NCBI GenBank assembly: GCA_003820375.1
Contig: RPQH01000008.1
Location: forward strand, 8,567-72,566
Origin: Ignavibacteriota bacterium
Lineage (GTDB): Bacteria; Bacteroidota; Ignavibacteria; Tepidaquicellales; OLB5
Direction: 5' to 3'
Length of the DNA: 64,000 nt
The notes beneath the pieces were generated by a model. It saw only the letters and a program-made list of their open reading frames with translations, made no database searches and was not told where the DNA came from. How positions within the stretch are numbered: the first letter of the stretch is position 1; every line of letters starts with the position of its first letter. The translations under genes and the position numbers were made by a program. Positions 1 through 64,000 of the stretch are shown here, piece by piece.

Positions 1-167
1 TAATGCTTGGCGGTTATTTGGAAAAAAGACCTGTTGTGAAGATTGACTCAATTATTGGGGCATTAAAAAAAGTATTGCCCGAAAGATATCATAATTTACT
101 GCCTGCAAACAGGCAGGCACTTGAAGCCGGACAAGAGCTGGTAAGAAAACAGCTTGTAGTGGCTTAA
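1..167 (+). CDS. 3' end of a CDS cut by the window edge (possibly OFOR gamma-subunit-like)
   Basis: Frame 3 is open from the window edge to TAA at 165-167 (..LLPANRQALEAGQELVRKQLVVA*). The tail pattern N-x2-A-L-x-A-G resembles C-termini of 2-oxoacid:ferredoxin oxidoreductase gamma subunits. Only ~55 codons are visible. Confidence 0.3.
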   Translation, partial: MLGGYLEKRPVVKIDSIIGALKKVLPERYHNLLPANRQALEAGQELVRKQLVVA

Positions 168-179
168 TAAAATCTGATA

Positions 180-209
180 GATTCCATTCCTGTCATGAGG
201 AATGGAATC
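180..209 (+). terminator. Hairpin downstream of the truncated CDS
   Basis: gattccattcc / ggaatggaatc form a perfect 11-bp stem with an 8-nt loop. There is no clean U-tract. Confidence 0.35.
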
Positions 210-261
210 TTAAATAAACATAAATAAAATTTTTTTTATAATTAGCGGAGTTAAAAGAAAA

Positions 262-3200
262 GTGGATAGGAAAAAAGTAACAATTGACGGTAATGAAGCA
301 GCTGCGTATGTTGCTTATAATCTGAACGAGGTTTGTGCAATTTATCCAATCACACCGTCATCCAATATGGGTGAGTGGTGCGATGCCTGGTCAGCAGCAA
401 AAAGGAAGAACCTGTGGGGGGTTATTCCTACCGTAAGCGAATTGCAGAGTGAAGGCGGTGCCTCCGGTGCCGTACATGGCGCTTTACAATCCGGTGCTTT
501 AACAACTACATTTACTGCATCCCAGGGATTACTCCTGATGATCCCGAACATGTTCAAAATTGCAGGAGAACTAACATCAACAGTATTTCATGTTTCAGCA
601 AGGTCTATAGCAGCACAGGCACTTTCAATATTTGGTGACCACAGTGATGTTATGGCTGTACGTTCTACAGGTTTTGCTATGTTTGCTTCCAATTCAATCC
701 AGGAAGTAATGGACTTTGCCTGTATAGCTCAGGCAGCTACTCTTGAAAGCAGAATTCCGTTTCTGCATTTCTTTGATGGTTTCAGGACTTCTCACGAAGT
801 TATGAAAATAGAACAGTTAAGCAATGATGACATGCTGAAAATGATAGATTATGATCTGGTTATTGCCCATAGGAAAAGAGCTTTAACTCCTGATAATCCG
901 GTAATGAGAGGAACGGCACAAAACCCTGATGTTTACTTCCAGGGAAGAGAAACCGTAAATAAATATTATGATGCTTGCCCGGATATAGTACAAAAGCAAA
1001 TGGATAAGTTTGCCGGCATCACAGGCAGACAGTATAAATTATTTGATTATGTAGGCGACCCGGAAGCAGAAAGAGTAATAGTTATGATGGGCTCAGGTGC
1101 TGAAACCGCTCACGAAACTATCGAGTATCTAACTGAAAAGAAAGAGAAAGTCGGACTTATTAAAGTTCGTTTATACAGACCGTTTTCAAACAAGCATTTA
1201 ATGGAAGCCTTGCCCCCGACAGTAAAATCTATTGCTGTATTGGACAGAACCAAAGAGCCCGGCTCTGCAGGCGAGCCTCTGTATCTTGATGTTGTAAATG
1301 CTGTAACTGAAACTTATAACAACGGTGATTTGAAATTACATTCATTCCCGAAAATTACCGGCGGAAGATACGGGTTATCATCAAAGGAGTTCTCTCCTGC
1401 AATGGTAATATCGCTTTTCGATGAAATGAAAAATGAAAGACCGAAAAATCACTTTACAATCGGTATTATTGATGATGTAACAAATACTTCCATCCCATGG
1501 GACCCAAGACTATCAATTGAACCTGAAGAAACATTCAGAGGTAAATTCTATGGATTGGGTGCAGATGGTACGGTTGGTGCAAATAAAAATTCTATAAAAA
1601 TTATCGGTGAAGAAACCGATTTCTTTGCACAGGGTTATTTTGTATATGACTCAAAAAAATCAGGTTCAACAACAACATCACATTTAAGGTTTGGACCGAG
1701 ACCAATCCGTTCAACCTATTTGATAAATAATCCGAAATTCGTTGCCTGCCATCAGCAGGTATTCCTTGAAAAAATGGATATACTTGAAGATGCAGTAAAC
1801 GGAGCAACATTCCTTTTAAATACGCAGATTTCGAAAGATAAAGTTTGGGAATCGCTTCCTGAAAAGATTCAAAAAGATATAATCAAAAAGAATATTAAAT
1901 TTTATATCATTGATGCGTATAAAGTTGCAAATGAAACAGGAATGGGAGTCAGAATCAACTCAATAATGCAGACTTGTTTCTTTGCAATATCGAATATTTT
2001 ACCAAGGGATAAAGCAATTGAATCAATTAAGAAGGCTATTAAAAAGACATATGGCAATAAGGGTGAAAAAATTGTTCAGATGAATTTTGATTCAGTAGAT
2101 AAAACACTTGAGAATTTATTCGAAGTTGAAGTACCTGCAAATGTAACAAGCAGTCTGCAGTTCCTGCCTCCTGTATCAGGTAATGCACCTGAATTTGTGA
2201 AACAATTAACTTCAAGATTAATTGACGGTAAAGGAGATTTCGTACCTGTAAGTTTAATGCCTGCAGACGGAACATATCCTGTTGGAACAGCAGCGTGGGA
2301 AAAAAGAAACATTGGACTTGAAGTTCCTATTTGGGAACAGTCAATTTGTATCCAGTGTAATAAATGCGTAATCGTTTGCCCGCATGCAGCAATAAGGGCA
2401 AAAGTATATGACGAAGCATTATTGAAAGATGCACCTGCAACTTTCCAATCAATGAAATTCAAAGGAAAAGAAATTGGCGAAGGTCATGCTTATACAATAC
2501 AGGTAGCAGTTGAAGACTGCACGGGATGCGGAATTTGTGTTGAAATATGTCCTGCTAAAAATAAAAAAGAAACAAGATTAAAAGCTCTTAACCTTGGTGA
2601 ACAGCTCCCGATAAGAGTCCAGGAAAGAGAAAACCTTGAATTCTTCCTTAATTTGCCTGAGATAGACAGGAATAAATTAAATCATTCTAATATAAAAGAA
2701 TCGCAGTTCCTGCAGCCGTTATTCGAATATTCCGGAGCATGTTCTGGATGCGGTGAAACTCCTTATGTCAAGCTGGCAAGCCAGTTATTCGGGGACAGGA
2801 TGTTAGTTGCAAATGCAACCGGATGTTCATCGATATACGGAGGTAACTTACCTACAACGCCGTGGGCAAAGAACAAAGACGGCAAAGGACCGGCATGGTC
2901 AAATTCATTATTCGAAGATAATGCTGAGTTTGGATTTGGTTTCAGACTTGCAATAGACAGCCATAATGAAAATGCAAAACAGCTTCTTGCAAAATTAGCA
3001 GGTGAAGTTGGCGAAGACCTCGCAAATGAAATCATAAATGCAGAGCAGAAAGATGAACCGGCAATATATGAACAGCGTGAAAGAGTTGAGATATTGAAGA
3101 AGAAGCTTATGGACATGAAATCGGATGAAGCAAAACAGCTTCTATCTATCGCAGATTATCTTGTAAAGAAATCGGTATGGATAATGGGCGGTGACGGCTG

Positions 3201-3885
3201 GGCATATGATATCGGTTACGGCGGATTAGATCATGTTCTTGCATCAGGCAAAAATGTTAATGTTCTTGTACTTGATACTGAAGTATATTCAAATACAGGC
3301 GGACAGATGTCTAAATCAACACCAAGAGGCGCAGTTGCAAAATTCGCAGCAGCTGGAAAACCAATGCCGAAGAAAGACCTTGCAATGCTTGCAGTAAGCT
3401 ATGGTAATATTTATGTGGCAAGAGTTGCAATGGGTGCAAGCGATACACAGACAGTCCGTGCTTTCATGGAAGCTGAAGCATATGACGGACCTTCACTCAT
3501 AATAGCATACAGTCATTGCATTGCTCATGGTATAGATATGATGAAGGGAATGTCAAATCAAAAAGCAGCAGTTGAATCAGGTCATTGGCCTTTATTCAGG
3601 TTCAATCCTGAGCTGGCGGCACAGGGACAGAATCCGTTCAAGCTTGATTCCAAAGCTCCAAAAATCCCCTTAAAGGATTATGCTTATATGGAAACAAGAT
3701 ACAAGATGTTAACCAAGAGCCATCCGGAAGAAGCAGAAAAATTAATGAAATTAGCACAGGAAGATGTAAACGGACGCTGGAAAATGTATGAAGGACTTGT
3801 AGAAGAATATGAAAAGATATCCAAAAACGGTAATGGCGACGGTGCTTTGAAACAAGCAGCAGCAGTAATAAAAAGTAAGATTTAA
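262..3885 (+). CDS. nifJ: Pyruvate:ferredoxin (flavodoxin) oxidoreductase, single-chain
   Basis: 1207-aa ORF with GTG start. It has the YPITPSS motif, two ferredoxin motifs (CIQCNKCVIVCP, CTGCGICVEICP), and the TPP motif GGDGWAYDIGYGG...LDTEVYSNTGGQ. Confidence 0.95.
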   Translation: MDRKKVTIDGNEAAAYVAYNLNEVCAIYPITPSSNMGEWCDAWSAAKRKNLWGVIPTVSELQSEGGASGAVHGALQSGALTTTFTASQGLLLMIPNMFKIAGELTSTVFHVSARSIAAQALSIFGDHSDVMAVRSTGFAMFASNSIQEVMDFACIAQAATLESRIPFLHFFDGFRTSHEVMKIEQLSNDDMLKMIDYDLVIAHRKRALTPDNPVMRGTAQNPDVYFQGRETVNKYYDACPDIVQKQMDKFAGITGRQYKLFDYVGDPEAERVIVMMGSGAETAHETIEYLTEKKEKVGLIKVRLYRPFSNKHLMEALPPTVKSIAVLDRTKEPGSAGEPLYLDVVNAVTETYNNGDLKLHSFPKITGGRYGLSSKEFSPAMVISLFDEMKNERPKNHFTIGIIDDVTNTSIPWDPRLSIEPEETFRGKFYGLGADGTVGANKNSIKIIGEETDFFAQGYFVYDSKKSGSTTTSHLRFGPRPIRSTYLINNPKFVACHQQVFLEKMDILEDAVNGATFLLNTQISKDKVWESLPEKIQKDIIKKNIKFYIIDAYKVANETGMGVRINSIMQTCFFAISNILPRDKAIESIKKAIKKTYGNKGEKIVQMNFDSVDKTLENLFEVEVPANVTSSLQFLPPVSGNAPEFVKQLTSRLIDGKGDFVPVSLMPADGTYPVGTAAWEKRNIGLEVPIWEQSICIQCNKCVIVCPHAAIRAKVYDEALLKDAPATFQSMKFKGKEIGEGHAYTIQVAVEDCTGCGICVEICPAKNKKETRLKALNLGEQLPIRVQERENLEFFLNLPEIDRNKLNHSNIKESQFLQPLFEYSGACSGCGETPYVKLASQLFGDRMLVANATGCSSIYGGNLPTTPWAKNKDGKGPAWSNSLFEDNAEFGFGFRLAIDSHNENAKQLLAKLAGEVGEDLANEIINAEQKDEPAIYEQRERVEILKKKLMDMKSDEAKQLLSIADYLVKKSVWIMGGDGWAYDIGYGGLDHVLASGKNVNVLVLDTEVYSNTGGQMSKSTPRGAVAKFAAAGKPMPKKDLAMLAVSYGNIYVARVAMGASDTQTVRAFMEAEAYDGPSLIIAYSHCIAHGIDMMKGMSNQKAAVESGHWPLFRFNPELAAQGQNPFKLDSKAPKIPLKDYAYMETRYKMLTKSHPEEAEKLMKLAQEDVNGRWKMYEGLVEEYEKISKNGNGDGALKQAAAVIKSKI

Positions 3886-3910
3886 ATAAACATAAGATTG
3901 TCTCAATACG

Positions 3911-3938
3911 GCAGCACAGACACTTTAATCTGTGCTGC
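3911..3938 (+). terminator. Hairpin after nifJ
   Basis: gcagcacaga / tctgtgctgc form a 10-bp stem with an 8-nt loop, 26 nt after the stop. The U-tract is weak. Confidence 0.4.
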
Positions 3939-3989
3939 TTAAATTGAGGCAGTTTCAAAATTTTTTATAGATTTAAAAAATAAAATAAA

Positions 3990-4979
3990 ATGGACCTCAG
4001 CACAACATATCTGGGACTCAAATTAAAGAACCCATTAGTTCCATCAGCATCTCCCCTTTCAAAAAGTATTGGTAAAATAAAAGAAATGGAAGACGCCGGT
4101 GCTTCTGCTATTGTGATGTATTCATTATTCGAAGAGCAGTTGACTCATGACGCACTTGAGCTTCATCATTACACTTCAACTACACAGGATTCTCATGCTG
4201 AAGCAACATCATATTTTCCGGAAGCAGATGATTATCATCTTGGACCTGAAGAATATCTTGAGCATATAAGAAAAGCAAAAGAAGCAGTTGATATACCAAT
4301 TATTGGAAGCTTAAACGGCTCAACACCCGGCGGATGGACAGAATATGCGAAGAAAATAGAACAAGCCGGTGCAGATGCATTAGAGTTGAACATTTATCTG
4401 CTCGCAGCAGACCTGAATAAAACATCTGCTGATATAGAGAAAATATATATTGATATCCTTCGTTCGGTTAAATCAACCGTTTCAATTCCGGTTGCAATGA
4501 AAATAAGCCCTTATTTCAGTTCACTTGCCGGATTTGCAAAACAGCTTGATGATAACGGCGCAGATGGATTAGTTTTATTTAACAGATTTTACCAGCCGGA
4601 TATTGACTTGGAAGCGCTTGAAGTAATTCCGAATGTACTTTTCAGCAATCCGCAGTCAATGAGATTGCCTTTAAGATGGATTGCAATTTTGTATGGCAAA
4701 ATTAAAGCAGATATGGCAGCAACCAGCGGTATTCACAGTGCTGAAGATGTTTTAAAAATGATGATGGTCGGAGCAAATGTAACCCAGATATTTGCAGCGT
4801 TGCATATGTTTGGTACCGGTCATATTAAGAGTTTATTAAATGATATTGAAGACTGGATGGAGAAACATGAATACGAATCTATTGAGCAAATGCGCGGAAG
4901 CATGAGCCATAAATCGGTAGCTAACCCTGCCGCTTTTGAAAGAGCCAATTATATGAAGGCATTAACAACATTTAAATAA
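3990..4979 (+). CDS. Dihydroorotate dehydrogenase-like TIM-barrel flavoprotein
   Basis: 329-aa ORF. Class-1 DHOD-family pattern is present (GSLNG.., GADALELNI, GADGLVLFNR, ATSGI). True substrate is unknown. Confidence 0.7.
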   Translation: MDLSTTYLGLKLKNPLVPSASPLSKSIGKIKEMEDAGASAIVMYSLFEEQLTHDALELHHYTSTTQDSHAEATSYFPEADDYHLGPEEYLEHIRKAKEAVDIPIIGSLNGSTPGGWTEYAKKIEQAGADALELNIYLLAADLNKTSADIEKIYIDILRSVKSTVSIPVAMKISPYFSSLAGFAKQLDDNGADGLVLFNRFYQPDIDLEALEVIPNVLFSNPQSMRLPLRWIAILYGKIKADMAATSGIHSAEDVLKMMMVGANVTQIFAALHMFGTGHIKSLLNDIEDWMEKHEYESIEQMRGSMSHKSVANPAAFERANYMKALTTFK

Positions 4980-4983
4980 GGCA

Positions 4984-5117
4984 ATTTCTAATTGTTAATT
5001 GCGAATTGATTTATCAATTTATCAGATGTGTCAGATTCATCAGATTTTTCAGATTGAATTTTCTTAATGAATCAATTTTTCAAAAAAACCGCAATTAACA
5101 ATTCGAAATTCGAAATT
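4984..5117. repeat. Inverted-repeat element with internal short repeats (no ORF)
   Basis: aattgttaattgcg (4990-5003) is the exact reverse complement of cgcaattaacaatt (5090-5103). tcagat recurs 4 times in the spacer, and the right end carries tcgaaat tcgaaat. Confidence 0.6.
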
Positions 5118-5202
5118 AAATGAGGTGATTAGCAAAAGTTTTTTTAAGATACGTATAAGTTCTTTTTTTTAGAATAGCGTAAAAATACCTGATACTATAC
5201 AA

Positions 5203-6471
5203 TTGAAAAACAGGAATGGTAAAAATTTAAAAAGAGTTAAGCTTCCGGGTAAAGAACTCAAATATCCCGGGATAAGGAGTAATAAAGACGGAAGCGAAGC
5301 TGCCGCATGGGTTGAAACAAACATAACCCAGGGAAGCTGTGCTTATCCTATAACTCCTTCCGATAAAATATACTCTCTTTATAAACTCGCAGCCGCAAAC
5401 GGACAAAAAAATCTCTGGAACGAAAATATAAGCTTCATTGAATCTGATACCGAATATAACTCAGCATCAGCATGTGAAGGTTTCGCACTTGCCGGAGGGA
5501 GAGTATCTAATTTTACTTCCGGGCAAGGCTTAGTATTAATGAAAGAAGTATTATTCACAATCGCAGGCAAGCGTCTGCCCTGTGTTTTTCATGTTGGTGC
5601 AAGAGCATTAACATCTCAAAGTATCAATATTAATGCGGGACATGATGATGTAATGGCAGTTAACGACTCCGGATGGGGAATGCTTTTTGCAAAGAATGTC
5701 CAGGAAGCAGCAGACCTTGCATTAATTGCCAGACGTACTGCAGAAGATTCATTTACACCATTTCTTTGTATACAGGATGGATTTATCACTACTCATAATG
5801 CAGAAGAAATTCTTCTCCCCGAGAAAGAGCTAATGATGGAGTTCATTGATAAACCGGAGAGTAAGCTTGTAAACTTCTTTGATACGGCAAATCCAATTAT
5901 GACTGGGGTTTTGCAGAAGCAAGACAGCTATATGAAGGGCAGAATCGCACAGCGTGATTATTATGAAAAAGTACCCGGCATTTTAAGTAATGTAATGGAA
6001 GAATATTATGGATTAACAGGACGCAGGTACGGTTTGGTTGAAAAATTCATGCTTGATGATGCGGAATATGCAATATTAGGATTAGGAAGCGGAATGGCAA
6101 ATGCAATTTCTGCTGTAAAATGGCTGAGAGAAAAAAATATTAAAGCAGGTGTATTAAATATTACCTGTTACAGACCATTCCCGAAAGATGAAATTATTAA
6201 AGCACTATCACATGTAAAAGGAATTACGGTAATTGAAAGAACCGATAATCCCCTTGCAGGAGATAATCATTTAACAACAGAAATAAAAAGCTCTTTCGCA
6301 GATGCTTTTATAAATAAAAAGATTAAGACCATACCCGGAATATATTCTTGTGTATATGGTCTCGGCGGAAGAGCAATAAACAATAATAATTTTGAAACTA
6401 TCATTAAAAATATGATAGATAATGGTAAAAAGTTCTTTGTAGTAGGAGTAGAACACGGTTTAACGCTGTGA
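5203..6471 (+). CDS. PFOR-like 2-oxoacid:acceptor oxidoreductase, alpha-type subunit
   Basis: 422-aa ORF with TTG start. It is paralogous to nifJ domains I/II in this window (GSEAAAWVETN..AYPITPS versus GNEAAAYVAYN..IYPITPS). Confidence 0.8.
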   Translation: MKNRNGKNLKRVKLPGKELKYPGIRSNKDGSEAAAWVETNITQGSCAYPITPSDKIYSLYKLAAANGQKNLWNENISFIESDTEYNSASACEGFALAGGRVSNFTSGQGLVLMKEVLFTIAGKRLPCVFHVGARALTSQSININAGHDDVMAVNDSGWGMLFAKNVQEAADLALIARRTAEDSFTPFLCIQDGFITTHNAEEILLPEKELMMEFIDKPESKLVNFFDTANPIMTGVLQKQDSYMKGRIAQRDYYEKVPGILSNVMEEYYGLTGRRYGLVEKFMLDDAEYAILGLGSGMANAISAVKWLREKNIKAGVLNITCYRPFPKDEIIKALSHVKGITVIERTDNPLAGDNHLTTEIKSSFADAFINKKIKTIPGIYSCVYGLGGRAINNNNFETIIKNMIDNGKKFFVVGVEHGLTL

Positions 6472-6478
6472 TAAATGC

Positions 6479-6568
6479 ATTCCCGCGAAAGCGGGAATCT
6501 TAACAATGATACGGATGAACAAACGGACATGTCAATAGAGATAAAGAGATTCCCGCTTTCGCGGGAAT
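6479..6568. repeat. REP/MITE-like double-hairpin element
   Basis: attcccgcgaaagcgggaat (6479-6498) and its exact reverse complement attcccgctttcgcgggaat (6549-6568). Each arm is itself a 7-bp GC-rich hairpin. Confidence 0.8.
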
Positions 6569-6580
6569 ATGTTCACATAA

Positions 6581-8062
6581 ATGTTAGAAGAAGAATTAAA
6601 AATAAAGCTTACGCATGAGATTATAGATCCCAACGAATTTGATGAGATCGTAATTGATGCATACAATAACGGCAATGCAGATGAATGCCTTGCTGCTTAT
6701 CATTTTTTTGCCCGCAGTGAAGTTCCGGCAGGTACGGCAGGAAAAAGAAGTGTATGCAGTATTGCCGCGCGGATTCCTTTGTTTAATTCGGCTAACTGCA
6801 CCGGATGCATGGATTGTGTTAATCTCTGTCCCGATAATGCCATTAAAGCTAAAGTTGTACCCGGCAGTGATGTTGAAGATAATATAGATATTTATGCTAA
6901 AGATAATGAGGAAGTGAAACTTTTTAATTTGCAGTTTGCAGTAACGGAAAAGTTCAGTAAAATAGCAAAGAAGAGAAAAGCTGAAGCGGGTAAATTTATA
7001 TTAGCCATAGACCCTGATAAATGTAAGGGTTGCGGTTTATGTGTAAAAATATGTAAAGAATCTGCTTTAAGTACAGTAGAAAAAGATGAAGCAAGGTTAG
7101 ATGAATTATATAATATATTCAATTTTTTCCGGAAATTACCGGATACTGACGCTTTATATATAGATGAAAATGAGCCAAAAGACCTGATGCTGAATCCAGC
7201 TTCTCTATTATATACAGGCGGTACATGCTCATGCAAAGGATGCGGCGAAGCTTCACCAATCAGGATGATGCTTGCTGTAACAGGTGCAAAATACGGCAAA
7301 GAAAATATCGGTATCATAAATGAAACAGGATGTATATTCGAATATTCACTTGAATATCCATATAATCCGTATTTAGTCCCCGTATTAAATTCTTCACATT
7401 CAGGCATCTGGAGCAATGCAATGGGTATAAGAGCAAGATGGAACCAGCAGGAACTGAATGATAAAAAGCTCTGGGTTATTTCAAGGAACAGCAGATTTAC
7501 CGAAAAAGGAATAAATGCTTTATCAAATTTATTAAAAAGCGGCTTAGATATCAAAATATTAATATTAGATAAATTGGGATATGACAACAGGGGGGCTGAA
7601 ATATGCTCTTTATATACTGAAGTTTTCTTTGCCCAGACAGTAACATCAAATATAGACCATTTTTACAGGGCAATAATAGCCGCAAACGAGTTTAAAGGTC
7701 CGGCAGTAATAAATATTTATGCTGCATGCCAGCCGGAACATGGCATTGCAGATGATAAAAGCCAGGAACAAGCACAGCTTGCTGTAGAATCAAGAGCATT
7801 TCCTATGTTTATTTATGACCCGCGAAAAGGAAAGACTATTAAAGAAAGACTATCTCTGAAGGGTAATCCTGCAATCAAAGACGATTGGTACAGAAATCCC
7901 AATACTGACGAAATAACGGACTTTATATATTATGCAAGAAACGAAGGACGATTTTCAAATATGTTTGAAAAAGACGGAAGTCCTAAACCGGCAATATTAA
8001 AATTGTCAGAGGACCGGATTAAAAACTGGAATATGCTGCAAAAACTTGCAAGTACAAGATAA
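6581..8062 (+). CDS. PFOR-like oxidoreductase, ferredoxin + TPP-fold (beta-type) subunit with degenerate TPP motif
   Basis: 493-aa ORF. It carries CTGCMDCVNLCP and CKGCGLCVKICK 4Fe-4S motifs and CKGCGEASP..NETGC as in nifJ (CSGCGETP..NATGC). The GDG...NTGGQ motif is replaced by SRNS...DNRGAE. Confidence 0.75.
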   Translation: MLEEELKIKLTHEIIDPNEFDEIVIDAYNNGNADECLAAYHFFARSEVPAGTAGKRSVCSIAARIPLFNSANCTGCMDCVNLCPDNAIKAKVVPGSDVEDNIDIYAKDNEEVKLFNLQFAVTEKFSKIAKKRKAEAGKFILAIDPDKCKGCGLCVKICKESALSTVEKDEARLDELYNIFNFFRKLPDTDALYIDENEPKDLMLNPASLLYTGGTCSCKGCGEASPIRMMLAVTGAKYGKENIGIINETGCIFEYSLEYPYNPYLVPVLNSSHSGIWSNAMGIRARWNQQELNDKKLWVISRNSRFTEKGINALSNLLKSGLDIKILILDKLGYDNRGAEICSLYTEVFFAQTVTSNIDHFYRAIIAANEFKGPAVINIYAACQPEHGIADDKSQEQAQLAVESRAFPMFIYDPRKGKTIKERLSLKGNPAIKDDWYRNPNTDEITDFIYYARNEGRFSNMFEKDGSPKPAILKLSEDRIKNWNMLQKLASTR

Positions 8063-8162
8063 TCTATCTTTAATTTTTCTTTTAATTTAACTGCTGTGTA
8101 TCCTGATTGAATAAAATTAATCTATCAGGGAATTTATAATTCCTTTTTGAAAGGATAGCAAC

Positions 8163-9374
8163 ATGAAAAATCTGTTTGCAGACAGAATGGAGAATGTCCC
8201 AGCATCTTTTATCCGTGAAATACTTAAATTCACACAAAGTAAAGATGTAATCTCTTTTGCAGGAGGGTTACCAAATCCTGCATTCTTTCCGGTTGAAGAT
8301 ATAAAAAAATCTGCTGTAAAAGTGCTGGAAGCCGATGGAACCAGGGTTTTGCAATATGCAGAAACCGAAGGCCATCTACCCTTAAGGGAATATATAAGCG
8401 ATTATATGCTGAGGAGAAAGAACCTTAAAGTACCTGTAGAAGAAATTCAAATCACAAACGGTTCACAGCAGGCAATAGCACTAATTTGTAAAACATTTCT
8501 TAACAAAGGTGAAACCGTAGTACTTGAAAGACCTTCGTACCTTGGTGCTATTCAGGCAATTTCATTTTATGAGCCTGAATTCCATACTGTTGAGCTTGAA
8601 GACGACGGCATAAATATAGAAGAGCTTGAAAGTACACTTGAAGCTCACCCGGCAAAATTATTTTACTCCGTTCCAAATTTTAATAACCCGTCTGGAATTA
8701 CCTGGTCACTTGAAAAAAGACAGGAAGTTGCAAGGATTCTATCTAACCATGAAATGATATATTTTGAAGATGACCCATATTACGAAGTACGGTATGAAGG
8801 CGAGCATTTACCTTCAGTAAAATCTTTTTACGATAAAAATGTAATATTAACAAGTTCATTTTCAAAAATGGTTGCTCCCGGTTTCAGAATAGGATGGATA
8901 TGTGCACAGAAAGACCTGATGGAAAAAATCGTAATATCAAAACAGGCTGCTGACCTGCAGCCGGGAACATTTGCTCAAAGAGTTCTGCACCAATACCTGA
9001 CAGATTACAATATAGAAAATCATCTTGTCAAGATAAGAGAAACTTACAAGAGGCAGAAAGATAAAATGGTAGAAATGATGAAGCAGGAGCTTCCGGAAGA
9101 AGTAAAATTTACGAATCCGCAGGGAGGAATGTTCCTTTGGGCAACCATGCCTGAAAATGCATCCTGCAGAGACGTGCTCAGTATTACCATTGAAAAGAAA
9201 GTAGTCTTTGTACCCGGTGATACATTTTACGTAGACGGCAAAGGATTTAATTGTATGAGGTTGAATTTCTCAAATTCACCGGAAGAGAAAATTGTAAAAG
9301 GTGTAAAAATATTAGCTGACGCCATGAAAGAAGTAATTGCCAAACATAATAAATTAAAAACTGTACCAGTTTAA
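8163..9374 (+). CDS. PLP-dependent aminotransferase, class I/II
   Basis: 403-aa ORF. SFSKMVAPGFRIGW is the PLP-lysine motif, and NPxG (NNPSG) is upstream. Confidence 0.85.
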   Translation: MKNLFADRMENVPASFIREILKFTQSKDVISFAGGLPNPAFFPVEDIKKSAVKVLEADGTRVLQYAETEGHLPLREYISDYMLRRKNLKVPVEEIQITNGSQQAIALICKTFLNKGETVVLERPSYLGAIQAISFYEPEFHTVELEDDGINIEELESTLEAHPAKLFYSVPNFNNPSGITWSLEKRQEVARILSNHEMIYFEDDPYYEVRYEGEHLPSVKSFYDKNVILTSSFSKMVAPGFRIGWICAQKDLMEKIVISKQAADLQPGTFAQRVLHQYLTDYNIENHLVKIRETYKRQKDKMVEMMKQELPEEVKFTNPQGGMFLWATMPENASCRDVLSITIEKKVVFVPGDTFYVDGKGFNCMRLNFSNSPEEKIVKGVKILADAMKEVIAKHNKLKTVPV

Positions 9375-9404
9375 AAAAGTTAAATTAAGAAAGGAAATCT
9401 TACA

Positions 9405-11702
9405 ATGATTCGCAAACAGGATGCATTAGATTACCATTCACAGGGAAGACATGGAAAAATAGAGGTTGTTTCTACTAAACCATGTGCAACTCAAAGAGAC
9501 CTGTCTTTGGCTTACACTCCGGGAGTTGCAGATCCGTGTAAAGAGATTGAAGCAAATCCGGATGATGCTTATCTGTATACTGCAAAAGGTAATCTTGTAG
9601 CAGTAATCAGTAACGGTACTGCAGTGCTGGGGCTTGGCGATATTGGAGCACTTGCAGGCAAACCTGTAATGGAAGGTAAAGGAGTTTTATTCAAAAGATT
9701 TGCTGATATTGATGTGTTCGATATAGAGCTGGACACTCATGACCCGGATGAGATAATTAAAGCTGTAAAGCTTCTTGAGCCGACATTCGGAGGCATTAAT
9801 CTGGAAGATATCAAAGCTCCGGAATGCTTCTACATCGAAGAAAAGCTGAAGGAAATTATGAAGATTCCTGTTTTCCATGATGACCAGCATGGTACAGCAA
9901 TTATAAGCGGTGCTGCTTTATTGAATTCATGTGAGATTACAAATAAGAAGATGGCTGAGATAAGAGTGGTTTTCAGCGGAGCCGGTGCTGCGGGTATTGC
10001 TTGTGCTAAGCTATATGAATCTCTTGGAGTGAAGCGTGAGAATATGATGCTTGTTGATACCAAAGGTATTGTGTACAAAGGCAGAAAAGAAGGCATGAAT
10101 AAATATAAAGAGTATTTTGCAGTTGAAACTGAAAAAAGAACTCTTGCTGATGCAATGAAGGGTGCTGATGTATTCTGCGGTGTCTCGGCTAAAGGTATAG
10201 TATCAAAAGAGATGATAAAATCAATGGCAGATTATCCTGTAGTTTTTGCAATGGCAAATCCTGACCCTGAAATTACATATGAAGATGCAACCAGTGCAAG
10301 AGACGATATAATTATGGCTACAGGACGCTCTGATTATCCAAACCAGGTTAACAATGTACTTGGATTCCCGTTCATTTTCAGGGGTGCTCTCGATGTTAGA
10401 GCAACAACTATCAATGAACCGATGAAGATTGCCGCTTCATATGCTCTTGCAAATCTGGCAAAAGAAGATGTTCCTGATTCTGTTATCCGTGTTTACGGCG
10501 GAAAGAGAATTGAATTCGGAAAGCACTATATTATTCCAAAGCCATTCGATCCGCGTGTACTGTTCTGGGAAGCTGCCGCTGTAGCAAAAGCTGCAATGGA
10601 TACAGGTGTTGCTCAGGTACCGTTAAAAGACATGGAGAAATATATTGACAGTCTTGAAGCACGTCTGGGCAAATCAAGGGAAGTTATGAGATTCTTCATA
10701 CATGAAGCACAGCACGGTCCGAAGAAGATAGTATTTCCAGAGGGTGAAGAAGACCATATCCTGCGTGCAGTACAGATTATTCTTGATGAAAAAATTGCCA
10801 AACCTATAGTACTGGGAAGCAGGACATTAATTAATGCAAGAATAAAAGAGCTTGGACTTGACCTGACAGGTGCTGAAATAATTAATCCTTCTAAATCCGA
10901 AAAGTATAACGAATATGCTTTGAAGTTCTATGATATAAGAAAAAGAAAAGGTATAACAAAAGCAGATGCCGACAGGATGACAAAGACGCATAACATTTTC
11001 GGAATGATGATGGTGCATGAAAATGATGCAGACGGTTTGATTTCAGGAGTAACACAGCATTACCCGGATACGGTAAGACCGGCATTGCAGATAATCGGTA
11101 AAGAAGATGGTGTTACAAATATTGCCGGCTTGTATATGATGGTATTCAAGAACCAGAATATTTTCATAACAGACCCGACAGTAAATATAGACCCATCAGT
11201 TGAACAGCTAGCCAGCATTGCACTACTCGCTGCTGAAAAGTTAAAGCAATTTGATATTGAACCGAGGATTGCAATGTTATCATTCAGTAATTTTGGAAGC
11301 ACAACTCACCCGCTATGCGAAAAAGTCCGTAAAGCAACAGAGCTTGTAAAGAAGATTGCCCCGGCACTTATTGTAGACGGTGAGATGATGGCTGATACAG
11401 CTACATCGACTGAAATATTGAATGATTTTTATCCGTTCTCTTCACTGCATGATAAAGCTAATTTACTTGTTTGTCCTGACCTTACATCTGCAAATATAGC
11501 TTACAAGCTGTTAGCTAATTTAGGCGGTGCTGTTGCAATCGGACCAATACTGCTTGGAATTAAAAAACCTGTTTACTTATTAGGTCCCGGTAATACTGTT
11601 AATGATATAGTAAACATTACAGCAATGGCAGTATATGAAGCACAGAGAAAGAGTACAGCATCAAAAGATACAACACGCAAGAAATTCGCGTTTTCAAATT
11701 AA
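9405..11702 (+). CDS. maeB: NADP-dependent malic enzyme (malic enzyme + PTA-like domain)
   Basis: 765-aa ORF. The N-terminal malic-enzyme/NAD(P)-binding part ([26 protein letters not shown]) is followed by a ~330-aa phosphate-acetyltransferase-like C-terminal domain. Confidence 0.9.
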
Positions 11703-11722
11703 CCTTTAGCTATTTATACCTG

Positions 11723-11757
11723 AACAGCGGCAGATAATTTCTACCGCTGTTTTTTTA
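11723..11757 (+). terminator. Rho-independent terminator after maeB
   Basis: aacagcgg / ccgctgtt stem followed by a T-run (ttttttt). Confidence 0.7.
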
Positions 11758-11797
11758 TATCTAATTGTATATTTTTAACAAATTTAAAACTTATATT

Positions 11798-12070
11798 ATG
11801 GAAAAAACTATATTAATAATATTAATAGGTACAAGAAAAGAATCTGCAGTAACAGTACAGCAAGTGTTAACTGCATGGGGATGTATAATTAAAACAAGGT
11901 TAGGGCTTCATGACGGAGTGCTTGAAAACTGCACAAACCAGGGCACAGTAATTTGTGAGCTTTGCGGAACAAAAGAACAGAATGAAGAACTTGCTCACAA
12001 GATTAAAGTGATACAGGGAGTTTCATCTGAGCTTGTAACGGTAGGACTGGAAGAGCCAATTAAGAATTAA
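11798..12070 (+). CDS. TM1266-like small ACT/NikR-C-like protein (putative iron-only hydrogenase system regulator)
   Basis: The ORF track starts at TTG 11765, but ATG 11798 (MEKTILIILIGTRKESAVTVQQVL..RLGLHDG..VICELCG...IQGVSSELV) matches the length and pattern of the TM1266 family as I recall it. Confidence 0.5.
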   Translation: MEKTILIILIGTRKESAVTVQQVLTAWGCIIKTRLGLHDGVLENCTNQGTVICELCGTKEQNEELAHKIKVIQGVSSELVTVGLEEPIKN

Positions 12071-12077
12071 AATCTTT

Positions 12078-12138
12078 GGAGTGCAGTAACCGTGTTACTG
12101 CTATAACATTATTTGCAGTAACACGGTTACTGCACTCC
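12078..12138. repeat. 24-bp perfect inverted repeat (likely bidirectional terminator palindrome)
   Basis: ggagtgcagtaaccgtgttactgc (12078-12101) pairs with gcagtaacacggttactgcactcc (12115-12138) across a 13-nt loop. Each arm is also a self-hairpin. Confidence 0.8.
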
Positions 12139-12144
12139 ATACAC
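12115..12144 (+). repeat. 30-bp direct repeat, left copy
   Basis: gcagtaacacggttactgcactccatacac is identical to 13501-13530. Confidence 0.9.
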
Positions 12145-12172
12145 GCTTTCCGTACTGCCAGTGTCACTTATA

Positions 12173-12204
12173 AAATAGTGAAATGGTGAAATAGTGAAAT
12201 AGTG
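12173..12204. repeat. Octamer tandem repeat (4 units)
   Basis: aaatagtg aaatggtg aaatagtg aaatagtg. Confidence 0.8.
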
Positions 12205-12287
12205 ATTAACAGGGAGTCCTGACAGACCAGAGAGATTTTCAATTAATCCAATGCTTTTTAAATCTTCAATTTCCGAAGGAGCTCGTA

Positions 12288-12351
12288 CTGCCAGTGTTTC
12301 TCCTGGATGTTTTGTAATTATAGAATTAATAAAAATCGATGACACTGGCAG
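12288..12351. repeat. Long-loop hairpin of the CTGYCAGTGT family
   Basis: ctgccagtgt (12288-12297) pairs with acactggcag (12342-12351). A third direct copy, gtactgccagtgtcac, lies at 12152-12167. Confidence 0.6.
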
Positions 12352-12816
12352 AATATGGAAGTACAGGATCCTTTGTTATTTGAAGGAGGGTTAATCATAA
12401 ATCTTATTTAATAATATTCATCACCGGTTAATTGGAGTTTTCAAGGGGTATGCTGTTAATCTCAATCTGGAGTTGTTTATAAAAATAATTACATAATATC
12501 AGTTCATAATTATATATATCAGTAACACCTTGTCTGTGTTCAATTGTAAATCCTCCATTCATCTTAAGCTGACGCTTGCCTGCCTGCCTCAGGCAGGTGT
12601 CTGGTGAATTTTTGTTAATCTAAGTTCTTTCTTTCCCTATCATATTCATCAATTAATCTAAGCTAATCCACATTGTCAAACTAACACCTGACACTGCCCT
12701 GTAATTTTTCAACCTTCCAACCTGTCATTCTTCATTAATTATGACCCCTTGACTGTCTTCAATTATCAATCTTCACCTTTGCGGTCTTAGCGGCTTGGCG
12801 TGGTGGTATATCGGCA

Positions 12817-13467
12817 AAAATTCAGAGTTGGGTTCAAAACAGTGCTAAGTTGGGTTCAAGTTGTGTCGGAGTTGGTATCAAGTTGGTATCAAGTTGGGTT
12901 ATCGTTTTTGGAAAACAGGGGTTAACTCATAGCAGTATAAGCAAATAACTCCGTCAGAAATGTGAGATTTTTGATTTAAGATTTGCGATTTTGAGCCAGA
13001 ATCGCTAATTTTTCATCAAAAAAAAAACTTCACTATATCATTAACCATTATCGCTATGGGAAAAATTTGGTAGCAAATATTTGTCGCTGTTGTTGGGGAG
13101 TTAAAGTAATACTTGAAGTTCATCCGTTTCAATTCCTGACACACCCCTTCCGCTTCGCTCCCTCCCCTCTCGAGAGGGGAATTCTTACCTCTTTATTTAT
13201 CCATGAGCTGAAATTGCTCAAAAAAGCACACTAAACACTCAATACACTCTAAGCACTCCACACACTCCAAACTATTTTTAGTTAAAACTTGACAATAAGC
13301 AATTACTATATTAAATTATACTGATAGTGCTTATATAGCTATATAAGCATAAATAACCGTTCTTTGTTAATATCGAAATGATATAAAGCATGTCGTAATA
13401 TTGTTCGAAAATGCTGCTAACGGATTTGGTTAGATTTTGGAGGGTTCAAAAAAATATGCACTGAAAA
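12817..13467 (+). repeat. ~0.65-kb non-coding repeat, copy 1
   Basis: Aligns along its length with 32584-33223 in the same orientation. The first ~470 nt are very similar by eye and the last ~170 nt are patchy. The track shows no ORF of 60 aa or more. Confidence 0.9.
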
Positions 13468-13500
13468 GTGCATATATATGTAAATCTACCTATTGTTATA

Positions 13501-13530
13501 GCAGTAACACGGTTACTGCACTCCATACAC
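13501..13530 (+). repeat. 30-bp direct repeat, right copy
   Basis: Identical to 12115-12144. It abuts the stop of the TonB-dependent receptor gene. Confidence 0.9.
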
Positions 13531-13531
13531 T

Positions 13532-15913
13532 CTACCAGCTCAATCCAATTTTTGCAAAGAAATTTCTGCCGGGTTCTTGTGTAATTGTTCCCCTGTTAGT
13601 TGATAAATGATTTCTGTATTCTTTGTCAAGAATGTTTTCTATTCCGCCATACAAATTTATTTTCACTCCGCTGAATTTGATAGGCATACTTTGTACATAT
13701 AAGTTTAGTGTAACATACCCGGGAGTTTCAACTTCGCCTGCTGCAATTTTATTTTGCCTGGCAAAAAACATTACAGAGAAATCTAAGTTAGCATATTTAC
13801 CGGCAGCAGCTTTTAATCCAATTGAACCGTTTAACGGCGGTATCTGAGGCAGGTCTAAATCGTTTTCAATATCTCTTCCTCTTACATAAGATACTGTGCT
13901 GTAAAACACAAACTTTTTGTAGAAATTATATTCAAGGTTAGCATCAAAGCCATAGAACCTGGATTTTCCGGCATTGGTCTTTATCATTGCCTGCCTGTTT
14001 TCATATGTACCCGGTATTTCAATCACCAAGTCATTTATTGTATTTAAAAAACCGCTTCCTGTAAACTTGATAACAGGATTAAACACTTTAAATCCTGCAT
14101 CCAGGAATATCCCGTTTTCCGGATTTAAATCAGGATTACCCAGTCTTACAAGGCTGCCAAGATCAATGTACTGGTATCTTTCTTCCAGCGAAGGCGAGCG
14201 GAATGAACGTGCCGCATTAAAGGTGATACTTACATCATTATATAAAGCATACATTGCACCAACATTGGCACTCCACGAAATATCATCTTCGGCTGCAGAA
14301 TTCCAAATGATTTTTTGTCCTGCCGGAGTCCAGTTCCATCCTGTATCATTGGTTATTGTATATTCGGGATTATAAGCAATGTCATTAGTCACTTTTATCT
14401 GGTCAATTCTTCCGCCGATATTTATTTTTAATTTATCTTTGAACAATCTTATTTCATCCTGTGCAAATGCCCCAATGCTCCTGTATGATGAAATCGGTAT
14501 CGGCCTCTCCCCTGTTACCTGTTTTATAGTTTTAATTACAACCGTTCCGGTCGAATCATAATCTTCAATTACCTGTTCTCTTGTTCTCCTGCTGTCGAGG
14601 TCTCTTTGCCATGCATCAAATCCTGCAATTACAAAGTTATACTTTCCCAGCAGCCAGCCCGATTGAAGTGAAAATCCTTTTGTATTGTGGTCTGCCTGCG
14701 GTTTTATGTTTAATACACTCACTTTTTTCTTTAATACATTTCCTGCATAAACCTTTTGCACAATGTGCGGAATATTTTCCACATCCCTGAAAATATACTG
14801 GTAATAAAATTTTGCAGAAACATCTTTAAGTATTTTTGAGATTTGAGATATTTTATACTCCGCACTTAACAAGCTTCTTTCTTCCTTCGGGTAAGTGACA
14901 AGAGCATTATTAGGAAATAGAGGGTACCCGCCGGGAATCCCGACATCTTTTGCAAGATAATACTGGTAATTGATTTTTATTTCATTATTCCTGAAAGGAT
15001 TAACACCGAGTACACCCGAAAAATAATTATCTTTAAAGCCGCTGTTATTAATTTCACTGTTTGGTGTTTTGATATTACCGGCTTTTCTCATTGTTCCGTT
15101 TAGCTTCAGGAACCATCTTTCGGCACCTGCATATAGAAGAAGGTTGCCGCCTGTGCTGTTGTTTACACTGTTGTAATCGCTTAATATTTTGCCGCTGAAA
15201 GTAAACTTGCCTGCATACAGATTGCTCTTTGTAATTATATTTACAACTCCGCCCAATGCTCCCGTGCCGTACAGAGATGACATACCGCCTTTGATTATTT
15301 CAATCCTCTCAATATCGTTAATATCAAAAAGTGATAACCTTGCTGATATATCCGTAGCGGTTTCTATCCTGTTGCCGTCTACAAGTGTAACAATGCTTGA
15401 ACGGTTCATTCCTCTTATGTTAATATCCGTTGCCCAGATTCCGTCCCGTGTTAATGTAACTCCTGCTTTATTTTTCATTAAGTCCGAAGCAGAAACCGGG
15501 TTTCTCTGTGTTATCTCAGAATTATCCACCACCTCAACAGGAAGCGGAATGTTTTTTAATTGTTGTTCATGTCTAAAACTTGTTACAATTATTTCGCCAA
15601 GAGTTATTGATGACTGGTCAATCTTGAATTGAACTCTCAATACTGTATCGGGCAAAACATTTAATGTAAAAGTTTCCTTCTTGTATCCAAGATAAGAAAC
15701 CATAACATCATACTTACCGGCGGGTAAATCCTGAATAAGGAAATGCCCGATTTTATCAGTAAAAACCTTATAATCCAGATTTGATATATAAATAGCTGCA
15801 TCCTGCAATCCTTGTTCTGTATTTGCATCAGTAACATTTCCGCTAATAGCGCCGGTTTGTGCATAGCCAAAATTAATCGCAAATAATAGAAATAAAATTG
15901 GAAGTATTTTCAT
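13532..15913 (-). CDS. TonB-dependent outer-membrane receptor with CarboxypepD_reg-like N-domain
   Basis: 793-aa ORF with a signal peptide. It has a carboxypeptidase-regulatory-like domain (ISGNVTD...YDVMVSYLGYK), a plug region, and a beta-barrel ending in an aromatic residue (..KIGLSW). Confidence 0.9.
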   Translation of the reverse strand: MKILPILFLLFAINFGYAQTGAISGNVTDANTEQGLQDAAIYISNLDYKVFTDKIGHFLIQDLPAGKYDVMVSYLGYKKETFTLNVLPDTVLRVQFKIDQSSITLGEIIVTSFRHEQQLKNIPLPVEVVDNSEITQRNPVSASDLMKNKAGVTLTRDGIWATDINIRGMNRSSIVTLVDGNRIETATDISARLSLFDINDIERIEIIKGGMSSLYGTGALGGVVNIITKSNLYAGKFTFSGKILSDYNSVNNSTGGNLLLYAGAERWFLKLNGTMRKAGNIKTPNSEINNSGFKDNYFSGVLGVNPFRNNEIKINYQYYLAKDVGIPGGYPLFPNNALVTYPKEERSLLSAEYKISQISKILKDVSAKFYYQYIFRDVENIPHIVQKVYAGNVLKKKVSVLNIKPQADHNTKGFSLQSGWLLGKYNFVIAGFDAWQRDLDSRRTREQVIEDYDSTGTVVIKTIKQVTGERPIPISSYRSIGAFAQDEIRLFKDKLKINIGGRIDQIKVTNDIAYNPEYTITNDTGWNWTPAGQKIIWNSAAEDDISWSANVGAMYALYNDVSITFNAARSFRSPSLEERYQYIDLGSLVRLGNPDLNPENGIFLDAGFKVFNPVIKFTGSGFLNTINDLVIEIPGTYENRQAMIKTNAGKSRFYGFDANLEYNFYKKFVFYSTVSYVRGRDIENDLDLPQIPPLNGSIGLKAAAGKYANLDFSVMFFARQNKIAAGEVETPGYVTLNLYVQSMPIKFSGVKINLYGGIENILDKEYRNHLSTNRGTITQEPGRNFFAKIGLSW

Positions 15914-15959
15914 ATAGAAATAGATTATTAACTTCTTTAATCAAATTATCTGACATTAA

Positions 15960-16012
15960 CACCTCACTCCCCAGCCCTCCATCCACATGGAGAAGGCACG
16001 GGGACTGAGGTG
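15960..16012. repeat. GC-rich imperfect palindromic (REP-like) hairpin
   Basis: cacctcactcccc...ggggactgaggtg outer arms enclose ctccat..atggag. It lies in the divergent promoter region. Confidence 0.6.
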
Positions 16013-16101
16013 CTTCAATACAAAATTAACCCGATTTTTAATCTTAAAAAATGATTAAAATCATTAAAAAACGGACTAATTTTTATTAATTTTGTATAGT
16101 T

Positions 16102-17523
16102 ATGATAAACAATACATCAGGAAAAAGGGAATACATTCTACTTACTTTAACGGTCTGTATTGTGCATTTCCTGCTTGGATTAGACATAAATATTGTTTCT
16201 GTCTCACTGCCTACCATATCACAAAGCTTTAATATAACTCCGGCATCAGCCTCAAAAGTTGTATGGATATATTTTCTTGTGCTCACATGTTTTCTTCCGT
16301 TATCGGGAAAGCTTGGTGACCAGTTCGGATTTAAGAAGCTTTATTTACTCGGGATATTCACTTTTCTTGCAGGTGCTGTGTTATGCGGTTTGTCCACATC
16401 ATTTGAAATGCTTGTTGCTTTCCGTATTCTACAGGCAGCAGGAGGTGCAATTTTATTTTCAATCACTCCTGCAATAATTTCTTCTTATCTGCCTGAAGGA
16501 ATGAAAGGAAAAGCATTCGGAATTAATTATGCATTTGTTGCACTTGGGGGAGTAGTGGGCAGAGCTTTCAGCGGTTATTTACTCGATGCATATGGATGGA
16601 GCTCAATATTTTTTATAAATATTATTCCGGGAATTGCTGCATTAGTTCTTGCTTTAAGATATATACCATCAGTCTCTCCCTCAAATAAAAAAGTATTTTT
16701 TGATGTGCTGGGTTCAATTTATATTTTCATAGGATTATTTTTCCTGCTTTTTGCCATTAACAACGGGCAGCAAATGGGATGGATGAATCAATACATAACG
16801 ACATCGTTTATAATAGCTGCAGTATTTATATACTTATTCATTAAGAGGGAAATTGATATTCCTGCACCATTATTTAATCTGAATTACTTAAAAAAGAAAA
16901 AATTCTCGTTCCCGCTAATTTCTTTTTCAGTTGTTTACATTGTTACCAACGGAATGGTTTTTTTATTCCCCTTCTACCTGCAATGGATAAAAAGCTTATC
17001 TAAACAGGAAACCGGATTGCTTATGACTATTCCATCTGTTATGCAGATTGTAAGCGGTTTTTTTGGCGGATATTTATCAGATAAAAAAAGCATAAGGATA
17101 ATTTGTACATACGGAATTATATTAACTTTTCTTTCTTATTTATTCTTCTATTTCCTGGATTCTTCTTCTGATATATTACTCATTATTGCTTCACTATCAC
17201 TTTTCGGAATTGCAATCGGTACATTTATACCTGCCAATACAAACAGGATAATGTCTTATGCAGGAATTGAAGAAAAAGGAAGTATCTCGGCATTAATGCT
17301 GACAGTTGTTAGAACAGGCTCAGCACTTGGAGTGTGTTTTTTTGCCGCAATACTATCGGTTTATATTCCGCAGGCAAATCCAATTACAGCAAATGTTCCA
17401 ATGAACATAATGGAATCAGGTTTTAAAGCAGTGTTTCTGTTTGGAACGATAGTGTGTTTGATTGGGATATATTTTGCAGTAAGATCGGAAGAGAAAGAGG
17501 TTAATCAGTATGAGGTATTATAA
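16102..17523 (+). CDS. MFS transporter (DHA2/EmrB-like, ~14 TMS)
   Basis: 473-aa hydrophobic ORF. The motif LSGKLGDQFGFKK sits after TM2, and the length fits the 14-TMS drug:H+ antiporter class. Confidence 0.85.
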   Translation: MINNTSGKREYILLTLTVCIVHFLLGLDINIVSVSLPTISQSFNITPASASKVVWIYFLVLTCFLPLSGKLGDQFGFKKLYLLGIFTFLAGAVLCGLSTSFEMLVAFRILQAAGGAILFSITPAIISSYLPEGMKGKAFGINYAFVALGGVVGRAFSGYLLDAYGWSSIFFINIIPGIAALVLALRYIPSVSPSNKKVFFDVLGSIYIFIGLFFLLFAINNGQQMGWMNQYITTSFIIAAVFIYLFIKREIDIPAPLFNLNYLKKKKFSFPLISFSVVYIVTNGMVFLFPFYLQWIKSLSKQETGLLMTIPSVMQIVSGFFGGYLSDKKSIRIICTYGIILTFLSYLFFYFLDSSSDILLIIASLSLFGIAIGTFIPANTNRIMSYAGIEEKGSISALMLTVVRTGSALGVCFFAAILSVYIPQANPITANVPMNIMESGFKAVFLFGTIVCLIGIYFAVRSEEKEVNQYEVL

Positions 17524-18886
17524 TCACAAAACTTGTGCCGCATCCTTTTTCATCAGCTAGTTTTGAAGGGCTTTTTACATCAACACTCCATCCGTGCTGT
17601 TCAACAATTTCTTTTACTATCGAGAGACCAAGACCTGTGCCTTCGTATCCTTTGTGCTTAATGTTAGTAGTTCTATAGAATTGCCTGAATATTTTCTGAA
17701 GCTCATTTTCGGGTATACCTATACCGTTATCGCTTACTTCCACTATTATATTGTTATTTTCATCTTCGTTTACTTCAACCAAAACCTTTCCTTCGTTAAA
17801 TGTATATTTCACAGCATTGCCAATCAGGTTTGAAAGTGCAAGGTCAAGAAGGACTTCATCTGCTGATACTTTATATTTCAGGATACGGTTATCGGTAAAT
17901 ACCAGGTTAATATTTTTTGAATGAGCATTTGCGCTTTTTTGTTCTATTGCTTTGCAAATAACCGCTTCAAGCTCCAGCGGTTCTTTTTTAATATTTTCAA
18001 GCAGCTTAAGCTTTGACATCTTCAATATATCACTTATAATTTCTATTCCTTCATCAAGGCGTTTTAATGTTCTTGTGAGCTTTTCTTCAACCTGCGGAGA
18101 AACCGGACCTAAATAATTATTGAGTATTATCTGAAGATATAATTGAGCCGCAACAATAGGTGACTTAATCTCATGAACAACAGCTATTGTATATTTTTGC
18201 TTTGCAGCTTCTGCTTCAAAAAGCTTATCCAGTGTACGCTGTAATTCTTCTTCCCTCTTATATAATTCACGGGCTATGCTGTTTGCTATAAAAATACTCA
18301 CGCCCATCATAAAGCTGAAACATGACGCGTATATAATAAAAAGATTTACATTTCCTCTTACGTCAGGAAACTTCAAACCTGAAATAAACAAAGTATTAAA
18401 CGCACCTGTAAATTGAAGATACCCTGTGATAGCATATATTATTATTATCAACCCAATCAACGGATATATAACCTTACCGGGCATATATAAACTGCCAATA
18501 ATTGCATGGAATATAAAGAACATTGCAAATGGGCTGATTATACCCCCTGTCACATAACAGACAAAAGATAATACTATTAAATCGGCAATAATCTGAATGA
18601 AGGCAAACAGGAAGGGATTAAAAAATTTATCTTCGTCAAGAGTAACTTTTTTCTGGACAGAATTGAATATTAAATTATATCCAAGCATTAATAGAGCAGC
18701 ACCGGTCAAAGAAAATAATTGAACCCGGCTAAGTCCGGCTTGCAGCAAAAACTCAAGTAATAATATCAAGCCTATCAGCATCCCAAACGCACCGAACCTC
18801 AGCTTTATGAACCATAAATTTCTTCTATAAATAAACCTCCAGTAAGGTTTAAATTTAAGTGTCCAATTTATTATAAAAGATTTCAT
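17501..18886 (-). CDS. Membrane sensor histidine kinase
   Basis: 461-aa ORF with a multi-TM N-terminal half, H-box VHEIKSPIV, and N/G boxes (GNAVKYT, DNGIGIP, GTGLGLSIV). Its 3' end overlaps the MFS gene by 23 nt (convergent). Confidence 0.85.
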   Translation of the reverse strand: MKSFIINWTLKFKPYWRFIYRRNLWFIKLRFGAFGMLIGLILLLEFLLQAGLSRVQLFSLTGAALLMLGYNLIFNSVQKKVTLDEDKFFNPFLFAFIQIIADLIVLSFVCYVTGGIISPFAMFFIFHAIIGSLYMPGKVIYPLIGLIIIIYAITGYLQFTGAFNTLFISGLKFPDVRGNVNLFIIYASCFSFMMGVSIFIANSIARELYKREEELQRTLDKLFEAEAAKQKYTIAVVHEIKSPIVAAQLYLQIILNNYLGPVSPQVEEKLTRTLKRLDEGIEIISDILKMSKLKLLENIKKEPLELEAVICKAIEQKSANAHSKNINLVFTDNRILKYKVSADEVLLDLALSNLIGNAVKYTFNEGKVLVEVNEDENNNIIVEVSDNGIGIPENELQKIFRQFYRTTNIKHKGYEGTGLGLSIVKEIVEQHGWSVDVKSPSKLADEKGCGTSFVIIIPHTD

Positions 18887-18899
18887 GATATAACAAATA

Positions 18900-18931
18900 T
18901 AACAAAAGCCGGAGATAGAATCCCCGGCTTT
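18900..18931 (-). terminator. Terminator after hydA
   Basis: On the minus strand: aagccgg / ccggctt stem followed by tttgtt. Confidence 0.55.
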
Positions 18932-18944
18932 AATAAATTATTAA

Positions 18945-20837
18945 TTAAGCTATGTATTTTCCTCTTTTTACATAATGCGTATGCAGCAGCTTATGAGAAA
19001 GCTTGCCGCATGGACCGTCTGTTAAGAATTTTTCATAAAGCATCTTAACATAAGGATTTTCATGTGATTTTCTTACAGTCAATCTTTCTTCTTCGGAATA
19101 AATTGCCTGCGCACGTTTTGTCCTAATTTCTTCACTAGTAGGAATTGGCTGACCGCCGCCGCCGATACATCCGCCCGGGCATGCCATTATCTCTATAAAA
19201 TGAACATCGTTCAATTCACCACGCTTTAACATTTCCATAACCAACTTTGCGTTTGCTGTTCCATGTGCTACGATAAATTTTACTTCAACGCCTTCAAGGA
19301 ATTTCCATTCTTCTCTTACGTTTTCTAATTTTACCGATGCCTGTTTTATTCCTTCAAATCCCCTGCATGGCTCAATATTTAAATTCTTGAAGGGTACTTC
19401 CCTGCCGGTTACCAGCTCATATACTGTTCTCAAAGCAGCTTCCATTACACCACCTGTTGCACCGAATATAAGTCCTGCACCTGAAGCTTCACCAAACGGG
19501 CTGTCAAATGTAGTTTCGGGCATTTCGGGTAAATAGATACCTGCTTCTTTTATCATCTTTGCCATTTCTCTTGTAGTCAAACCGTAATCAACATCTTTAA
19601 ATCCTGATGAATTCATCTCAGGCCTGTTGCATTCAAATTTCTTTGCTGCACATGGCATTAAAGCAACCGATACAACATCTGCCGGATCAATACCTGCCTG
19701 CTTGGCATAAAATGTTTTGATAATTGCACCAAACATTTGCTGAGGTGATTTAGCACTTGACATATGGTCAAGATACTGAGGATAAAAATGCTCAATATAT
19801 TTCACCCAACCCGGTGAGCATGATGTAAACTGCGGCAGCCTTACATTCGGGTCTTTATCAACCAATGCTGATTTTAACCTTAGAAGTAATTCTGTTCCTT
19901 CTTCCAATATGGTTAAGTCAGCAGTGAAGTTAGTATCAAATACTGCATCAAAACCAATTCTCTTTAAAGCAGTGTTTAGCTGTCCTGTCATCGAGTGTCC
20001 TGCACCAAGTCCAAATTCCTCGCCTATTGCCGCACGGGGAGAAGGTGCAGTCTGTATTACAACATGTTTCTTCGGGTCATCGATTGCTGACCATATTTCA
20101 TCAGACGGGTCATTTGCATGAAGTGCAGCAGTCGGGCACCTGTTGATACACTGACCGCAATTGATACAAATCACATCAGCAAGAGGTTTATCCATAAATG
20201 TGCTGATATGTGTCTGGTCACCGCGGTGCACTGCTTCAAGCACGCCAACTTCCTGTAAGTCGATACAGGTTCTTACACAGCGTTTGCAAAGAACACATTT
20301 GCTCATATCTCTTATTACCGAAAGTGAAGATTTATCTGTTTCATATTTCGGTTTTGTAACGTGACCGAAAGTATATTTATCCACACCATATTCTTCAGCA
20401 AGCTTTTGAAGTTCGCAGTTCTGGTTCCTGATACAGCTGTAGCATTCGCCGTAGTGTTCACTCAGTAATAAATCAATTATATTCTTTCTTGCTTTTCTTA
20501 CTGTTGGAGTAGATGTTTTTATTTTTATAGGTGATGTAATCGGGAAAGCACATGCTGCCTGTAAGGTTCTTATACCTTCAACCTCGACAACGCATACACG
20601 GCAAACACCGGCCACACAAAGGTCTTCATGATGGCATAATGTAGGTACATGTATCTGGTTAATTTTACATGCTTCAAGAATAGTTGTACCAAAAGGTACG
20701 CTTACTTTCTTTTCATTAATTTCAACACTAATGCTTCCGCCAATTGTATTCAGGTCTTCCTGTTTTTGTATTGTGTGCCCTTTCTGGCTTAAAGGGCTTC
20801 TTGATGTACTGCTTTTATCTGACATACTTGCCTCCAT
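18945..20837 (-). CDS. hydA: [FeFe]-hydrogenase catalytic subunit (multimeric NADH-type, M3-like architecture)
   Basis: 630-aa ORF. It has a 2Fe-2S N-domain, the His-ligated motif HYGECYSCIRNQNC, and two CxxCxxCxxxCP motifs. H-cluster motifs are FTSCSPGW (variant L1), MPCAAKKFE (L2) and EIMACPGGCIGGGGQP (L3). Confidence 0.92.
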   Translation of the reverse strand: MEASMSDKSSTSRSPLSQKGHTIQKQEDLNTIGGSISVEINEKKVSVPFGTTILEACKINQIHVPTLCHHEDLCVAGVCRVCVVEVEGIRTLQAACAFPITSPIKIKTSTPTVRKARKNIIDLLLSEHYGECYSCIRNQNCELQKLAEEYGVDKYTFGHVTKPKYETDKSSLSVIRDMSKCVLCKRCVRTCIDLQEVGVLEAVHRGDQTHISTFMDKPLADVICINCGQCINRCPTAALHANDPSDEIWSAIDDPKKHVVIQTAPSPRAAIGEEFGLGAGHSMTGQLNTALKRIGFDAVFDTNFTADLTILEEGTELLLRLKSALVDKDPNVRLPQFTSCSPGWVKYIEHFYPQYLDHMSSAKSPQQMFGAIIKTFYAKQAGIDPADVVSVALMPCAAKKFECNRPEMNSSGFKDVDYGLTTREMAKMIKEAGIYLPEMPETTFDSPFGEASGAGLIFGATGGVMEAALRTVYELVTGREVPFKNLNIEPCRGFEGIKQASVKLENVREEWKFLEGVEVKFIVAHGTANAKLVMEMLKRGELNDVHFIEIMACPGGCIGGGGQPIPTSEEIRTKRAQAIYSEEERLTVRKSHENPYVKMLYEKFLTDGPCGKLSHKLLHTHYVKRGKYIA

Positions 20838-22032
20838 TCTTTCCCGGATTGAATATCTCGTCCTTAAAATTATCTAAAATTGAAATGAAAGCATTAGGGC
20901 TTGATTGTCCCAGGCCGCACTTGGAAGCAACCTGCATTGTTTTTCCAAGCTCTTTTAGTTGATTAATGTAAGAGAATGTAAATTTATTATTCTCTATCAT
21001 TTCGATACCTTCAAGAAGCTTCACATTACCAATTCTGCAGGGAGTACATTGCCCACAGGATTCTTCAACAAAGAACTCCATAAAATTTTTCAAAATATGG
21101 AGCATGTTCCTGCTCTTATTAAATATCATTATAGAACCACCCGTAGCAACATCTTCATAAGATATGGTTCTATCGAATTGTGATTCAGGAATGCAGATGC
21201 CGGAAGCACCTCCAACCTGTACAGCTTTTGTATCTTTAGCACCTACTATAGTAAGCAGGTCACTAATTTTAATTCCCCATGGCAGTTCATATACGCCCGG
21301 TTTTTCACAATCACCGGATATGGAGAATAATTTAGAGCCGGATGATTTCCCGGTTCCCTGTTTTGCAAACCACTCTCCGCCTTTTACCAATATTTTCGGA
21401 ACGGAAGCTAGAGTTTCGACATTATTCACAGATGTTGGTTTGCCCATAAATCCTGTATTAACCGGGTAAGGAGGACGGTTCCTTGCTTCACCGCGGTTAC
21501 CTTCAAGTGATTCTATTAAAGCTGTTTCTTCTCCGCATACATAAGCTCCTGAACCCATGCGGATAATGATATCAAAGTTAAAGTCTTTTTTCCCCAGTAT
21601 GTTTTTTCCTAAAAGGTTATCTTCACGCATTTTCTTTAAGTAGTCTTCAAGAAAACTAAGCATGTATTCGTATTCACCTCTTAAGTATACTATTCCTTTT
21701 TGTGCTCCAACAGTATATCCGCCGATAACCATGCCGTCAAATACTATTTCAGGATATTCTGTTAAAAGAACGCGGTCTTTGAAAGTACCCGGTTCTCCCT
21801 CGTCAGCATTGCAAACAATATATTTAATATCAGACTTTGCGGCAGCCGTGAGCATCCATTTTGTAGCAGTTGGGAATCCGGCACCGCCTCTGCCTTTTAA
21901 TTTCGATATTTTTAACTCGTATAAAATATCTTCTCTTCCAAGCTTTAGAGCTTTCTCGATACCTTCGCCTCTTTTATAAGAAGAGAAAAGTACCTTGCCT
22001 TCTCTTTGTGTTTTTTTATATACAGATTCCAT
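20815..22032 (-). CDS. hydB: NuoF-like NADH-binding flavoprotein subunit, short form
   Basis: 405-aa ORF with GRGGAGFPT (FMN site) and ESCGQCTPCR (N3-type 4Fe-4S). It has no N-terminal 2Fe-2S domain and no C-terminal 2x[4Fe-4S] domain. Confidence 0.9.
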   Translation of the reverse strand: MESVYKKTQREGKVLFSSYKRGEGIEKALKLGREDILYELKISKLKGRGGAGFPTATKWMLTAAAKSDIKYIVCNADEGEPGTFKDRVLLTEYPEIVFDGMVIGGYTVGAQKGIVYLRGEYEYMLSFLEDYLKKMREDNLLGKNILGKKDFNFDIIIRMGSGAYVCGEETALIESLEGNRGEARNRPPYPVNTGFMGKPTSVNNVETLASVPKILVKGGEWFAKQGTGKSSGSKLFSISGDCEKPGVYELPWGIKISDLLTIVGAKDTKAVQVGGASGICIPESQFDRTISYEDVATGGSIMIFNKSRNMLHILKNFMEFFVEESCGQCTPCRIGNVKLLEGIEMIENNKFTFSYINQLKELGKTMQVASKCGLGQSSPNAFISILDNFKDEIFNPGKNGGKYVR

Positions 22033-22506
22033 TTATTTTATTTCATTAAGTATTTCAACAGCTTTTTCAGGTGTTAAGCGGGTAAAAACCCTGTCATTCA
22101 CCATCATTGCCGGTCCCTGGTCGCACATACCGAGACAATTTGTATATTCAAGTGTTATCTTTTTATCCGGTGTTGTTTCACCGAACGATATTCCAAGCTC
22201 TCTTGTAATAGCGGATTCAACATTTTCTTTGCCTGAAATATCACAGATTATAGTTCTGCACAACCTCACGATATTTCTGCCCCTTGGCTTAGAGTGTAAG
22301 AAAGAATAAAACGTAACTACACTGTAAACCTCAACAGGATGAATATCAAGCTGAAGTGCTATTTCCTGCATTGCGAAATCAGGTACATACCTGTATTTCC
22401 TTTCCACTGCCTGCAGGATAGGCAGCAGAGATGACCTGTCCTTACCGTATTGCTCAACAAGCCGTTCTATCTCTTCGGTTAAAGATGTTCTTTCCGAAAC
22501 TAGCAT
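22033..22506 (-). CDS. hydC: NuoE-like thioredoxin-fold 2Fe-2S subunit
   Basis: 157-aa ORF with Cys pattern CRTIIC...CLGMC. Confidence 0.9.
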   Translation of the reverse strand: MLVSERTSLTEEIERLVEQYGKDRSSLLPILQAVERKYRYVPDFAMQEIALQLDIHPVEVYSVVTFYSFLHSKPRGRNIVRLCRTIICDISGKENVESAITRELGISFGETTPDKKITLEYTNCLGMCDQGPAMMVNDRVFTRLTPEKAVEILNEIK

Positions 22507-22886
22507 ACTTGCTCCTTAGATTTTTTTAACAGATTTTCAACTTTACTAATTAGCTGTGCCGGTGAAATCGGTTTTTCAACAAAATCATCAACAGGAACCA
22601 TTTCACTCTTGCCAAAATCCATACCAACGGTCTTGGAAATTGATGTGTACATAATGATCGGAGTAGTGATTTTTTCTTTTCTTAACCTCTGGGCAAGAAA
22701 GAAGCCATCATCCGGTTCATCCATCATAACATCAAGAATTATAAGATCCGGGGTTTTTTCCTTAATTAAATTGTATGCGTCAGTAGGATTACCTGCGGTA
22801 ATAACCTCATATCCCTTAGCCGATAAAACGAGGGTGCTTGCATCGCGGATATCGGGGTCATCGTCTATTATTGCTATTAAAGCCAT
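22500..22886 (-). CDS. Single-domain (CheY-like) response regulator, first gene of the [FeFe]-hydrogenase operon
   Basis: 128-aa ORF with IIDDDPD...LIILDVMM receiver signature. It overlaps hydC by 7 nt. Confidence 0.85.
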   Translation of the reverse strand: MALIAIIDDDPDIRDASTLVLSAKGYEVITAGNPTDAYNLIKEKTPDLIILDVMMDEPDDGFFLAQRLRKEKITTPIIMYTSISKTVGMDFGKSEMVPVDDFVEKPISPAQLISKVENLLKKSKEQVC

Positions 22887-23042
22887 TTGACCTCCATTTA
22901 TTTACAATACAAAATTACTCACTCCTAACCCCATAAACAATGAGATAAATCATGTTTTTATGTCGGTATATATTATGCATTTATTATTAACTTGAAAGGC
23001 AGGGATTTTTGAGCTAAATTAATTTAATTATGATATCTTAAT

Positions 23043-25031
23043 ATGGGAAAGATATCCACAAAAAGTATTCAGTCACAGTTAATACTGTACTTCACAATTG
23101 CAATTCTTGTACCTGTTATTGTAATAAGCATAATTGCATCTAAGTTCATCTATAACGAAATTACCAACCGTGCCGAAAGCAAAAGTATTTCCGACCTGAA
23201 CTCAGCGGGTGAAATTTATAATCACCGGATATCACAAATTGAAAGCATAACCCGCTTAACCGCAGGCAGAAGCTTTATTATCTCATCTCTGATTGAAAAT
23301 AAAGCCGATACTTTATACAAGGAGCTTCACACCATCCTTCAGAACGAAAAGCTTGATATATTCACTATAGTTGACAAAAACGGCAAGGTTATATGCCGCG
23401 GCAGAAATTCATTCAATTCGGGTGATTATATAACTTCCGATAAATTTATCAAAAGAGTTCTTGAAACAAAAAGCACGGTATCGGGAACCGATATTGTAAG
23501 CCCGGATGAATTGAAAAAAGAAGCATTCGAGCTGGCTGACAGGGCTTATATGGAAGTGAAGCCAACCCTCATGTCAAGGGAAAGGTCTGAAAAATTCGAG
23601 AAAAACGGTATGATGATGAAGTCAGCCTCTCCGTTGTTTGATAAGAATAAGAATATCGTCGGCGTACTGATGTCAGGTGTTCTTTTGAACAGGAATTACG
23701 ATATAGTAGATAAAATTAATAATGTTGTTCATGAAAACGAAGTGTATAAAGGGCAGGATATTGGGACTGTAACAATATTTGAATACGATGTGCGTATTGC
23801 AACCAATGTTAAAAACGAAGACGGTTCGTATGCTGTTTCAACACTTGTTTCGGAAGAAGTGTATGACGAGGTAATCCTTGCCGGGCAAAAGTGGATTGGT
23901 GATGCGTTTGTGGTTAATTCCTGGTATGTATCCGCTTACAAACCGATTAGAGATATTAATGACAGGGTTATCGGTATCTTATATGTGGGAATTTTAAAAC
24001 AGCCGTTCAATGACCTTCTGCTTAATACGATATTAATATTTTCCTCAATAGCAATTGTTACGGGTATAATAATATTTTTCGTAGCGGTGATGTTTGCAAA
24101 AAAGATATCAGCCCCTCTGCGCAAGCTGGAAGAATGGGCAAAACAAATAGCGGACGGTACGTATAAATCCAATATAGCTATTAAAGCGCCGCGTGAGATA
24201 GAAAGCCTTTCTTTGTCGCTAAATTTAATGGCAAAACAGCTTGAACAGGAAAAGTTTGAGCTTGAGAACTGGGCTGAAACTCTTGAGAATAAGGTTAACC
24301 AGAGAACAGAGGAATTAAAGAGGATAAATGACCAGCTTTTCAGGTCAGAGAAGCTTGCATCAATTGGTAAGCTTGCCGCAGGCGTTGCTCACGAGATAAA
24401 TAATCCGCTCACAGGCGTACTGACCAACAGCAGCTTAATGCTTGAAGACCTTGAAGAAAATGACCCGCGAAGAGAAGATTTGCAGGTTGTGGTTAACGAA
24501 ACCATAAGATGCAGGGAAATCGTAAAACGCCTGCTTGATTTTGCCCGGCAGACCAAGCCGCAGAAAAAAATGACCGACCTGAATGCCCTGATAGAGAATA
24601 TTATTCTGCTTGTCAGAAATCAAAGTGCTTTCAGGAATATCATTATCAAAAAAGTACTGGATACTTCTATTCCGCAAATAATGGTTGATGCAGACCAGAT
24701 ACAGCAGGTTTTTATCAATTTCATTCTGAATGCCTCGGAAGCTATGCCAAATGGCGGTCAGCTTGTAGTTAATACATCATTAAACCATGCCCGGGATTAT
24801 ATTGAAATTAAGTTTTCCGACAGCGGCTGCGGTATTTCGGAGAAGGATAAAAGAAGAATTTTTGACCCGTTCTTTACCACAAAACAGCAGGGCACGGGAT
24901 TGGGATTATCGATTAGCCACGGAATAATAGAGAGACATGGAGGAAAAATTATTTTAGACAGTGAATTGGGAAAAGGTACATGTTTCACAATATTTATGCC
25001 GGTAAACTATAACAGTGATATTGATGATTGA
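23043..25031 (+). CDS. Sensor histidine kinase with periplasmic Cache-like domain and HAMP
   Basis: 662-aa ORF with two TM segments flanking a ~290-aa extracytoplasmic domain. H-box is AHEINNPLTG; the ATPase part carries GTGLGLSISHGI. Confidence 0.85.
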   Translation: MGKISTKSIQSQLILYFTIAILVPVIVISIIASKFIYNEITNRAESKSISDLNSAGEIYNHRISQIESITRLTAGRSFIISSLIENKADTLYKELHTILQNEKLDIFTIVDKNGKVICRGRNSFNSGDYITSDKFIKRVLETKSTVSGTDIVSPDELKKEAFELADRAYMEVKPTLMSRERSEKFEKNGMMMKSASPLFDKNKNIVGVLMSGVLLNRNYDIVDKINNVVHENEVYKGQDIGTVTIFEYDVRIATNVKNEDGSYAVSTLVSEEVYDEVILAGQKWIGDAFVVNSWYVSAYKPIRDINDRVIGILYVGILKQPFNDLLLNTILIFSSIAIVTGIIIFFVAVMFAKKISAPLRKLEEWAKQIADGTYKSNIAIKAPREIESLSLSLNLMAKQLEQEKFELENWAETLENKVNQRTEELKRINDQLFRSEKLASIGKLAAGVAHEINNPLTGVLTNSSLMLEDLEENDPRREDLQVVVNETIRCREIVKRLLDFARQTKPQKKMTDLNALIENIILLVRNQSAFRNIIIKKVLDTSIPQIMVDADQIQQVFINFILNASEAMPNGGQLVVNTSLNHARDYIEIKFSDSGCGISEKDKRRIFDPFFTTKQQGTGLGLSISHGIIERHGGKIILDSELGKGTCFTIFMPVNYNSDIDD

Positions 25032-26430
25032 TACAAAAGCCGAAATTTTAATAGTAGATGATGAATTAGTGATTTGCAAAAGCTGCGAAAAGATATTCAA
25101 ACGCTCAGGACATAACACAACTTATGCAACGGGAGGTGTAGAGGCTTTAAATATCCTCGAGACCCGCGAGTTTGATGTTGTGTTCACAGACCTGAAAATG
25201 ATGGATATGGGCGGAATGGAAGTGCTCAGAACCGTTAGGCAGAAATACCCCGATACTCTTGTCGTAATAATAACAGGTTATGCTACCATTGCTTCTGCAG
25301 TTGAAACCATGCGGTACGGTGCATTCGATTACCTGCCGAAACCCTTTACTCCTGCTGAGCTTATTGCCGTGCTGAATAAAGCACTTGAGAAAAGAAAGAT
25401 TATAAAGATAACATCGAATAAATATAATTACTGCCATGAAACAGGATTCGAAGGATTAATAGGCAGAAGCAAAGAGATGTGCGAAGTTTATGACATGATA
25501 AGAAAAGTCGGGGAAACCGACAGTACTGTATTAATTATCGGAGAAAGCGGAACAGGAAAAGACCTAACTGCAAAAGCAATTCACAATGTTAGCAAAAGGA
25601 AAAATGAAAAGTATATTCCGATAGATGTATCTACACTTTCATCCGGCATACTGGAAAGTGAATTGTTTGGTCATGTGAAGGGTGCCTTTACAGGTGCTTA
25701 TACTAGCAAAGAGGGATTGTTCGAAGCGGCAGATAAAGGAACGGTATTTCTTGATGAGATTGGTAACCTGCCTTTGGAAACTCAATCACGCTTACTACGG
25801 GTGCTTCAGCAGAAAGAAATTATTCCCGTTGGCAGTACTGATGTAAAAAAAGTTGATGTAAGATTAATATTTGCTACAAACAGTGACCTGAAACAGCTTG
25901 TAATGAGCAATAAGTTCAGGGAAGACCTATACTATAGAATAAATGTATTCCCCATTAAGCTGCCGCCATTGAGAGTAAGAAGAGAAGATATCCCCGATCT
26001 TGCCCTGCATTTTCTCAGGCATTACTGTGTTTTATCGGAGCGGGTAGTACCGGAAATGGATGTTGAAGCAATGGAGATACTAATGAATTTCCACTGGCCG
26101 GGTAATGTAAGAGAGCTTGAACATACTATGGAGCGTTTAACAATACTTTCTGATGGTCCGGTAATCACACCTGCACATGTATCAGCTGCAATATATAAAG
26201 CAGATGCGCCGATGAAATCAGCCCCAAGGACAGTTGAAGAGCTTAAACAGATTAAGAAACAGATGAGAGATTATTCCATACAGGAAATTGAGAAGATGTT
26301 TATAATAGATGCATTGATGCGAAACAACTGGAACATCTCGCAAGCCGCGCGAGAAGTAAACATGCAGCGTCCAAACTTCCAGGCATTGATGAAGAAGTAT
26401 GGAATAAAGAAACCTGTTACCGGCGTGTAA
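25015..26430 (+). CDS. Sigma-54-dependent response regulator (NtrC family)
   Basis: 471-aa ORF with a receiver domain, an AAA+ domain (GESGTGKD and the GAFTGA loop) and a C-terminal Fis-type HTH. Confidence 0.92.
   Translation: MILMIDTKAEILIVDDELVICKSCEKIFKRSGHNTTYATGGVEALNILETREFDVVFTDLKMMDMGGMEVLRTVRQKYPDTLVVIITGYATIASAVETMRYGAFDYLPKPFTPAELIAVLNKALEKRKIIKITSNKYNYCHETGFEGLIGRSKEMCEVYDMIRKVGETDSTVLIIGESGTGKDLTAKAIHNVSKRKNEKYIPIDVSTLSSGILESELFGHVKGAFTGAYTSKEGLFEAADKGTVFLDEIGNLPLETQSRLLRVLQQKEIIPVGSTDVKKVDVRLIFATNSDLKQLVMSNKFREDLYYRINVFPIKLPPLRVRREDIPDLALHFLRHYCVLSERVVPEMDVEAMEILMNFHWPGNVRELEHTMERLTILSDGPVITPAHVSAAIYKADAPMKSAPRTVEELKQIKKQMRDYSIQEIEKMFIIDALMRNNWNISQAAREVNMQRPNFQALMKKYGIKKPVTGV
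26360..26414 (+). repeat. 55-nt direct repeat, copy 1 (functional 3' end of the sigma-54 regulator gene)
   Basis: 51 of 55 nt are identical to 28227-28281. Confidence 0.9.
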
Positions 26431-26570
26431 ATATTGATGCTTTTAAGCATCAATATAGGTATAAAATGAGCATATTGTAGCCTTTACGCTACATTACATC
26501 TTGCAATTCTACATAATATTTTATATATTAACAGCATAAAAGCTTTCAACATATAAAATAACCGGTTATT

Positions 26571-26915
26571 GTGATAACAAGAAGAAATAGAAACTGGGAA
26601 GAAATGGCTGATCCTGCCGTTGTTAAAGAAATTGGAAATGCTTTAAAACAGATGCGGCTCAATGTAAACCTTTCTCAGGAACAGCTTGCAAAGAAATCCG
26701 GATTGGACAGAACTACAATAAGCCGTATAGAATCAGGCAGAGCTGCAACATTACTTTCACTGGTACAAATATTACGTGCATTAGATAAGCTAAACATAAT
26801 GAACATATTCGTTCAGGAACCGGAGATTAGTCCCATAAAATTATTAAAGCTTCAGGAAAAAAAACGTCAAAGAGCATATCACCATAAATCTAAAGAAACA
26901 GGAAACAATAAATGA
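26571..26915 (+). CDS. hipB: HipB-like XRE-family HTH antitoxin
   Basis: 114-aa ORF with an HTH (LSQEQLAKKSGLDRTTISRIESG). It overlaps hipA by 4 nt. Confidence 0.8.
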   Translation: MITRRNRNWEEMADPAVVKEIGNALKQMRLNVNLSQEQLAKKSGLDRTTISRIESGRAATLLSLVQILRALDKLNIMNIFVQEPEISPIKLLKLQEKKRQRAYHHKSKETGNNK

Positions 26916-28204
26916 ATACTGTTGCAAGAGTAAATATATGGGGTATGATGGTCGGGGCTATTGCGTGGCGTGATGAAACAGGATATGCAGTTTTTGAATT
27001 TGACCCTGACTTCATTAAAAAGGGAGTAAACTTAGCCCCATTAAAAATGCCATTAGAGGAAGCATTAAATGGAAGAATGATTTATTCATTCCCTGAATTA
27101 AATAATACTACATTTAAAGGATTACCGGGAATGTTGGTTGAAAGTTTGCCTGACAGATTTGGAAATACGATTATTGATGCATGGCTTGCACGCCGGGGAG
27201 GAGAACAAAATTTTAATTCTGTAGAAAGGTTATGTTATATTGGTAAAAGAGGGATGGGAGCTCTTGAGTTTGAACCGGTAATTCCGTTAATAGATGATGT
27301 TTCGGAATCAATTCAAATAAGTGAACTTGTTAACCTGACCAAAGAAATACTTAATGAAAGAAAAGATCTCGCTGTTAATATCCACGATGAAACAACAGAT
27401 GGATTATTGAAAATAATAAGAGTCGGAACATCGGCGGGAGGCAACAGAGCGAAAGCAATTATTGCATATAATGAAAACACCGGTGATGTCCGTTCCGGAC
27501 AGATTGACGGATTAAAGGACTATAGCTATTGGATTATAAAATTTGATGGTATTAATGATAAAGAATTAGGTGATCCGAAAGGTTATTGCAAAATTGAATA
27601 TGCATATTACCTTATGGCGACAGATTGCGGAATAATTATGACTGAATGTAAAACGCTGAATGAAAACCACCGCACTCACTTTATGACAAAAAGGTTTGAC
27701 CGTGACGGAATAAATAAGATTCATATGCAGTCTTTATGTTCGATAGCACATTTTGATTTCAACTTAGCAGGAGCATATTCGTATGAACAGGCATTTCAAA
27801 TAATGCGAAAGCTGAAACTGCAATATAGTGACCATGAACAATTGTACAGGAGAATGGTATTTAATGTAATAGCAAGAAATCAGGATGATCATACTAAGAA
27901 CATTTCTTTTCTAATGGATAAAGCAGGAAAATGGGGTTTATCACCTGCATATGATGTAACTTATGCTTACAACCCTGATAATATTTGGCTGCGTTCACAT
28001 CAAATGTCAATAAATGGAAAACGGGATGATATAACCGGGAATGATTTAATTGAAGTCGCTGAAAATATGAATATAAAAAAGCCGAAAGAAATTATACAGA
28101 TTGTTTTGGAAACGGTTTCCTGCTGGCGTGAGTATGCAAAAAAAGCAAATGTTAATGCAGAACATCAAAAAAAGATTTATAATGCTTTACAATTGAAAAT
28201 ATAG
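26912..28204 (+). CDS. hipA: HipA-family serine/threonine kinase toxin
   Basis: 430-aa ORF with the catalytic motif QDDHTKNISF and HipA N-terminal coupling-domain features. Confidence 0.9.
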   Translation: MNTVARVNIWGMMVGAIAWRDETGYAVFEFDPDFIKKGVNLAPLKMPLEEALNGRMIYSFPELNNTTFKGLPGMLVESLPDRFGNTIIDAWLARRGGEQNFNSVERLCYIGKRGMGALEFEPVIPLIDDVSESIQISELVNLTKEILNERKDLAVNIHDETTDGLLKIIRVGTSAGGNRAKAIIAYNENTGDVRSGQIDGLKDYSYWIIKFDGINDKELGDPKGYCKIEYAYYLMATDCGIIMTECKTLNENHRTHFMTKRFDRDGINKIHMQSLCSIAHFDFNLAGAYSYEQAFQIMRKLKLQYSDHEQLYRRMVFNVIARNQDDHTKNISFLMDKAGKWGLSPAYDVTYAYNPDNIWLRSHQMSINGKRDDITGNDLIEVAENMNIKKPKEIIQIVLETVSCWREYAKKANVNAEHQKKIYNALQLKI

Positions 28205-28226
28205 AAAAATTATCCTGTAGATTTAT

Positions 28227-28281
28227 ACATGCAGCGTCCAAACTTCCAGGCCTTGATGAAGAAGCATACAATAAAGAAACC
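28227..28281 (+). repeat. 55-nt direct repeat, copy 2 (orphan copy of the regulator 3' end)
   Basis: Would encode MQRPNFQALMKKHTIKKPAATK*, against MQRPNFQALMKKYGIKKPVTGV* in the live gene. Confidence 0.9.
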
Positions 28282-28520
28282 AGCAGCAACCAAATAATTA
28301 ATATACACACATTCCGTTATCCCGGGTAACGAAAACGCATTATTTTACCCTAACCTATTGAAAAATAATATGTTTATAATTATATTGCGACATACAGAAT
28401 TTCTTGTTCTGTTCTGCATCGAAAACTACTAGAACAAACTTCACTCGATACAGGACGTATTGTGGTTGCGTCTTGGAGAATCTTTAGCAACTGAAAAATA
28501 TTTTTTTATAAAACATTGAA

Positions 28521-30287
28521 ATGGAGACAGATTTATTTATGAAAAGTTTCATCTTTTCACTGTTTATAATATTTATATATTCTATTCAATTTTATTGCCA
28601 ATGGCAACCGGATGTAAGATTAACAAATAATAATTATGGTTCCGGTACGTCTATAAACAATGCCAAAAATATAGCTTCTTATGGAAATATTATACATGTT
28701 GTTTGGAATGATGGACGTAATGGTTATGATGATATATATTATAAACGCTCAACAAATAGTGGTCTAAACTGGGGGGAAGACATAAGATTAACTACTGATC
28801 CAAACAGCTCACAGGGAGCTTCAATAGCTGTATCTAACCAATACGTGCATGTTGTATGGAGAGATTATAGAGATGGACATCATGAAATATATTATAAACG
28901 TTCAATCGATGGAGGTATAACATGGCAAACAGATGTTCGACTAACTAACACATTGTACGATTCTATGGATCCCTCTTTAGCATTATTGGATTCAGTCCTG
29001 CATGTAGTTTGGCACACTAATCGTGATGGAGGTCTGGAAATTTATTATAAAAAATCAACAAATAATGGGGTGAACTGGGGGGCAGATAATAGATTAACAA
29101 ACAATTCAGCAATTTCAGCCTATCCTTCAATTGTAGCATATGGTTCATATGTTCACGTTGCATGGTATGATGAACGTGACAATAATAAGGAGATATATTA
29201 TAAAAAATCAACCAATACCGGTATAAATTGGGAATCTGACTTAAGACTAACCTATGACACAGCGAACTCGATGTATTCATCTATATCAGCGTCAGGCAAT
29301 AACATCTTTGTTGCTTGGGGTGATAATAGAAATGGGAACTATGAGATATATGGTATAAAGTCGACCAATAATGGCATTAACTGGTCAAATGATATTAGGT
29401 TAACTAATAATTCCAGTATCTCCAATTTTCCCAATATTGTAATTTCAGATAATATTTTTCATGTCGTGTGGCATGATTTCAGGGATGGAAATTACGAAAT
29501 ATATTATAAACGATCTACTAGTGCCGGTTTAAACTGGGAGTCAGATTACAGGTTAACAAATGCTTCTGATATTTCAGAATTTGCATCAGTATGCTTATTA
29601 AATACATCTGTAAATATAGTTTGGATGGATTATAGGGATAATAATCCGGAAATTTATTATAAACAAAACCCAACAGGTAATATAATAGTGATACCGCCAC
29701 CTGCACCAAATCTTATAGCTCCTCTAAATAATTCGACCGGACAATCATTAACACCATTGATGGATTGGGGAGATGTAACAAGCGCTATAAGTTACAGAAT
29801 CCAGATAACAACAACTGATTCTACAGCATTTTCAACAACAGTTTTTGATTCAAGTGGTATTACATCATCACAAGTTACAGTACCTTCAGGAAAACTTCAA
29901 AATAATACAAAGTATTGGTGGAGAGTTAATGCTCAAAATGCAGCAGGTGCCGGTCCGTGGTCAGTTGTTTGGAATTTTAGAACATTATTTTTAGGAATAG
30001 TAAAGGATAATGAAATACCTAAAGAATTTAAGCTATATCAGAATTATCCAAATCCCTTCAATCCAACAACACAAATTGAGTTTTCTATTCCCAAAAACAA
30101 TATTCATGTCAATATAATAGTATATGATGTATCAGGAAAAATTGTATCTATATTAGTAAATGAAAAACTAAATGCAGGTACTTATAAAGTAGATTTTAAT
30201 GGAGAAAGTTTAGCAAGCGGGGTTTGTTTTTACAAACTGGAAACTGAAGGATTTGTTGAGACGAAAAGAATGGTAATTTTAAAATAA
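28521..30287 (+). CDS. Secreted BNR/Asp-box repeat protein with FN3-like and T9SS C-terminal sorting domains
   Basis: 588-aa ORF with a signal peptide (probable start M7 at 28539). About 7 repeats of YYK[RK]S.N.G.NW follow, then a C-terminal NYPNPFNP..YDVSGK T9SS domain. Confidence 0.8.
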   Translation: METDLFMKSFIFSLFIIFIYSIQFYCQWQPDVRLTNNNYGSGTSINNAKNIASYGNIIHVVWNDGRNGYDDIYYKRSTNSGLNWGEDIRLTTDPNSSQGASIAVSNQYVHVVWRDYRDGHHEIYYKRSIDGGITWQTDVRLTNTLYDSMDPSLALLDSVLHVVWHTNRDGGLEIYYKKSTNNGVNWGADNRLTNNSAISAYPSIVAYGSYVHVAWYDERDNNKEIYYKKSTNTGINWESDLRLTYDTANSMYSSISASGNNIFVAWGDNRNGNYEIYGIKSTNNGINWSNDIRLTNNSSISNFPNIVISDNIFHVVWHDFRDGNYEIYYKRSTSAGLNWESDYRLTNASDISEFASVCLLNTSVNIVWMDYRDNNPEIYYKQNPTGNIIVIPPPAPNLIAPLNNSTGQSLTPLMDWGDVTSAISYRIQITTTDSTAFSTTVFDSSGITSSQVTVPSGKLQNNTKYWWRVNAQNAAGAGPWSVVWNFRTLFLGIVKDNEIPKEFKLYQNYPNPFNPTTQIEFSIPKNNIHVNIIVYDVSGKIVSILVNEKLNAGTYKVDFNGESLASGVCFYKLETEGFVETKRMVILK

Positions 30288-30421
30288 ATAACTTAAAAGA
30301 AGCTAAAAAATAAAATTACATTATTAGCCATAGCGTTACACTCTATAATATCATTAAAGTTTTCCCAAAAAATTAATTACGGTTAAATATACCGTAATAT
30401 TAAAAACCTTAGGAGGTATAT

Positions 30422-31192
30422 ATGAAATTATTTCTTCAAACAATTATTATTCTTGCAGTCCTGATTTCTACGGGCGTAACTTATTCACAGCAATATGAAG
30501 ATGTGGTCTATTTAAAAGACGGAAGTATTATTCACGGCACTATTATCGAACAGGTTCCGAATGTATCAGTTAAAATAAAGACAAAAGATGGAAATGTTTT
30601 TGCCTACAAGTATGAAGATATACAGAAATTTACAAAAGAGGAAGTAAAAGGAAGCTTGTATTCGTATGAAGAAAACACAAAATATGGTAACGATGGTTTC
30701 CGCTCAGGTAAATTTTTATTAGGTTTAAAAGCCGGGTATGGTGATTGGGGAAGCTTAACATATGGAATAAATTTTGAAATAGGGGTCTCTAATAATTATG
30801 GTATAGCATTGGACGTAGCATATACTTCCTGGGAAGAAGGACCTTATACTGGGAGTGTATATAACTCACATACTAATGAGTACGAAGATTATTCATATAG
30901 ATATGATTATAATTTAATCGGTGGATTGCTAAGTATGTCTTATCATTTTAGTCCCGGTAAAAAATTAGATTTATATGCTAAGGCAGGAGCTGGTTATTTC
31001 TATATTGATGCCAGTACTAAATGGTTACAGCAGCCTAATTCAGGTTATTTTTCTACTATTGGTGCCGAGGCTTCCGGTGTTGGTTATGGAGGTCAGGCAG
31101 GTATGAATTATTTCTTAACTAAAAATATTGGATTATCACTTTCAGCAGGATGGCCGTTTTATGCCAGCGGTGGTGTAACATTTAAGTTTTAA
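30422..31192 (+). CDS. Outer-membrane beta-barrel (porin-family) protein
   Basis: 256-aa ORF with an RBS (aggaggt), a signal peptide, a Gly/Tyr-rich alternating pattern and a terminal F. Confidence 0.65.
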   Translation: MKLFLQTIIILAVLISTGVTYSQQYEDVVYLKDGSIIHGTIIEQVPNVSVKIKTKDGNVFAYKYEDIQKFTKEEVKGSLYSYEENTKYGNDGFRSGKFLLGLKAGYGDWGSLTYGINFEIGVSNNYGIALDVAYTSWEEGPYTGSVYNSHTNEYEDYSYRYDYNLIGGLLSMSYHFSPGKKLDLYAKAGAGYFYIDASTKWLQQPNSGYFSTIGAEASGVGYGGQAGMNYFLTKNIGLSLSAGWPFYASGGVTFKF

Positions 31193-31259
31193 AAAATAAT
31201 AATATATTGTTTCTCTCCTTCCCAAATTTTACAATGGGAAGGAGTGTTTTAATAAACCC

Positions 31260-32495
31260 TCACTTTACCAGCACCATACGTCTCGTTTTCATGTAACTGC
31301 CTGCTTTAATCGTATAAAGATATATTCCGCTTGGATAATTTGATGCATCCCATATAATAGAGTAACTCCCTGCATTTCGCATCTGATTTACTAATACAGC
31401 AATTTCTCTTCCCATAACATCATATATAGAAAGCTTAACATCACTGCTCATTGCTAATTGATAATTGATAATTGTTACAGGATTAAACGGATTGGGGTAA
31501 TTCTGATACAGTTCGTAATCTAATGGAATATTATTGCTGACAGGTTCTATTCCTGTTTGTGTTCCGCCATTGGTTGATTTATATATTGTACCTGTTCCTG
31601 TATTTGATGCAGCTGCAAGCCAGCCGGTGCTCTGGTTTATAAAATCAACCGAATTAAAAGCTGTATTATTTAAATTAAATTGCACGGTCCATGTGTTGCC
31701 GCCATTGGTGGATTTGGAAACACCGCCAATTCCCGTACCTGAAGTTCCTGCAAGCCACCCGGTATTATTATCTATAAAATGAATTGAATTAAATCCATTA
31801 CCACTCATAGTATATTGTGTATTCCACGTATTTCCACCGTTTGTGGATTTAAAAATCCTGCCAAAACCGGAGCTTGATTTTGTTGCTAACCAGCCCGTGT
31901 TCTGGTTTATAAAGAAAACTGAATTAAATGCTGTATCAATTAAAACATATTGTGAATTCCATGTGTTACCGCCATTGGTGGATTTTTCTATTTCGCCTAT
32001 AAATCCCGAACTTGATATATTTGTCCTCCATCCTGTATTTTGGTCAATAAAGTAAACCGAAGTAACGGTGTAAGATGCCCATAATTGAATGGTCCAGGTG
32101 TTTCCACCGTTTGTAGATTTATATAATCCACCGGTTCCATTGCCCGATTTAGTTGCTAACCAGCCTGTACTTTGATTAAGAAAGAAAACCGATTTAAAAG
32201 CAGTATCTGTAGAAAAACACAGTGTATTCCATGTATTTCCACCGTTTGTAGATTTATATAATGTTCCCGTACTTGTACCTGATGAGACAGCAAGCCATCC
32301 GGTATTTATATCAATAAAGTGTACTGAATTAAATGATGCATTATTTGAAGTGTACTGTACTGTCCATTGACTGTATAAAATTGTTACCTGAAATAAAACG
32401 AACAATGATAAAAGTACCTTTGCGGCAGGTTTCATAATTTCTGTATTAATAAAATTTATTATGGTGAGCTGCAATATAAATTGATTTTTCATCAA
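31260..32495 (-). CDS. Secreted BNR/Ycf48-like propeller-repeat protein with T9SS C-terminal domain
   Basis: 411-aa ORF (probable start MKPAAKV at 32435). It has 7 repeats of KSTNGGNTW and a C-terminal NYPNPFNP domain. Confidence 0.8.
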   Translation of the reverse strand: MMKNQFILQLTIINFINTEIMKPAAKVLLSLFVLFQVTILYSQWTVQYTSNNASFNSVHFIDINTGWLAVSSGTSTGTLYKSTNGGNTWNTLCFSTDTAFKSVFFLNQSTGWLATKSGNGTGGLYKSTNGGNTWTIQLWASYTVTSVYFIDQNTGWRTNISSSGFIGEIEKSTNGGNTWNSQYVLIDTAFNSVFFINQNTGWLATKSSSGFGRIFKSTNGGNTWNTQYTMSGNGFNSIHFIDNNTGWLAGTSGTGIGGVSKSTNGGNTWTVQFNLNNTAFNSVDFINQSTGWLAAASNTGTGTIYKSTNGGTQTGIEPVSNNIPLDYELYQNYPNPFNPVTIINYQLAMSSDVKLSIYDVMGREIAVLVNQMRNAGSYSIIWDASNYPSGIYLYTIKAGSYMKTRRMVLVK

Positions 32496-32583
32496 TATAT
32501 ATTCACTTAAATTTTATACTCAAATAATTTATTGGGAATCATTATAGTGACAAATCCTGCATTTTTACTGACAATTTTTCTCT

Positions 32584-33223
32584 AAAATCAGAGTTGGGTT
32601 CAAAACAAGTCGGAGATGGGTTAAAGTTGTGTCGGAGTTGGGTTCAAGTTGGTATCAAGTTGGGTTATCGTTTATCAAAAACAGGGGTTAACTCATTGCA
32701 GTATAAGGAGATAACGCCGTCAGAAATGCGAGATTTTTGATTTAAGATTTGCGATTTTGAGCCGGAATAGCCAATTTTTCATCAAAAAAAAACTTCACTA
32801 TATCATTAACCATTATCGCTATGGGAAAAATTTGGCAGCAAATATTTGTCGCTGATGTTGGAGAGTTAAAGTATTACTTGAAGGTATTTCCGGTTCATTA
32901 TCAAACACACCCCTTCCGCTTCGCTCCCTCCCCTCTCGAGAGGGAAATCCTTACCTCTTTATTTATCTATTGATTAAAATTGCTTAAAAAGCACTCTAAA
33001 CACTCTATACACACTAAGCATTCTATACACACCAATCTATTTTTAAATAAAACTTGACAAACACAAATATCGTAAATACATTTGTATAGTGATAAATATT
33101 ATCACTTAATACAGTTCTTTAATAATATAGAGATGGTTTACAGCATGTCGTAATATAGCTGTAAAATGATGCTCACGAATTTGGTTAGATTTTGAAATGT
33201 TGAAAAAAATATGCACTGAAAAA
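32584..33223 (+). repeat. ~0.65-kb non-coding repeat, copy 2
   Basis: Colinear with 12817-13467. It begins 88 nt upstream of the minus-strand T9SS gene start. Confidence 0.9.
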
Positions 33224-33234
33224 TACCCTAAGGA

Positions 33235-33360
33235 CAATTAGCAATGAACAATTAGCAATGAACAATTAGCAATGAACAATGAGCAATGAACAATTAGCAA
33301 TGAACAATGAACAATGAACAATAAGCAATGAACAATGATCAATGAACAATTATCAATGAA
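33235..33360. repeat. Heptamer tandem array (18 units of CAATNRN)
   Basis: caattag caatgaa alternation with variants caatgag, caataag, caatgat and caattat. Confidence 0.9.
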
Positions 33361-33659
33361 GAGCTTAAGAGCCGGAAGTGAAGAGTAGATGATATATAGT
33401 GAATAAATAATGACTCCGGGTGTGTTCTATTGAAAATCCTGCAAATCTGTCTGCCTTTGGTGGAAGCTTCGGCGCAGGGAGGATCTTCGACTTACCTCGC
33501 ATAGACGCCCAACTCAAGACTCCTGGTTCACGACTCATTTTATACACCTGTATATTTTTTTTATACGGTTTTCGTTATTTCTCTTTTTTTTAATTATCTT
33601 CATACCGCAAAATTCTACTTAAATGCACATTTTGTTGAATCTGACAGGTAATTCTGATA

Positions 33660-33675
33660 TGGCACGGCAATTGCT
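33660..33675 (+). promoter_or_regulatory. Sigma-54 (-24/-12) promoter
   Basis: TGGCACGGCAATTGCT matches TGGCAC-N5-TTGCW exactly. It lies 44 nt upstream of ATG 33719, with an aaaggaga RBS in between. Confidence 0.75.
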
Positions 33676-33718
33676 TTAGTTATATACAGAATTAAAAACC
33701 AAAGGAGAACACAAAAAA

Positions 33719-34897
33719 ATGATTACCGAAAAAATATTAGTAGTAGACGATGAAGCAACAGTCTGCTCAAGCATACAAAAAATATTAACCAAAAGAGGTT
33801 ATTCAGTAGATAACTCATTGAATGCGGATGACGCAATATTAAAAATAAAAAATAATAAATTTGACCTCGTAATAACAGATTTAATGATGCCGGGAACAGA
33901 TGGAATGGAACTGCTCCAGATTATTAAACAGCATTATCCTGAGCTTGATGTTATCGTTATTACCGGTTATGCATCAATAGATACAGCAGTAAAAGCAACA
34001 AAGCTGGGAGCAATGGATTACCTTCCAAAGCCGTTTACCCCTGAAGAGCTCACCGAGATAACCAAAAGAGCTATAGAAAAGAGGAAAATGAATGTATCAA
34101 AAAAAGCTGAACCGAAGTCAAAGATAAAACCGGCTTTGAAAAAGAATGACAACATCGATATAGATATGCCGTTCAGCGAAAGTGAAGTTGAATCTCACAC
34201 TTCAAAAGAGTTTGTTGATAAGCTTTCAAGGTCCGATATTCCCCAGCAAAAGAAACCTGCAAAGAAAACCGAATTCTGCAATTCCGGACAGCGTGAATGC
34301 AGACGCCTTGTACTTGAAGGAAGAGAATGCACCGGTGAATGCCCGATAGTAAAGAAAGAAAGAGAAAGAGCAGCTAAAGCAACAGGAAAAACATTTGTTC
34401 ATACTGACGATATAATTGATGTGGATATGCCATTCAACTATTCAGAAGTTGAAAGAATTATGGGAAGCGATTACATTAACTGCATGGACAGGTCTGAAAT
34501 ACCGAGAGCCGGGTTATTCGGAAGAGATTCAAATGCAAAGCATAATGTGCTTGTTGTTGACGACGAACCGATAGTATGCCACAGCTTAAGGAAAATATTG
34601 ACAAAGCAATCATGCTCAGTTGAAGAAGCATTCGATGTTGATGCAGCACTTTTGAAAATGAGACTGAACAAATACGACCTAATATTCTTAGACCTCAAGA
34701 TGCCAAAAAGCGATGGCATGGAACTGTTGAAGTCAATAAAGAATCTTTACCCCGAAATTCCTGTAGTTATGATATCGGGTTATGCATCAATCAAGACGGC
34801 AGTAGAAGCAACCAGAGAAGGTGCATTCAACTTTATTCCCAAGCCGTTTACACCCGAAGAGCTTAAAGTTGTAACCAGAGAAGCACTGGCTGCATAA
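33719..34897 (+). CDS. Dual-receiver response regulator (REC-linker-REC) with Cys-rich linker
   Basis: 392-aa ORF with two receiver domains (VVDDE...DLMMPG; VVDDE...DLKMPK). The linker carries the duplicated motif D[IV]DMPF..SEVE...RS[DE]IP and C-x6-C-x9-C-x3-C. Confidence 0.85.
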   Translation: MITEKILVVDDEATVCSSIQKILTKRGYSVDNSLNADDAILKIKNNKFDLVITDLMMPGTDGMELLQIIKQHYPELDVIVITGYASIDTAVKATKLGAMDYLPKPFTPEELTEITKRAIEKRKMNVSKKAEPKSKIKPALKKNDNIDIDMPFSESEVESHTSKEFVDKLSRSDIPQQKKPAKKTEFCNSGQRECRRLVLEGRECTGECPIVKKERERAAKATGKTFVHTDDIIDVDMPFNYSEVERIMGSDYINCMDRSEIPRAGLFGRDSNAKHNVLVVDDEPIVCHSLRKILTKQSCSVEEAFDVDAALLKMRLNKYDLIFLDLKMPKSDGMELLKSIKNLYPEIPVVMISGYASIKTAVEATREGAFNFIPKPFTPEELKVVTREALAA

Positions 34898-34924
34898 ATA
34901 AAATATACACATAACTTTTTATTA

Positions 34925-34959
34925 AAAAAGCTGCGGGTAATCGCAGCTTTTTGTTTTTT
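34925..34959 (+). terminator. Rho-independent terminator
   Basis: aaaaagctgcg / cgcagcttttt stem with a 6-nt loop and a T-run. Confidence 0.8.
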
Positions 34960-35054
34960 CAAGCATTTAGGGATAAATATTTTCTTTGCATAATATTCTT
35001 TTTCTTTTTATATTTGAACAAGACAAAAAGGTCTTATTATCATAATATACTGAA

Positions 35055-35492
35055 ATGTTTTATTCCCGTTATTGCGAATACGTAATTAGAGCCCTGTCCT
35101 ACTTGTCACAATACCAACAAGAGAACAAATACATTATGGCCCGGGAAGTGGCTGATAAGACCGGTATCCCCTATCATTTTCTCTCAAAGATATTCCAGGA
35201 CCTTACAACGACCAGATGGGTACAATCTAAAAAAGGAAAGAACGGCGGTTTCATGCTTGCAGCAGACGGCAGTTCGCTCTCTTTATTAGAAATTATCAAG
35301 TGGAGTGACGGTATTCATAATTTCAATCAATGCATTCTTGGCGACAAAGTTTGCGGTGAAGATTTTGAATGCAGCGTTCACAGAAAATGCTGCCGTTTGA
35401 GGCTTGAGATAGCTGATTTTTTTGAGAAGATGACAATAGGTGAATTTTCGGAAATAAGGAGTGAGACACTGGGACAAAAACAGTTGAATTAG
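35055..35492 (+). CDS. Rrf2-family transcriptional regulator
   Basis: 145-aa ORF with an N-terminal wHTH (YVIRALSYLS...). The C-terminal Cys residues (CILGDKVCGEDFEC) are compatible with Fe-S binding. Confidence 0.8.
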   Translation: MFYSRYCEYVIRALSYLSQYQQENKYIMAREVADKTGIPYHFLSKIFQDLTTTRWVQSKKGKNGGFMLAADGSSLSLLEIIKWSDGIHNFNQCILGDKVCGEDFECSVHRKCCRLRLEIADFFEKMTIGEFSEIRSETLGQKQLN

Positions 35493-35597
35493 AAATGCTA
35501 CAGTTGATTTGGAGACTGGTTTTTACTGCTGAATTTTGATACGATGATGAGTTAATCTTTTTAGAATACGTGGGTTGATTCTCTTTTATTGTTTACG

Positions 35598-36179
35598 ATG
35601 AAGACAATTATTTTAGGAATGGGAAACACCCTGATAAGTGACGATGGGATAGGGATTGTTACATTGCGTTACCTGGAGAAAGTTTTAAGCCATTGCAAAG
35701 AAATTACCTTCTGCGAGACATCATGGGGTGGATTTAGAATCATAGACTTACTTGAGGGTTTTGATTATGCCGTTGTAATTGATTCAATTAAAACCGGAAA
35801 TAAGCCGACAGGTTCTATATACCATTATAAGCCTACAGATTTACTGCCTACACTGCGTTTAACTTCATACCACGATATAAATTTCATTACGGCATTAAGG
35901 CTTGCAGAGTCAATAAATGCAAAAGTCCCGTCCGATATAGACATTTTCGCCATCGAAGTTGAAGATAACCGCAGCATAAATGAAACAATCAATCCAACGT
36001 TGTGGAACAGCATCAAAGAATGCTCACAAGTCATTGCCGATAAATTATTCGAGAAAAACATTATTACATTTAAAATTCCTGCTGAAGAGTTTATTGGAAT
36101 AAAATCAGTTGATGAACTGGATTTATTATATCCCGAAAAAACAGCAGACAGAATAGAAACCGGATTAATTAACAATTAA
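35598..36179 (+). CDS. Hydrogenase maturation endopeptidase (HycI/FrhD/HoxW family) with C-terminal extension
   Basis: MKTIILGMGNTLISDDGIGI signature. The ORF track begins at TTG 35589; ATG 35598 is preferred. Confidence 0.8.
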   Translation: MKTIILGMGNTLISDDGIGIVTLRYLEKVLSHCKEITFCETSWGGFRIIDLLEGFDYAVVIDSIKTGNKPTGSIYHYKPTDLLPTLRLTSYHDINFITALRLAESINAKVPSDIDIFAIEVEDNRSINETINPTLWNSIKECSQVIADKLFEKNIITFKIPAEEFIGIKSVDELDLLYPEKTADRIETGLINN

Positions 36180-36192
36180 GAAAAATAAAGGA

Positions 36193-36876
36193 ATGAAAAC
36201 CGAGTCTGTACAATTACCAGGTAAATTATCAAAAAGAGAAGAAGATCTGAGATCTTCATTCCTGAAACAACTGGAAACAATACCGAACAGCGAAAAGATA
36301 AAATCCTGCATACAGTGCGGCACATGCACGGGTTCATGCCCGGTATCATATGCCATGGATATTTCGCCAAGAGAGATAATTGCATTGTTCAGGGCAGGAG
36401 ACCTTGAAACCCTTTTGAACAGCAAGTCTATCTGGATATGCGCATCATGCTATTCATGCCAGACAAGATGCCCCTCATTAATAAAAGTTACCGATATAAT
36501 GTATGCTTTGAAACGGCTTGCAATGGAAAAAGGCATATTCCCGAAGAAATTCCCTGCTCCTGCACTTTCAGAGACATTCGTAAAAGTTATGAATAACTAT
36601 GGACGGCTTCATGAGCCATTGCTTATTGTAAGATTTTTACTCAAGACTACTCCGTTCAAATTGCTTAATATGATGCCTTTGAGCCTGAAAATGGCAAAAA
36701 GAAAAAGAGTTGCTTATGTCCCTTCAAAAATAAAAGGACTTGAAGGATTTAAGAAGATAATAAAAAAAGCAGAGTTGATGGATTCTCCAAAGGAACTGCT
36801 GGAACCTCAATATTTGAAAGGTTCAGTTGGATACAGTGCTATTGCCAAAGAAACAGTAATGGAATCTAAAAAATAA
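36193..36876 (+). CDS. hdrC: Heterodisulfide reductase subunit C-like
   Basis: 227-aa ORF with CIQCGTCTGSCP and CASCYSCQTRCP motifs. Confidence 0.85.
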   Translation: MKTESVQLPGKLSKREEDLRSSFLKQLETIPNSEKIKSCIQCGTCTGSCPVSYAMDISPREIIALFRAGDLETLLNSKSIWICASCYSCQTRCPSLIKVTDIMYALKRLAMEKGIFPKKFPAPALSETFVKVMNNYGRLHEPLLIVRFLLKTTPFKLLNMMPLSLKMAKRKRVAYVPSKIKGLEGFKKIIKKAELMDSPKELLEPQYLKGSVGYSAIAKETVMESKK

Positions 36877-36890
36877 ATTAAGTTAATCAA

Positions 36891-37766
36891 ATGGATTATA
36901 CATATTACCCGGGCTGCAGTTTAGAATCAGCTCATAAAAGTTACAGCGATTCTGTTAAAAAAGTTTTTAAACATCTCGATTGTAATCTGATAGAATTGGA
37001 AGATTGGAATTGCTGCGGTGCAACTGCATATATGGGTGTAAAAGAAACCCTGTCATTTGCAATTTCTGCAAGAAACCTTGCACTTGCCGAAAAACATAAA
37101 AGAGATGTTATTGCTCCCTGCAGCGCATGTTATACAGTGTTAAGTAAAACCAACAGGTATTTAAAACAGCTTCCTGATTTTCACCAGAAAGTAAATGAAT
37201 GCCTGAAAGAAGCAGGTCTGCAGTATAATCTGACGGCTAGTGTAAGACATCCCCTTGATGTGCTGATAAATGATATAGGACTTGATAAGATAAAAGAGAA
37301 ATGTGTAAGAAGCCTTAAAGGATTGAAGATTGCTAACTATTACGGATGCCAGCTTGTAAGACCCGAAAGAGGATTTGATGACAGGGAAGTGCCCATGACA
37401 ATGGACAATTTATTTGAAGCATGCGGCGCTGAAAATGTTTATTATCCCTTTAAAGTAAAATGCTGCGGCGGTATGCTGATGACTACTTATGAAGACATTG
37501 CTTTGAAATTATCAAAAGAAATAATTGCATCGGCAGTAGAAAACAAAGCTGATTGTATTGTAACAACGTGCCCGCTTTGCCAGATGAATCTTGAAGCTTA
37601 CCAGGATTTGATTAATAAACATTACAACACGAATTATGACATGCCGGTATTTTTCTTCACCCAGGTTCTGGGAATGGCATTTGGATTTGATGAAAAAGAA
37701 CTTGGAATAGATACACTTTTAACTAAAGGAATTAAATTAAACGGTTTAACAACCATACATAATTAA
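36891..37766 (+). CDS. hdrB: Heterodisulfide reductase subunit B-like (two CCG domains)
   Basis: 291-aa ORF with CCG motifs DWNCCGA and KVKCCGG plus CPLC. Confidence 0.85.
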   Translation: MDYTYYPGCSLESAHKSYSDSVKKVFKHLDCNLIELEDWNCCGATAYMGVKETLSFAISARNLALAEKHKRDVIAPCSACYTVLSKTNRYLKQLPDFHQKVNECLKEAGLQYNLTASVRHPLDVLINDIGLDKIKEKCVRSLKGLKIANYYGCQLVRPERGFDDREVPMTMDNLFEACGAENVYYPFKVKCCGGMLMTTYEDIALKLSKEIIASAVENKADCIVTTCPLCQMNLEAYQDLINKHYNTNYDMPVFFFTQVLGMAFGFDEKELGIDTLLTKGIKLNGLTTIHN

Positions 37767-37772
37767 TATAAC

Positions 37773-38639
37773 ATGGACAACAAATTGTCAACAAACGGTT
37801 CACCAAACGGAGAAATAAGAATAGGTTTCTTTATCTGCCACTGCGGTGTAAATATTTCTACTATTGTTAATGTAGCTGAAGTAAGAGATTATGTAGCCAC
37901 ACTTCCGCACGTTGTTGTATCGAAAGATTATAAGTTCATGTGTTCAGACCCGGGGCAGGAAATAATAATAAATGCCGTAAAGACCAATAAGCTTAACAGG
38001 GTTGTAGTAGCAGCATGTTCACCATTGATGCATGAAGGAACATTCAGAGGTGCCTGTGAAAAAGCGGGAATCAATAAATTTTTATTCCAGATGGCAAATA
38101 TCCGTGAACATTGTTCATGGGTTCATGACGATAAAATTCGTGCAACGGAAAAAGCCAAAGCACTTGCACATGCGGCAGTGAAACGCGTTTCGTTCCATGT
38201 ACCGATGACCGTAAAAAAAGCAAAGGTTAATCCTGATACATTAATAGTAGGCGGAGGAATCTCTGGTATACAGGCAGCACTGGATATAGCTGATTCAGGC
38301 AACAATGTTTACCTGGTGGAAAGAGAACCTTCTATCGGCGGTAAGATGGCTTTGTTCGATAAGACATTCCCAACACTTGACTGCTCTGCTTGTATCTTAA
38401 CGCCTAAGATGGTATCGGTAGGACACAGGGATACAATAAAGTTATATACATGGAGTGAAGTTGTTGCAGTTTCGGGATTTTTAGGAAACTTTAAAGTAAC
38501 AATTAAAAAGAAAGCCCGGTATGTGGATACAGATAAATGCACAGGATGCGGACAATGCTGGAGCCACTGCCCTGCTACGAGATTCCCGTCAAAAAGACAG
38601 GTATTCTTTGGTGATAAACTGATTAACGAAAAAAGATAA
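37773..38639 (+). CDS. hdrA: HdrA N-terminal fragment (N-terminal Cys domain + first part of FAD domain + first half of inserted ferredoxin domain)
   Basis: 288-aa ORF with FICHCG, ACSPLMHE, IREHCSW, the FAD dinucleotide motif LIVGGGISGIQAALDIADSG, and CTGCGQCWSHCP. It stops about 20 codons later. Confidence 0.8.
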   Translation: MDNKLSTNGSPNGEIRIGFFICHCGVNISTIVNVAEVRDYVATLPHVVVSKDYKFMCSDPGQEIIINAVKTNKLNRVVVAACSPLMHEGTFRGACEKAGINKFLFQMANIREHCSWVHDDKIRATEKAKALAHAAVKRVSFHVPMTVKKAKVNPDTLIVGGGISGIQAALDIADSGNNVYLVEREPSIGGKMALFDKTFPTLDCSACILTPKMVSVGHRDTIKLYTWSEVVAVSGFLGNFKVTIKKKARYVDTDKCTGCGQCWSHCPATRFPSKRQVFFGDKLINEKR

Positions 38640-39041
38640 ATGTTACTAAAAGAAATAAAAGAACTGCTTAAATGCAATTGGTATTCTTCAGAAGAATTAC
38701 TGAATAAAGAAATACAATATTGCTTTGCAGCAGACTTAATGAGCGATGTATTAAGATACGGACGCACAGGTTCGCTTTTGATGACCGGCTTAACGAGCAA
38801 TCAAATACTTCAGGTTGCAGAGATACTTGACCTTAGCGGGATAATTTTTGTAAGAGGCAAAAAACCCGATGAAAATATAATAGCTACTGCAGAATTAAGG
38901 AAAATACCATTACTTTCAACTAATTTACTTTTATTTGACTCATGCGGTATACTGTACGCTCAAGGATTACGGGGAGGTAAAAGCAACCTGATGGAAAACG
39001 ATGAACCAAAGAGCAATGTACAGTCAATCGTTCACGATTAA
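38640..39041 (+). CDS. DRTGG domain protein
   Basis: 133-aa ORF whose ATG directly abuts the hdrA-N stop. It has the LMSDVL..GRTGSLLMTG pattern. Confidence 0.7.
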   Translation: MLLKEIKELLKCNWYSSEELLNKEIQYCFAADLMSDVLRYGRTGSLLMTGLTSNQILQVAEILDLSGIIFVRGKKPDENIIATAELRKIPLLSTNLLLFDSCGILYAQGLRGGKSNLMENDEPKSNVQSIVHD

Positions 39042-39441
39042 AGGCGGCGATTTCATAAATGCCGGTACGGTATCGGTTAGAATTAAACGGTTACTGAAAG
39101 AAATAGGCTTAAAACCGGATATAATTTATAGAGCAGCAATTTGCTGTTACGAAGCTGAAATGAATGTGGTCATGTATGCAAACGAGGCAACACTGGATTT
39201 TACGATTACTGTAGAAAATATTACTGTAAAATTATCGGATAAGGGACCGGGAATAAAAAATATAGAGCTCGCAATGAAGGAAGGATATTCGACTGCTACG
39301 GAAAAAATGAGAGAGATGGGTTTTGGCGCAGGAATGGGATTACCAAATATTAAAAATAATGCTGATGTATTCGAGATTGAGTCAGAGATTGCAAAGGGAA
39401 CTATCATCAGCTTTAAGATAAACTTAAATGGAAAGCATTAA
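39001..39441 (+). CDS. Anti-sigma-factor-type GHKL ATPase / serine kinase-like protein
   Basis: 146-aa ORF with HATPase_c-like motifs (DKGPGI, GFGAGMGLPN). Confidence 0.7.
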   Translation: MNQRAMYSQSFTIKGGDFINAGTVSVRIKRLLKEIGLKPDIIYRAAICCYEAEMNVVMYANEATLDFTITVENITVKLSDKGPGIKNIELAMKEGYSTATEKMREMGFGAGMGLPNIKNNADVFEIESEIAKGTIISFKINLNGKH

Positions 39442-40765
39442 TAACGGGAATTCGGGTCATTCAATATATTTCGATCCATCGAAATGTAACGGAGATATGG
39501 CTTGCCTCAGGATTTGCCCTGTAGAAGCTATCAGAGTCCGTAACAGAAAATCATATATGCTTCCGGAGAAATGTATTGATTGCGGTGTATGCGTGCAGGC
39601 ATGCAAATCAAAAGCAATTATTCCTTTAACCAATTCATTTACTGACCTCTCAAGCTTTAAATATACGATTGCAATTCCTTCGCTATCCATTTACAGCCAG
39701 TTTGACAGGCACATTACTCCTGATGTAATACTATCGGCGCTTAAGAAGATAGGTTTTAATGAAGTTGTTGATATAACTAAAGCTTGTGTAACCGTTTACA
39801 AAGCTATAAAAAAATATCTCAATGATAACAAAGGAAGAAAACCGCTTATATGCACATTTTGTCCAACTTGTTTGCGTCTAATTCACACAAAATATCCCGA
39901 GTTAATCCAGCATGTAATACCTGTTATCTCACCGATAGAGTTGGCAGCACGCGAAGCAAGAATTGAATATGCAAAAAGATACAGGGTAAAAAAGGAAGAA
40001 ATCGGAATCATTTACATAACACCATGCCCTTCCAGGTTAGCATTAATATCACAGGAAGATGAAAATTATTATCCAAGCTTTGACGGTGCAATTCCTATTA
40101 CAGATATTTATAACAGCCTTTACGCAGCTATTAATACTACATTAAAAGACAGGCATAACGGAACAGAGCATTTTGCAATGAACGGCTTTGGGCTGCATTT
40201 CGGATACCTGGGCGGACTCAGCTATATGCTCGGCACAAATAATCATATAACAATTTCGGGAATAAACAATGTACAGTTCCTGCTAGATGAAATTGACAAA
40301 GGAAAATTAAGCAATATAGAGTTTGTAGAAATGAACTCATGCCAGGAAGCATGTACCGGTGGCTCATTGGTTGTTGAAAACGCATACATGGCAGTAAATA
40401 AAATGAAATATCTTATTGATGAATTTGGGGAAAAGAAACTGCCCATCGGCAAAAAAGATGATACAGATATTAATTCGGTTTATTCGGATTCAATTTTCCC
40501 TTCTATAAACGGGGAACAAAATAATGTTGACCTTGAAGATGCAATAGGAAAGATATCAAAACGGAATGAAATATATTCACAGCTAATGAAAATAAACTGC
40601 AGTGCATGCGGTTCACCGACATGCATGAGCTTTGCAGAAGATGTTGTGCACGATGAAGCCAATATGAATGACTGCATATTTGTTCAGAATGAAGAGTTAA
40701 AGCATAAGTTAAAAGAAAAGATAATGACAATTCTTGAATTACAGCAAAAGCTTAACGAAAAATGA
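39428..40765 (+). CDS. [FeFe]-hydrogenase-like (H-cluster domain) putative sensory protein with N-terminal 2x4Fe-4S and C-terminal 4-Cys domain
   Basis: 445-aa ORF. Ferredoxin motifs are CNGDMACLRICP and CIDCGVCVQACK. Degenerate H-domain motifs are CTFCPTC (L1-like), TPCPSR (L2-like, no Lys) and EMNSCQEACTGG (L3-like). C-terminal CSACGSPTCMSFAE. Confidence 0.75.
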   Translation: MESINNGNSGHSIYFDPSKCNGDMACLRICPVEAIRVRNRKSYMLPEKCIDCGVCVQACKSKAIIPLTNSFTDLSSFKYTIAIPSLSIYSQFDRHITPDVILSALKKIGFNEVVDITKACVTVYKAIKKYLNDNKGRKPLICTFCPTCLRLIHTKYPELIQHVIPVISPIELAAREARIEYAKRYRVKKEEIGIIYITPCPSRLALISQEDENYYPSFDGAIPITDIYNSLYAAINTTLKDRHNGTEHFAMNGFGLHFGYLGGLSYMLGTNNHITISGINNVQFLLDEIDKGKLSNIEFVEMNSCQEACTGGSLVVENAYMAVNKMKYLIDEFGEKKLPIGKKDDTDINSVYSDSIFPSINGEQNNVDLEDAIGKISKRNEIYSQLMKINCSACGSPTCMSFAEDVVHDEANMNDCIFVQNEELKHKLKEKIMTILELQQKLNEK

Positions 40766-41097
40766 AATTAAAAGAATTAACAGAGAAATGCGGGCTGGAA
40801 ACCGTTAACGGCTTTGCTGATGAAAATAAAGAAATAGCCGGTGCTTATTCAAGTGACCTCCTGAGCGATGTAATTGCCAATGCAAAAAAAGATTTTGTCT
40901 GGATAACATTGCAGACTCATTTAAATATAATTGCAGTAGCAGCACTGAAAGAGCTTGCAGCTATAATAATAGTAAATAATAAAGAAATAGACAAAGATAC
41001 ATTACAAAAAGCGGAAGAAGAAAAAGTTACTCTTTTAAGAACAGGATTAAATACTTTTCAGATAAGCGGAAAAATTTATGAGTGCGGTATTCATTAA
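40762..41097 (+). CDS. DRTGG domain protein
   Basis: 111-aa ORF with the LLSDVI pattern. It is paralogous to 38640-39041. Confidence 0.65.
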   Translation: MKLKELTEKCGLETVNGFADENKEIAGAYSSDLLSDVIANAKKDFVWITLQTHLNIIAVAALKELAAIIIVNNKEIDKDTLQKAEEEKVTLLRTGLNTFQISGKIYECGIH

Positions 41098-41111
41098 AAA
41101 CAAAATGTTTA

Positions 41112-41825
41112 ATGAAAATAAAAGCAGATATCCATATTCATACATGCTTATCACCTTGTGCAGATATATTAATATCGCCAAAAAGAATAGTGGAAAAGGC
41201 ATTTAATACAGATTTAAATATGATTTTTATAACAGACCATAATTCACTTAATAATGCAGAAGCGGCAATCAAAGCTGCCCGGTATTATCCATCGCTTGCA
41301 GTTTACCCCGGTATGGAAATCACTTCAAGAGAGGAAGTTCACATACTCGGACTTTTCGGAAATATGGCTGATGCTCTAAGCACAGAAGAAGTAATTACAA
41401 CTTACCTGCCTGATGCAGTAAGTGATTCTGAATACCGTGAGCAAATCATAGCAAATGAGTTTGATGAAGTTGAAGGGTTCTGTTTAAAATCATTATTCAA
41501 TGCAGTAAATATTAAGACTGAAGATATAATAAAACTTATACACAATAATAACGGAATTGCAGCAGCGGCACATATAGACAGGCCAAGCTTTTCAATAATA
41601 AGCCAATTAGGGTTTATTCCGGATGATATAGGATTTGATGCATTGGAGATTTCACCAAACCTTGATATAGAAAAAGCAAAAGAAAAATATCCTGAATACT
41701 TAGGAAAATATAAATTCTTAAGAGGTTCCGATTCTCATTCATTGAATTGGATAGGTTCCGTTTACACTGAGTTTGAAGGTAAAAATAATACCTTTGGAGA
41801 GTTTGCACAGTATTTAATTTCCTGA
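41112..41825 (+). CDS. PHP-domain phosphoesterase
   Basis: MKIKADIHIHTCLSPC..FITDHN..AAHIDR metal-binding His/Asp pattern. The ORF track start at 41082 overlaps the upstream gene; ATG 41112 is preferred. Confidence 0.75.
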   Translation: MKIKADIHIHTCLSPCADILISPKRIVEKAFNTDLNMIFITDHNSLNNAEAAIKAARYYPSLAVYPGMEITSREEVHILGLFGNMADALSTEEVITTYLPDAVSDSEYREQIIANEFDEVEGFCLKSLFNAVNIKTEDIIKLIHNNNGIAAAAHIDRPSFSIISQLGFIPDDIGFDALEISPNLDIEKAKEKYPEYLGKYKFLRGSDSHSLNWIGSVYTEFEGKNNTFGEFAQYLIS

Positions 41826-41827
41826 TA

Positions 41828-42367
41828 ATGCAGGATATTTCATTACATATACTTGATATAGCTGAAAATTCAATCAAAGCAGGTGCAAATTTTATTGAGA
41901 TAGCGATAAACGAAGATACAGAGAAAAATTCTTTGACAATTGAAATAAGAGACAACGGAAAAGGAATGAGCAGCGAGATGGCTGCTAAAGTGAAGGACCC
42001 GTTTACAACATCAAGGACAGAAAGAAAAGTAGGTTTAGGGCTTTCACTTCTTGAACAGGCAGCAATAGCAGCAGGAGGAAAAGTAACGGTTGAATCTGAA
42101 GAAGGAAAAGGCACAACGGTAAAAGCAGAATTCATGTATGATCATATAGACAGGAAACCGATGGGAAAAATTACTGATACTCTTATTTCGTTATTATCTA
42201 ATGAAAATAATATAGATATCAAATACACTCATAAAAAGAACACAGGTGAATTTGAATTTGTCAGCACACAATTAAAAAGTTTATTAGGATTAAATTCCTT
42301 AAAAGACAGCAAAGTGTTAATTGTACTTAAAGAAATTATAAACTCCAAATTAGAAGAAATATCATAG
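41828..42367 (+). CDS. GHKL (histidine-kinase-like) ATPase domain protein
   Basis: 179-aa ORF with LHILDIAENSIKAGA (N-box), DNGKGM and GLGLSLL. Confidence 0.75.
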   Translation: MQDISLHILDIAENSIKAGANFIEIAINEDTEKNSLTIEIRDNGKGMSSEMAAKVKDPFTTSRTERKVGLGLSLLEQAAIAAGGKVTVESEEGKGTTVKAEFMYDHIDRKPMGKITDTLISLLSNENNIDIKYTHKKNTGEFEFVSTQLKSLLGLNSLKDSKVLIVLKEIINSKLEEIS

Positions 42368-42375
42368 GAGAAAAA

Positions 42376-42828
42376 ATGGAAGCTGATGTTATCGACAAAA
42401 TAATAGAGAAACATCCTAAAGAGCCATCATCAATTATACAGGTACTTCTTGATGTTCAAAGTGAACTGTATTATTTACCCGAAGATGTTCTTAAATACGT
42501 TTCCGCTGAATTAAAAGTACCTATAAGCAGAACTTACAATCTTGCTACGTTTTATAAAGCATTCAGCTTAAAGCCAAAAGGCAAACATCCTATTTCAGTT
42601 TGTACGGGTACTGCCTGTTACGTTGAAGGTGCTGATAAATTAATGGAGCAGTTTGAAAGAGAATTGGGTATAAAAGACGGGGAGACAACTGCTGACAAGA
42701 AATTCAGCTTAGAAAGTGTAAGATGTCTTGGCTGCTGCGGATTAGCACCTGTAGTAACAGTAGGCAAGAACTTACATGGCAAGCTGCCGTCTTCAAAAGT
42801 TGGTAAAATTTTAAAACAATATAAATAA
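42376..42828 (+). CDS. NuoE/HydC-like 2Fe-2S subunit
   Basis: 150-aa ORF with CTGTAC...CLGCCGLAP. Confidence 0.9.
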   Translation: MEADVIDKIIEKHPKEPSSIIQVLLDVQSELYYLPEDVLKYVSAELKVPISRTYNLATFYKAFSLKPKGKHPISVCTGTACYVEGADKLMEQFERELGIKDGETTADKKFSLESVRCLGCCGLAPVVTVGKNLHGKLPSSKVGKILKQYK

Positions 42829-42836
42829 AAAGTAAA

Positions 42837-43226
42837 ATGGCTTCAAAAATATCAATCGAAGACTTAGCCAAAATAAGGAAAGAGACATTGAGAACGATGA
42901 ACCTGAGAGAAGGTTCAGGAAAAGTTAAGATGAATGTGCATATGGGTACATGCGGTATTGCAGCAGGAGCAAGGAAAATCCTCGAGGCAGTACTGAGCGA
43001 GGTTGAAACACGCGGGCTAAATGATATAATAGTAACAAATTCCGGCTGTGCAGGGCTTTGCAGCCAGGAACCTATGATGACTGTAGAGGTCTATAACGAA
43101 CCGGCACCGGTTAAATATGTTTCTCTTACACCGGAAAAGGTTAAAAAGATTTTTGATTCACACGTTTTAAAAGGTGAAATAGTAAAAGAATATGCACTCG
43201 CTTTAGGCAGCGAGACAACGGTATAA
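42837..43226 (+). CDS. Thioredoxin-like [2Fe-2S] ferredoxin
   Basis: 129-aa ORF with MGTCGIAAGA...GCAGLCSQEP. Confidence 0.8.
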   Translation: MASKISIEDLAKIRKETLRTMNLREGSGKVKMNVHMGTCGIAAGARKILEAVLSEVETRGLNDIIVTNSGCAGLCSQEPMMTVEVYNEPAPVKYVSLTPEKVKKIFDSHVLKGEIVKEYALALGSETTV

Positions 43227-43252
43227 AGTTTTTTAACTAAAGGAGTAAATAA

Positions 43253-45079
43253 ATGGCATACAGAACATATTTAATGGTATGCGCGGGTACTGGATGTGTA
43301 GCCAATAACTCGATGAAAATTAAAGAAAAGCTGGAAGATGAATTACTTAAACGGGGAATTCATAATGAGGTCAGTGTAGTAACAACAGGATGCAACGGCT
43401 TCTGTGCTGCAGGACCTCTGATGGTTGTACAACCCGATGGAGTATTTTACCAGCTTTTAAAAGAGAGCGATATTCCACTGCTTGTAGAAGAGCATTTCAT
43501 AAAAGGACGGCCGGTAAAGAAATTAATGTACACTCCTCCCAAGGAGAAGTCGTCTATCCCGAAAATGTCAGACATCCCCTTCTTTGCTAACCAAACTTTG
43601 ATTGCATTGAAAAACAGGGGCCTGATTGACCCGGAAAAAATTGACGAATACATTGCAAGAGGCGGTTATGAGGCCCTTGCAAAAGTATTAACTACAATGA
43701 CATCTGAAGAGGTAATAAAAGAGATTAAAGATTCCGGTTTACGCGGCAGAGGAGGCGGAGGATTCCCAACAGGTATTAAATGGGAAACCTGTAAGAGAAT
43801 GGAAGCTGATACAAGGTATGTTATCTGTAATGCAGATGAGGGTGACCCCGGTGCATTCATGGATAGAAGCATTATTGAATCAGACCCTCATGCAGTTTTA
43901 GAAGGAATGTGTATAGGTGCATTTGCCATCGGTGCTTCTGACGGATATATCTATATCAGGAATGAATACCCTATTGCACTGCAAAGATTGCAGGTAGCAA
44001 TTAAGCAGGCACGTGAATACGGTCTTCTGGGGAAGAACATATTCGGTACAGATTTCAGCTTTGATGTCAGGATAGTCAGAGGAGCCGGAGCATTCGTTTG
44101 CGGTGAATCAACTGCACTCATGGCATCAATAGAAGGCAAGCCGGGCGAACCGAGAGCTAAATATGTTCATACGGTTGAAAAAGGACTTCACGATAAGCCG
44201 ACATGTCTTAATAATGTTGAGACATGGGCTAATGTTGCACAGATAATAACCAGAGGTGCTTCATGGTTCTCAAGCATAGGTACCGGAGATGTCTCCGAAG
44301 ATGCATGGGGCGGAAGTAAAGGTACAAAAGTATTTTCACTTTCAGGTAAAGTAAATAACACCGGATTAATAGAAGTACCGATGGGTATATCACTCCGCCA
44401 GATAATTTATGATATAGGCGGCGGAATAAAAGACGGAAAGAAATTTAAAGCTGTACAGACAGGCGGACCATCAGGCGGATTTATTCCTGAAAGCCTGCTT
44501 GACCTGCCGGTTGATTATGAAGAACTGACTAGAGTCGGCTCTATGATGGGTTCCGGAGGTATGGTTGTTACCGATGAGGATAACTGCATGGTTGAAATGG
44601 CAAAATATTTTCTCAGCTTCACACAGGCTGAATCATGCGGAAAATGTATTCCATGCAGGGAAGGTACAAAGAGAATGCTGGATATACTTGAAAAAATAAC
44701 AACCGGTGAAGGCACTGAAGAAGATCTTGTATTGCTTGAAGAGCTTTCATACATGGTTGTTGACTCATCGCTGTGTGCTTTAGGCGGTTCAGCACCGAAC
44801 CCGGTATTGACTACCTTAAAATATTTCAGAGATGAATACGAGACTCACGTAAGAGATAAAAAGTGTCCTGCTCACTGCTGCAAAGCTTTAATAAAGTACT
44901 CGATCGATCCGAATATATGCGTAGAAAAAGGACATGGCTGCGGTGTATGTTCAAAGAGCTGTCCTGACGGAGCAATAATAGGTGAATCAAAACAGGTACA
45001 CTATATTGACCTGATGAAATGCGGAAAATGCGGCATATGTTATGACTCGTGTAAGTTTAATGCAATTTATATTGAATAA
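43253..45079 (+). CDS. NuoF/HydB-like flavoprotein, long form (N-terminal 2Fe-2S + FMN/NADH + C-terminal 2x4Fe-4S)
   Basis: 608-aa ORF. N-terminal CAGTGC..GCNGFCAAGP, then GRGGGGFPTG and ESCGKCIPCREG. The C-terminus carries CVEKGHGCGVCSKSCP and CGKCGICYDSC. Confidence 0.9.
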   Translation: MAYRTYLMVCAGTGCVANNSMKIKEKLEDELLKRGIHNEVSVVTTGCNGFCAAGPLMVVQPDGVFYQLLKESDIPLLVEEHFIKGRPVKKLMYTPPKEKSSIPKMSDIPFFANQTLIALKNRGLIDPEKIDEYIARGGYEALAKVLTTMTSEEVIKEIKDSGLRGRGGGGFPTGIKWETCKRMEADTRYVICNADEGDPGAFMDRSIIESDPHAVLEGMCIGAFAIGASDGYIYIRNEYPIALQRLQVAIKQAREYGLLGKNIFGTDFSFDVRIVRGAGAFVCGESTALMASIEGKPGEPRAKYVHTVEKGLHDKPTCLNNVETWANVAQIITRGASWFSSIGTGDVSEDAWGGSKGTKVFSLSGKVNNTGLIEVPMGISLRQIIYDIGGGIKDGKKFKAVQTGGPSGGFIPESLLDLPVDYEELTRVGSMMGSGGMVVTDEDNCMVEMAKYFLSFTQAESCGKCIPCREGTKRMLDILEKITTGEGTEEDLVLLEELSYMVVDSSLCALGGSAPNPVLTTLKYFRDEYETHVRDKKCPAHCCKALIKYSIDPNICVEKGHGCGVCSKSCPDGAIIGESKQVHYIDLMKCGKCGICYDSCKFNAIYIE

Positions 45080-45090
45080 AGGAGAACAAC

Positions 45091-46854
45091 ATGATAAAAT
45101 TAACTATAGACGGAAAACAACTCGAGGTTTTTGAAGATACCTCTATATTAAAAGCTGCGGAAAAAGCTGGTATTTGGATACCTACTATGTGTCATTGTGA
45201 TTACATAGAACCATATGGTGTATGCCGTCTTTGCAGTGTTGAGGTGGTAAAAGGAAAAAGAAGCCGTATTGTAACTGCCTGCAACTATCCCGTCAGGGAA
45301 GGGCTTACGGTCAGAACAAACTCCGAAAGAGTAAAATGGATAAGAAAAATCATTATGGAGCTTATGCTTTCACGCTGGCCTAATGTTCCCGCTGTAAAGG
45401 AAATGGCTGAACAGCTTGGTATATCCAAACCAAGATTTGAAAGCAAAGAAAAAGATGAAGCTGAAGATGCATGTATATTATGCGGTATGTGCGTTAATGT
45501 TTGCAATGACCTTGTAGGTAAAGGCGTACTCGGATTTTCGAAAATGGGAATTGAAAGAGAAGTTGTTCTTCCTTACAATGAACGCTCGGAAGAATGTATC
45601 GCATGCGGTGCATGCGCTTATGTTTGCCCGACCAAGCATATTAAAGTTAAATCACTTGAATATGAAAGAGGAGCAATACAGGACTGGAGCCTAGCATCCA
45701 AAACTGCAATTTATGTTCCTACCATGCAGGCTGTACCAAGAGTACCGACTATCGATGAGGCATCCTGTATCAACAAGCAAACCGGCGGATGTAAAGCATG
45801 TCAAACATACTGCGAGCCGGGAGCTATAAATTATGATATGAAAGATGAAGAAATCGAGGTCGAAGTTGGACAGATACTGATTACTACAGGATACCAGCTT
45901 ATGGACCTGACAAAGATGCCGCAGTTTGGTTACGGGCGTCTTGATAATGTATATTCATCACTTGATTTTGAACATATGCTTAACTCAACCGGACCGACTA
46001 ACGGTACAATTCAGTGTAAAGACGGCTCAGTTCCAAGAGCAGTTGGTATTATTCACTGCATTGGTTCAAGAGATGAAAATTATCACAAATACTGCTCAAG
46101 AGTATGCTGTATGTATGCTCTGAAATTTGCACATCTTATTAAAGACAGAACAACAGCAGAAGTATATCAATTCTATATTGATATGAGGGCATTTGGAAAA
46201 GGGTATGAAGAATTCTACAAGAGACTGCTTGATGAAGGAGTAAACATGATAAGAGGTAAAGTCGGAGAAGTAACCGAATGCAGGGTTGACGGCGAAAAGC
46301 CATTCCTGAAAGTTGCATGTGAAGATACACTAATAGGAAAATTCAGGGAAATTCCGCTTGATATGGTAATCCTGTGTCCTGCAATAGAATCGAATGCAGA
46401 CTCATCGGATTTGAAAAAGATATTCTCAATCAGCCAGAGTCCTGATAAATTCTTCCTCGAAAGACATCCAAAGCTTGACCCGATGTCAACAATGACAGAC
46501 GGAATATTTATAGCAGGGTGTGCCCAGGGACCGAAGGATATTCCGGATTCGGTTGCACAGGCATCAGGAGCCGCAGCAAAGATATTATCACTTATTTCAG
46601 TTGGTGAAGTTGCAGTTGATCCTATCAAAGCTGAAATAGTTGAAGAACGCTGCAGCGGATGCCGTATCTGTAATAACCTGTGTCCGTACGGTGCTATATC
46701 ATATATTGATGAAAAGAAAATATCCTTCATTAATGATATGTTATGCAAAGGATGCGGAACATGTGTAGCTGCATGCCCGTCATCAGTAATTACAGGCAAA
46801 GGATTCACAGATGCACAGATAATGGCAGAAATTGAAGGCTTATTGGCTATATAA
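45091..46854 (+). CDS. Fusion protein: HydA/NuoG-type 2Fe-2S + 2x4Fe-4S N-domain joined to the C-terminal two-thirds of HdrA
   Basis: 587-aa ORF. Residues 1-~190 resemble the N-terminus of hydA in this window (IDGK..ILKAA..IPTMCH..GVCRLCSVEV; CILCGMCVNVC; CIACGACAYVCP). The rest continues HdrA exactly where 37773-38639 stops (KTAIYVPTMQAVP..C..CKACQTYC..ILITTGY..IHCIGSRD..CSRVCC..IFIAGCAQGPKDI..CSGCRICNNLCP..CKGCGTCVAACP). Confidence 0.85.
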   Translation: MIKLTIDGKQLEVFEDTSILKAAEKAGIWIPTMCHCDYIEPYGVCRLCSVEVVKGKRSRIVTACNYPVREGLTVRTNSERVKWIRKIIMELMLSRWPNVPAVKEMAEQLGISKPRFESKEKDEAEDACILCGMCVNVCNDLVGKGVLGFSKMGIEREVVLPYNERSEECIACGACAYVCPTKHIKVKSLEYERGAIQDWSLASKTAIYVPTMQAVPRVPTIDEASCINKQTGGCKACQTYCEPGAINYDMKDEEIEVEVGQILITTGYQLMDLTKMPQFGYGRLDNVYSSLDFEHMLNSTGPTNGTIQCKDGSVPRAVGIIHCIGSRDENYHKYCSRVCCMYALKFAHLIKDRTTAEVYQFYIDMRAFGKGYEEFYKRLLDEGVNMIRGKVGEVTECRVDGEKPFLKVACEDTLIGKFREIPLDMVILCPAIESNADSSDLKKIFSISQSPDKFFLERHPKLDPMSTMTDGIFIAGCAQGPKDIPDSVAQASGAAAKILSLISVGEVAVDPIKAEIVEERCSGCRICNNLCPYGAISYIDEKKISFINDMLCKGCGTCVAACPSSVITGKGFTDAQIMAEIEGLLAI

Positions 46855-46895
46855 TAAAAGATTTAAGAGAAATATAATTTAATATTCATATTATA

Positions 46896-47327
46896 ATGGA
46901 AACTCAAATAAAATCAAAAGAGAATTTTAATCCAAGGATAGTTGCCTTTCTTTGCAACTGGTGTACATACACAGGTGCAGACCTTGCAGGTGTAGCACGC
47001 ATGAAATCTTCACCAAGTGTCCGTGTAATAAGGACCATGTGCAGCGGAAGAGTTGACCCTACATTTGTTTTAAAAGCGTTCAAGATGGGAGCTGACGGAG
47101 TTATGATAGGCGGATGCCACATCGGAGACTGTCATTATTCAGAAGGTAATTTTAAAACATTGAGAAGGGTGGAATTTCTTAAGATAATGCTGAAGGATTT
47201 TGGTATTGACCCCAAAAGATTACGGCTTGAATGGATATCTGCTTCGGAAGGTGATAAATATGCTCATGTTACAAATGAGTTCGAGAAGGAACTGAGAGAA
47301 CTGGGACCATTAGTATTACAGGAGTAA
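46896..47327 (+). CDS. mvhD: MvhD/FlpD-like hydrogenase delta subunit
   Basis: 143-aa ORF with FLCNWCTY..GADLAG..CSGRVDP..GGCHIGDCHY. Confidence 0.9.
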   Translation: METQIKSKENFNPRIVAFLCNWCTYTGADLAGVARMKSSPSVRVIRTMCSGRVDPTFVLKAFKMGADGVMIGGCHIGDCHYSEGNFKTLRRVEFLKIMLKDFGIDPKRLRLEWISASEGDKYAHVTNEFEKELRELGPLVLQE

Positions 47328-47540
47328 TTCCCAAATACCAAAGCAAAGAATAATAAATAAAAATGAACCACAAAGACACTAAGCAAAAGAGAAATTGAAT
47401 TATTAAGTAAAGATGTTGAATTGATAAAAACAGTCTTACATGAACAATATTTAACTTAGCAGCTTTGTGACTTAGCAGTAAAAGATGTTTGAAAGATATT
47501 GAAATTTAAAAAATAGAAGTAAATTTAAAATTACAAAATC

Positions 47541-48527
47541 ATGTCTAAACCAAAACTTGCATTATATTGGGCTTCATCTTGCGGCGGATGTGAGATAGCT
47601 GTAGTAGATCTGGAAGCAAAAATTCTTGATGTAGCCGGTTTCTTTGAAATTGTGTTATGGCCTTGTGTAATGGATTTTAAATATAAAGATATTGAAGCAC
47701 TGCCTGACGGCGATATTACACTCTGCCTGTTCAACGGAGCAATAAGAACTTCCGAGAATGAACATCTTGCAAAAATGCTCAGGGCAAAATCTAAAGTAAT
47801 GGTTGCTTTCGGCTCATGTGCAGGTGACGGAGCTATTCCTTCATTAGCTAATTTCTACGATAAGGACTCTATATACGAATACGTTTTCAAAACATGTCCT
47901 TCACTGGAAGAATCATCCAGGGGTGTTTATCCGGAGACTAAAACTACTATGCCCGAGGGTGAAATCGAAATACCGGTCTTCTGGGAAACGGTAAAAACAC
48001 TTGACCAGGTGATTGATGTTGATTATTATATTCCCGGCTGCCCGCCGCAGACATTTCAGATAGCAGCAGCAGTTGAAGCTGTAATTGATATTCTGCAGAA
48101 CGGTAAGCCGCTTCCTCCAAAGGGAACAGTATTAGGTGCCGGAGATAAAACATGCTGTGATGACTGCACCAGAGTAAAGAGCGAAAAGAAGATAAAAAAA
48201 TTCTACAGGCCGCAGGATATAATTACTGATCCCGAACAATGCCTGCTGGAGCAGGGTATTGTTTGCATGGGACCTGCTACACGCAATGGATGTGAAGCAT
48301 TATGCATGAAAGCAAACATGGGATGCAGAGGATGTTACGGACCTCCTGAAGGTGTGCTTGACCAGGGTGCCAAGATGGTTTCTGCTTTAAGCTCGGTCAT
48401 TGACGCTCAGAATCCTGAAGACGCAAAGAAAATAATAGATACCATTGCAGATCCGCTTGGTACATTTTACAGGTTTTCAATGGCTTCATCAATATTAAGA
48501 AGAGTACAGAAAAAAAATAACAAGTAA
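47541..48527 (+). CDS. mvhG: [NiFe]-hydrogenase small subunit (group 3, Mvh/F420-non-reducing type)
   Basis: 328-aa ORF with WASSCGGCEI, PGCPP and a C-terminal CMGPATRNGCEALC..GCRGCYGP. Confidence 0.88.
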   Translation: MSKPKLALYWASSCGGCEIAVVDLEAKILDVAGFFEIVLWPCVMDFKYKDIEALPDGDITLCLFNGAIRTSENEHLAKMLRAKSKVMVAFGSCAGDGAIPSLANFYDKDSIYEYVFKTCPSLEESSRGVYPETKTTMPEGEIEIPVFWETVKTLDQVIDVDYYIPGCPPQTFQIAAAVEAVIDILQNGKPLPPKGTVLGAGDKTCCDDCTRVKSEKKIKKFYRPQDIITDPEQCLLEQGIVCMGPATRNGCEALCMKANMGCRGCYGPPEGVLDQGAKMVSALSSVIDAQNPEDAKKIIDTIADPLGTFYRFSMASSILRRVQKKNNK

Positions 48528-48545
48528 ACTTTATTATCTAATACA

Positions 48546-50021
48546 ATGAGACAAATAAAAATTGACCCAGTAACAAGATTAGAAGGACATGGCAAAATAG
48601 ACATTTTTGTAAATGATGAGGGTAACGTTGAGAATTGTTATTTTCAGGTTCCCGAGTTAAGAGGATTCGAGAAATTTGCCCAGGGACGCCCGGTAGAAGA
48701 AATGCCAAGAATAACGACAAGAATTTGCGGTGTATGCCCTGAAGCTCATCATATGGCAGCCGCCAAAGCATGTGATGCTGTCTATAAAGTAAAAATTCCT
48801 TCTGCAGGAAAAAAACTGAGAGAACTGCTTTATAATGTATTTTATACAACCGACCATACGGTTCACTTTTATGCACTTGGCGGACCGGATTTTGTTGTTG
48901 GTCCCGATGCTCCTGCAGCAGAAAGAAACATTATTGGTGTGATAAACAAAGTAGGTTTGGAAGTAGGCGGCAAGGTAATAAAGCTCAGGTCTATGTGCCA
49001 GGAGATAATCCAGATGCTCGGCGGAAAGAAAATCCACCAGGTTGCAGCTATTCCCGGCGGCGTATCAAGAGGAATTAACAACGAAGAAAGAGATAAGATT
49101 AAAGAATATTCTAAATATTTTGTGGATTTCGGACAATTTACTTTTAAGATATTCGAAGACATAGTTCTGAAGAACAAAGCATATGTTGATATGATACTTT
49201 CCGACCCGTTTGTACATAAGACATATTACATGGGAATGGTAGATGAGAATAACCAGGTAAACTTCTACGATGGAAAAGTTAAGGTTGTTGATCCTGACGG
49301 AAACGAATTCTGCAAATACAGTCCAGAAGATTATCTAAAGCATATTACTGAACATACTGAGAAATGGAGCTATTTAAAATACCCGTATCTTAAGAACGTG
49401 GGATGGAAGGGATTTGTTGACGGAAAAGACAGCGGTGTTTACCGTGCAACCCCTCTTTCAAGATTGAACGTTACAAATGGAATGCCCACTCCCCTTGCTC
49501 AGGCAGAATATGAAAAATATTTTGAGACATTAACAGGCGACAAGTCAGGAAAGAAACCGGTTCACCACACACTTGCAACACACTGGGCAAGAATAATCGA
49601 GCTTCAGTATGCAGCAGAGAAGGTTGTGGAATTGATTAATGACCCTGAGATAACTTCACCTGATTACAGAGCTATTCCAACTGAAATTCCTACCGAAGGA
49701 ATTGGAATAGTAGAAGCTCCAAGAGGAACTTTGACACATCATTACAAAACCGATGAAAGAGGAATTGTAACTGAAGCCAACTTAATTGTTGGAACAACAA
49801 ACAACCATGCTGCAATTTCAATGTCAATTAAAAAAGCAGCACAGGGATTAATACACAAAGGTGTTGAAATTACCGATGGTGTATTGAACAGGATAGAAAT
49901 GGCATTCAGAGCATATGACCCGTGTTTCGGATGTGCAACACATTCCTTACCGGGAGAGATGCCGATAGAACTAAATATAAGAAATTCTGAAGGCGAGATA
50001 ATACAGACAGCTAAGAGATAA
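48546..50021 (+). CDS. mvhA: [NiFe]-hydrogenase large subunit (group 3, Mvh type)
   Basis: 491-aa ORF. N-terminal RICGVCPEAHH and C-terminal DPCFGCATH are followed by a 25-aa cleavable extension. Confidence 0.92.
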   Translation: MRQIKIDPVTRLEGHGKIDIFVNDEGNVENCYFQVPELRGFEKFAQGRPVEEMPRITTRICGVCPEAHHMAAAKACDAVYKVKIPSAGKKLRELLYNVFYTTDHTVHFYALGGPDFVVGPDAPAAERNIIGVINKVGLEVGGKVIKLRSMCQEIIQMLGGKKIHQVAAIPGGVSRGINNEERDKIKEYSKYFVDFGQFTFKIFEDIVLKNKAYVDMILSDPFVHKTYYMGMVDENNQVNFYDGKVKVVDPDGNEFCKYSPEDYLKHITEHTEKWSYLKYPYLKNVGWKGFVDGKDSGVYRATPLSRLNVTNGMPTPLAQAEYEKYFETLTGDKSGKKPVHHTLATHWARIIELQYAAEKVVELINDPEITSPDYRAIPTEIPTEGIGIVEAPRGTLTHHYKTDERGIVTEANLIVGTTNNHAAISMSIKKAAQGLIHKGVEITDGVLNRIEMAFRAYDPCFGCATHSLPGEMPIELNIRNSEGEIIQTAKR

Positions 50022-50065
50022 ATTTAATAACTTTACATTAACTTTTTTTGTTAATATTATAAGAG

Positions 50066-50251
50066 TTGAAATTTCAGGCATTGGTAAAATTATTGGAAAA
50101 AGATGGATGGTTTATGGTCAGGCAAAAAGGAAGTCATAGACAATACCATCATCCGGCAAAAAAGGGTACTGTTACAATTGCCGGTAAGCCAAATGATGAC
50201 GTACCAACAGGTACATTAAACAATATATTAAAACAAGCACAACTGAAATAA
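50066..50251 (+). CDS. hicA: HicA mRNA-interferase toxin
   Basis: 61-aa ORF with TTG start and KLLEKDGW..VRQKGSHRQYHHP signature. Confidence 0.85.
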   Translation: MKFQALVKLLEKDGWFMVRQKGSHRQYHHPAKKGTVTIAGKPNDDVPTGTLNNILKQAQLK

Positions 50252-50252
50252 C

Positions 50253-50474
50253 ATGGAATATCTTATAATAATAGAAAAATCAAAGACCGGATATAGCGCT
50301 TATCCACCCGACTTACCAGGTGTAGGAGTAACCGGAAAGACAAAAAAATTAGTACTTGCACTTATAAAAGAAGCCATAGAATTCCATTTAGAAGATATTT
50401 ATTCAAGCGGGAAAAAAATTCCTAAACCTAAAAATGAGGCTGCTACTGTTACAGTAAAAATTAAGGCTGCATAG
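50253..50474 (+). CDS. hicB: HicB antitoxin
   Basis: 73-aa ORF starting 1 nt after hicA. YSAYPPDLPGVGVTG..EAIEFHLE is the UPF0150/HicB N-domain pattern. Confidence 0.8.
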   Translation: MEYLIIIEKSKTGYSAYPPDLPGVGVTGKTKKLVLALIKEAIEFHLEDIYSSGKKIPKPKNEAATVTVKIKAA

Positions 50475-50503
50475 TAACTCATTTAGCTAAAAAATTATTT
50501 CTA

Positions 50504-50573
50504 CTGTCAGTGTCTCTTTACCGATTTACTTTAACAAGAAAATTGAAATAAAGAACACTGACAGATTTTTTTT
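50504..50573 (+). terminator. Long-loop hairpin + T-run (CTGYCAGTGT family)
   Basis: ctgtcagtgt (50504-50513) pairs with acactgacag (50555-50564), followed by atttttttt. Confidence 0.5.
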
Positions 50574-50728
50574 AAACTCTTCTGCTGTCTTTATTTATAC
50601 CAGTCCGTCAAGTTTGATAAGAAACAATATCAGACCTTTATTATTAGGCTCTATAAATGAGTTTTTCTCTAAATTATTTGTTCATATTTTTGTATAAGAA
50701 TAATTCACATATATAAATTATAATATAA

Positions 50729-51208
50729 ATGGCCGCACATCCCAAAATTTCTGTAATAGCGCTGGGGAACGACAAAATGGGCGATGATGCTGCAGCATTG
50801 ATTGCAGCAAGAGACCTTCAAAAAAAATACGGCTCACAAATAACAGTTTTAGAAATTCCGGTTGCCGGGTTTGGATTGTTTGATAAGATAAAGGATTACG
50901 ATAAGGTTTTAATACTTGATTCAATATCAACAAATCATAACAAGCCGGGCACAATCATAAAGCTTCACAAAAGTGATATAACCAAAATCCTTTCATGGTC
51001 ACCCCATTATGTTGGCATGCCTGAGATATTTAAGTTTGCCGAACAGATGCAGATAAGATTTCCTGAGGACCTGCAAATACTTGCCGTAAAGATAGAAGAC
51101 CCTTACCGCATTGGAGAAGGAATGAGCGAAAGTGTAAAAAGTAAATTGCCTGAAATGGTTAATAAGGCATCTCAGATTGTGGATGAGTGGCTGGAAGAGC
51201 AAGAATAA
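50729..51208 (+). CDS. Hydrogenase maturation endopeptidase (HyaD/HoxW/FrhD family)
   Basis: 159-aa ORF with VIALGNDKMGDDAAALIAA signature. Confidence 0.85.
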   Translation: MAAHPKISVIALGNDKMGDDAAALIAARDLQKKYGSQITVLEIPVAGFGLFDKIKDYDKVLILDSISTNHNKPGTIIKLHKSDITKILSWSPHYVGMPEIFKFAEQMQIRFPEDLQILAVKIEDPYRIGEGMSESVKSKLPEMVNKASQIVDEWLEEQE

Positions 51209-51211
51209 AAA

Positions 51212-51502
51212 TTATTTATAAATATTTCCTCTGAAATCAATTCCCAGAATTAAAATTTCTTTAAGTTTACTGTCGTATTTAAAAATAATTCGAATTTACC
51301 CGACTCTTAATCTTAAATATCCTTCCCAGGTTCCCTTTAATCTTTTAATATCCAGTTCTTTTATAGGAAGGATACTAAATTCCGAAATATAATTATTAAG
51401 AAATATTATCTTCTCCTTTATCTTGCTTTTCTCTTTATTTGTAATCGAATCTAAAAATTTTAATGATGAATCACTAAATTTAACTTTTAACCCATTATCC
51501 AT
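51212..51502 (-). pseudogene. RelE/ParE-family toxin gene interrupted by an in-frame TAA
   Basis: The 68-codon ORF ends ..GYLRLRVG*. The same frame continues IRIIFKYDSKLKEILILGIDFRGNIYK*, reconstituting the family pattern RxRxG-x-xRIIF...I..I..R...Y. Confidence 0.6.
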
Positions 51503-51699
51503 TTGGTCATGTCTTTAAATTTCTTGGAGTCATAGTCTTTGGGCTCCCCAAACCTTTTAATTATATCATCCATTTCCTTTTTACTTACAGTAGGAAGTAA
51601 TATCTCTAAAAGTTTATTTCTTTCTTCATTAATTACAGATCTCACACTATCAGTAATTAATTGCATTAATTCAGATTTATTTATATTAATCTTATCCAT
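51487..51699 (-). CDS. Putative antitoxin upstream of the RelE-like gene
   Basis: 70-aa ORF overlapping the toxin start by 16 nt. No family was recognised; the call rests on position. Confidence 0.4.
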   Translation of the reverse strand: MDKININKSELMQLITDSVRSVINEERNKLLEILLPTVSKKEMDDIIKRFGEPKDYDSKKFKDMTKWIMG

Positions 51700-51990
51700 T
51701 CGATATTGTTTCTTAAAAAATAGAAAAAAAATTCAAAATAAAACACCTATTTGTATTGACAATATTGGTAACATTTTTCAATTCTTTATTGTCTCAACCA
51801 GTACTGCTGTTGTTGAATTTTCCTTTATAACCTTTTATTTCTTTCTAAAAATTACGGATATCTCTATAACCGGCATATTTATAATACTTTACAGCAACTA
51901 TATATCTTTAATCTAACGTTACAAACATGACATAAATCATAGGTAAAAAACAGCTTATTTCTTATTTTTGTACATACAAATTGTGTCATC

Positions 51991-52350
51991 ATGCATGAAC
52001 TTTCTATTGCACAAAACATACTTGAGATAGTGCATCAATACGTGCCGGCTGAAGAGCTTGAGAACGTTGAATTTGTTAAAGTGAAGGTCGGTGAAGTGGC
52101 AGGTGTTGTAACCGACTCTCTCACTTTTGGATTTGAAGCTATTACTGCAGGAACATCTCTTAACAATGCAAAACTTGCCGTCGAAAATATTCCGTTTAAA
52201 GTACAATGCAATTTATGCAGTAAAATATTTTCCAATGAATTTGGAATTACAATTTGTCCATTATGCAATAGTTCAAACACAAAAATTTTATCGGGCATGG
52301 AACTTCAGGTAACTGAAGTTCTGCTCAAAGAAAATGAAGAAGAACAATGA
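51991..52350 (+). CDS. hypA: Hydrogenase nickel-insertion protein HypA
   Basis: 119-aa ORF with MHELSIAQNILE and CNLC...CPLC zinc site. Confidence 0.92.
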   Translation: MHELSIAQNILEIVHQYVPAEELENVEFVKVKVGEVAGVVTDSLTFGFEAITAGTSLNNAKLAVENIPFKVQCNLCSKIFSNEFGITICPLCNSSNTKILSGMELQVTEVLLKENEEEQ

Positions 52351-52997
52351 GTGTAATAACAATTGAAAGAAAAGTCCTTGAAAAAAATGATGAAATAGCA
52401 TCACAGAACAGGGCGCTGTTAAAAGAGAATAAAATATTTACAATCAATCTTGTAAGCTCTCCCGGCTCAGGAAAGACATCATTGCTTGAAAAAACTTTTG
52501 AGCATTTTTCTGGTAAAGTAAAAACAGCAGTAATAGAAGGTGATGTGCAGACAAACCTTGATGCAGAGCGTGTTGCTAAATACAATGTTCCTGTTGTTCA
52601 AATTGTAACAAACGGTGCCTGCCATCTTGAAGCTAAGCTTGTGAAAGATGCATTAGAAAGCTTAAACCTGAAAGACGTCCATTTATTATTTATTGAAAAC
52701 GTAGGGAATCTTGTTTGTCCTGCAGCTTATGACCTGGGTGAGGATATGAAAGTTGTAATCGCAAGCACGACCGAAGGCGACGATAAACCGTTAAAATATC
52801 CGAGAATGTTCCTGAATGCATCAGTTTTGTTAATTAATAAAATTGACCTGCTTCCCTATCTTGACTGCAGTTTAGAAGAGCTTAAGAAGAATGCTCTTTC
52901 GATAAATCCTGCATTGAAAGTATTTACAGTATCCGGCAGGACCGGCAAAGGGGTTAAAGAATGGTGTTCGTGGCTTGAAAGCAATATAATAAAATGA
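52347..52997 (+). CDS. hypB: Hydrogenase nickel-incorporation GTPase HypB
   Basis: 216-aa ORF with SSPGSGKTS P-loop, ENVGNLVCP and NKIDL. Confidence 0.92.
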   Translation: MSVITIERKVLEKNDEIASQNRALLKENKIFTINLVSSPGSGKTSLLEKTFEHFSGKVKTAVIEGDVQTNLDAERVAKYNVPVVQIVTNGACHLEAKLVKDALESLNLKDVHLLFIENVGNLVCPAAYDLGEDMKVVIASTTEGDDKPLKYPRMFLNASVLLINKIDLLPYLDCSLEELKKNALSINPALKVFTVSGRTGKGVKEWCSWLESNIIK

Positions 52998-55276
52998 AGG
53001 AACGTGTTAAAATATCAATTCAGGGTGCTGTACAGGGGGTCGGGTTCCGGCCTTTTGTGTTTAACCTTGCATCCGAATTGCAGCTCAATGGCTGGGTTTT
53101 AAATTCATCCGAAGGAGTTTTTATAGAAGCTGAAGGTGAAAAAGATATATTGGAAAAATTTATTTTCAGGCTGGATAAGGATAAACCTGCTATTTCATTT
53201 ATTCAAAGCTTCGAAAGCTCATTTGTTGATTTCAAAGGTTACACAGATTTCAATATTATTCATAGCGAAAACAACGGAACCAAGACTGCACTAATTTTAC
53301 CTGATATTGCAATTTGCGATAAGTGCCTTGATGAAATTTTTAATTCCACAGATAGAAGATACTTATATCCGTTCACAAACTGCACTAACTGCGGACCACG
53401 GTTTAGTATAATCGAACAGTTGCCATATGACAGGTGCAACACAGCAATGAAGGTTTTTGAGATGTGTGATGAATGCAGAGAAGAGTATGAAAATCCAAAA
53501 GACAGGCGGTTTCACGCACAGCCAAATGCTTGTTCTAAGTGCGGTCCTCACGTTGAGCTGTGGAATAATGATGGCATAATTCTTTCGTTACATCAGGAAG
53601 CAATCGAAGAAACAGTAAAAGCAATTAAGGCGGGAAAGATAGCTGCAGTAAAAGGAATTGGCGGATTTCATTTGATTTGTGACGCAGGAAATGATGATGC
53701 TGTAAAAGAGTTAAGGAAACGTAAACAAAGGGAAGAGAAACCGCTGGCTTTAATGTATCCAAACATTGAAAGAGTTATTGAGGATTGTGAAGTGTCGGAA
53801 TTGGAAAAAAGATTGTTACTTTCTCCCGAATCACCTATTGTATTGCTGAAGAAGAAAGACAAACATACTACATTAGCAGATTCAATAGCTCCGGGAAATC
53901 CATATCTTGGCATAATGCTGCCATACACTCCGCTTCACCATATATTATTAAAAGAGTTTAATCTTCCTGTTGTAGCAACAAGCGGAAATTTATCGGATGA
54001 ACCAATCTGCATTGATAATAATGAAGCATTGGAAAGATTGAAATGTATTGCGGATATATTCCTTGTTCATAACAGGCCGATAAAACGCCATGTGGATGAT
54101 TCGATAGTAAGAGTAATAATGGATAGAGAAATGCTTGTCCGCCGTGCAAGAGGTTATGCTCCACTGCCGGTAAGAATGAATGAATCTATGCCAAAGTTAA
54201 TTGCTGTTGGTGCACATTTAAAAAATACCATTGCAGTTTCGTCAGATAAAAATGTATTTATCTCTCAGCATATTGGTGACCTTGAAACACCCGAAGCATA
54301 TACTGCATTTGAAAACGTTATTGATGACCTGTCAAATATGTATGAGATAAAACCCGAAGCAATTGCCTGTGATATACATCCCGATTACCTTTCTTCAAAG
54401 TATGCTAATTCAAGGGATATTAAGGTAATACCTGTTCAGCATCATTATGCACACATCATTTCATGCATGGCTGAAAATGAAGTTGAGGGTAATGCACTTG
54501 GAGTATCATGGGATGGAACAGGGTTGGGAACCGATGGTACTATATGGGGCGGCGAATTTTTGAAAATAAATGAAGATGGATTTAAAAGATTTGCCCATTT
54601 AGCAACATTCAAATTACCCGGCGGCGATAAAGCTATAAAAGAAATTTGGCGTATTAAAGCCGGAGTATTATATGAGATGTTTGGCGAAGAATGTTTTGAT
54701 AAATATGCATATTTGTTTAAAAATATTAAGGAGAATGAGCTGAATGTTGTTAAGAAAATGCTGATGAATGACATTAACTCTCCTTATACATCCAGTGCAG
54801 GAAGATTGTTTGATGCTGTGGCTTCATTGACAGGAATAAGTGACAAAGCAAATTTCGAAGGACAGGCAGCTATGAATCTGGAGTTTGATATAGGAAATAC
54901 AAAAACAGATGATGTTTACCAGCAAATGGTCATGGAATGTAACAATATGTTAACAATTGATTGGACATTTATGATTGAAGAAATAATAAATGATATCAAA
55001 GAGAAAGATATTCCATACATTTCTGCTAAGTTTCACAATACACTTGCAGAAATTATATTTTCTATAGCTCAATTATCAAATGAAGAAAAAATTGTGTTAT
55101 CAGGCGGATGTTTCCAGAATAAATACTTAACTGAAAAAACAATTAACTTGCTTAAAAATAACGGATTTAAGGTTTATTGGCATCAGAGGGTTCCGCCAAA
55201 TGACGGTGGAATTTCATTAGGACAGTTAACAGCAGCCGCAAAACAAATTAATAAGGAGAAAGAAAAATGTGCTTAG
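52994..55276 (+). CDS. hypF: Carbamoyltransferase HypF
   Basis: 760-aa ORF with an acylphosphatase-like N-terminus, two zinc-finger pairs (CDKC..CTNCGPRF; CDEC..CSKCGP), and YrdC- and Kae1-like domains. Confidence 0.95.
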   Translation: MKERVKISIQGAVQGVGFRPFVFNLASELQLNGWVLNSSEGVFIEAEGEKDILEKFIFRLDKDKPAISFIQSFESSFVDFKGYTDFNIIHSENNGTKTALILPDIAICDKCLDEIFNSTDRRYLYPFTNCTNCGPRFSIIEQLPYDRCNTAMKVFEMCDECREEYENPKDRRFHAQPNACSKCGPHVELWNNDGIILSLHQEAIEETVKAIKAGKIAAVKGIGGFHLICDAGNDDAVKELRKRKQREEKPLALMYPNIERVIEDCEVSELEKRLLLSPESPIVLLKKKDKHTTLADSIAPGNPYLGIMLPYTPLHHILLKEFNLPVVATSGNLSDEPICIDNNEALERLKCIADIFLVHNRPIKRHVDDSIVRVIMDREMLVRRARGYAPLPVRMNESMPKLIAVGAHLKNTIAVSSDKNVFISQHIGDLETPEAYTAFENVIDDLSNMYEIKPEAIACDIHPDYLSSKYANSRDIKVIPVQHHYAHIISCMAENEVEGNALGVSWDGTGLGTDGTIWGGEFLKINEDGFKRFAHLATFKLPGGDKAIKEIWRIKAGVLYEMFGEECFDKYAYLFKNIKENELNVVKKMLMNDINSPYTSSAGRLFDAVASLTGISDKANFEGQAAMNLEFDIGNTKTDDVYQQMVMECNNMLTIDWTFMIEEIINDIKEKDIPYISAKFHNTLAEIIFSIAQLSNEEKIVLSGGCFQNKYLTEKTINLLKNNGFKVYWHQRVPPNDGGISLGQLTAAAKQINKEKEKCA

Positions 55277-55524
55277 CAGTACCGGGTAAGATAATGAGTA
55301 TTACCCAGATTAATGAGTTTGAAAGAATGGGCAAAGTAAACTTCGGAGGCATAACGAAAGACATAAACCTGTCATATGTCCCCGAAGCAAAAGTGGATGA
55401 TTATGTTATTGTTCATGTCGGTTTTGCTCTCAGTGTAGTTGATGAAGAAGAAGCACAAAAAGTTTTTGAATATCTGAAGGAAATGGATGATATTGATGAA
55501 CTAAATGCAGATGAATCGAAATGA
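55267..55524 (+). CDS. hypC: Hydrogenase assembly chaperone HypC
   Basis: 85-aa ORF with N-terminal MCLAVPGKI. Confidence 0.92.
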
Positions 55525-56618
55525 AATACATAGATGAATATAGAGATGCAGTATCCGCAAAGAAACTTGCTAATGCAATAACTGATATTACCACAAAGCA
55601 ATGGACGATCATGGAAATCTGCGGGGGGCAAACTCATTCTATAGTTAAATACGGAATTGATGAACTGCTCCCAAAGCAAATTACACTTGTACATGGACCC
55701 GGATGTCCTGTTTGTGTTACACCTATTGAGATAATTAATAAGGCAATTGAGATAGCTTCAAGAGAAAATGTGATTTTTTGCTCATTTGGCGATATGCTGC
55801 GTGTACCGGGGACAGAAAAGGATTTACTTTCAGTGAAGGCGTCAGGGGGTGATGTAAGAATTGTGTATTCACCTATGGATGCAGTAAAGCTTGCGGAAAG
55901 CAATCCTGACAAGGAAGTTGTATTCTTTGCTGTGGGATTTGAAACAACAGCACCCGCAAACGCAATGGCTGTATATAAGGCAAAAGAGCTTAAATTATCA
56001 AATTTTTCAATCCTGGTATCACATGTTTTAGTACCGCCTGCTATTGAAGCTATCCTTTCAGCACCGAACCACATTGTGCAGGGATTCCTTGCGGCAGGTC
56101 ATGTATGTACTGTTATGGGATATGAGGAGTACTTCCCTATTTCAGAAAAATACAAAGTGCCGATTGTAGTGACTGGTTTTGAACCTGTTGATATTTTACA
56201 TGGAATATATATGTGCATAAAACAGCTTGAAAATGGAAGATATGAGGTTGAAAACCAATATACACGATCTGTGAAAAAAGAAGGAAATACAGGTGCACAA
56301 AGCATAATTAAGAAGGTATTTAGGGTAGTTCATCGCAAATGGCGGGGAGTTGGAGAGATTCCTTACAGCGGATTAGGATTGAATGATGAATATATTGATT
56401 ATGATGCAGAAAGAAGGTTTAATCTGACTGAGATGACTACAGAAGAATCAAAGGACTGTATTGCAGGAGAAATTTTGCAGGGATTTAAGAAGCCTTTTGA
56501 ATGCACTGCTTTTGGCAATAAATGCACACCTGAGTTTCCTATTGGTGCTCCTATGGTTTCATCGGAGGGAGCTTGTGCAGCGTATTACCGTTATCGGAAG
56601 CTGGAGGTTAGAAGTTAG
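55521..56618 (+). CDS. hypD: Hydrogenase maturation factor HypD
   Basis: 365-aa ORF with GPGCPVCV and FETT motifs. The last codons (..EVRS*) are encoded by the gttagaa repeat. Confidence 0.95.
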
Positions 56619-56633
56619 AAGTTAGAAGTTAGA
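56607..56633. repeat. Left arm: heptamer array (gttagaa x ~4)
   Basis: gttagaagttagaagttagaagttaga is the inverted partner of 57033-57062. Confidence 0.85.
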
Positions 56634-56669
56634 TTAAAAGTTTGTTTTTAATATATAACTACAATAAAA

Positions 56670-57032
56670 ATGATAAAGTCCTATAAAGATTTGAATGTAT
56701 ATCAGGCATCTTTTTCTGTAGCTATGGAAATATTTGAATTAACTAAAAAATTTCCAAGAGAAGAAATCTATTCTTTAACAGACCAAATAAGAAGATCTTC
56801 CAGATCTGTTACATCTAACATTGTTGAAGGATGGGCAATGCGGAGATATGAAAACGTTTTTAAAAGACATTTGGTCAATTCCCTCGGTTCCTGTGCTGAG
56901 ACAAGTGTATGGATAGAATTTGCATTTTAGTGTAAATATATAGAAGAAGAAACATTTAACTGCATTATTAATCAATGCAATGAAGTTGGTAAAATGTTGA
57001 ATTCTCTACATGATAATTGGAAATCATTTTAA
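56670..57032 (+). pseudogene. Four-helix-bundle protein (23S rRNA intervening-sequence protein family) with in-frame TAG
   Basis: 86 codons (YKDLNVYQ..REEIYSLTDQIRRSSRSVTSNIVEG..) end at TAG 56928-56930. The same frame continues CKYIEEETFNCIINQCNEVGKMLNSLHDNWKSF* to the family-typical length of ~120 aa. Confidence 0.7.
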
Positions 57033-57062
57033 TCTAACTTCTAACTTCTAGCTTCTAACTTC
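57033..57062. repeat. Right arm: inverted heptamer array
   Basis: tctaacttctaacttctagcttctaacttc is the reverse complement of the gttagaa array, with 1-2 mismatches. Confidence 0.85.
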
Positions 57063-57094
57063 TTATTTGTCGAAAGTTTAAAAGAAAAGAGTAA

Positions 57095-58141
57095 ATGAAA
57101 AATAAAGAATTTATATTATCCTGCCCGGTTGAGATACAAAAATACCCATCTGTTATGATGGCTCATGGCGGGGGCGGAAAGCTTATGCATAATCTCATCG
57201 AAAAGATGTTTATGCCGGAATTCAGCAAAATAGATGCAGGTAAGAGGCATGACTCTGCCGTGATTGATATTTCTTCAAATAAGCTTGCATTTACAACCGA
57301 TTCTTATGTAATCCATCCTTTATTCTTTCCGGGCGGCGATATTGGCTCGCTTGCTGTGCATGGTACGGTAAATGACCTTGCTATGAGCGGTGCTGTTCCC
57401 AAATACATCAGTGCAGGGTTCATCATAGAAGAAGGATTACCGATGGAAACACTATGGAGAATTGTCAATTCCATGAAGGAAACAGCAAAAATCTGCGGTG
57501 TAGAAATAATTACAGGTGATACTAAGGTTGTAGATAAAGGCAAAGGTGATGGAATATTTATTAATACTTCAGGAATTGGCGTTATTGAGCATAATTTGAG
57601 CATAAATCCAGCATCCATTAAAGAAGGAGATGCTATTATTATTAACGGGGATATCGGAAGACACGGTATTGCTATAATGGCAGTCAGAGAAGGGCTTGAG
57701 TTCGAAACGGTAATCGAAAGCGATTCTGCACCTCTTAATAGTATTGTAAATAAGCTAATTAATGAAGGTATCGAAATCCACTGTATGCGTGACCTTACCA
57801 GGGGCGGTTTATCCAGTGCACTTGCCGAAATTGCTGAAGCTTCTAATTTTGGCATAAATATTAATGAAAAGGATATTCCTGTTAGGGAAGATGTGCGGGG
57901 TGCCTGCGAGATACTCGGACTTGACCCGCTTTATGTTGCTAATGAAGGAAGGTTTGTTTTGTTTGTTCCGGAAAAAGATGCGGCTAAAGCATTACAATTA
58001 ATGCAGTTAGAAGAGCCGGCTGTTTCCATGATAGGTACTGTAAATACCAATAATAAAGGCATGGTTACTATGAAGAGCGTTATTGAGGCATCAAGAATTA
58101 TAGACATGCTGAGCGGTGAGCAGCTTCCGAGGATTTGCTGA
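57095..58141 (+). CDS. hypE: Hydrogenase maturation factor HypE
   Basis: 348-aa ORF of the AIR-synthase-like fold with the canonical C-terminus ..PRIC*. Confidence 0.95.
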
Positions 58142-58930
58142 TTTTTGGCGATTTTCGCATAATTTAAATATGCTTATCGCTGATATTTTATGTTTCACGT
58201 GAAACATTTGTATAAAAATTGCGACATTTTTTTACCCAAATTAGCACAATTGGGTAACTTAATACCCTGCTGCTATTAGACTTAACTACTAAAATCATTT
58301 TCTTTAATTTTAAGCTGTATTTGCGGTATTTAGGATGATTTTACTGCAAAAATAATCACGCTATCTGCTTATTTATATAATTGTTATATGGATATTTCGT
58401 ATATTTGAAAACATCATTTATGCATTTTACAACAGAATGATAGCATGATGAACGCAAAATGTTGAATATTGAGTTATATTTAACATAATTGGGTTATGAA
58501 GCTCTCCTCTCATATATAAATCCACCAGACTTGATAAAATGGGGCATAAATGAGAATTATAGGTTACACGGATTAAGATGAAATACAATCAACTGAATAT
58601 AACGCGTAATATTGTCGCAATTTATTAGTAATGAACCTTATGCATTTTCGCAAGTGTTATTCATGCTAAGTCTATAAATACGAATAAGTCCTGAATCCGG
58701 AATAATTTTACAAATAACTTAAAATTTCAATCCATTAAAGAACTCAGGACTTAGTAAGTTTTTTCAATCATCCATTAAGCTTACTAAGTCCTGGGATTAT
58801 TCGTTCATTAACGATTATATCTATCTAAATAATTTTATAAAGAGATAAGAATAACTCTAATCAAAAGACTTAGCAAGAATATCTGTATTACATGCATAAG
58901 GTCGATTAACAATTCAGTTTTTTTTAAAAT

Positions 58931-60589
58931 CTATTTTATTAAAACCAACTTCCTTGTTTCAACAAACTCCCCTGCTTGCAATGAATAAAAATACACACCG
59001 CTTGCAAAATCTCCTGCATTCCAATCAACTTCGTGAATGCCTGCTTCCAGCTTACCGTTTATAAGGGTTGCTACTTCTCTTCCGGTTATATCATAAATTT
59101 TCAATACCACATGTTCCACCCCCCTTGCCCCCCTTTTAGGGGGGATTGAAAAGCGGATGCGGGTTGATGGATTGAAGGGATTGGGATAGTTTTGTGATAA
59201 TTCAAATCTATCAGGTATGTGCGTTGAGCTTGGGTTTGTTCCCACAAACTGAGAATATTTTATTGTTGTGAGCCCCTGTACACTGCTACCTGACACAAAT
59301 ACATTATTAAATTTATCTAAACCAAGAAAGTTCGCATAATCCGTCGATGAATTACTCGGGCTGTTATATATTTGCAGCCATTGCTGAACTCCGGATGAGT
59401 TATATTTAATTGTTGTATAATCCCATCCTGAACCACTTCCGGGTCTGGGACTATTATCACTGAAACCTGTTACATACACGTTATCGTATTTATCAATTTT
59501 TATTGACGAAGGTATATCCAAATTATTATAAGGGTCGTTATACCTCTGTACCCATTGCTGCACTCCGGATGAGTTATATTTAATTGTAGCGAAGTCCCTT
59601 TGTGTACCGGTACCTGTGCTATAGCCAGTTATATATACATTACTGCTGCTATCTACAGCTATTGAAGTGGCCTTATCTTCATATGCGCCTCCGGGTGAAA
59701 AGTATTTTTGGGTCCATATAGAATCACCTGATGAATTGTATTTAATCGTTACAAAATGGGAATTATAACTACTCCCTGTGCAACCGCCGGTTACATAAAT
59801 ATTACCAAGTTTATCCAAAGCTATTGATGTTGTCTCATCAAACCAATTTCCTGTACCATTATATCTTCTTACCCACTGCTCAACACCTGATGAATTATAC
59901 TTTATCGTACAATAATCATTGGATAAGCTATCGATCCAACAGCTTGAACCTGTTATATATACATTACCTAGTCTATCCAGTACTAAAGCAATAGCTCCGT
60001 TAAACTTTTGATAATCATCTATACTGCCTGTATATCTTGTTTCCCATTGTTTCACTCCGGAAGTATTGTATTTTATTGTAACACAATCATATCCTGTATA
60101 ATTATCACCCACACTTTGTCCTGTCACATATGTATTTCCTGAGTCATCGGTTTTAAGTGAAAACGCAATGTCAATTGAATTTCCTGAACCATTGTAAATT
60201 TGTACCCATTGCAGTATACCTGAGGAACTATATTTTATTGTGCAGTAATCACTTGTAGTATAATAAGAATTCCAATTAGTCACACCTGTAATATAAACGT
60301 TACCCCATTTATCCACATCAATTGAATAACCAATATCCATATAGCTGTAAGTACCGTTATATGTCTTTACCCATTGAAGTACACCTGAGGAATTATATTT
60401 AATTGTTATTATATCATGCGAATCTATTAGCCAGCATACTCCAGTAATATATACATTTCCTGAATCATCAATTGCACCTGTATTTGCACTGCTGTTTGGA
60501 TATATTGCCGCCCATTCCTGTGTTACCTGTGCAAGTGATATATTTATTGTACAAAATGAAATAAATAAATAAGTAAAAATCTTTTTCAT
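58931..60589 (-). CDS. Secreted SBBP beta-propeller-repeat protein with T9SS C-terminal domain
   Basis: 552-aa ORF with a signal peptide, ~9 repeats of ..NVY[IV]TG....D[YF].T[IV]KYN.SGV.QW, and a C-terminal NYPNPFNPST domain. Confidence 0.8.
   Translation of the reverse strand: MKKIFTYLFISFCTINISLAQVTQEWAAIYPNSSANTGAIDDSGNVYITGVCWLIDSHDIITIKYNSSGVLQWVKTYNGTYSYMDIGYSIDVDKWGNVYITGVTNWNSYYTTSDYCTIKYSSSGILQWVQIYNGSGNSIDIAFSLKTDDSGNTYVTGQSVGDNYTGYDCVTIKYNTSGVKQWETRYTGSIDDYQKFNGAIALVLDRLGNVYITGSSCWIDSLSNDYCTIKYNSSGVEQWVRRYNGTGNWFDETTSIALDKLGNIYVTGGCTGSSYNSHFVTIKYNSSGDSIWTQKYFSPGGAYEDKATSIAVDSSSNVYITGYSTGTGTQRDFATIKYNSSGVQQWVQRYNDPYNNLDIPSSIKIDKYDNVYVTGFSDNSPRPGSGSGWDYTTIKYNSSGVQQWLQIYNSPSNSSTDYANFLGLDKFNNVFVSGSSVQGLTTIKYSQFVGTNPSSTHIPDRFELSQNYPNPFNPSTRIRFSIPPKRGARGVEHVVLKIYDITGREVATLINGKLEAGIHEVDWNAGDFASGVYFYSLQAGEFVETRKLVLIK
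59115..59146. repeat. GC-rich palindrome embedded in-frame in the T9SS domain
   Basis: cccccc-tttta-gggggg (59128-59144), preceded by a C-run. It encodes PPKRGARGVEH. Confidence 0.75.
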
Positions 60590-60600
60590 GATGTTTTCTT

Positions 60601-62244
60601 TTATTTAAGTAAAACTAATTTCTTCGTATCAATCACTACTCCATCTGAAATCAATGAATAGAAATACACACCGCTTGCAAAATCTCCTGCATTCCAATCA
60701 ACTTCATGTGTGCCGGGAGTGAGCTTATCATTTATGAGAATCGCAACTTCCCTGCCAAGTATATCAAAGATTTTCAGGGACACTATCCCCCCTTTACCAA
60801 AGGGGGGACTAAGGGGGGTTTCCGGAATTTCAAACTTTATCTTTGTTGATGGATTGAATGGATTGGGATAGTTTTGTGATAATTCAAATCTATCCGGTAT
60901 GTTAGATGAGATTGGATTTGCACCAACAAACTGTGAATATTTTATTGTTACCAATTTTCTATTATAATTATTATATAAATGACTCGTCCCGGTTACATAT
61001 ACATTACCTGTTTTATCGATTGCCATTGAAGTTGCTACATCTACAGAGGTGGAATCACCATTATAAATTTGCGCCCATTGTAGGATACCTGATGAATTAA
61101 ATTTCACTGTGCAAAAGTCATTAATAGTATTAGTGGAAGATAATAATCCTGTTAAATAAATATTCCCCAACTTATCCATTGAACTGGCAAGTGGCTTACC
61201 AGATCCATAAAATGTAGGTGCATTATATACAGCAACCCATTGCTGAACACCTGATGTGTTATATTTGACTGTAGCGTAGCCGCGTTCTCCCTGTATTGAA
61301 ACGTTATTCCCCGATACATATGCGTTACCCAGCGTATCTACTATCATAGTAGATGCAATATCAGACATATTAGCTGGATCTTTGTACAATTTCACCCATT
61401 GTTGTACTCCGGACTTATCATATTTAATTGTACAATAATCAAATCCTATTTGACCGAGGCTTCCTCCAGTTACATAAACATTGCTATTAAAATCAACACC
61501 AATAGCATAGGTATTTTCCCAACTCGAATCATATATCCTAGCCCATTGAAAAACACCTGATGAATTGTATTTAACTGTACAATAGTCATAATAATTATTA
61601 TTAAAACCGCAGCTACCGCATATAAATACATTACCTGCGGTATCTATTGCTAATGCAGTACTCCATTCATTACCTATAATATCGTATGGTTGTGCCCATT
61701 GCTGAACACCTGATGTGTTATACTTAATAGTGTAAAATCCACGACCGGATGCAAGGCTATAACTATCTCCTGCTACATATATATTTCCTTTTTTGTCTAT
61801 TTTTACATCAGTAGGCCAATCCGAATTATTACCTGGTCCGTTAAATCTTTGTACCCACTGTTGAATACCCGAAGAATTGTATTTTATAGTACAGAAATCC
61901 TCCATTGTCCCTATACCAATACTGCTTCCTGTTACATATATATTACCGGATTTATCAATTGCCATAGCTGTTACCTTATCGGCTGAATCAGCCGGTGAAT
62001 TATAATATGTTACCCATTGCTGAATACCTGATGGACTGTATTTAATAATACAGTAGTCTGTTTGAGTACCCGGATTTATTTTACTGCATGATATATATAT
62101 ATTTCCCGCAGAGTCAGTTACTAAAAATGCATTATCAGAAGATAATGGTCCATTGAATATTTGTAACCACTCCTGTGTTACCTGTGCAAGTGATATATTT
62201 ATTGTACAAAATGAAATAAATAAATAAGTAAAAATCTTTTTCAT
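60601..62244 (-). CDS. Secreted SBBP beta-propeller-repeat protein with T9SS C-terminal domain (paralog)
   Basis: 547-aa ORF with the same repeat type. Its first 26 residues are identical to those of 58931-60589. Confidence 0.8.
   Translation of the reverse strand: MKKIFTYLFISFCTINISLAQVTQEWLQIFNGPLSSDNAFLVTDSAGNIYISCSKINPGTQTDYCIIKYSPSGIQQWVTYYNSPADSADKVTAMAIDKSGNIYVTGSSIGIGTMEDFCTIKYNSSGIQQWVQRFNGPGNNSDWPTDVKIDKKGNIYVAGDSYSLASGRGFYTIKYNTSGVQQWAQPYDIIGNEWSTALAIDTAGNVFICGSCGFNNNYYDYCTVKYNSSGVFQWARIYDSSWENTYAIGVDFNSNVYVTGGSLGQIGFDYCTIKYDKSGVQQWVKLYKDPANMSDIASTMIVDTLGNAYVSGNNVSIQGERGYATVKYNTSGVQQWVAVYNAPTFYGSGKPLASSMDKLGNIYLTGLLSSTNTINDFCTVKFNSSGILQWAQIYNGDSTSVDVATSMAIDKTGNVYVTGTSHLYNNYNRKLVTIKYSQFVGANPISSNIPDRFELSQNYPNPFNPSTKIKFEIPETPLSPPFGKGGIVSLKIFDILGREVAILINDKLTPGTHEVDWNAGDFASGVYFYSLISDGVVIDTKKLVLLK
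60785..60822. repeat. GC-rich palindrome embedded in-frame in the T9SS domain (variant)
   Basis: cccccc-tttaccaaa-gggggg followed by actaagggggg. It encodes ETPLSPPFGKGGI. Confidence 0.75.
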
Positions 62245-62255
62245 GATGTTTTCTT

Positions 62256-64000
62256 TTATTTAAGTAAAATAAGTTTCTTTGTATCAATCACCACACCATC
62301 AGCAATTAATGAATAAAAATACACACCGCTTGCAAAATCTCCTGCATTCCATTCCACTTCATGCGTGCCTGCTTCAAGATTGCCGTTTATAAGGGTTGCT
62401 GCTTCTCTTCCGGTTATATCATAAATTTTCAATACCACATGTTCCACCCCCCTTGCCCCCCTTATAGGGGGGATTGAAAAACTAATGTGAGTGGATGGAT
62501 TGAAGGGATTGGGATAGTTTTGAGAAAGAGAAAAATTTTCAGGTATTTTATTATTTGTATTAATGTTGCCAGTAATTCCATTAAATAGTATTCGCCAGAC
62601 ACTATAATTCGTACCCGTTACCAGGTAACCATTATTTACACTGAATGAATATGCGCTTAAATTTGGAGGTAAGTCATTATTCAAAGAAATCCAGTTTATT
62701 CCATTGTTTGTTGAATAGTAAATACCGTGAGATTCAGTGCCCGCAAATACAGTATTGCTATACACATAAAGTGATTTAACTCTTTGCTTTGTTAAACTTG
62801 TTGAGATCCAATTTTGTCCATTATCATATGAAATACTTATTCCGGTACTTCCTCCGGCATAAATAATATTATTATTGGCAGCTATCGCCCATATATATTG
62901 ATTGTTTAAAACTGGTTGACTCCAATTTGTCCCATTGTTTGATGATATAAATAATCCTGTACTGGTACCTGCAAATACATTACTATTATTTGCTGCAAGT
63001 GAATAAACAGATTGAAATTGACCTGTTGATATCCAATTTACTCCATTATTAGTAGAACGATTTACCTGGTGATAGTCACCTGCAAAAACATCATTACCTT
63101 TAATTTTCAGTGAATGAACAGGAGTGCTTAAAGCTGTTTTAGACCAGTTTATACCGTTATTTGTTGAAATATATACACCAACATGGCTAAATGTATCAGA
63201 TGCCCATACACCTGCATATAAATTATTACCGTTGACTGCAAATGAAGAAACATCATAATCAAAATTTAACGGATACCAGTTTGCTCCATAATCAGATGAC
63301 CTGTATGTTGCTCCAATAAAGGATAAACCTGAAGCAGCAAACATGTAATTATCTTTTGATACAATAGAATTTACAGTCCGGAAATTCATACTTGTTTGTA
63401 CCCAATTCTGACCGTTATTAGATGACTTTAAAACGCCTAATTGGGATGAGCCGGCTAAAATAGTATTGTTCACAGGTAATAAAGCATAGAAGCTGTTATA
63501 ATTAATATTATTCTGAGTCCAGTTTAAGCCATTGTTAGTTGAGACAAATAGTCCGGAATAATTTGTTCCTGCGATAATATTATTATCGATTGGAATTACA
63601 CTATTAACATTTTTATCGATTAAACCAAGTGGTATCCAATTTTCACAGTAATTTGTAGAATATAATAATCCATGCGTATTGGTTCCTGCAAGAATCCTAC
63701 TTCCATAATCAACAAGTGTGTTAATATCACTAATATAATAGTTAACAGGAATCCAGTTTGCTCCATTATTTGATGAACGGAATGTACCCCCACCTGTTCC
63801 CTGAAAAAGATATTCATCTTTTACCAACAAAGAATGAATCTCATAAAACGATTGACCTTGAGTCCAATTTAATCCGTAATCTGTTGATATATAAAATCCA
63901 TTACCTCCGGCAAATACATAATTATTTTTTATTGCTATAGAAAATATATATAGATTATTAACGCTTGTCTGAATCCAGTTTGAACCATTATTTGTGGATA
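62256..64000 (-). CDS. Secreted BNR/Ycf48-like repeat protein with T9SS C-terminal domain; 5' end beyond the window
   Basis: The frame stays open upstream of the track's Met (63830) to the window edge (..STNNGSNWIQTS..). It has many S.NNG.NW repeats and a C-terminal NYPNPFNPST domain. Confidence 0.8.
   Translation of the reverse strand, partial: STNNGSNWIQTSVNNLYIFSIAIKNNYVFAGGNGFYISTDYGLNWTQGQSFYEIHSLLVKDEYLFQGTGGGTFRSSNNGANWIPVNYYISDINTLVDYGSRILAGTNTHGLLYSTNYCENWIPLGLIDKNVNSVIPIDNNIIAGTNYSGLFVSTNNGLNWTQNNINYNSFYALLPVNNTILAGSSQLGVLKSSNNGQNWVQTSMNFRTVNSIVSKDNYMFAASGLSFIGATYRSSDYGANWYPLNFDYDVSSFAVNGNNLYAGVWASDTFSHVGVYISTNNGINWSKTALSTPVHSLKIKGNDVFAGDYHQVNRSTNNGVNWISTGQFQSVYSLAANNSNVFAGTSTGLFISSNNGTNWSQPVLNNQYIWAIAANNNIIYAGGSTGISISYDNGQNWISTSLTKQRVKSLYVYSNTVFAGTESHGIYYSTNNGINWISLNNDLPPNLSAYSFSVNNGYLVTGTNYSVWRILFNGITGNINTNNKIPENFSLSQNYPNPFNPSTHISFSIPPIRGARGVEHVVLKIYDITGREAATLINGNLEAGTHEVEWNAGDFASGVYFYSLIADGVVIDTKKLILLK
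62445..62474. repeat. GC-rich palindrome embedded in-frame in the T9SS domain
   Basis: cccccc-ttata-gggggg (62456-62472). It encodes PPIRGARGVEH. Confidence 0.75.

Follow-up and report, generated by a model that had tools for sequence, protein, structure and literature searches.

An S23p-family gene within inverted heptanucleotide arrays at the hypD–hypE junction of an Ignavibacteriota bacterium, and the layout of its family

A gene for a four-helix-bundle protein of the S23p family lies within a hairpin of inverted heptanucleotide arrays, directly at the 3′ end of hypD in an Ignavibacteriota bacterium. The window analysed is the whole stretch of DNA, 64 kb long, that carries this gene. Comparison with about 90 other loci shows the typical layout of the family: a purine-rich array of 7–8-nt units, a leader, an open reading frame of ~120 codons and a complementary array, placed right at the stop codon of a host gene that runs in the same direction. 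The favoured reading, held with some reserve, is that the window has an IVS (intervening sequence)-type hairpin cassette at the hypD 3′ end, which would be co-transcribed with the hyp operon, form double-stranded RNA through its arms and be cut by RNase III.

The cassette between hypD and hypE

The host operon is hypABFCD-E. The features of the junction are listed below.

55521–56618, + strand: hypD (TIGR00075, E = 1e-155; PF01924), ending in ..RKLEVRS-TAG
56597–56639, + strand: left (5′) arm, consisting of GAAGCTG, GAGGTTA (degenerate), the perfect (GTTAGAA)x3.9 at 56607–56633, and TTAAAA; the arm proper is 56604–56639, and it pairs with 57027–57063
56640–56669, + strand: A/T-rich leader from the left arm to the start codon, with no sigma-70-like promoter on the + strand
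56670–57032, + strand: four-helix-bundle gene (S23p / 23S_rRNA_IVP / Avd-like; PF05635, TIGR02436), 120 codons and a TAA stop
56928–56930, + strand: in-frame TAG at codon 87 of the bundle gene, aligned with Asp or Glu in homologues
57027–57068, + strand: right (3′) arm, consisting of TTTTAA (overlapping the TAA stop of the bundle gene), (TCTAACT)x4.4 at 57033–57063 with one G variant, and a degenerate TCTTATT
57095–58141, + strand: hypE (TIGR02124, E = 8e-137), the next operon gene after the cassette

Sequence reading, TRF and a repeat search agree on the two arrays of an AGAAGTT/GTTAGAA heptamer, the GTTAGAA units on the left showing 100% matches and the TCTAACT units on the right 91%. Degenerate outer units stretch them to ~56597 and ~57068, respectively. 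The bracketing of a 120-codon bundle gene by inverted heptamer arrays, described in a first-pass annotation made from the letters of the sequence, is thus confirmed. The same holds for its statement that the left array supplies the final codons and the stop of hypD: the codons for EVRS and the TAG at 56616–56618 are encoded within the array.

The inverted arms (56604–56639 and 57027–57062) are 36 nt each, 94% complementary and separated by 387 nt. Both DNA mismatches are G·U pairs in the sense strand, and thus the RNA of the arms forms an unbroken helix of 37 bp. The stem, estimated earlier at ~27 bp, is therefore longer, with pairing over 36–37 bp. The arms folded alone give −53.4 kcal/mol, and the RNA fold of the whole cassette has z = −5.9. 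The sequence GTTAGAAGTTAGAA, with at most one mismatch, occurs six times in the 64-kb window against 0.05 expected, and all six occurrences are at the cassette. Chance or a slippage artefact, considered as a source of the arrays, was rejected on this count, on the z value of the fold and on the inverted-repeat scores of the family as a whole.

Membership of the window gene in the PF05635/TIGR02436 family is firm. With X in place of the TAG codon, the translated sequence matches PF05635 at E = 6e-35 (120.1 bits against a cut-off of 33.8) over profile positions 1–106 of 106, and TIGR02436 at E = 2e-31 (108.5 bits, cut-off 24). At E ≤ 1e-10 the protein has matches to more than 6,400 clusters. A tblastn search of the 64-kb window detected no second bundle gene, and the PADLOC defence-system models gave no match. 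The open reading frames of at least 110 aa between 45.1 and 62.2 kb encode [NiFe]-hydrogenase, Hyp (hypA, B, F, C, D, E) and T9SS-tail proteins; a 125-aa frame at 51539–51916 has no Pfam match, and no reverse transcriptase is present among the frames scanned. Within or beside the cassette there is no transposase or recombinase. Prediction on the + strand revealed no promoter or terminator within the cassette and no terminator between hypD and hypE. Rfam searches of the whole window at the gathering threshold, and of 56400–57300 at E ≤ 5, gave no meaningful match and no rRNA.

The junction in Ignavibacteria relatives and the TAG codon

An intact orthologous cassette with matching AGAAGNN arrays is found at the hypD–hypE junction of five other Ignavibacteria hyp operons. 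In loci L082/L083, L084/L085, L086 and L214 the bundle gene encodes an intact 120–121 aa; it is preceded by AGAAGYY or GTYAGAA arrays and followed by their complement, and in L084, L086 and L214 the hypD stop also lies within the array. The two arms co-vary by lineage (GTT/AAC in the window, GCY/RGC in L084 and L086, RTC/GAY in L082), and their length and copy number vary between the two sides and among orthologues. Two junctions, P0122 (with an 11-nt spacer) and L081, have neither cassette nor arrays. In L215 the hypD tail is a stub of the left array, AGAAATC AGAAGTT AGAGGGG, and the rest of the cassette is gone. The cassette is thus a unit, in that gene and arrays are present or absent together at the hyp junction. 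A bundle gene without inverted arrays, a case that the first-pass annotation had named as counting against its reading, was not seen among these relatives; those with the gene have the arrays.

Presence at the junction is patchy, and no clear new insertion was seen. In a neighbor-joining tree of HypD, cassette carriers are found in all three clades. The cassette is an old insertion that the shared ancestor of several Ignavibacteria lineages already had at this site, and one ancestral insertion with later losses fits the tree better than repeated insertion. Inspection of the window, L082 and L084 showed no direct repeat (target-site duplication) outside the arms. For same-junction orthologues, the bundle protein has a dN/dS of 0.095, compared with 0.071 (HypD) and 0.096 (HypF), and its divergence parallels that of HypF; purifying selection maintains the protein in cassette-bearing relatives. 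The clade of the window is losing the cassette: two relatives lack it, one retains a left-array stub, and the window itself has a nonsense codon. Several stages of loss are preserved at the hyp junction, from intact copies through a copy with a nonsense codon and a stub of one array to sites with neither gene nor array.

The nonsense codon had been noted earlier as a TAG interrupting the bundle frame at codon 87, and it is indeed located there. Its simplest derivation is probably from GAG (Glu) by a single G>T change. The window therefore has no intact frame of ~120 residues, unlike its same-junction orthologues. The TAG had been taken to mark the decay of a passenger gene. This stands for the lineage of the window, where the loss of the cassette in the clade makes a real nonsense mutation plausible. 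It does not stand in general: since orthologues are intact and under purifying selection that matches HypD and HypF in strength, the bundle protein is not a generally decaying passenger. The TAG thus fits a lineage-specific decay.

The codon could instead be non-biological: the organism may have an intact gene, and the TAG may come from an error in the consensus or the assembly, or from a minority allele. The window derives from a metagenome-assembled genome, the codon is one base away from GAG, and no second lesion is present, the 33 codons 3′ of the TAG being intact with family-invariant residues kept. However, an 86-aa truncated product is on record from two contigs, and other conserved positions also deviate in the alignment (K57>M, where the family is nearly invariant, and E at position 23, where the consensus is W). 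In addition, sister lineages are without the cassette or have the stub only, and relaxed selection is therefore to be expected in this clade. An error at the TAG is considered rather unlikely.

The layout across the family

Inverted repeats in the flanks were scored for 78 homologous loci from many phyla and compared with 145 control ORFs. Fifty-five of the 78 loci exceed the 95th percentile of the controls and 49 exceed the 99th (Mann-Whitney p = 1e-27). The period of the arrays is nearly always 7 or 8 nt, and it is preserved while the unit sequences turn over. The upstream neighbour is co-oriented with the bundle gene in 63 of 67 loci (94%, against a background of 65%; p = 3e-8), and the host stop codon lies in the arm or no more than 20 nt from it in 34 of 46. 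None of 40 loci was located in rRNA by Rfam. The earlier proposal that IVS-like hairpin cassettes can colonise mRNA operons is therefore upheld, and protein-coding operons are the usual habitat. Copies on cyanobacterial plasmids display the same layout. In Xanthomonas a GGGAATC array lies 6 nt downstream of bccP and overlaps XCC0516 at its annotated start; XCC0516 encodes the protein of PDB entry 2GSC.

ORF-bearing intervening sequences of 23S rRNA are known from helix 45 of Coxiella burnetii, and also from Leptospira and others, with insertion in helix 25 or 45. They share with the window an S23p (PF05635) ORF in the loop of a long stem formed by terminal inverted repeats, and in both the ORF tends to decay in certain lineages. 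In Coxiella, purine-rich tandem heptamers, AGAAGA followed by (GACAGAT)x2–3, lie upstream of the S23p ORF, with the first repeat as the site of RNase III cleavage (PMC4990558). The window likewise has heptamers, variable in copy number, directly 5′ of its ORF: (GTTAGAA)x3.9 ends 36 nt before the ATG. The S23p ORF in a long stem, with purine-rich heptamers upstream, bears out the IVS-like anatomy suggested at first. It should be noted that the window cassette differs in lying between protein-coding genes of an mRNA operon and not in an rRNA helix, and that its left arm also supplies the final codons and the stop of the gene that hosts it. The Coxiella protein was reported as probably not made, whereas the orthologous copies of the window gene are under purifying selection. 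Excision by RNase III was shown by experiment in Coxiella and is predicted for the cassette described here.

RNase III processing is, as far as can be inferred, the most likely mechanism. The cassette would lack a promoter of its own and be transcribed as part of the host operon, and its arms would pair in the transcript into a duplex of 36–37 bp. By the precedent of the Coxiella 23S IVS, RNase III would cut this duplex, and cutting would free the RNA for the bundle protein and split the message into its hypD and hypE parts. Heptamers that bear TAG or TAA would provide stops in all three frames, and therefore such arrays could replace the 3′ end of a host ORF and leave it no longer than before. 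Two points speak against processing at the stem: a cut in the left arm could delete the hypD stop codon, which would be costly, and ribosomes terminating at 56616–56618 would melt much of the stem.

Two general properties of the arrays were considered and rejected. A stop codon in every unit is not universal, as inspection of GCCAGAA and GGACAGA shows no stop triplet. A purine-rich arm always upstream of the gene is not evidence of gene polarity, since a convergent pair is symmetric, with the purine-rich array coming first whichever strand is read; what is truly asymmetric is the number of convergent against divergent array pairs.

Arrays without the gene, and what the layout means

Arrays are not found only with the gene, an assumption that was also rejected: most metagenomic (GTTAGAA)n arrays are solo arrays or empty hairpins, and a bundle gene lies within 300 nt in only 5 of 119 array loci. 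Arrays thus far outnumber cassettes and also exist independently of the gene. Among GTTAGAA array pairs, 24 are convergent and 3 divergent. Empty GTTAGAA/TTCTAAC hairpins, with loops of 3–100 nt, occur in contigs of 38–67% G+C; in many of these hosts the AT-rich unit is thus out of keeping with the base composition, which suggests horizontal spread. Conjugative plasmids and one viral contig also carry copies.

These observations, with the patchy occurrence at the hypD–hypE junction, favour a reading in which the arrays would be the ends of a DNA element that is mobile or recombinogenic, either MITE-like or a cruciform or hairpin substrate, moved by an unknown enzyme acting in trans, with the RNA stem as a by-product that has no role in transcript processing. 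Arm mismatches that would be G·U in sense RNA are not in excess family-wide (67 against 60), and folding favours the sense over the antisense RNA by a small margin (34 loci against 21, Wilcoxon p = 0.023); it could therefore be at the DNA level that arm pairing is maintained. The cassette shares with MITEs its terminal inverted repeats, its patchy occurrence and the existence of empty versions without cargo. However, the cassette has no target-site duplication at the boundaries of the window, L082 and L084 and no transposase or recombinase in or beside it, and its arms are tandem arrays of variable length and copy number, without the defined terminal sequence of MITE repeats. Its cargo, unlike that of MITEs, is a conserved gene under selection. 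The hyp junction is better explained by a single old insertion with losses, and the co-orientation with the upstream host gene is not predicted for such an element. We know of no cognate transposase for the cassette. A DNA-level element is considered unlikely as the primary explanation.

A second alternative is that the arrays are binding sites, in RNA or DNA, of the bundle protein itself as a homopentamer recognising a purine core, AGA or AGARG. Arrays at its own gene would then serve autoregulation, and solo arrays and empty hairpins would be further targets of a post-transcriptional regulon. The constant period amid changing units and the excess of arrays over cassettes agree with this, as does purifying selection on the protein. 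Of 56 arrays, 35 have AGA in the consensus unit, where letter shuffling gives a mean of 18.9 and a maximum of 28, and 17 have AGARG (shuffled mean 7.1, maximum 15). Of 55 solo arrays, 29 have an ORF on the same strand that ends in or at them. Avd, a superfamily relative, binds both nucleic acid and reverse transcriptase. Of the structures of relatives, 2GSC and 2RLD were each deposited with five chains, and the Xanthomonas protein is described as a homopentamer (PMC4990558). Diversity-generating retroelements have Avd as an accessory protein (PMC10053308). The window protein is a homologous four-helix bundle with weak matches to the Avd models (PF22296, 30 bits; NF033474, bAvd, 31.3 bits), which lie below the cut-offs of 40 and 80 bits, and the window differs from such retroelements in that the scanned ORFs include no reverse transcriptase. 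On the other side, the common core is short and modestly enriched, and GTTAGAA units flank two bundle-protein subfamilies that are ~35% identical (estimated by eye); unit and protein are therefore not obviously co-evolving. Nor does the 64-kb window contain a second GTTAGAA array. Binding of the arrays by the protein is judged improbable, and processing of a hairpin cassette by RNase III is retained as the preferred reading.

Bacterial genomes contain an unexplained excess of heptanucleotide tandem arrays, and in Xanthomonas 70–75 convergent inverted array pairs are recorded (PMC4692102; PMC4679880). A term search of these two papers found no mention of S23p, four-helix-bundle proteins or intervening sequences. 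Such arrays (Xanthomonas GGGAATC, Nostoc GGGGAYT/STRR, Beggiatoaceae TAACTGA) resemble those described here in that one Xanthomonas array stands directly 5′ of the bundle gene XCC0516, but they differ in that most have no bundle gene beside them. A further and quite improbable proposal is that S23p/Avd-like proteins are the missing trans-acting partners of 7–8-nt arrays at operon junctions, with array-flanked genes as self-marked "master" copies of a genome-wide system. It may cover the Xanthomonas GGGAATC, the cyanobacterial STRR-type heptamers, the Beggiatoaceae TAACTGA and the GTTAGAA arrays alike, and the pentamer would bind arrays or even help to lay them down. Paired arrays always face each other (5′-purine-rich ... 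pyrimidine-rich-3′), a polarity that would be expected if a templated, Avd/RT-like activity extended each of the two 3′ ends at a break with short repeats.

The S23p/IVS family was reportedly first described in 23S rRNA intervening sequences, by Ralph and McClelland in 1993, and to our knowledge no function has been assigned to it since. The window and the comparison tie together two puzzles, the function of this family and the excess of heptanucleotide arrays. The general layout rule was not found stated in the full-text literature outside subscription journals, and an earlier description may exist; with the same coverage, the Coxiella IVS study (PMC4990558) was the only one found to describe heptamers beside an S23p ORF. 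Within the literature covered, the layout had previously been described only inside ribosomal RNA genes, and here it is the usual arrangement at the ends of ordinary genes. The bundle family normally sits at the 3′ end of a protein-coding gene in the same orientation, and not in rRNA. A bundle gene within a hairpin of inverted 7–8-nt arrays, its protein under selection, thus provides a simple rule for annotation.

The cassette between hypD and hypE

The cassette (left array, leader, four-helix-bundle gene and right array) lies within a cluster of [NiFe]-hydrogenase genes and hypA-B-F-C-D-(cassette)-E that all run in one direction. Its arrays were located by sequence reading and tandem-repeat detection, and its arms by a repeat search:

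56607-56633, plus strand: left array, (GTTAGAA)x3.9
57033-57063, plus strand: right array, (TCTAACT)x4.4
56604-56639 and 57027-57062: inverted arms, 36 nt each, 94% complementary, 387 nt apart
56670-57032, plus strand: bundle gene frame, 120 codons between the arms
56928-56930, plus strand: in-frame TAG, codon 87 of the bundle gene

A first-pass annotation had described a GTTAGAA array and its reverse complement bracketing a 120-codon four-helix-bundle frame, with the left array supplying the hypD stop and a TAG at codon 87, and all of these are seen. Once its stop is masked, the frame is matched by PF05635 over the full length (E = 6e-35) and by TIGR02436 (E = 2e-31). The hypD stop codon sits within the left array, the right arm is 32 nt from the hypE start, and each array is flanked on its outer side by one or two degenerate units. 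A two-unit probe with at most one mismatch has six matches in 64 kb, all at the cassette, where 0.05 are expected. The stem had been put at about 27 bp; instead both DNA mismatches of the 36-nt arms become G-U pairs in the sense transcript, and thus the predicted RNA helix is unbroken over 37 bp. RNA folding gives z = -5.9 for the cassette and -53.4 kcal/mol for the arms alone.

Other repeats are present in the window. Two non-coding repeats of ~480 nt (12820-13290 and 32590-33050; 91% identical) begin with an 11-mer array (AAGTTGGGTTC) and finish with a 9-mer array (CACTCTAAA); neither Rfam matches nor a convincing open reading frame were found in them. Each adjoins a minus-strand gene, either a large outer-membrane-type ORF (13532-15913) or a T9SS-tail protein (31260-32495), and just 3′ of the second is a tandem array at 33234-33360 (14 nt x 9.1, ACAATTAGCAATGA, 92% matches). 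The T9SS-tail protein has two paralogs among secreted proteins:

58931-60589, minus strand: secreted protein
60601-62244, minus strand: secreted protein
31260-32495, minus strand: secreted protein

Pfam assigns both the SBBP beta-propeller repeat and the T9SS C-terminal sorting domain to the products of the first two, which fit an Ignavibacteriota/FCB-group origin; the third has the same sorting-tail-like end by sequence.

The junction in relatives and the in-frame stop

Nine related hyp operons were fetched via HypD homologues.

The hypD-hypE junction in relatives, with HypD identity to the window
L082/L083 (79%): bundle gene intact, 121 aa; heptamers of AGAAGNN type before it, their complement after it
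L084/L085 (83%): intact 120-aa bundle gene and arrays; array contains the hypD stop
L086 (83%): intact 120-aa bundle gene and arrays; array contains the hypD stop
L214 (84%): intact 121-aa bundle gene and arrays; array contains the hypD stop
P0122 (90%): no cassette; 11-nt spacer
L081 (87%): no cassette, no arrays
L216 (80%): no cassette
L215 (84%), 2868-2898: no gene, no right arm; hypD ends AGAAATC AGAAGTT AGAGGGG-TAG, a left-array stub

At this junction the gene was not seen without flanking inverted arrays, L082/L083, L084/L085, L086 and L214 all having both. The gene and its arrays are kept or lost there as one unit, and thus the arrays are part of the cassette at that site. The three heptamers of the L215 hypD tail are the footprint of a lost cassette, kept as coding sequence. 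In a neighbour-joining tree of HypD (one gene, without bootstrap support), cassette carriers fall in all three clades, and the window's own clade holds the stub-bearing L215 and the clean junctions L081 and P0122. Most simply, the cassette would have been inserted once, long ago, and then lost several times; under this history the window cassette is caught at a nonsense stage.

The hypC and hypD genes overlap in the window, whereas in L084 (2725-3000), L214 (1430-1800) and L086 (2869-3000) they are separated by spacers of 130-370 nt full of G+C-rich, REP-like palindromic repeats, e.g., GTCCTTCGACTCC... and CCCCCTGACAGGGGGAGG.

Column 87 of an alignment of 23 homologues holds Asp or Glu, and Lys once; thus a single G>T change separates the TAG from GAG. 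The stretch of 33 codons past it retains the invariant C88, Y90, M109, L113 and W117. The protein departs from the family elsewhere too: K57>M changes an almost invariant residue, and position 23 has E where the consensus is W. A sequencing error at the TAG is unlikely; the exact truncated product is recorded from two contigs.

The TAG had been taken to mark decay of a passenger gene. A nonsense stage in the window's lineage agrees with this, but the orthologues are intact, and between L084 and L086 dN/dS is 0.095 for the bundle gene, as compared with 0.071 for HypD, 0.096 for HypF and 0.027 for HypE. The bundle protein diverges in step with HypF: pairwise identities are 67, 62, 62 and 88% for the former and 64, 70, 69 and 84% for the latter. 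By these measures the bundle protein is under selection and is not a decaying passenger.

The variable end of the unit matches in both arms: GTT in the window, GCY in L084 and L086, and RTC in L082. In L214 a GTT variant has expanded in the left arm while the right arm is GCC-type, and pairing is retained in the sense RNA via U-G pairs (-27.9 vs -19.5 kcal/mol antisense). Array copy number varies between sides and between lineages, as slippage would produce.

Arrays with and without the bundle gene

The comparison set comprises 80 loci that encode relatives, taken from species-representative genomes of Bacteroidota, Ignavibacteriota, Acidobacteriota, Desulfobacterota, Planctomycetota, Omnitrophota, candidate division WOR-3 and others. 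Flanks were scored by the best local alignment of the 150 nt upstream with the 150 nt downstream in reverse complement. Of 78 loci, 55 scored above the 95th percentile, and 49 above the 99th, of a control set of 145 ORFs drawn from the same loci (Mann-Whitney p = 1e-27). The inverted-array layout around bundle genes is general. The period is 7 or 8 nt almost without exception; the units vary widely (GCCAGAA, GGACAGA, GGCAGAA, AGTAAGA, CAGTGAT, GGGAGAAA, GAGTTTTA and more), with AGA in 35 of 56 units and AGARG in 17 (letter-shuffled means, 18.9 and 7.1).

A co-oriented host gene precedes the bundle gene in 63 of 67 loci (65% for adjacent host ORFs; p = 3e-8), and none of 40 loci checked is in rRNA. 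In 19 of 46 loci the upstream arm contains or abuts the host stop codon; in 15 more the stop is within 20 nt. Plasmid copies in cyanobacteria share the layout: Nostoc punctiforme pNPUN02 has GCAGGGGA and its complement, and Calothrix has GGGTGTA and its complement; one viral contig also shows it, and two other viral loci do not. On plasmid gamma of Nostoc PCC 7120 (L211, 1430-1960) the bundle gene has a clear right array of CTTCTGC units but lacks a left one. With an ISL3 transposase gene ending 78 nt upstream, the IS insertion may have taken the place of the left arm.

An exact scan of metagenome contigs for (GTTAGAA)x3 gave at least 119 loci. Among the matches listed, only 5 have a bundle gene within 300 nt. 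The remainder are solo arrays or convergent hairpins that are empty, with loops from 3 to 104 nt, and lie in contigs of 38-67% G+C. Also among the matches listed, the few array pairs 260-610 nt apart mostly enclose a bundle gene from a different subfamily, with the GTTAGAA array encoding its C-terminus ..SNF-stop; convergent pairs outnumber divergent ones 24 to 3, and 29 of 55 solo arrays hold or touch the end of a same-strand ORF. In the empty hairpins L104, L110, L133, L136, L137, L193, L194 and L196, (GTTAGAA)n and (TTCTAAC)n face each other over loops of 3-21 nt; given the G+C range of their contigs, the AT-rich unit is compositionally foreign to the GC-rich hosts.

A purine-rich upstream arm was rejected as an orientation signal, since the purine-rich arm of a convergent pair comes first whichever strand is read, and the pattern is a property of the palindrome. 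The informative signal is the bundle gene's co-orientation with its host gene.

Possible processing and relation to 23S rRNA intervening sequences

On the features tested, the cassette is neither a MITE nor a DGR Avd element. The frame (stop masked) scores below the cut-offs of the Avd models, and no reverse transcriptase was found among the neighbouring genes. Solved structures of relatives are 2RLD and 2GSC, the latter being the four-helix-bundle protein XCC0516 of Xanthomonas. In X. campestris ATCC 33913, repeat #15 (622956-622983) is a 4-unit GGGAATC array 6 nt after bccP (XCC0517), overlapping the annotated XCC0516 start (PMC4692102 supplement). The bundle-protein family is not mentioned in the two heptamer-array papers (PMC4692102, PMC4679880), and no statement of a general array-flanked-gene rule was found in full-text literature, subscription journals lying outside its coverage.

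In the Coxiella 23S rRNA intervening sequence (IVS), AGAAGA and 2-3 GACAGAT heptamers lie upstream of S23p, heptamer copy number differs among strains, and RNase III cuts at the first repeat (PMC4990558). The mechanism that we consider most likely, with reasonable though not strong confidence, is similar. The cassette would travel within the operon transcript (no promoter or terminator is predicted on the plus strand inside it), and its arms would pair into a long duplex. RNase III would cut this duplex as in the Coxiella IVS, and the cut would divide the hyp message and set the bundle-protein RNA free. However, family-wide tests for RNA-specific pairing were neutral or weak, which leaves room for two other roles. 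The arrays could act at the DNA level, which is judged quite improbable, or, with a similarly small likelihood, serve as binding sites for a bundle-protein pentamer. Neither role excludes RNA processing.

The cassette is evidently like, and homologous to, the ORF-bearing 23S rRNA IVS and may be processed in a like manner, but it lacks their defining feature, the location in rRNA. The position of bundle genes outside rRNA and after co-oriented host genes bears out the first-pass proposal that such a hairpin cassette can colonise mRNA operons.

Follow-up and report, generated by a model that had tools for sequence, protein, structure and literature searches.

Introduction

Several kinds of short repeats have been described in bacterial genomes. 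The Rickettsia palindromic elements (RPEs), the known kind comparable to the elements considered here, are about 100–150 bp long and dispersed among unrelated genes, in which they code for a conserved peptide segment (Ogata et al., 2000; reviewed in PMC10969869). REP and REPIN sequences are mobilized by RAYT transposases, and REPs are defined as extragenic and are numerous in the spaces between genes (PMC3116915). Intragenic MITEs and ERIC/BOX-type repeats are small and non-autonomous and are able to make in-frame fusions (PMC10969869). The hairpins of this study lie in C-terminal sorting domains of T9SS cargo proteins, a tag whose cleavage after export has been characterized in Porphyromonas and Flavobacterium (PMC8545088; PMC5053529).

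Host genes and their sorting domains

The window, that is, the whole 64-kb stretch of DNA that was analyzed, contains three neighboring genes of this kind on the minus strand. Gene 1 (58931–60589) and gene 2 (60601–62244) encode SBBP beta-propeller T9SS cargo proteins of 552 aa (RPI19150.1) and 547 aa (RPI19151.1), and gene 2 has exactly the same signal peptide and upstream DNA as gene 1. Gene 3 (62256–63830) is a 524-aa ORF for a BNR/sortilin-like T9SS cargo. The sorting domains (58934–59215, 60604–60897 and 62259–62543, respectively) form the last ~90 residues at the extreme C-terminus. All three are T9SS type A sorting domains, that of gene 3 being borderline by profile. Genes 1 and 2 pass the cut-offs of both PF18962 (33.4 and 27.5 bits; cut-off 27) and TIGR04183 (41.3 and 27.3 bits; cut-off 23), and gene 3 reaches 26.2 bits with PF18962 (Por_Secre_tail), just below the cut-off, and does not match TIGR04183. 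Since the inserts described below lower the profile scores, as in gene 3, T9SS cargo in Ignavibacteriota-type genomes can escape annotation. Genes for the T9SS machinery (SprA/PorV/PorU) are absent from the annotated part of the window. In a cluster look-up at 90% identity the source proteins came out as singletons, and a search with full-length gene 1 gave no orthologue above 53% identity, hence no empty-site counterpart for the genes of the window.

No solved relative turned up in a sequence search of the PDB, and a fold search was used instead. The AlphaFold2 model (mean pLDDT 84) has seven strands, and its Foldseek matches are Ig-like sandwiches, including the mirolase T9SS sorting domain 8qb1. 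The insert PPKRGARG (residues 25–32) is placed in the loop between beta1 (17–24) and beta2 (33–41), in agreement with the original prediction that the palindromes lie in frame between the first two beta-strands. As was also predicted, the two other sorting domains of the window have short loops at this position, namely PKNNIH (30090–30107, plus strand, GC 0.28; gene 28521–30287) and AMSSD (31440–31454, minus strand; gene 31260–32495).

Structure of the hairpin units

C6-loop-G6 palindromes had been reported at 59128–59144, 60787–60807 and 62456–62472, with PPKRGARGVEH, (P)ETPLSPPFGKGGI and PPIRGARGVEH as the encoded peptides; the coordinates were confirmed, and so were the peptides in translation. 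Each palindrome is part of a larger unit with a third homopolymer run (59119–59124, 60813–60818 and 62447–62452) that had escaped notice. The units have an asymmetric layout of three runs, C6-spacer-C6-loop-G6, and are 26–32 nt long. Unit 1 (59119–59144, plus strand) reads CCCCCC-TTG-CCCCCC-TTTTA-GGGGGG, which is the canonical orientation, and is coded by the minus strand as P-PKRGARG in gene 1. Unit 3 (62447–62472, plus strand) reads CCCCCC-TTG-CCCCCC-TTATA-GGGGGG and is coded as P-PIRGARG in gene 3; it differs from unit 1 in a single loop base, and the stems are intact in both. Unit 2 (60787–60818, minus strand), CCCCCC-TTAGT-CCCCCC-TTTGGTAAA-GGGGGG, is coded as TPLSPPFGKGG in gene 2. It is the three-run unit of copies 1 and 3 reversed relative to the gene, which had likewise been missed.

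The pattern CCCCCC-N3-12-GGGGGG has three matches in the 64 kb, against 0.00 expected from 100 dinucleotide-preserving shuffles, and the phenomenon recurs in many independent assemblies and samples; chance or an assembly artefact can practically be dismissed. A relaxed C5/G5 pattern returned the same three sites only. All three copies are located in sorting domains, and no intergenic C6/G6 copy is present in the window. The predicted stability of the units is −13 to −19 kcal/mol. A terminator role was ruled out, as no T-run (U-tract) is found 3' of the hairpins. Rfam gave no relevant match, either for the region at a permissive E-value or for the whole window at the gathering score.

Conservation at the level of DNA

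The asymmetric unit was found in both orientations among genes of the same strand, and related copies of it are read in three different frames. Therefore, the conserved thing is the palindromic DNA and not the peptide. In this respect the suggestion of a REP-like element tolerated in a surface loop is supported and extended. Protein-level conservation of the insert is rejected: the peptides vary with frame and orientation, and about two thirds of the related domains have no insert, which is clearly far from a universally conserved peptide written in non-palindromic codons.

A second family, composed of CCCCTCTCGAGAGGGG and CTGGGGGTGTG, similarly occurs in both orientations. A full four-arm version of the hairpin, up to ~48 nt long and with a predicted stability of −38 kcal/mol, was revealed in the same loop in an Ignavibacteriaceae MAG. 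The near-identical nested hairpin C6-TTAAT-C6-loop-G6-ATTAA-G6 was detected in cyanobacteria, Nitrospirota, Poribacteria, Planctomycetota and Ignavibacteriota. It should be mentioned that the matches listed for a permissive genome-wide DNA pattern were mostly cyanobacterial intergenic copies.

The hairpin, or the Gly/Pro/Arg-rich loop that it encodes, might have a selected function, such as a translation pause, mRNA stability, a recombination signal or tuning of T9SS recognition. The intact stems of units 1 and 3, with their difference confined to the loop, would fit such a function, as would the recurrence of the position in many genomes. On the other hand, the insert is present in only about a quarter to a third of the domains, and neighbors in the same locus do without it. 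The variability of the peptides and the modest predicted stabilities of the units also speak against selection, the missing U-tract does so for a terminator function in particular, and hairpin potential is weak or lacking in several of the long loops (z near 0), as would be expected from decay. A selected function thus appears distinctly unlikely to us.

Hairpins in the beta1-beta2 loops of related domains

The distribution of the inserts was studied in 792 kb of related DNA containing 168 sorting domains, a sample chosen around sorting domains. In this comparison of domains with and without an insert, the beta1-beta2 loop has 5 residues in the majority (111 of 168) and at least 7 residues in 55 of 168; among bystander domains the share of long loops is still 24%. 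Most of the long loops consist of GC-rich hairpins, which fall into at least eight sequence families, and most families other than C6/G6 have no homopolymers. Elongation is concentrated in this part of the domain, as the beta1-beta2 loop is longer by at least 4 residues in 34% of domains vs 0.7–6.4% for other segments. Perfect 8-bp GC-rich hairpins occur at 2.06 per kb in the loops, 0.023 per kb in other long ORFs and 0.475 per kb in ORF-free DNA. In this generic census the loops are thus enriched ~90-fold over other coding DNA, but only ~4-fold over ORF-free DNA.

The ~90-fold enrichment, the occurrence of at least eight unrelated hairpin sequences at one loop and the presence of both orientations could point to active, site-targeted insertion by an enzyme acting in trans, such as a single-strand transposase of the RAYT/IS200 type, for which the beta1-beta2 loop would be the landing pad. 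Such an enzyme would recognize the sorting-domain gene by its DNA or by a structure that this DNA forms, and copy number would reflect transposition. Several observations agree with this scenario. Highly conserved DNA (QNYPNPFNP) is located ~40 nt upstream, one family of loop hairpins has the ends GTAG...CTAC that are typical for REPs, and the three C6/G6 copies of the window are confined to sorting domains. Moreover, the units exceed their flanks in conservation, with one difference in 33 nt between genes 1 and 3 vs 84% flank identity. However, a scan of 20 ORFs of the window revealed no transposase and likewise no RAYT. Between families, the distance from the conserved Pro codon to the start of the unit varies by 0–2 codons, and hairpins occasionally occur in other loops of the sorting domain (two loci, L136 and L147). 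It also counts against targeting that the near-identity of genes 1 and 3 extends beyond the unit and that domains with the same unit have similar flanks (see below). Taken together, we consider targeted insertion rather unlikely.

Intergenic relatives of the loop hairpins

Hairpins related to those of the loops were also revealed in non-coding DNA of the window. An intergenic inverted doublet, ATTCCCGCGAAAGCGGGAAT / ATTCCCGCTTTCGCGGGAAT, with a REPIN-like layout is located at 6479–6568, and its core is found in frame in a sorting-domain loop of strain L129. The CCCCTCTCGAGAGGGG core, which is frequently inserted in sorting-domain loops of related genomes, has a non-coding copy at 13162–13179 (plus strand) within a ~180-nt repeat and a second one at 32928–32944 (plus strand) in another copy of this repeat, 92% identical to the first. 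The ATTCCCGC-GAAA-GCGGGAAT core, of the family of the doublet, and the CCCCTCTCGAGAGGGG core are non-coding here but occupy sorting-domain loops in frame elsewhere, which speaks for a link of the loop hairpins to intergenic repeats.

Probable spread of the units with sorting-domain cassettes

Genes 1 and 3 have in common a tract of ~98 nt with 2 differences (approximate coordinates 59055–59152 vs 62383–62480). It spans the unit and begins 8 nt 5' of it in the coding sense. The preceding 16 nt contain 6 differences, and the bodies of the two genes are unrelated. The tract may be read as a conversion or cassette-copy tract. Within a locus, flank identity is 0.80 between domains with the same unit and 0.70 between the remaining pairs (p = 5e-4, n = 6 vs 65), i.e., units are inherited together with their flanks. 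By this comparison of sequences, the units appear to travel with the sorting-domain cassette. The flanks of the best filled/empty domain pairs in the sample are only 69–78% identical.

Two closely related strains, L126 and L129, are 97.9% identical, and 106 of their 172 differences fall within three sorting-domain segments. One of these segments is a ~200-nt patch in which the orientation of the unit is swapped, and another is a 24-nt loop indel. A donor of the flipped L129 tract was not found in the related DNA examined, where the best candidate was 86% identical.

According to the original prediction, slipped-strand mispairing in the C6/G6 runs could toggle the sorting signal and hence the secretion of each cargo. 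Indeed, in silico a +/-1 slip, whichever of the nine runs (three per gene) it affects, truncates the protein within 0–18 residues and removes beta2-beta7 of the tag. Contingency tracts that switch at useful rates are usually 7–8 nt or longer. Each of the nine runs is exactly 6 nt long, homopolymers are missing from most of the other hairpin families in the loop, and no frameshifting difference in run length was observed between L126 and L129, the sole strain comparison. In addition, frameshifted cargo would pile up in the periplasm, which is no clean off-switch. Phase variation of secretion by slippage has thus found no support, and we regard it as very improbable.

Discussion

We suppose that the units are probably hairpins of a REP-like type that were captured in a loop which is disposable and tolerant of length, and that they were spread by recombination between paralogous tags. 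The unit is a short piece of REP-like hairpin DNA in the beta1-beta2 loop; of a nested hairpin with four arms, it has three. Intergenic REP-like repeats may have been the original source of capture, although the lack of an intergenic copy of the C6/G6 family in the window counts against this step. Because the sorting domain is a cleaved export tag in characterized T9SS, 6–9 extra loop residues would cost the mature protein nothing; removal of the tag after translocation is extrapolated to Ignavibacteriota from Porphyromonas and Flavobacterium. Only in-frame versions would survive. Multiplication in the loop would be mainly passive. Among the coding sequences of these genomes, sorting-domain DNA is the one repeated most, and cassette duplication and putative gene conversion between cargo genes would carry the hairpin along. 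The two orientations could most simply be two decay products of the full four-arm palindrome or represent two cassette lineages. At the same time, at least eight unrelated hairpin sequences are a lot for one loop if tolerance alone is at work. The loop might instead be actively used, with hairpins that are either targeted by an enzyme or serve as hotspots exchanging cassettes between cargo genes and stand-alone cassette ORFs lacking a signal peptide, similarly to silent-cassette systems; we think this unlikely.

The findings point to a specific and recurrent place within coding sequence where selfish hairpin DNA is harbored, namely one loop of a throw-away secretion tag. The inserts can be viewed as a natural mutational scan of T9SS signal tolerance, which shows that the loop can have an arbitrary sequence and a length of 5 to 20 or more residues, and their odd G/P/R-rich peptides should not be taken for functional motifs. 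The results also indicate an exchange of sorting-domain cassettes among cargo genes over short time scales, and the system lends itself to studying how REP-like repeats can spread with no obvious transposition.

Like RPEs, the units are palindromic, selfish-type repeats that are located in frame in protein-coding genes and tolerated at surface-compatible positions. Unlike RPEs, they are 26–48 nt long, can be translated in every frame and orientation and cluster in a single loop of one discarded domain family. An earlier description of the in-loop hairpins was not found in the literature, including searches with literal sequence strings. With REP/REPIN sequences they share the form of short GC-rich imperfect palindromes, and the doublet at 6479–6568 belongs to another family with this affinity. 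In contrast to REPs, the C6/G6 unit is represented in the 64 kb by coding copies only, RAYT is absent from the scanned ORFs, and the spread seems to ride on the host cassette. MITEs and ERIC/BOX-type repeats are alike in being small, non-autonomous and able to make in-frame fusions, whereas the present units are much shorter than MITEs, and neither core-flanking terminal inverted repeats nor target-site duplications were identified in filled/empty pairs with flank identity of at most 78%. As in homopolymer contingency loci, G/C tracts lie within an ORF and a slip abolishes function (here in silico), but the tracts are only 6 nt long and belong to a hairpin repeat, and the comparison of L126 with L129 gave no evidence of frameshifting length polymorphism. 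Finally, by HMM, C-terminal position and Ig-like sandwich fold (8qb1) the host is a regular member of the T9SS type A domains (TIGR04183 / PF18962); it is distinguished by the hairpin-encoded extension of the beta1-beta2 loop in about a quarter to a third of Ignavibacteriota-type domains.

Hairpin Units and Their Host Genes

The pattern CCCCCC-N3-12-GGGGGG occurs in the 64 kb window at 59128–59144, 60787–60807 and 62456–62472 only, the three positions originally reported, against 0.00 matches expected from 100 dinucleotide-preserving shuffles. A relaxed C5/G5 pattern gave no site beyond these three, and a general scan of the window for short GC-rich hairpins revealed no additional C6/G6 copy. 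The palindromes are located in three adjoining minus-strand genes, gene 1 (58931–60589, RPI19150.1) and gene 2 (60601–62244, RPI19151.1), both of the SBBP beta-propeller type, and the BNR/sortilin-like gene 3 (62256–63830). All three end in a T9SS type A sorting domain (PF18962 in 3/3), and TIGR04183 matches genes 1 and 2 but not gene 3. It should be added that the gene 3 domain (62259–62543), insert included, scores 26.2 with Pfam Por_Secre_tail against the 27-bit gathering cut-off; inserts of this kind can thus cause annotation to miss T9SS cargo.

Translation confirmed the insert peptides. In an AlphaFold2 model of the gene 1 domain (73 aligned sequences as input, mean pLDDT 84), PPKRGARG (residues 25–32) lies between beta1 (17–24) and beta2 (33–41), in agreement with the predicted placement between the first two strands. 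The modeled fold is an Ig-like sandwich whose matches include the solved mirolase sorting domain 8qb1. The other two sorting domains of the window have short, GC-poorer loops, PKNNIH (GC 0.28) and AMSSD (GC 0.47). One of these unfilled cargo genes is directly preceded by a toxin-antitoxin pair, a HipB-like HTH gene and a HipA kinase gene (26571–28204).

The three-gene array is a patchwork in which the bodies have diverged and the end segments are duplicated. The signal peptides of genes 1 and 2 (MKKIFTYLFISFCTINISLAQVTQEW) are identical, as is the DNA upstream of them (60530–60600 and 62185–62255), and genes 2 and 3 have common 3′ ends (60601–60680 and 62256–62330), together with downstream intergenic DNA and the signal peptide of the next gene.

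Structure of the Units

A third homopolymer run is present at each site. Units 1 (59119–59144) and 3 (62447–62472) read CCCCCC-TTG-CCCCCC-TT(T/A)TA-GGGGGG on the plus strand, and unit 2 (60787–60818) has the same layout on the minus strand, CCCCCC-TTAGT-CCCCCC-TTTGGTAAA-GGGGGG. Therefore, a single asymmetric unit occurs in opposite orientations in genes of the same strand. Both orientations were also found in the CCCCTCTC family (APLSRGAGGVL and AEHTPNPLSRGEN). Among related copies from elsewhere, every one of the three reading frames is used (CCC CCT; CCC CCC; ACC CCC CTT), as seen in other assemblies. The insert is a DNA element, not a peptide.

In an Ignavibacteriaceae MAG (L008) the same loop carries a full four-arm nested hairpin, AACCCCCC-TTCGT-CCCCCC-loop-GGGGGG-AAACA-GGGGGG-TTA (–38 kcal/mol). 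Thus, the two orientations in the window may represent the two three-arm forms derived from an originally symmetric unit, or else a pair of cassette lineages.

The beta1-beta2 Loop as a Hairpin Hotspot

A search with the gene 1 sorting domain yielded 2953 relatives, and the best 120 of them, annotated as Ignavibacteria, Melioribacteraceae and similar, were examined. Among the 109 with a parsable loop, 58 had a loop of five residues and the remainder loops of 7–20 residues with recurring peptide types. We then assembled a 792 kb DNA sample (the window, L008, four loci fetched via individual matches and 80 metagenome loci). In total 168 sorting domains were found, of which 111 had a five-residue loop and 55 a loop of at least seven residues. 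Bait choice was ruled out as the cause of the long-loop excess, since bystander domains in the flanks were long-looped in 20 of 84 cases (24%).

The long loops are mostly GC-rich hairpins (GC ~0.55–0.67 vs 0.39 in the flanks) and their sequences fall into no fewer than eight families that are unrelated to one another: C/G-run units, CCCCTCTCGAGAGGGG (with or without CTGGGGGTGTG), GTAGAGACGGGGCATGCCCCGTCTCTAC, GTAGGTGTCGCATTGAATGCGACCTCTAC, ATTCCAGCGAAGGCTGGAAT, TCTCCCCCTGCAAGGGGGAGA, CCCTTCTCCAAAGGAGAAGGG and CCCCTCCTTAATCAAGGAGGGG. A de novo census of hairpins (perfect 8 bp stems, GC ≥ 0.6) gave a density of 2.06 per kb for sorting-domain loops, as against 0.023 per kb for the remaining long ORFs (16 hairpins, one being a sorting-domain loop overlooked by the regex) and 0.475 per kb for ORF-free DNA. 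Many of the hairpins in ORF-free DNA precede T-runs and are probably terminators. The beta1-beta2 loop exceeded its mode by at least four residues in 34% of domains; the corresponding values were 0.7%, 6.4% and 2.1% in the three other segments, where insertions are mostly ordinary non-hairpin variants (rare exceptions in L136 and L147).

Some inserts are composite, with one hairpin nested in or beside another (L127:4252–4296; L154:1617–1673 and 5155–5211), e.g., CCCCTCTCGAGAGGGG-TGTCCGGCTCTGCCGGAC-GGGGTGTG, or CCCTCACCCC...GGGTGAGG around two inner hairpins (–42 kcal/mol), which suggests that loops already filled were hit again. In locus L122, a Peptidase_S8 gene (7294–9765) is followed after 235 nt by a 148 aa sorting-domain-only ORF (10001–10447) with a GTAGAGAC hairpin; this pair could be a split or frameshifted cargo gene.

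Spread of the Units and the Slippage Hypothesis

The bodies of genes 1 and 3 are unrelated, and their DNA can be aligned from the sorting-domain start onwards. Within this part, a tract of ~98 nt with two differences begins 8 nt upstream of the unit, and the preceding 16 nt contain six. The contigs L126 and L129 represent two near-identical strains (97.9% identity over 7.6 kb), and 106 of their 172 differences fall within three sorting-domain segments: a ~200 nt patch with 56 differences in which the unit is replaced by its flipped form, a loop with a 24 nt indel plus substitutions, and a patch of 21 substitutions. No donor of the patch was found in the fetched DNA, where the best candidate was 86% identical. 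Within loci, domain pairs sharing a unit had a flank identity of 0.80 (n = 6) vs 0.70 for different-unit or filled/empty pairs (n = 65; Mann-Whitney p = 5e-4), and empty/empty pairs 0.66. Taken together, the shared tracts, strain patches and flank identities favor copying of the cassette along with its hairpin over repeated independent transposition; targeted transposition is the less likely alternative.

Sorting-domain-only ORFs of 87–119 aa, devoid of signal peptide or passenger, were observed as well (P0031, P0040, P0069; L123:8873–9160 and 10001–10360). Long contigs carry such stand-alone ORFs, examples being P0031 (87 aa; 29 contigs) and P0001 (locus L123); some of the contigs are very long, and one ORF is flanked by toxin-antitoxin genes. 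These ORFs could be relics, or cassettes that act as silent donors.

It had also been proposed that slippage in the C6/G6 runs could switch the sorting signal, i.e., phase variation. The predicted consequence is right: in silico, whichever of the nine runs slips by ±1, the product is cut short within 0–18 residues and loses beta2-beta7. However, such switching is unsupported: the runs are 6 nt in 9/9 cases, most other families in this loop lack homopolymers, and L126/L129, the sole strain comparison, shows no frameshifting change in run length. RPI19150.1 and RPI19151.1 themselves, from an Ignavibacteriota MAG, were singletons at 90% identity among ~15 billion sequences.

In characterized T9SS, proteins lose their type A sorting domain once they have been translocated (PMC8545088, PMC5053529). 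A lengthened non-essential loop of this tag should accordingly make no difference to the mature protein, by analogy also in Ignavibacteriota. The mechanism is most likely passive: a hairpin rarely captured in the beta1-beta2 loop would persist and multiply because the cassette is part of a very large, recombining paralogous family, and some eight independent captures in the clade's history would then suffice to account for the data.

Related Repeats Outside the Sorting Domains

When all loop inserts were compared by BLAST with the 792 kb sample, 116 matches fell in other sorting-domain loops and ~10 elsewhere. The genuine non-loop matches were two non-coding copies of the CCCCTCTCGAGAGGGG core in the window (13162–13179 and 32928–32944), within a ~180 nt repeat (13080–13260 and 32846–33026, 92% identity) containing CACACCCC...CCCCTCTCGAGAGGGG. 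The ATTCCCGC-GAAA-GCGGGAAT core forms an inverted doublet (6479–6498 and 6549–6568, 50 nt apart; ATTCCCGCGAAAGCGGGAAT / ATTCCCGCTTTCGCGGGAAT) between two PFOR-type genes of the window, in a REPIN-like layout; it is also intergenic in L128 (16078–16097) and in frame in a sorting-domain loop of L129 (8559–8578). Two or more of the loop families therefore also exist in this clade as ordinary REP-like repeats between genes.

The ~180 nt repeat is common to two ORF-free, repeat-rich stretches of ~1.2 kb (~12350–13530 and ~32500–33720), which gave no Rfam match and also carry 22 nt repeats (TCAGAGTTGGGTTCAA...). A 14 nt tandem array of AACAATTAGCAATG (~12 copies) was seen at 33191–33374.

As to the distribution of the C6/G6 motif, the window copies are all coding, as described originally; cross-phylum copies are mostly outside long open frames. 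Among at least 120 loci listed, the nested hairpin is widespread in cyanobacteria, Nitrospirota, Poribacteria, Planctomycetota, Chloroflexota and others, and the Ignavibacteriaceae copy is the only one in a sorting domain among the 120. The form of the nested hairpin is nearly constant across these phyla, C6-TTAAT-C6-loop-G6-ATTAA-G6 (L001–L120; e.g., L012:5594–5634, L080:994–1033, L115:4217–4257). In Microcystis genomes, the three-run hairpin unit, here 37 nt long (CCCCCCTTAGTCCCCCCTTGATAAGGGGGGTGCCGAT), is arranged head-to-tail without spacers (12 copies in L017, at 6482–6808 and beyond these coordinates, and three at L066:3413–3516).

Comparison With Known Repeat Systems

The searchable literature yielded no published account of hairpin repeats in T9SS sorting domains and no printed instance of the cross-phylum nested hairpin string. 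The specific finding is solid, and it generalizes unexpectedly. Rickettsia palindromic elements, already cited originally as a precedent, are the nearest one, being likewise in-frame palindromic repeats in ORFs; unlike the window units, they are ~100–150 bp long, code for a conserved peptide and occur dispersed among unrelated genes (PMC10969869). REP/REPIN elements share the hairpin nature of the units but are extragenic (PMC3116915), and no RAYT gene was found among the 20 window ORFs scanned. In short, the units are in-frame REP-like repeats concentrated in one loop of a disposable secretion tag, and they appear to spread together with the cassette that encodes it.
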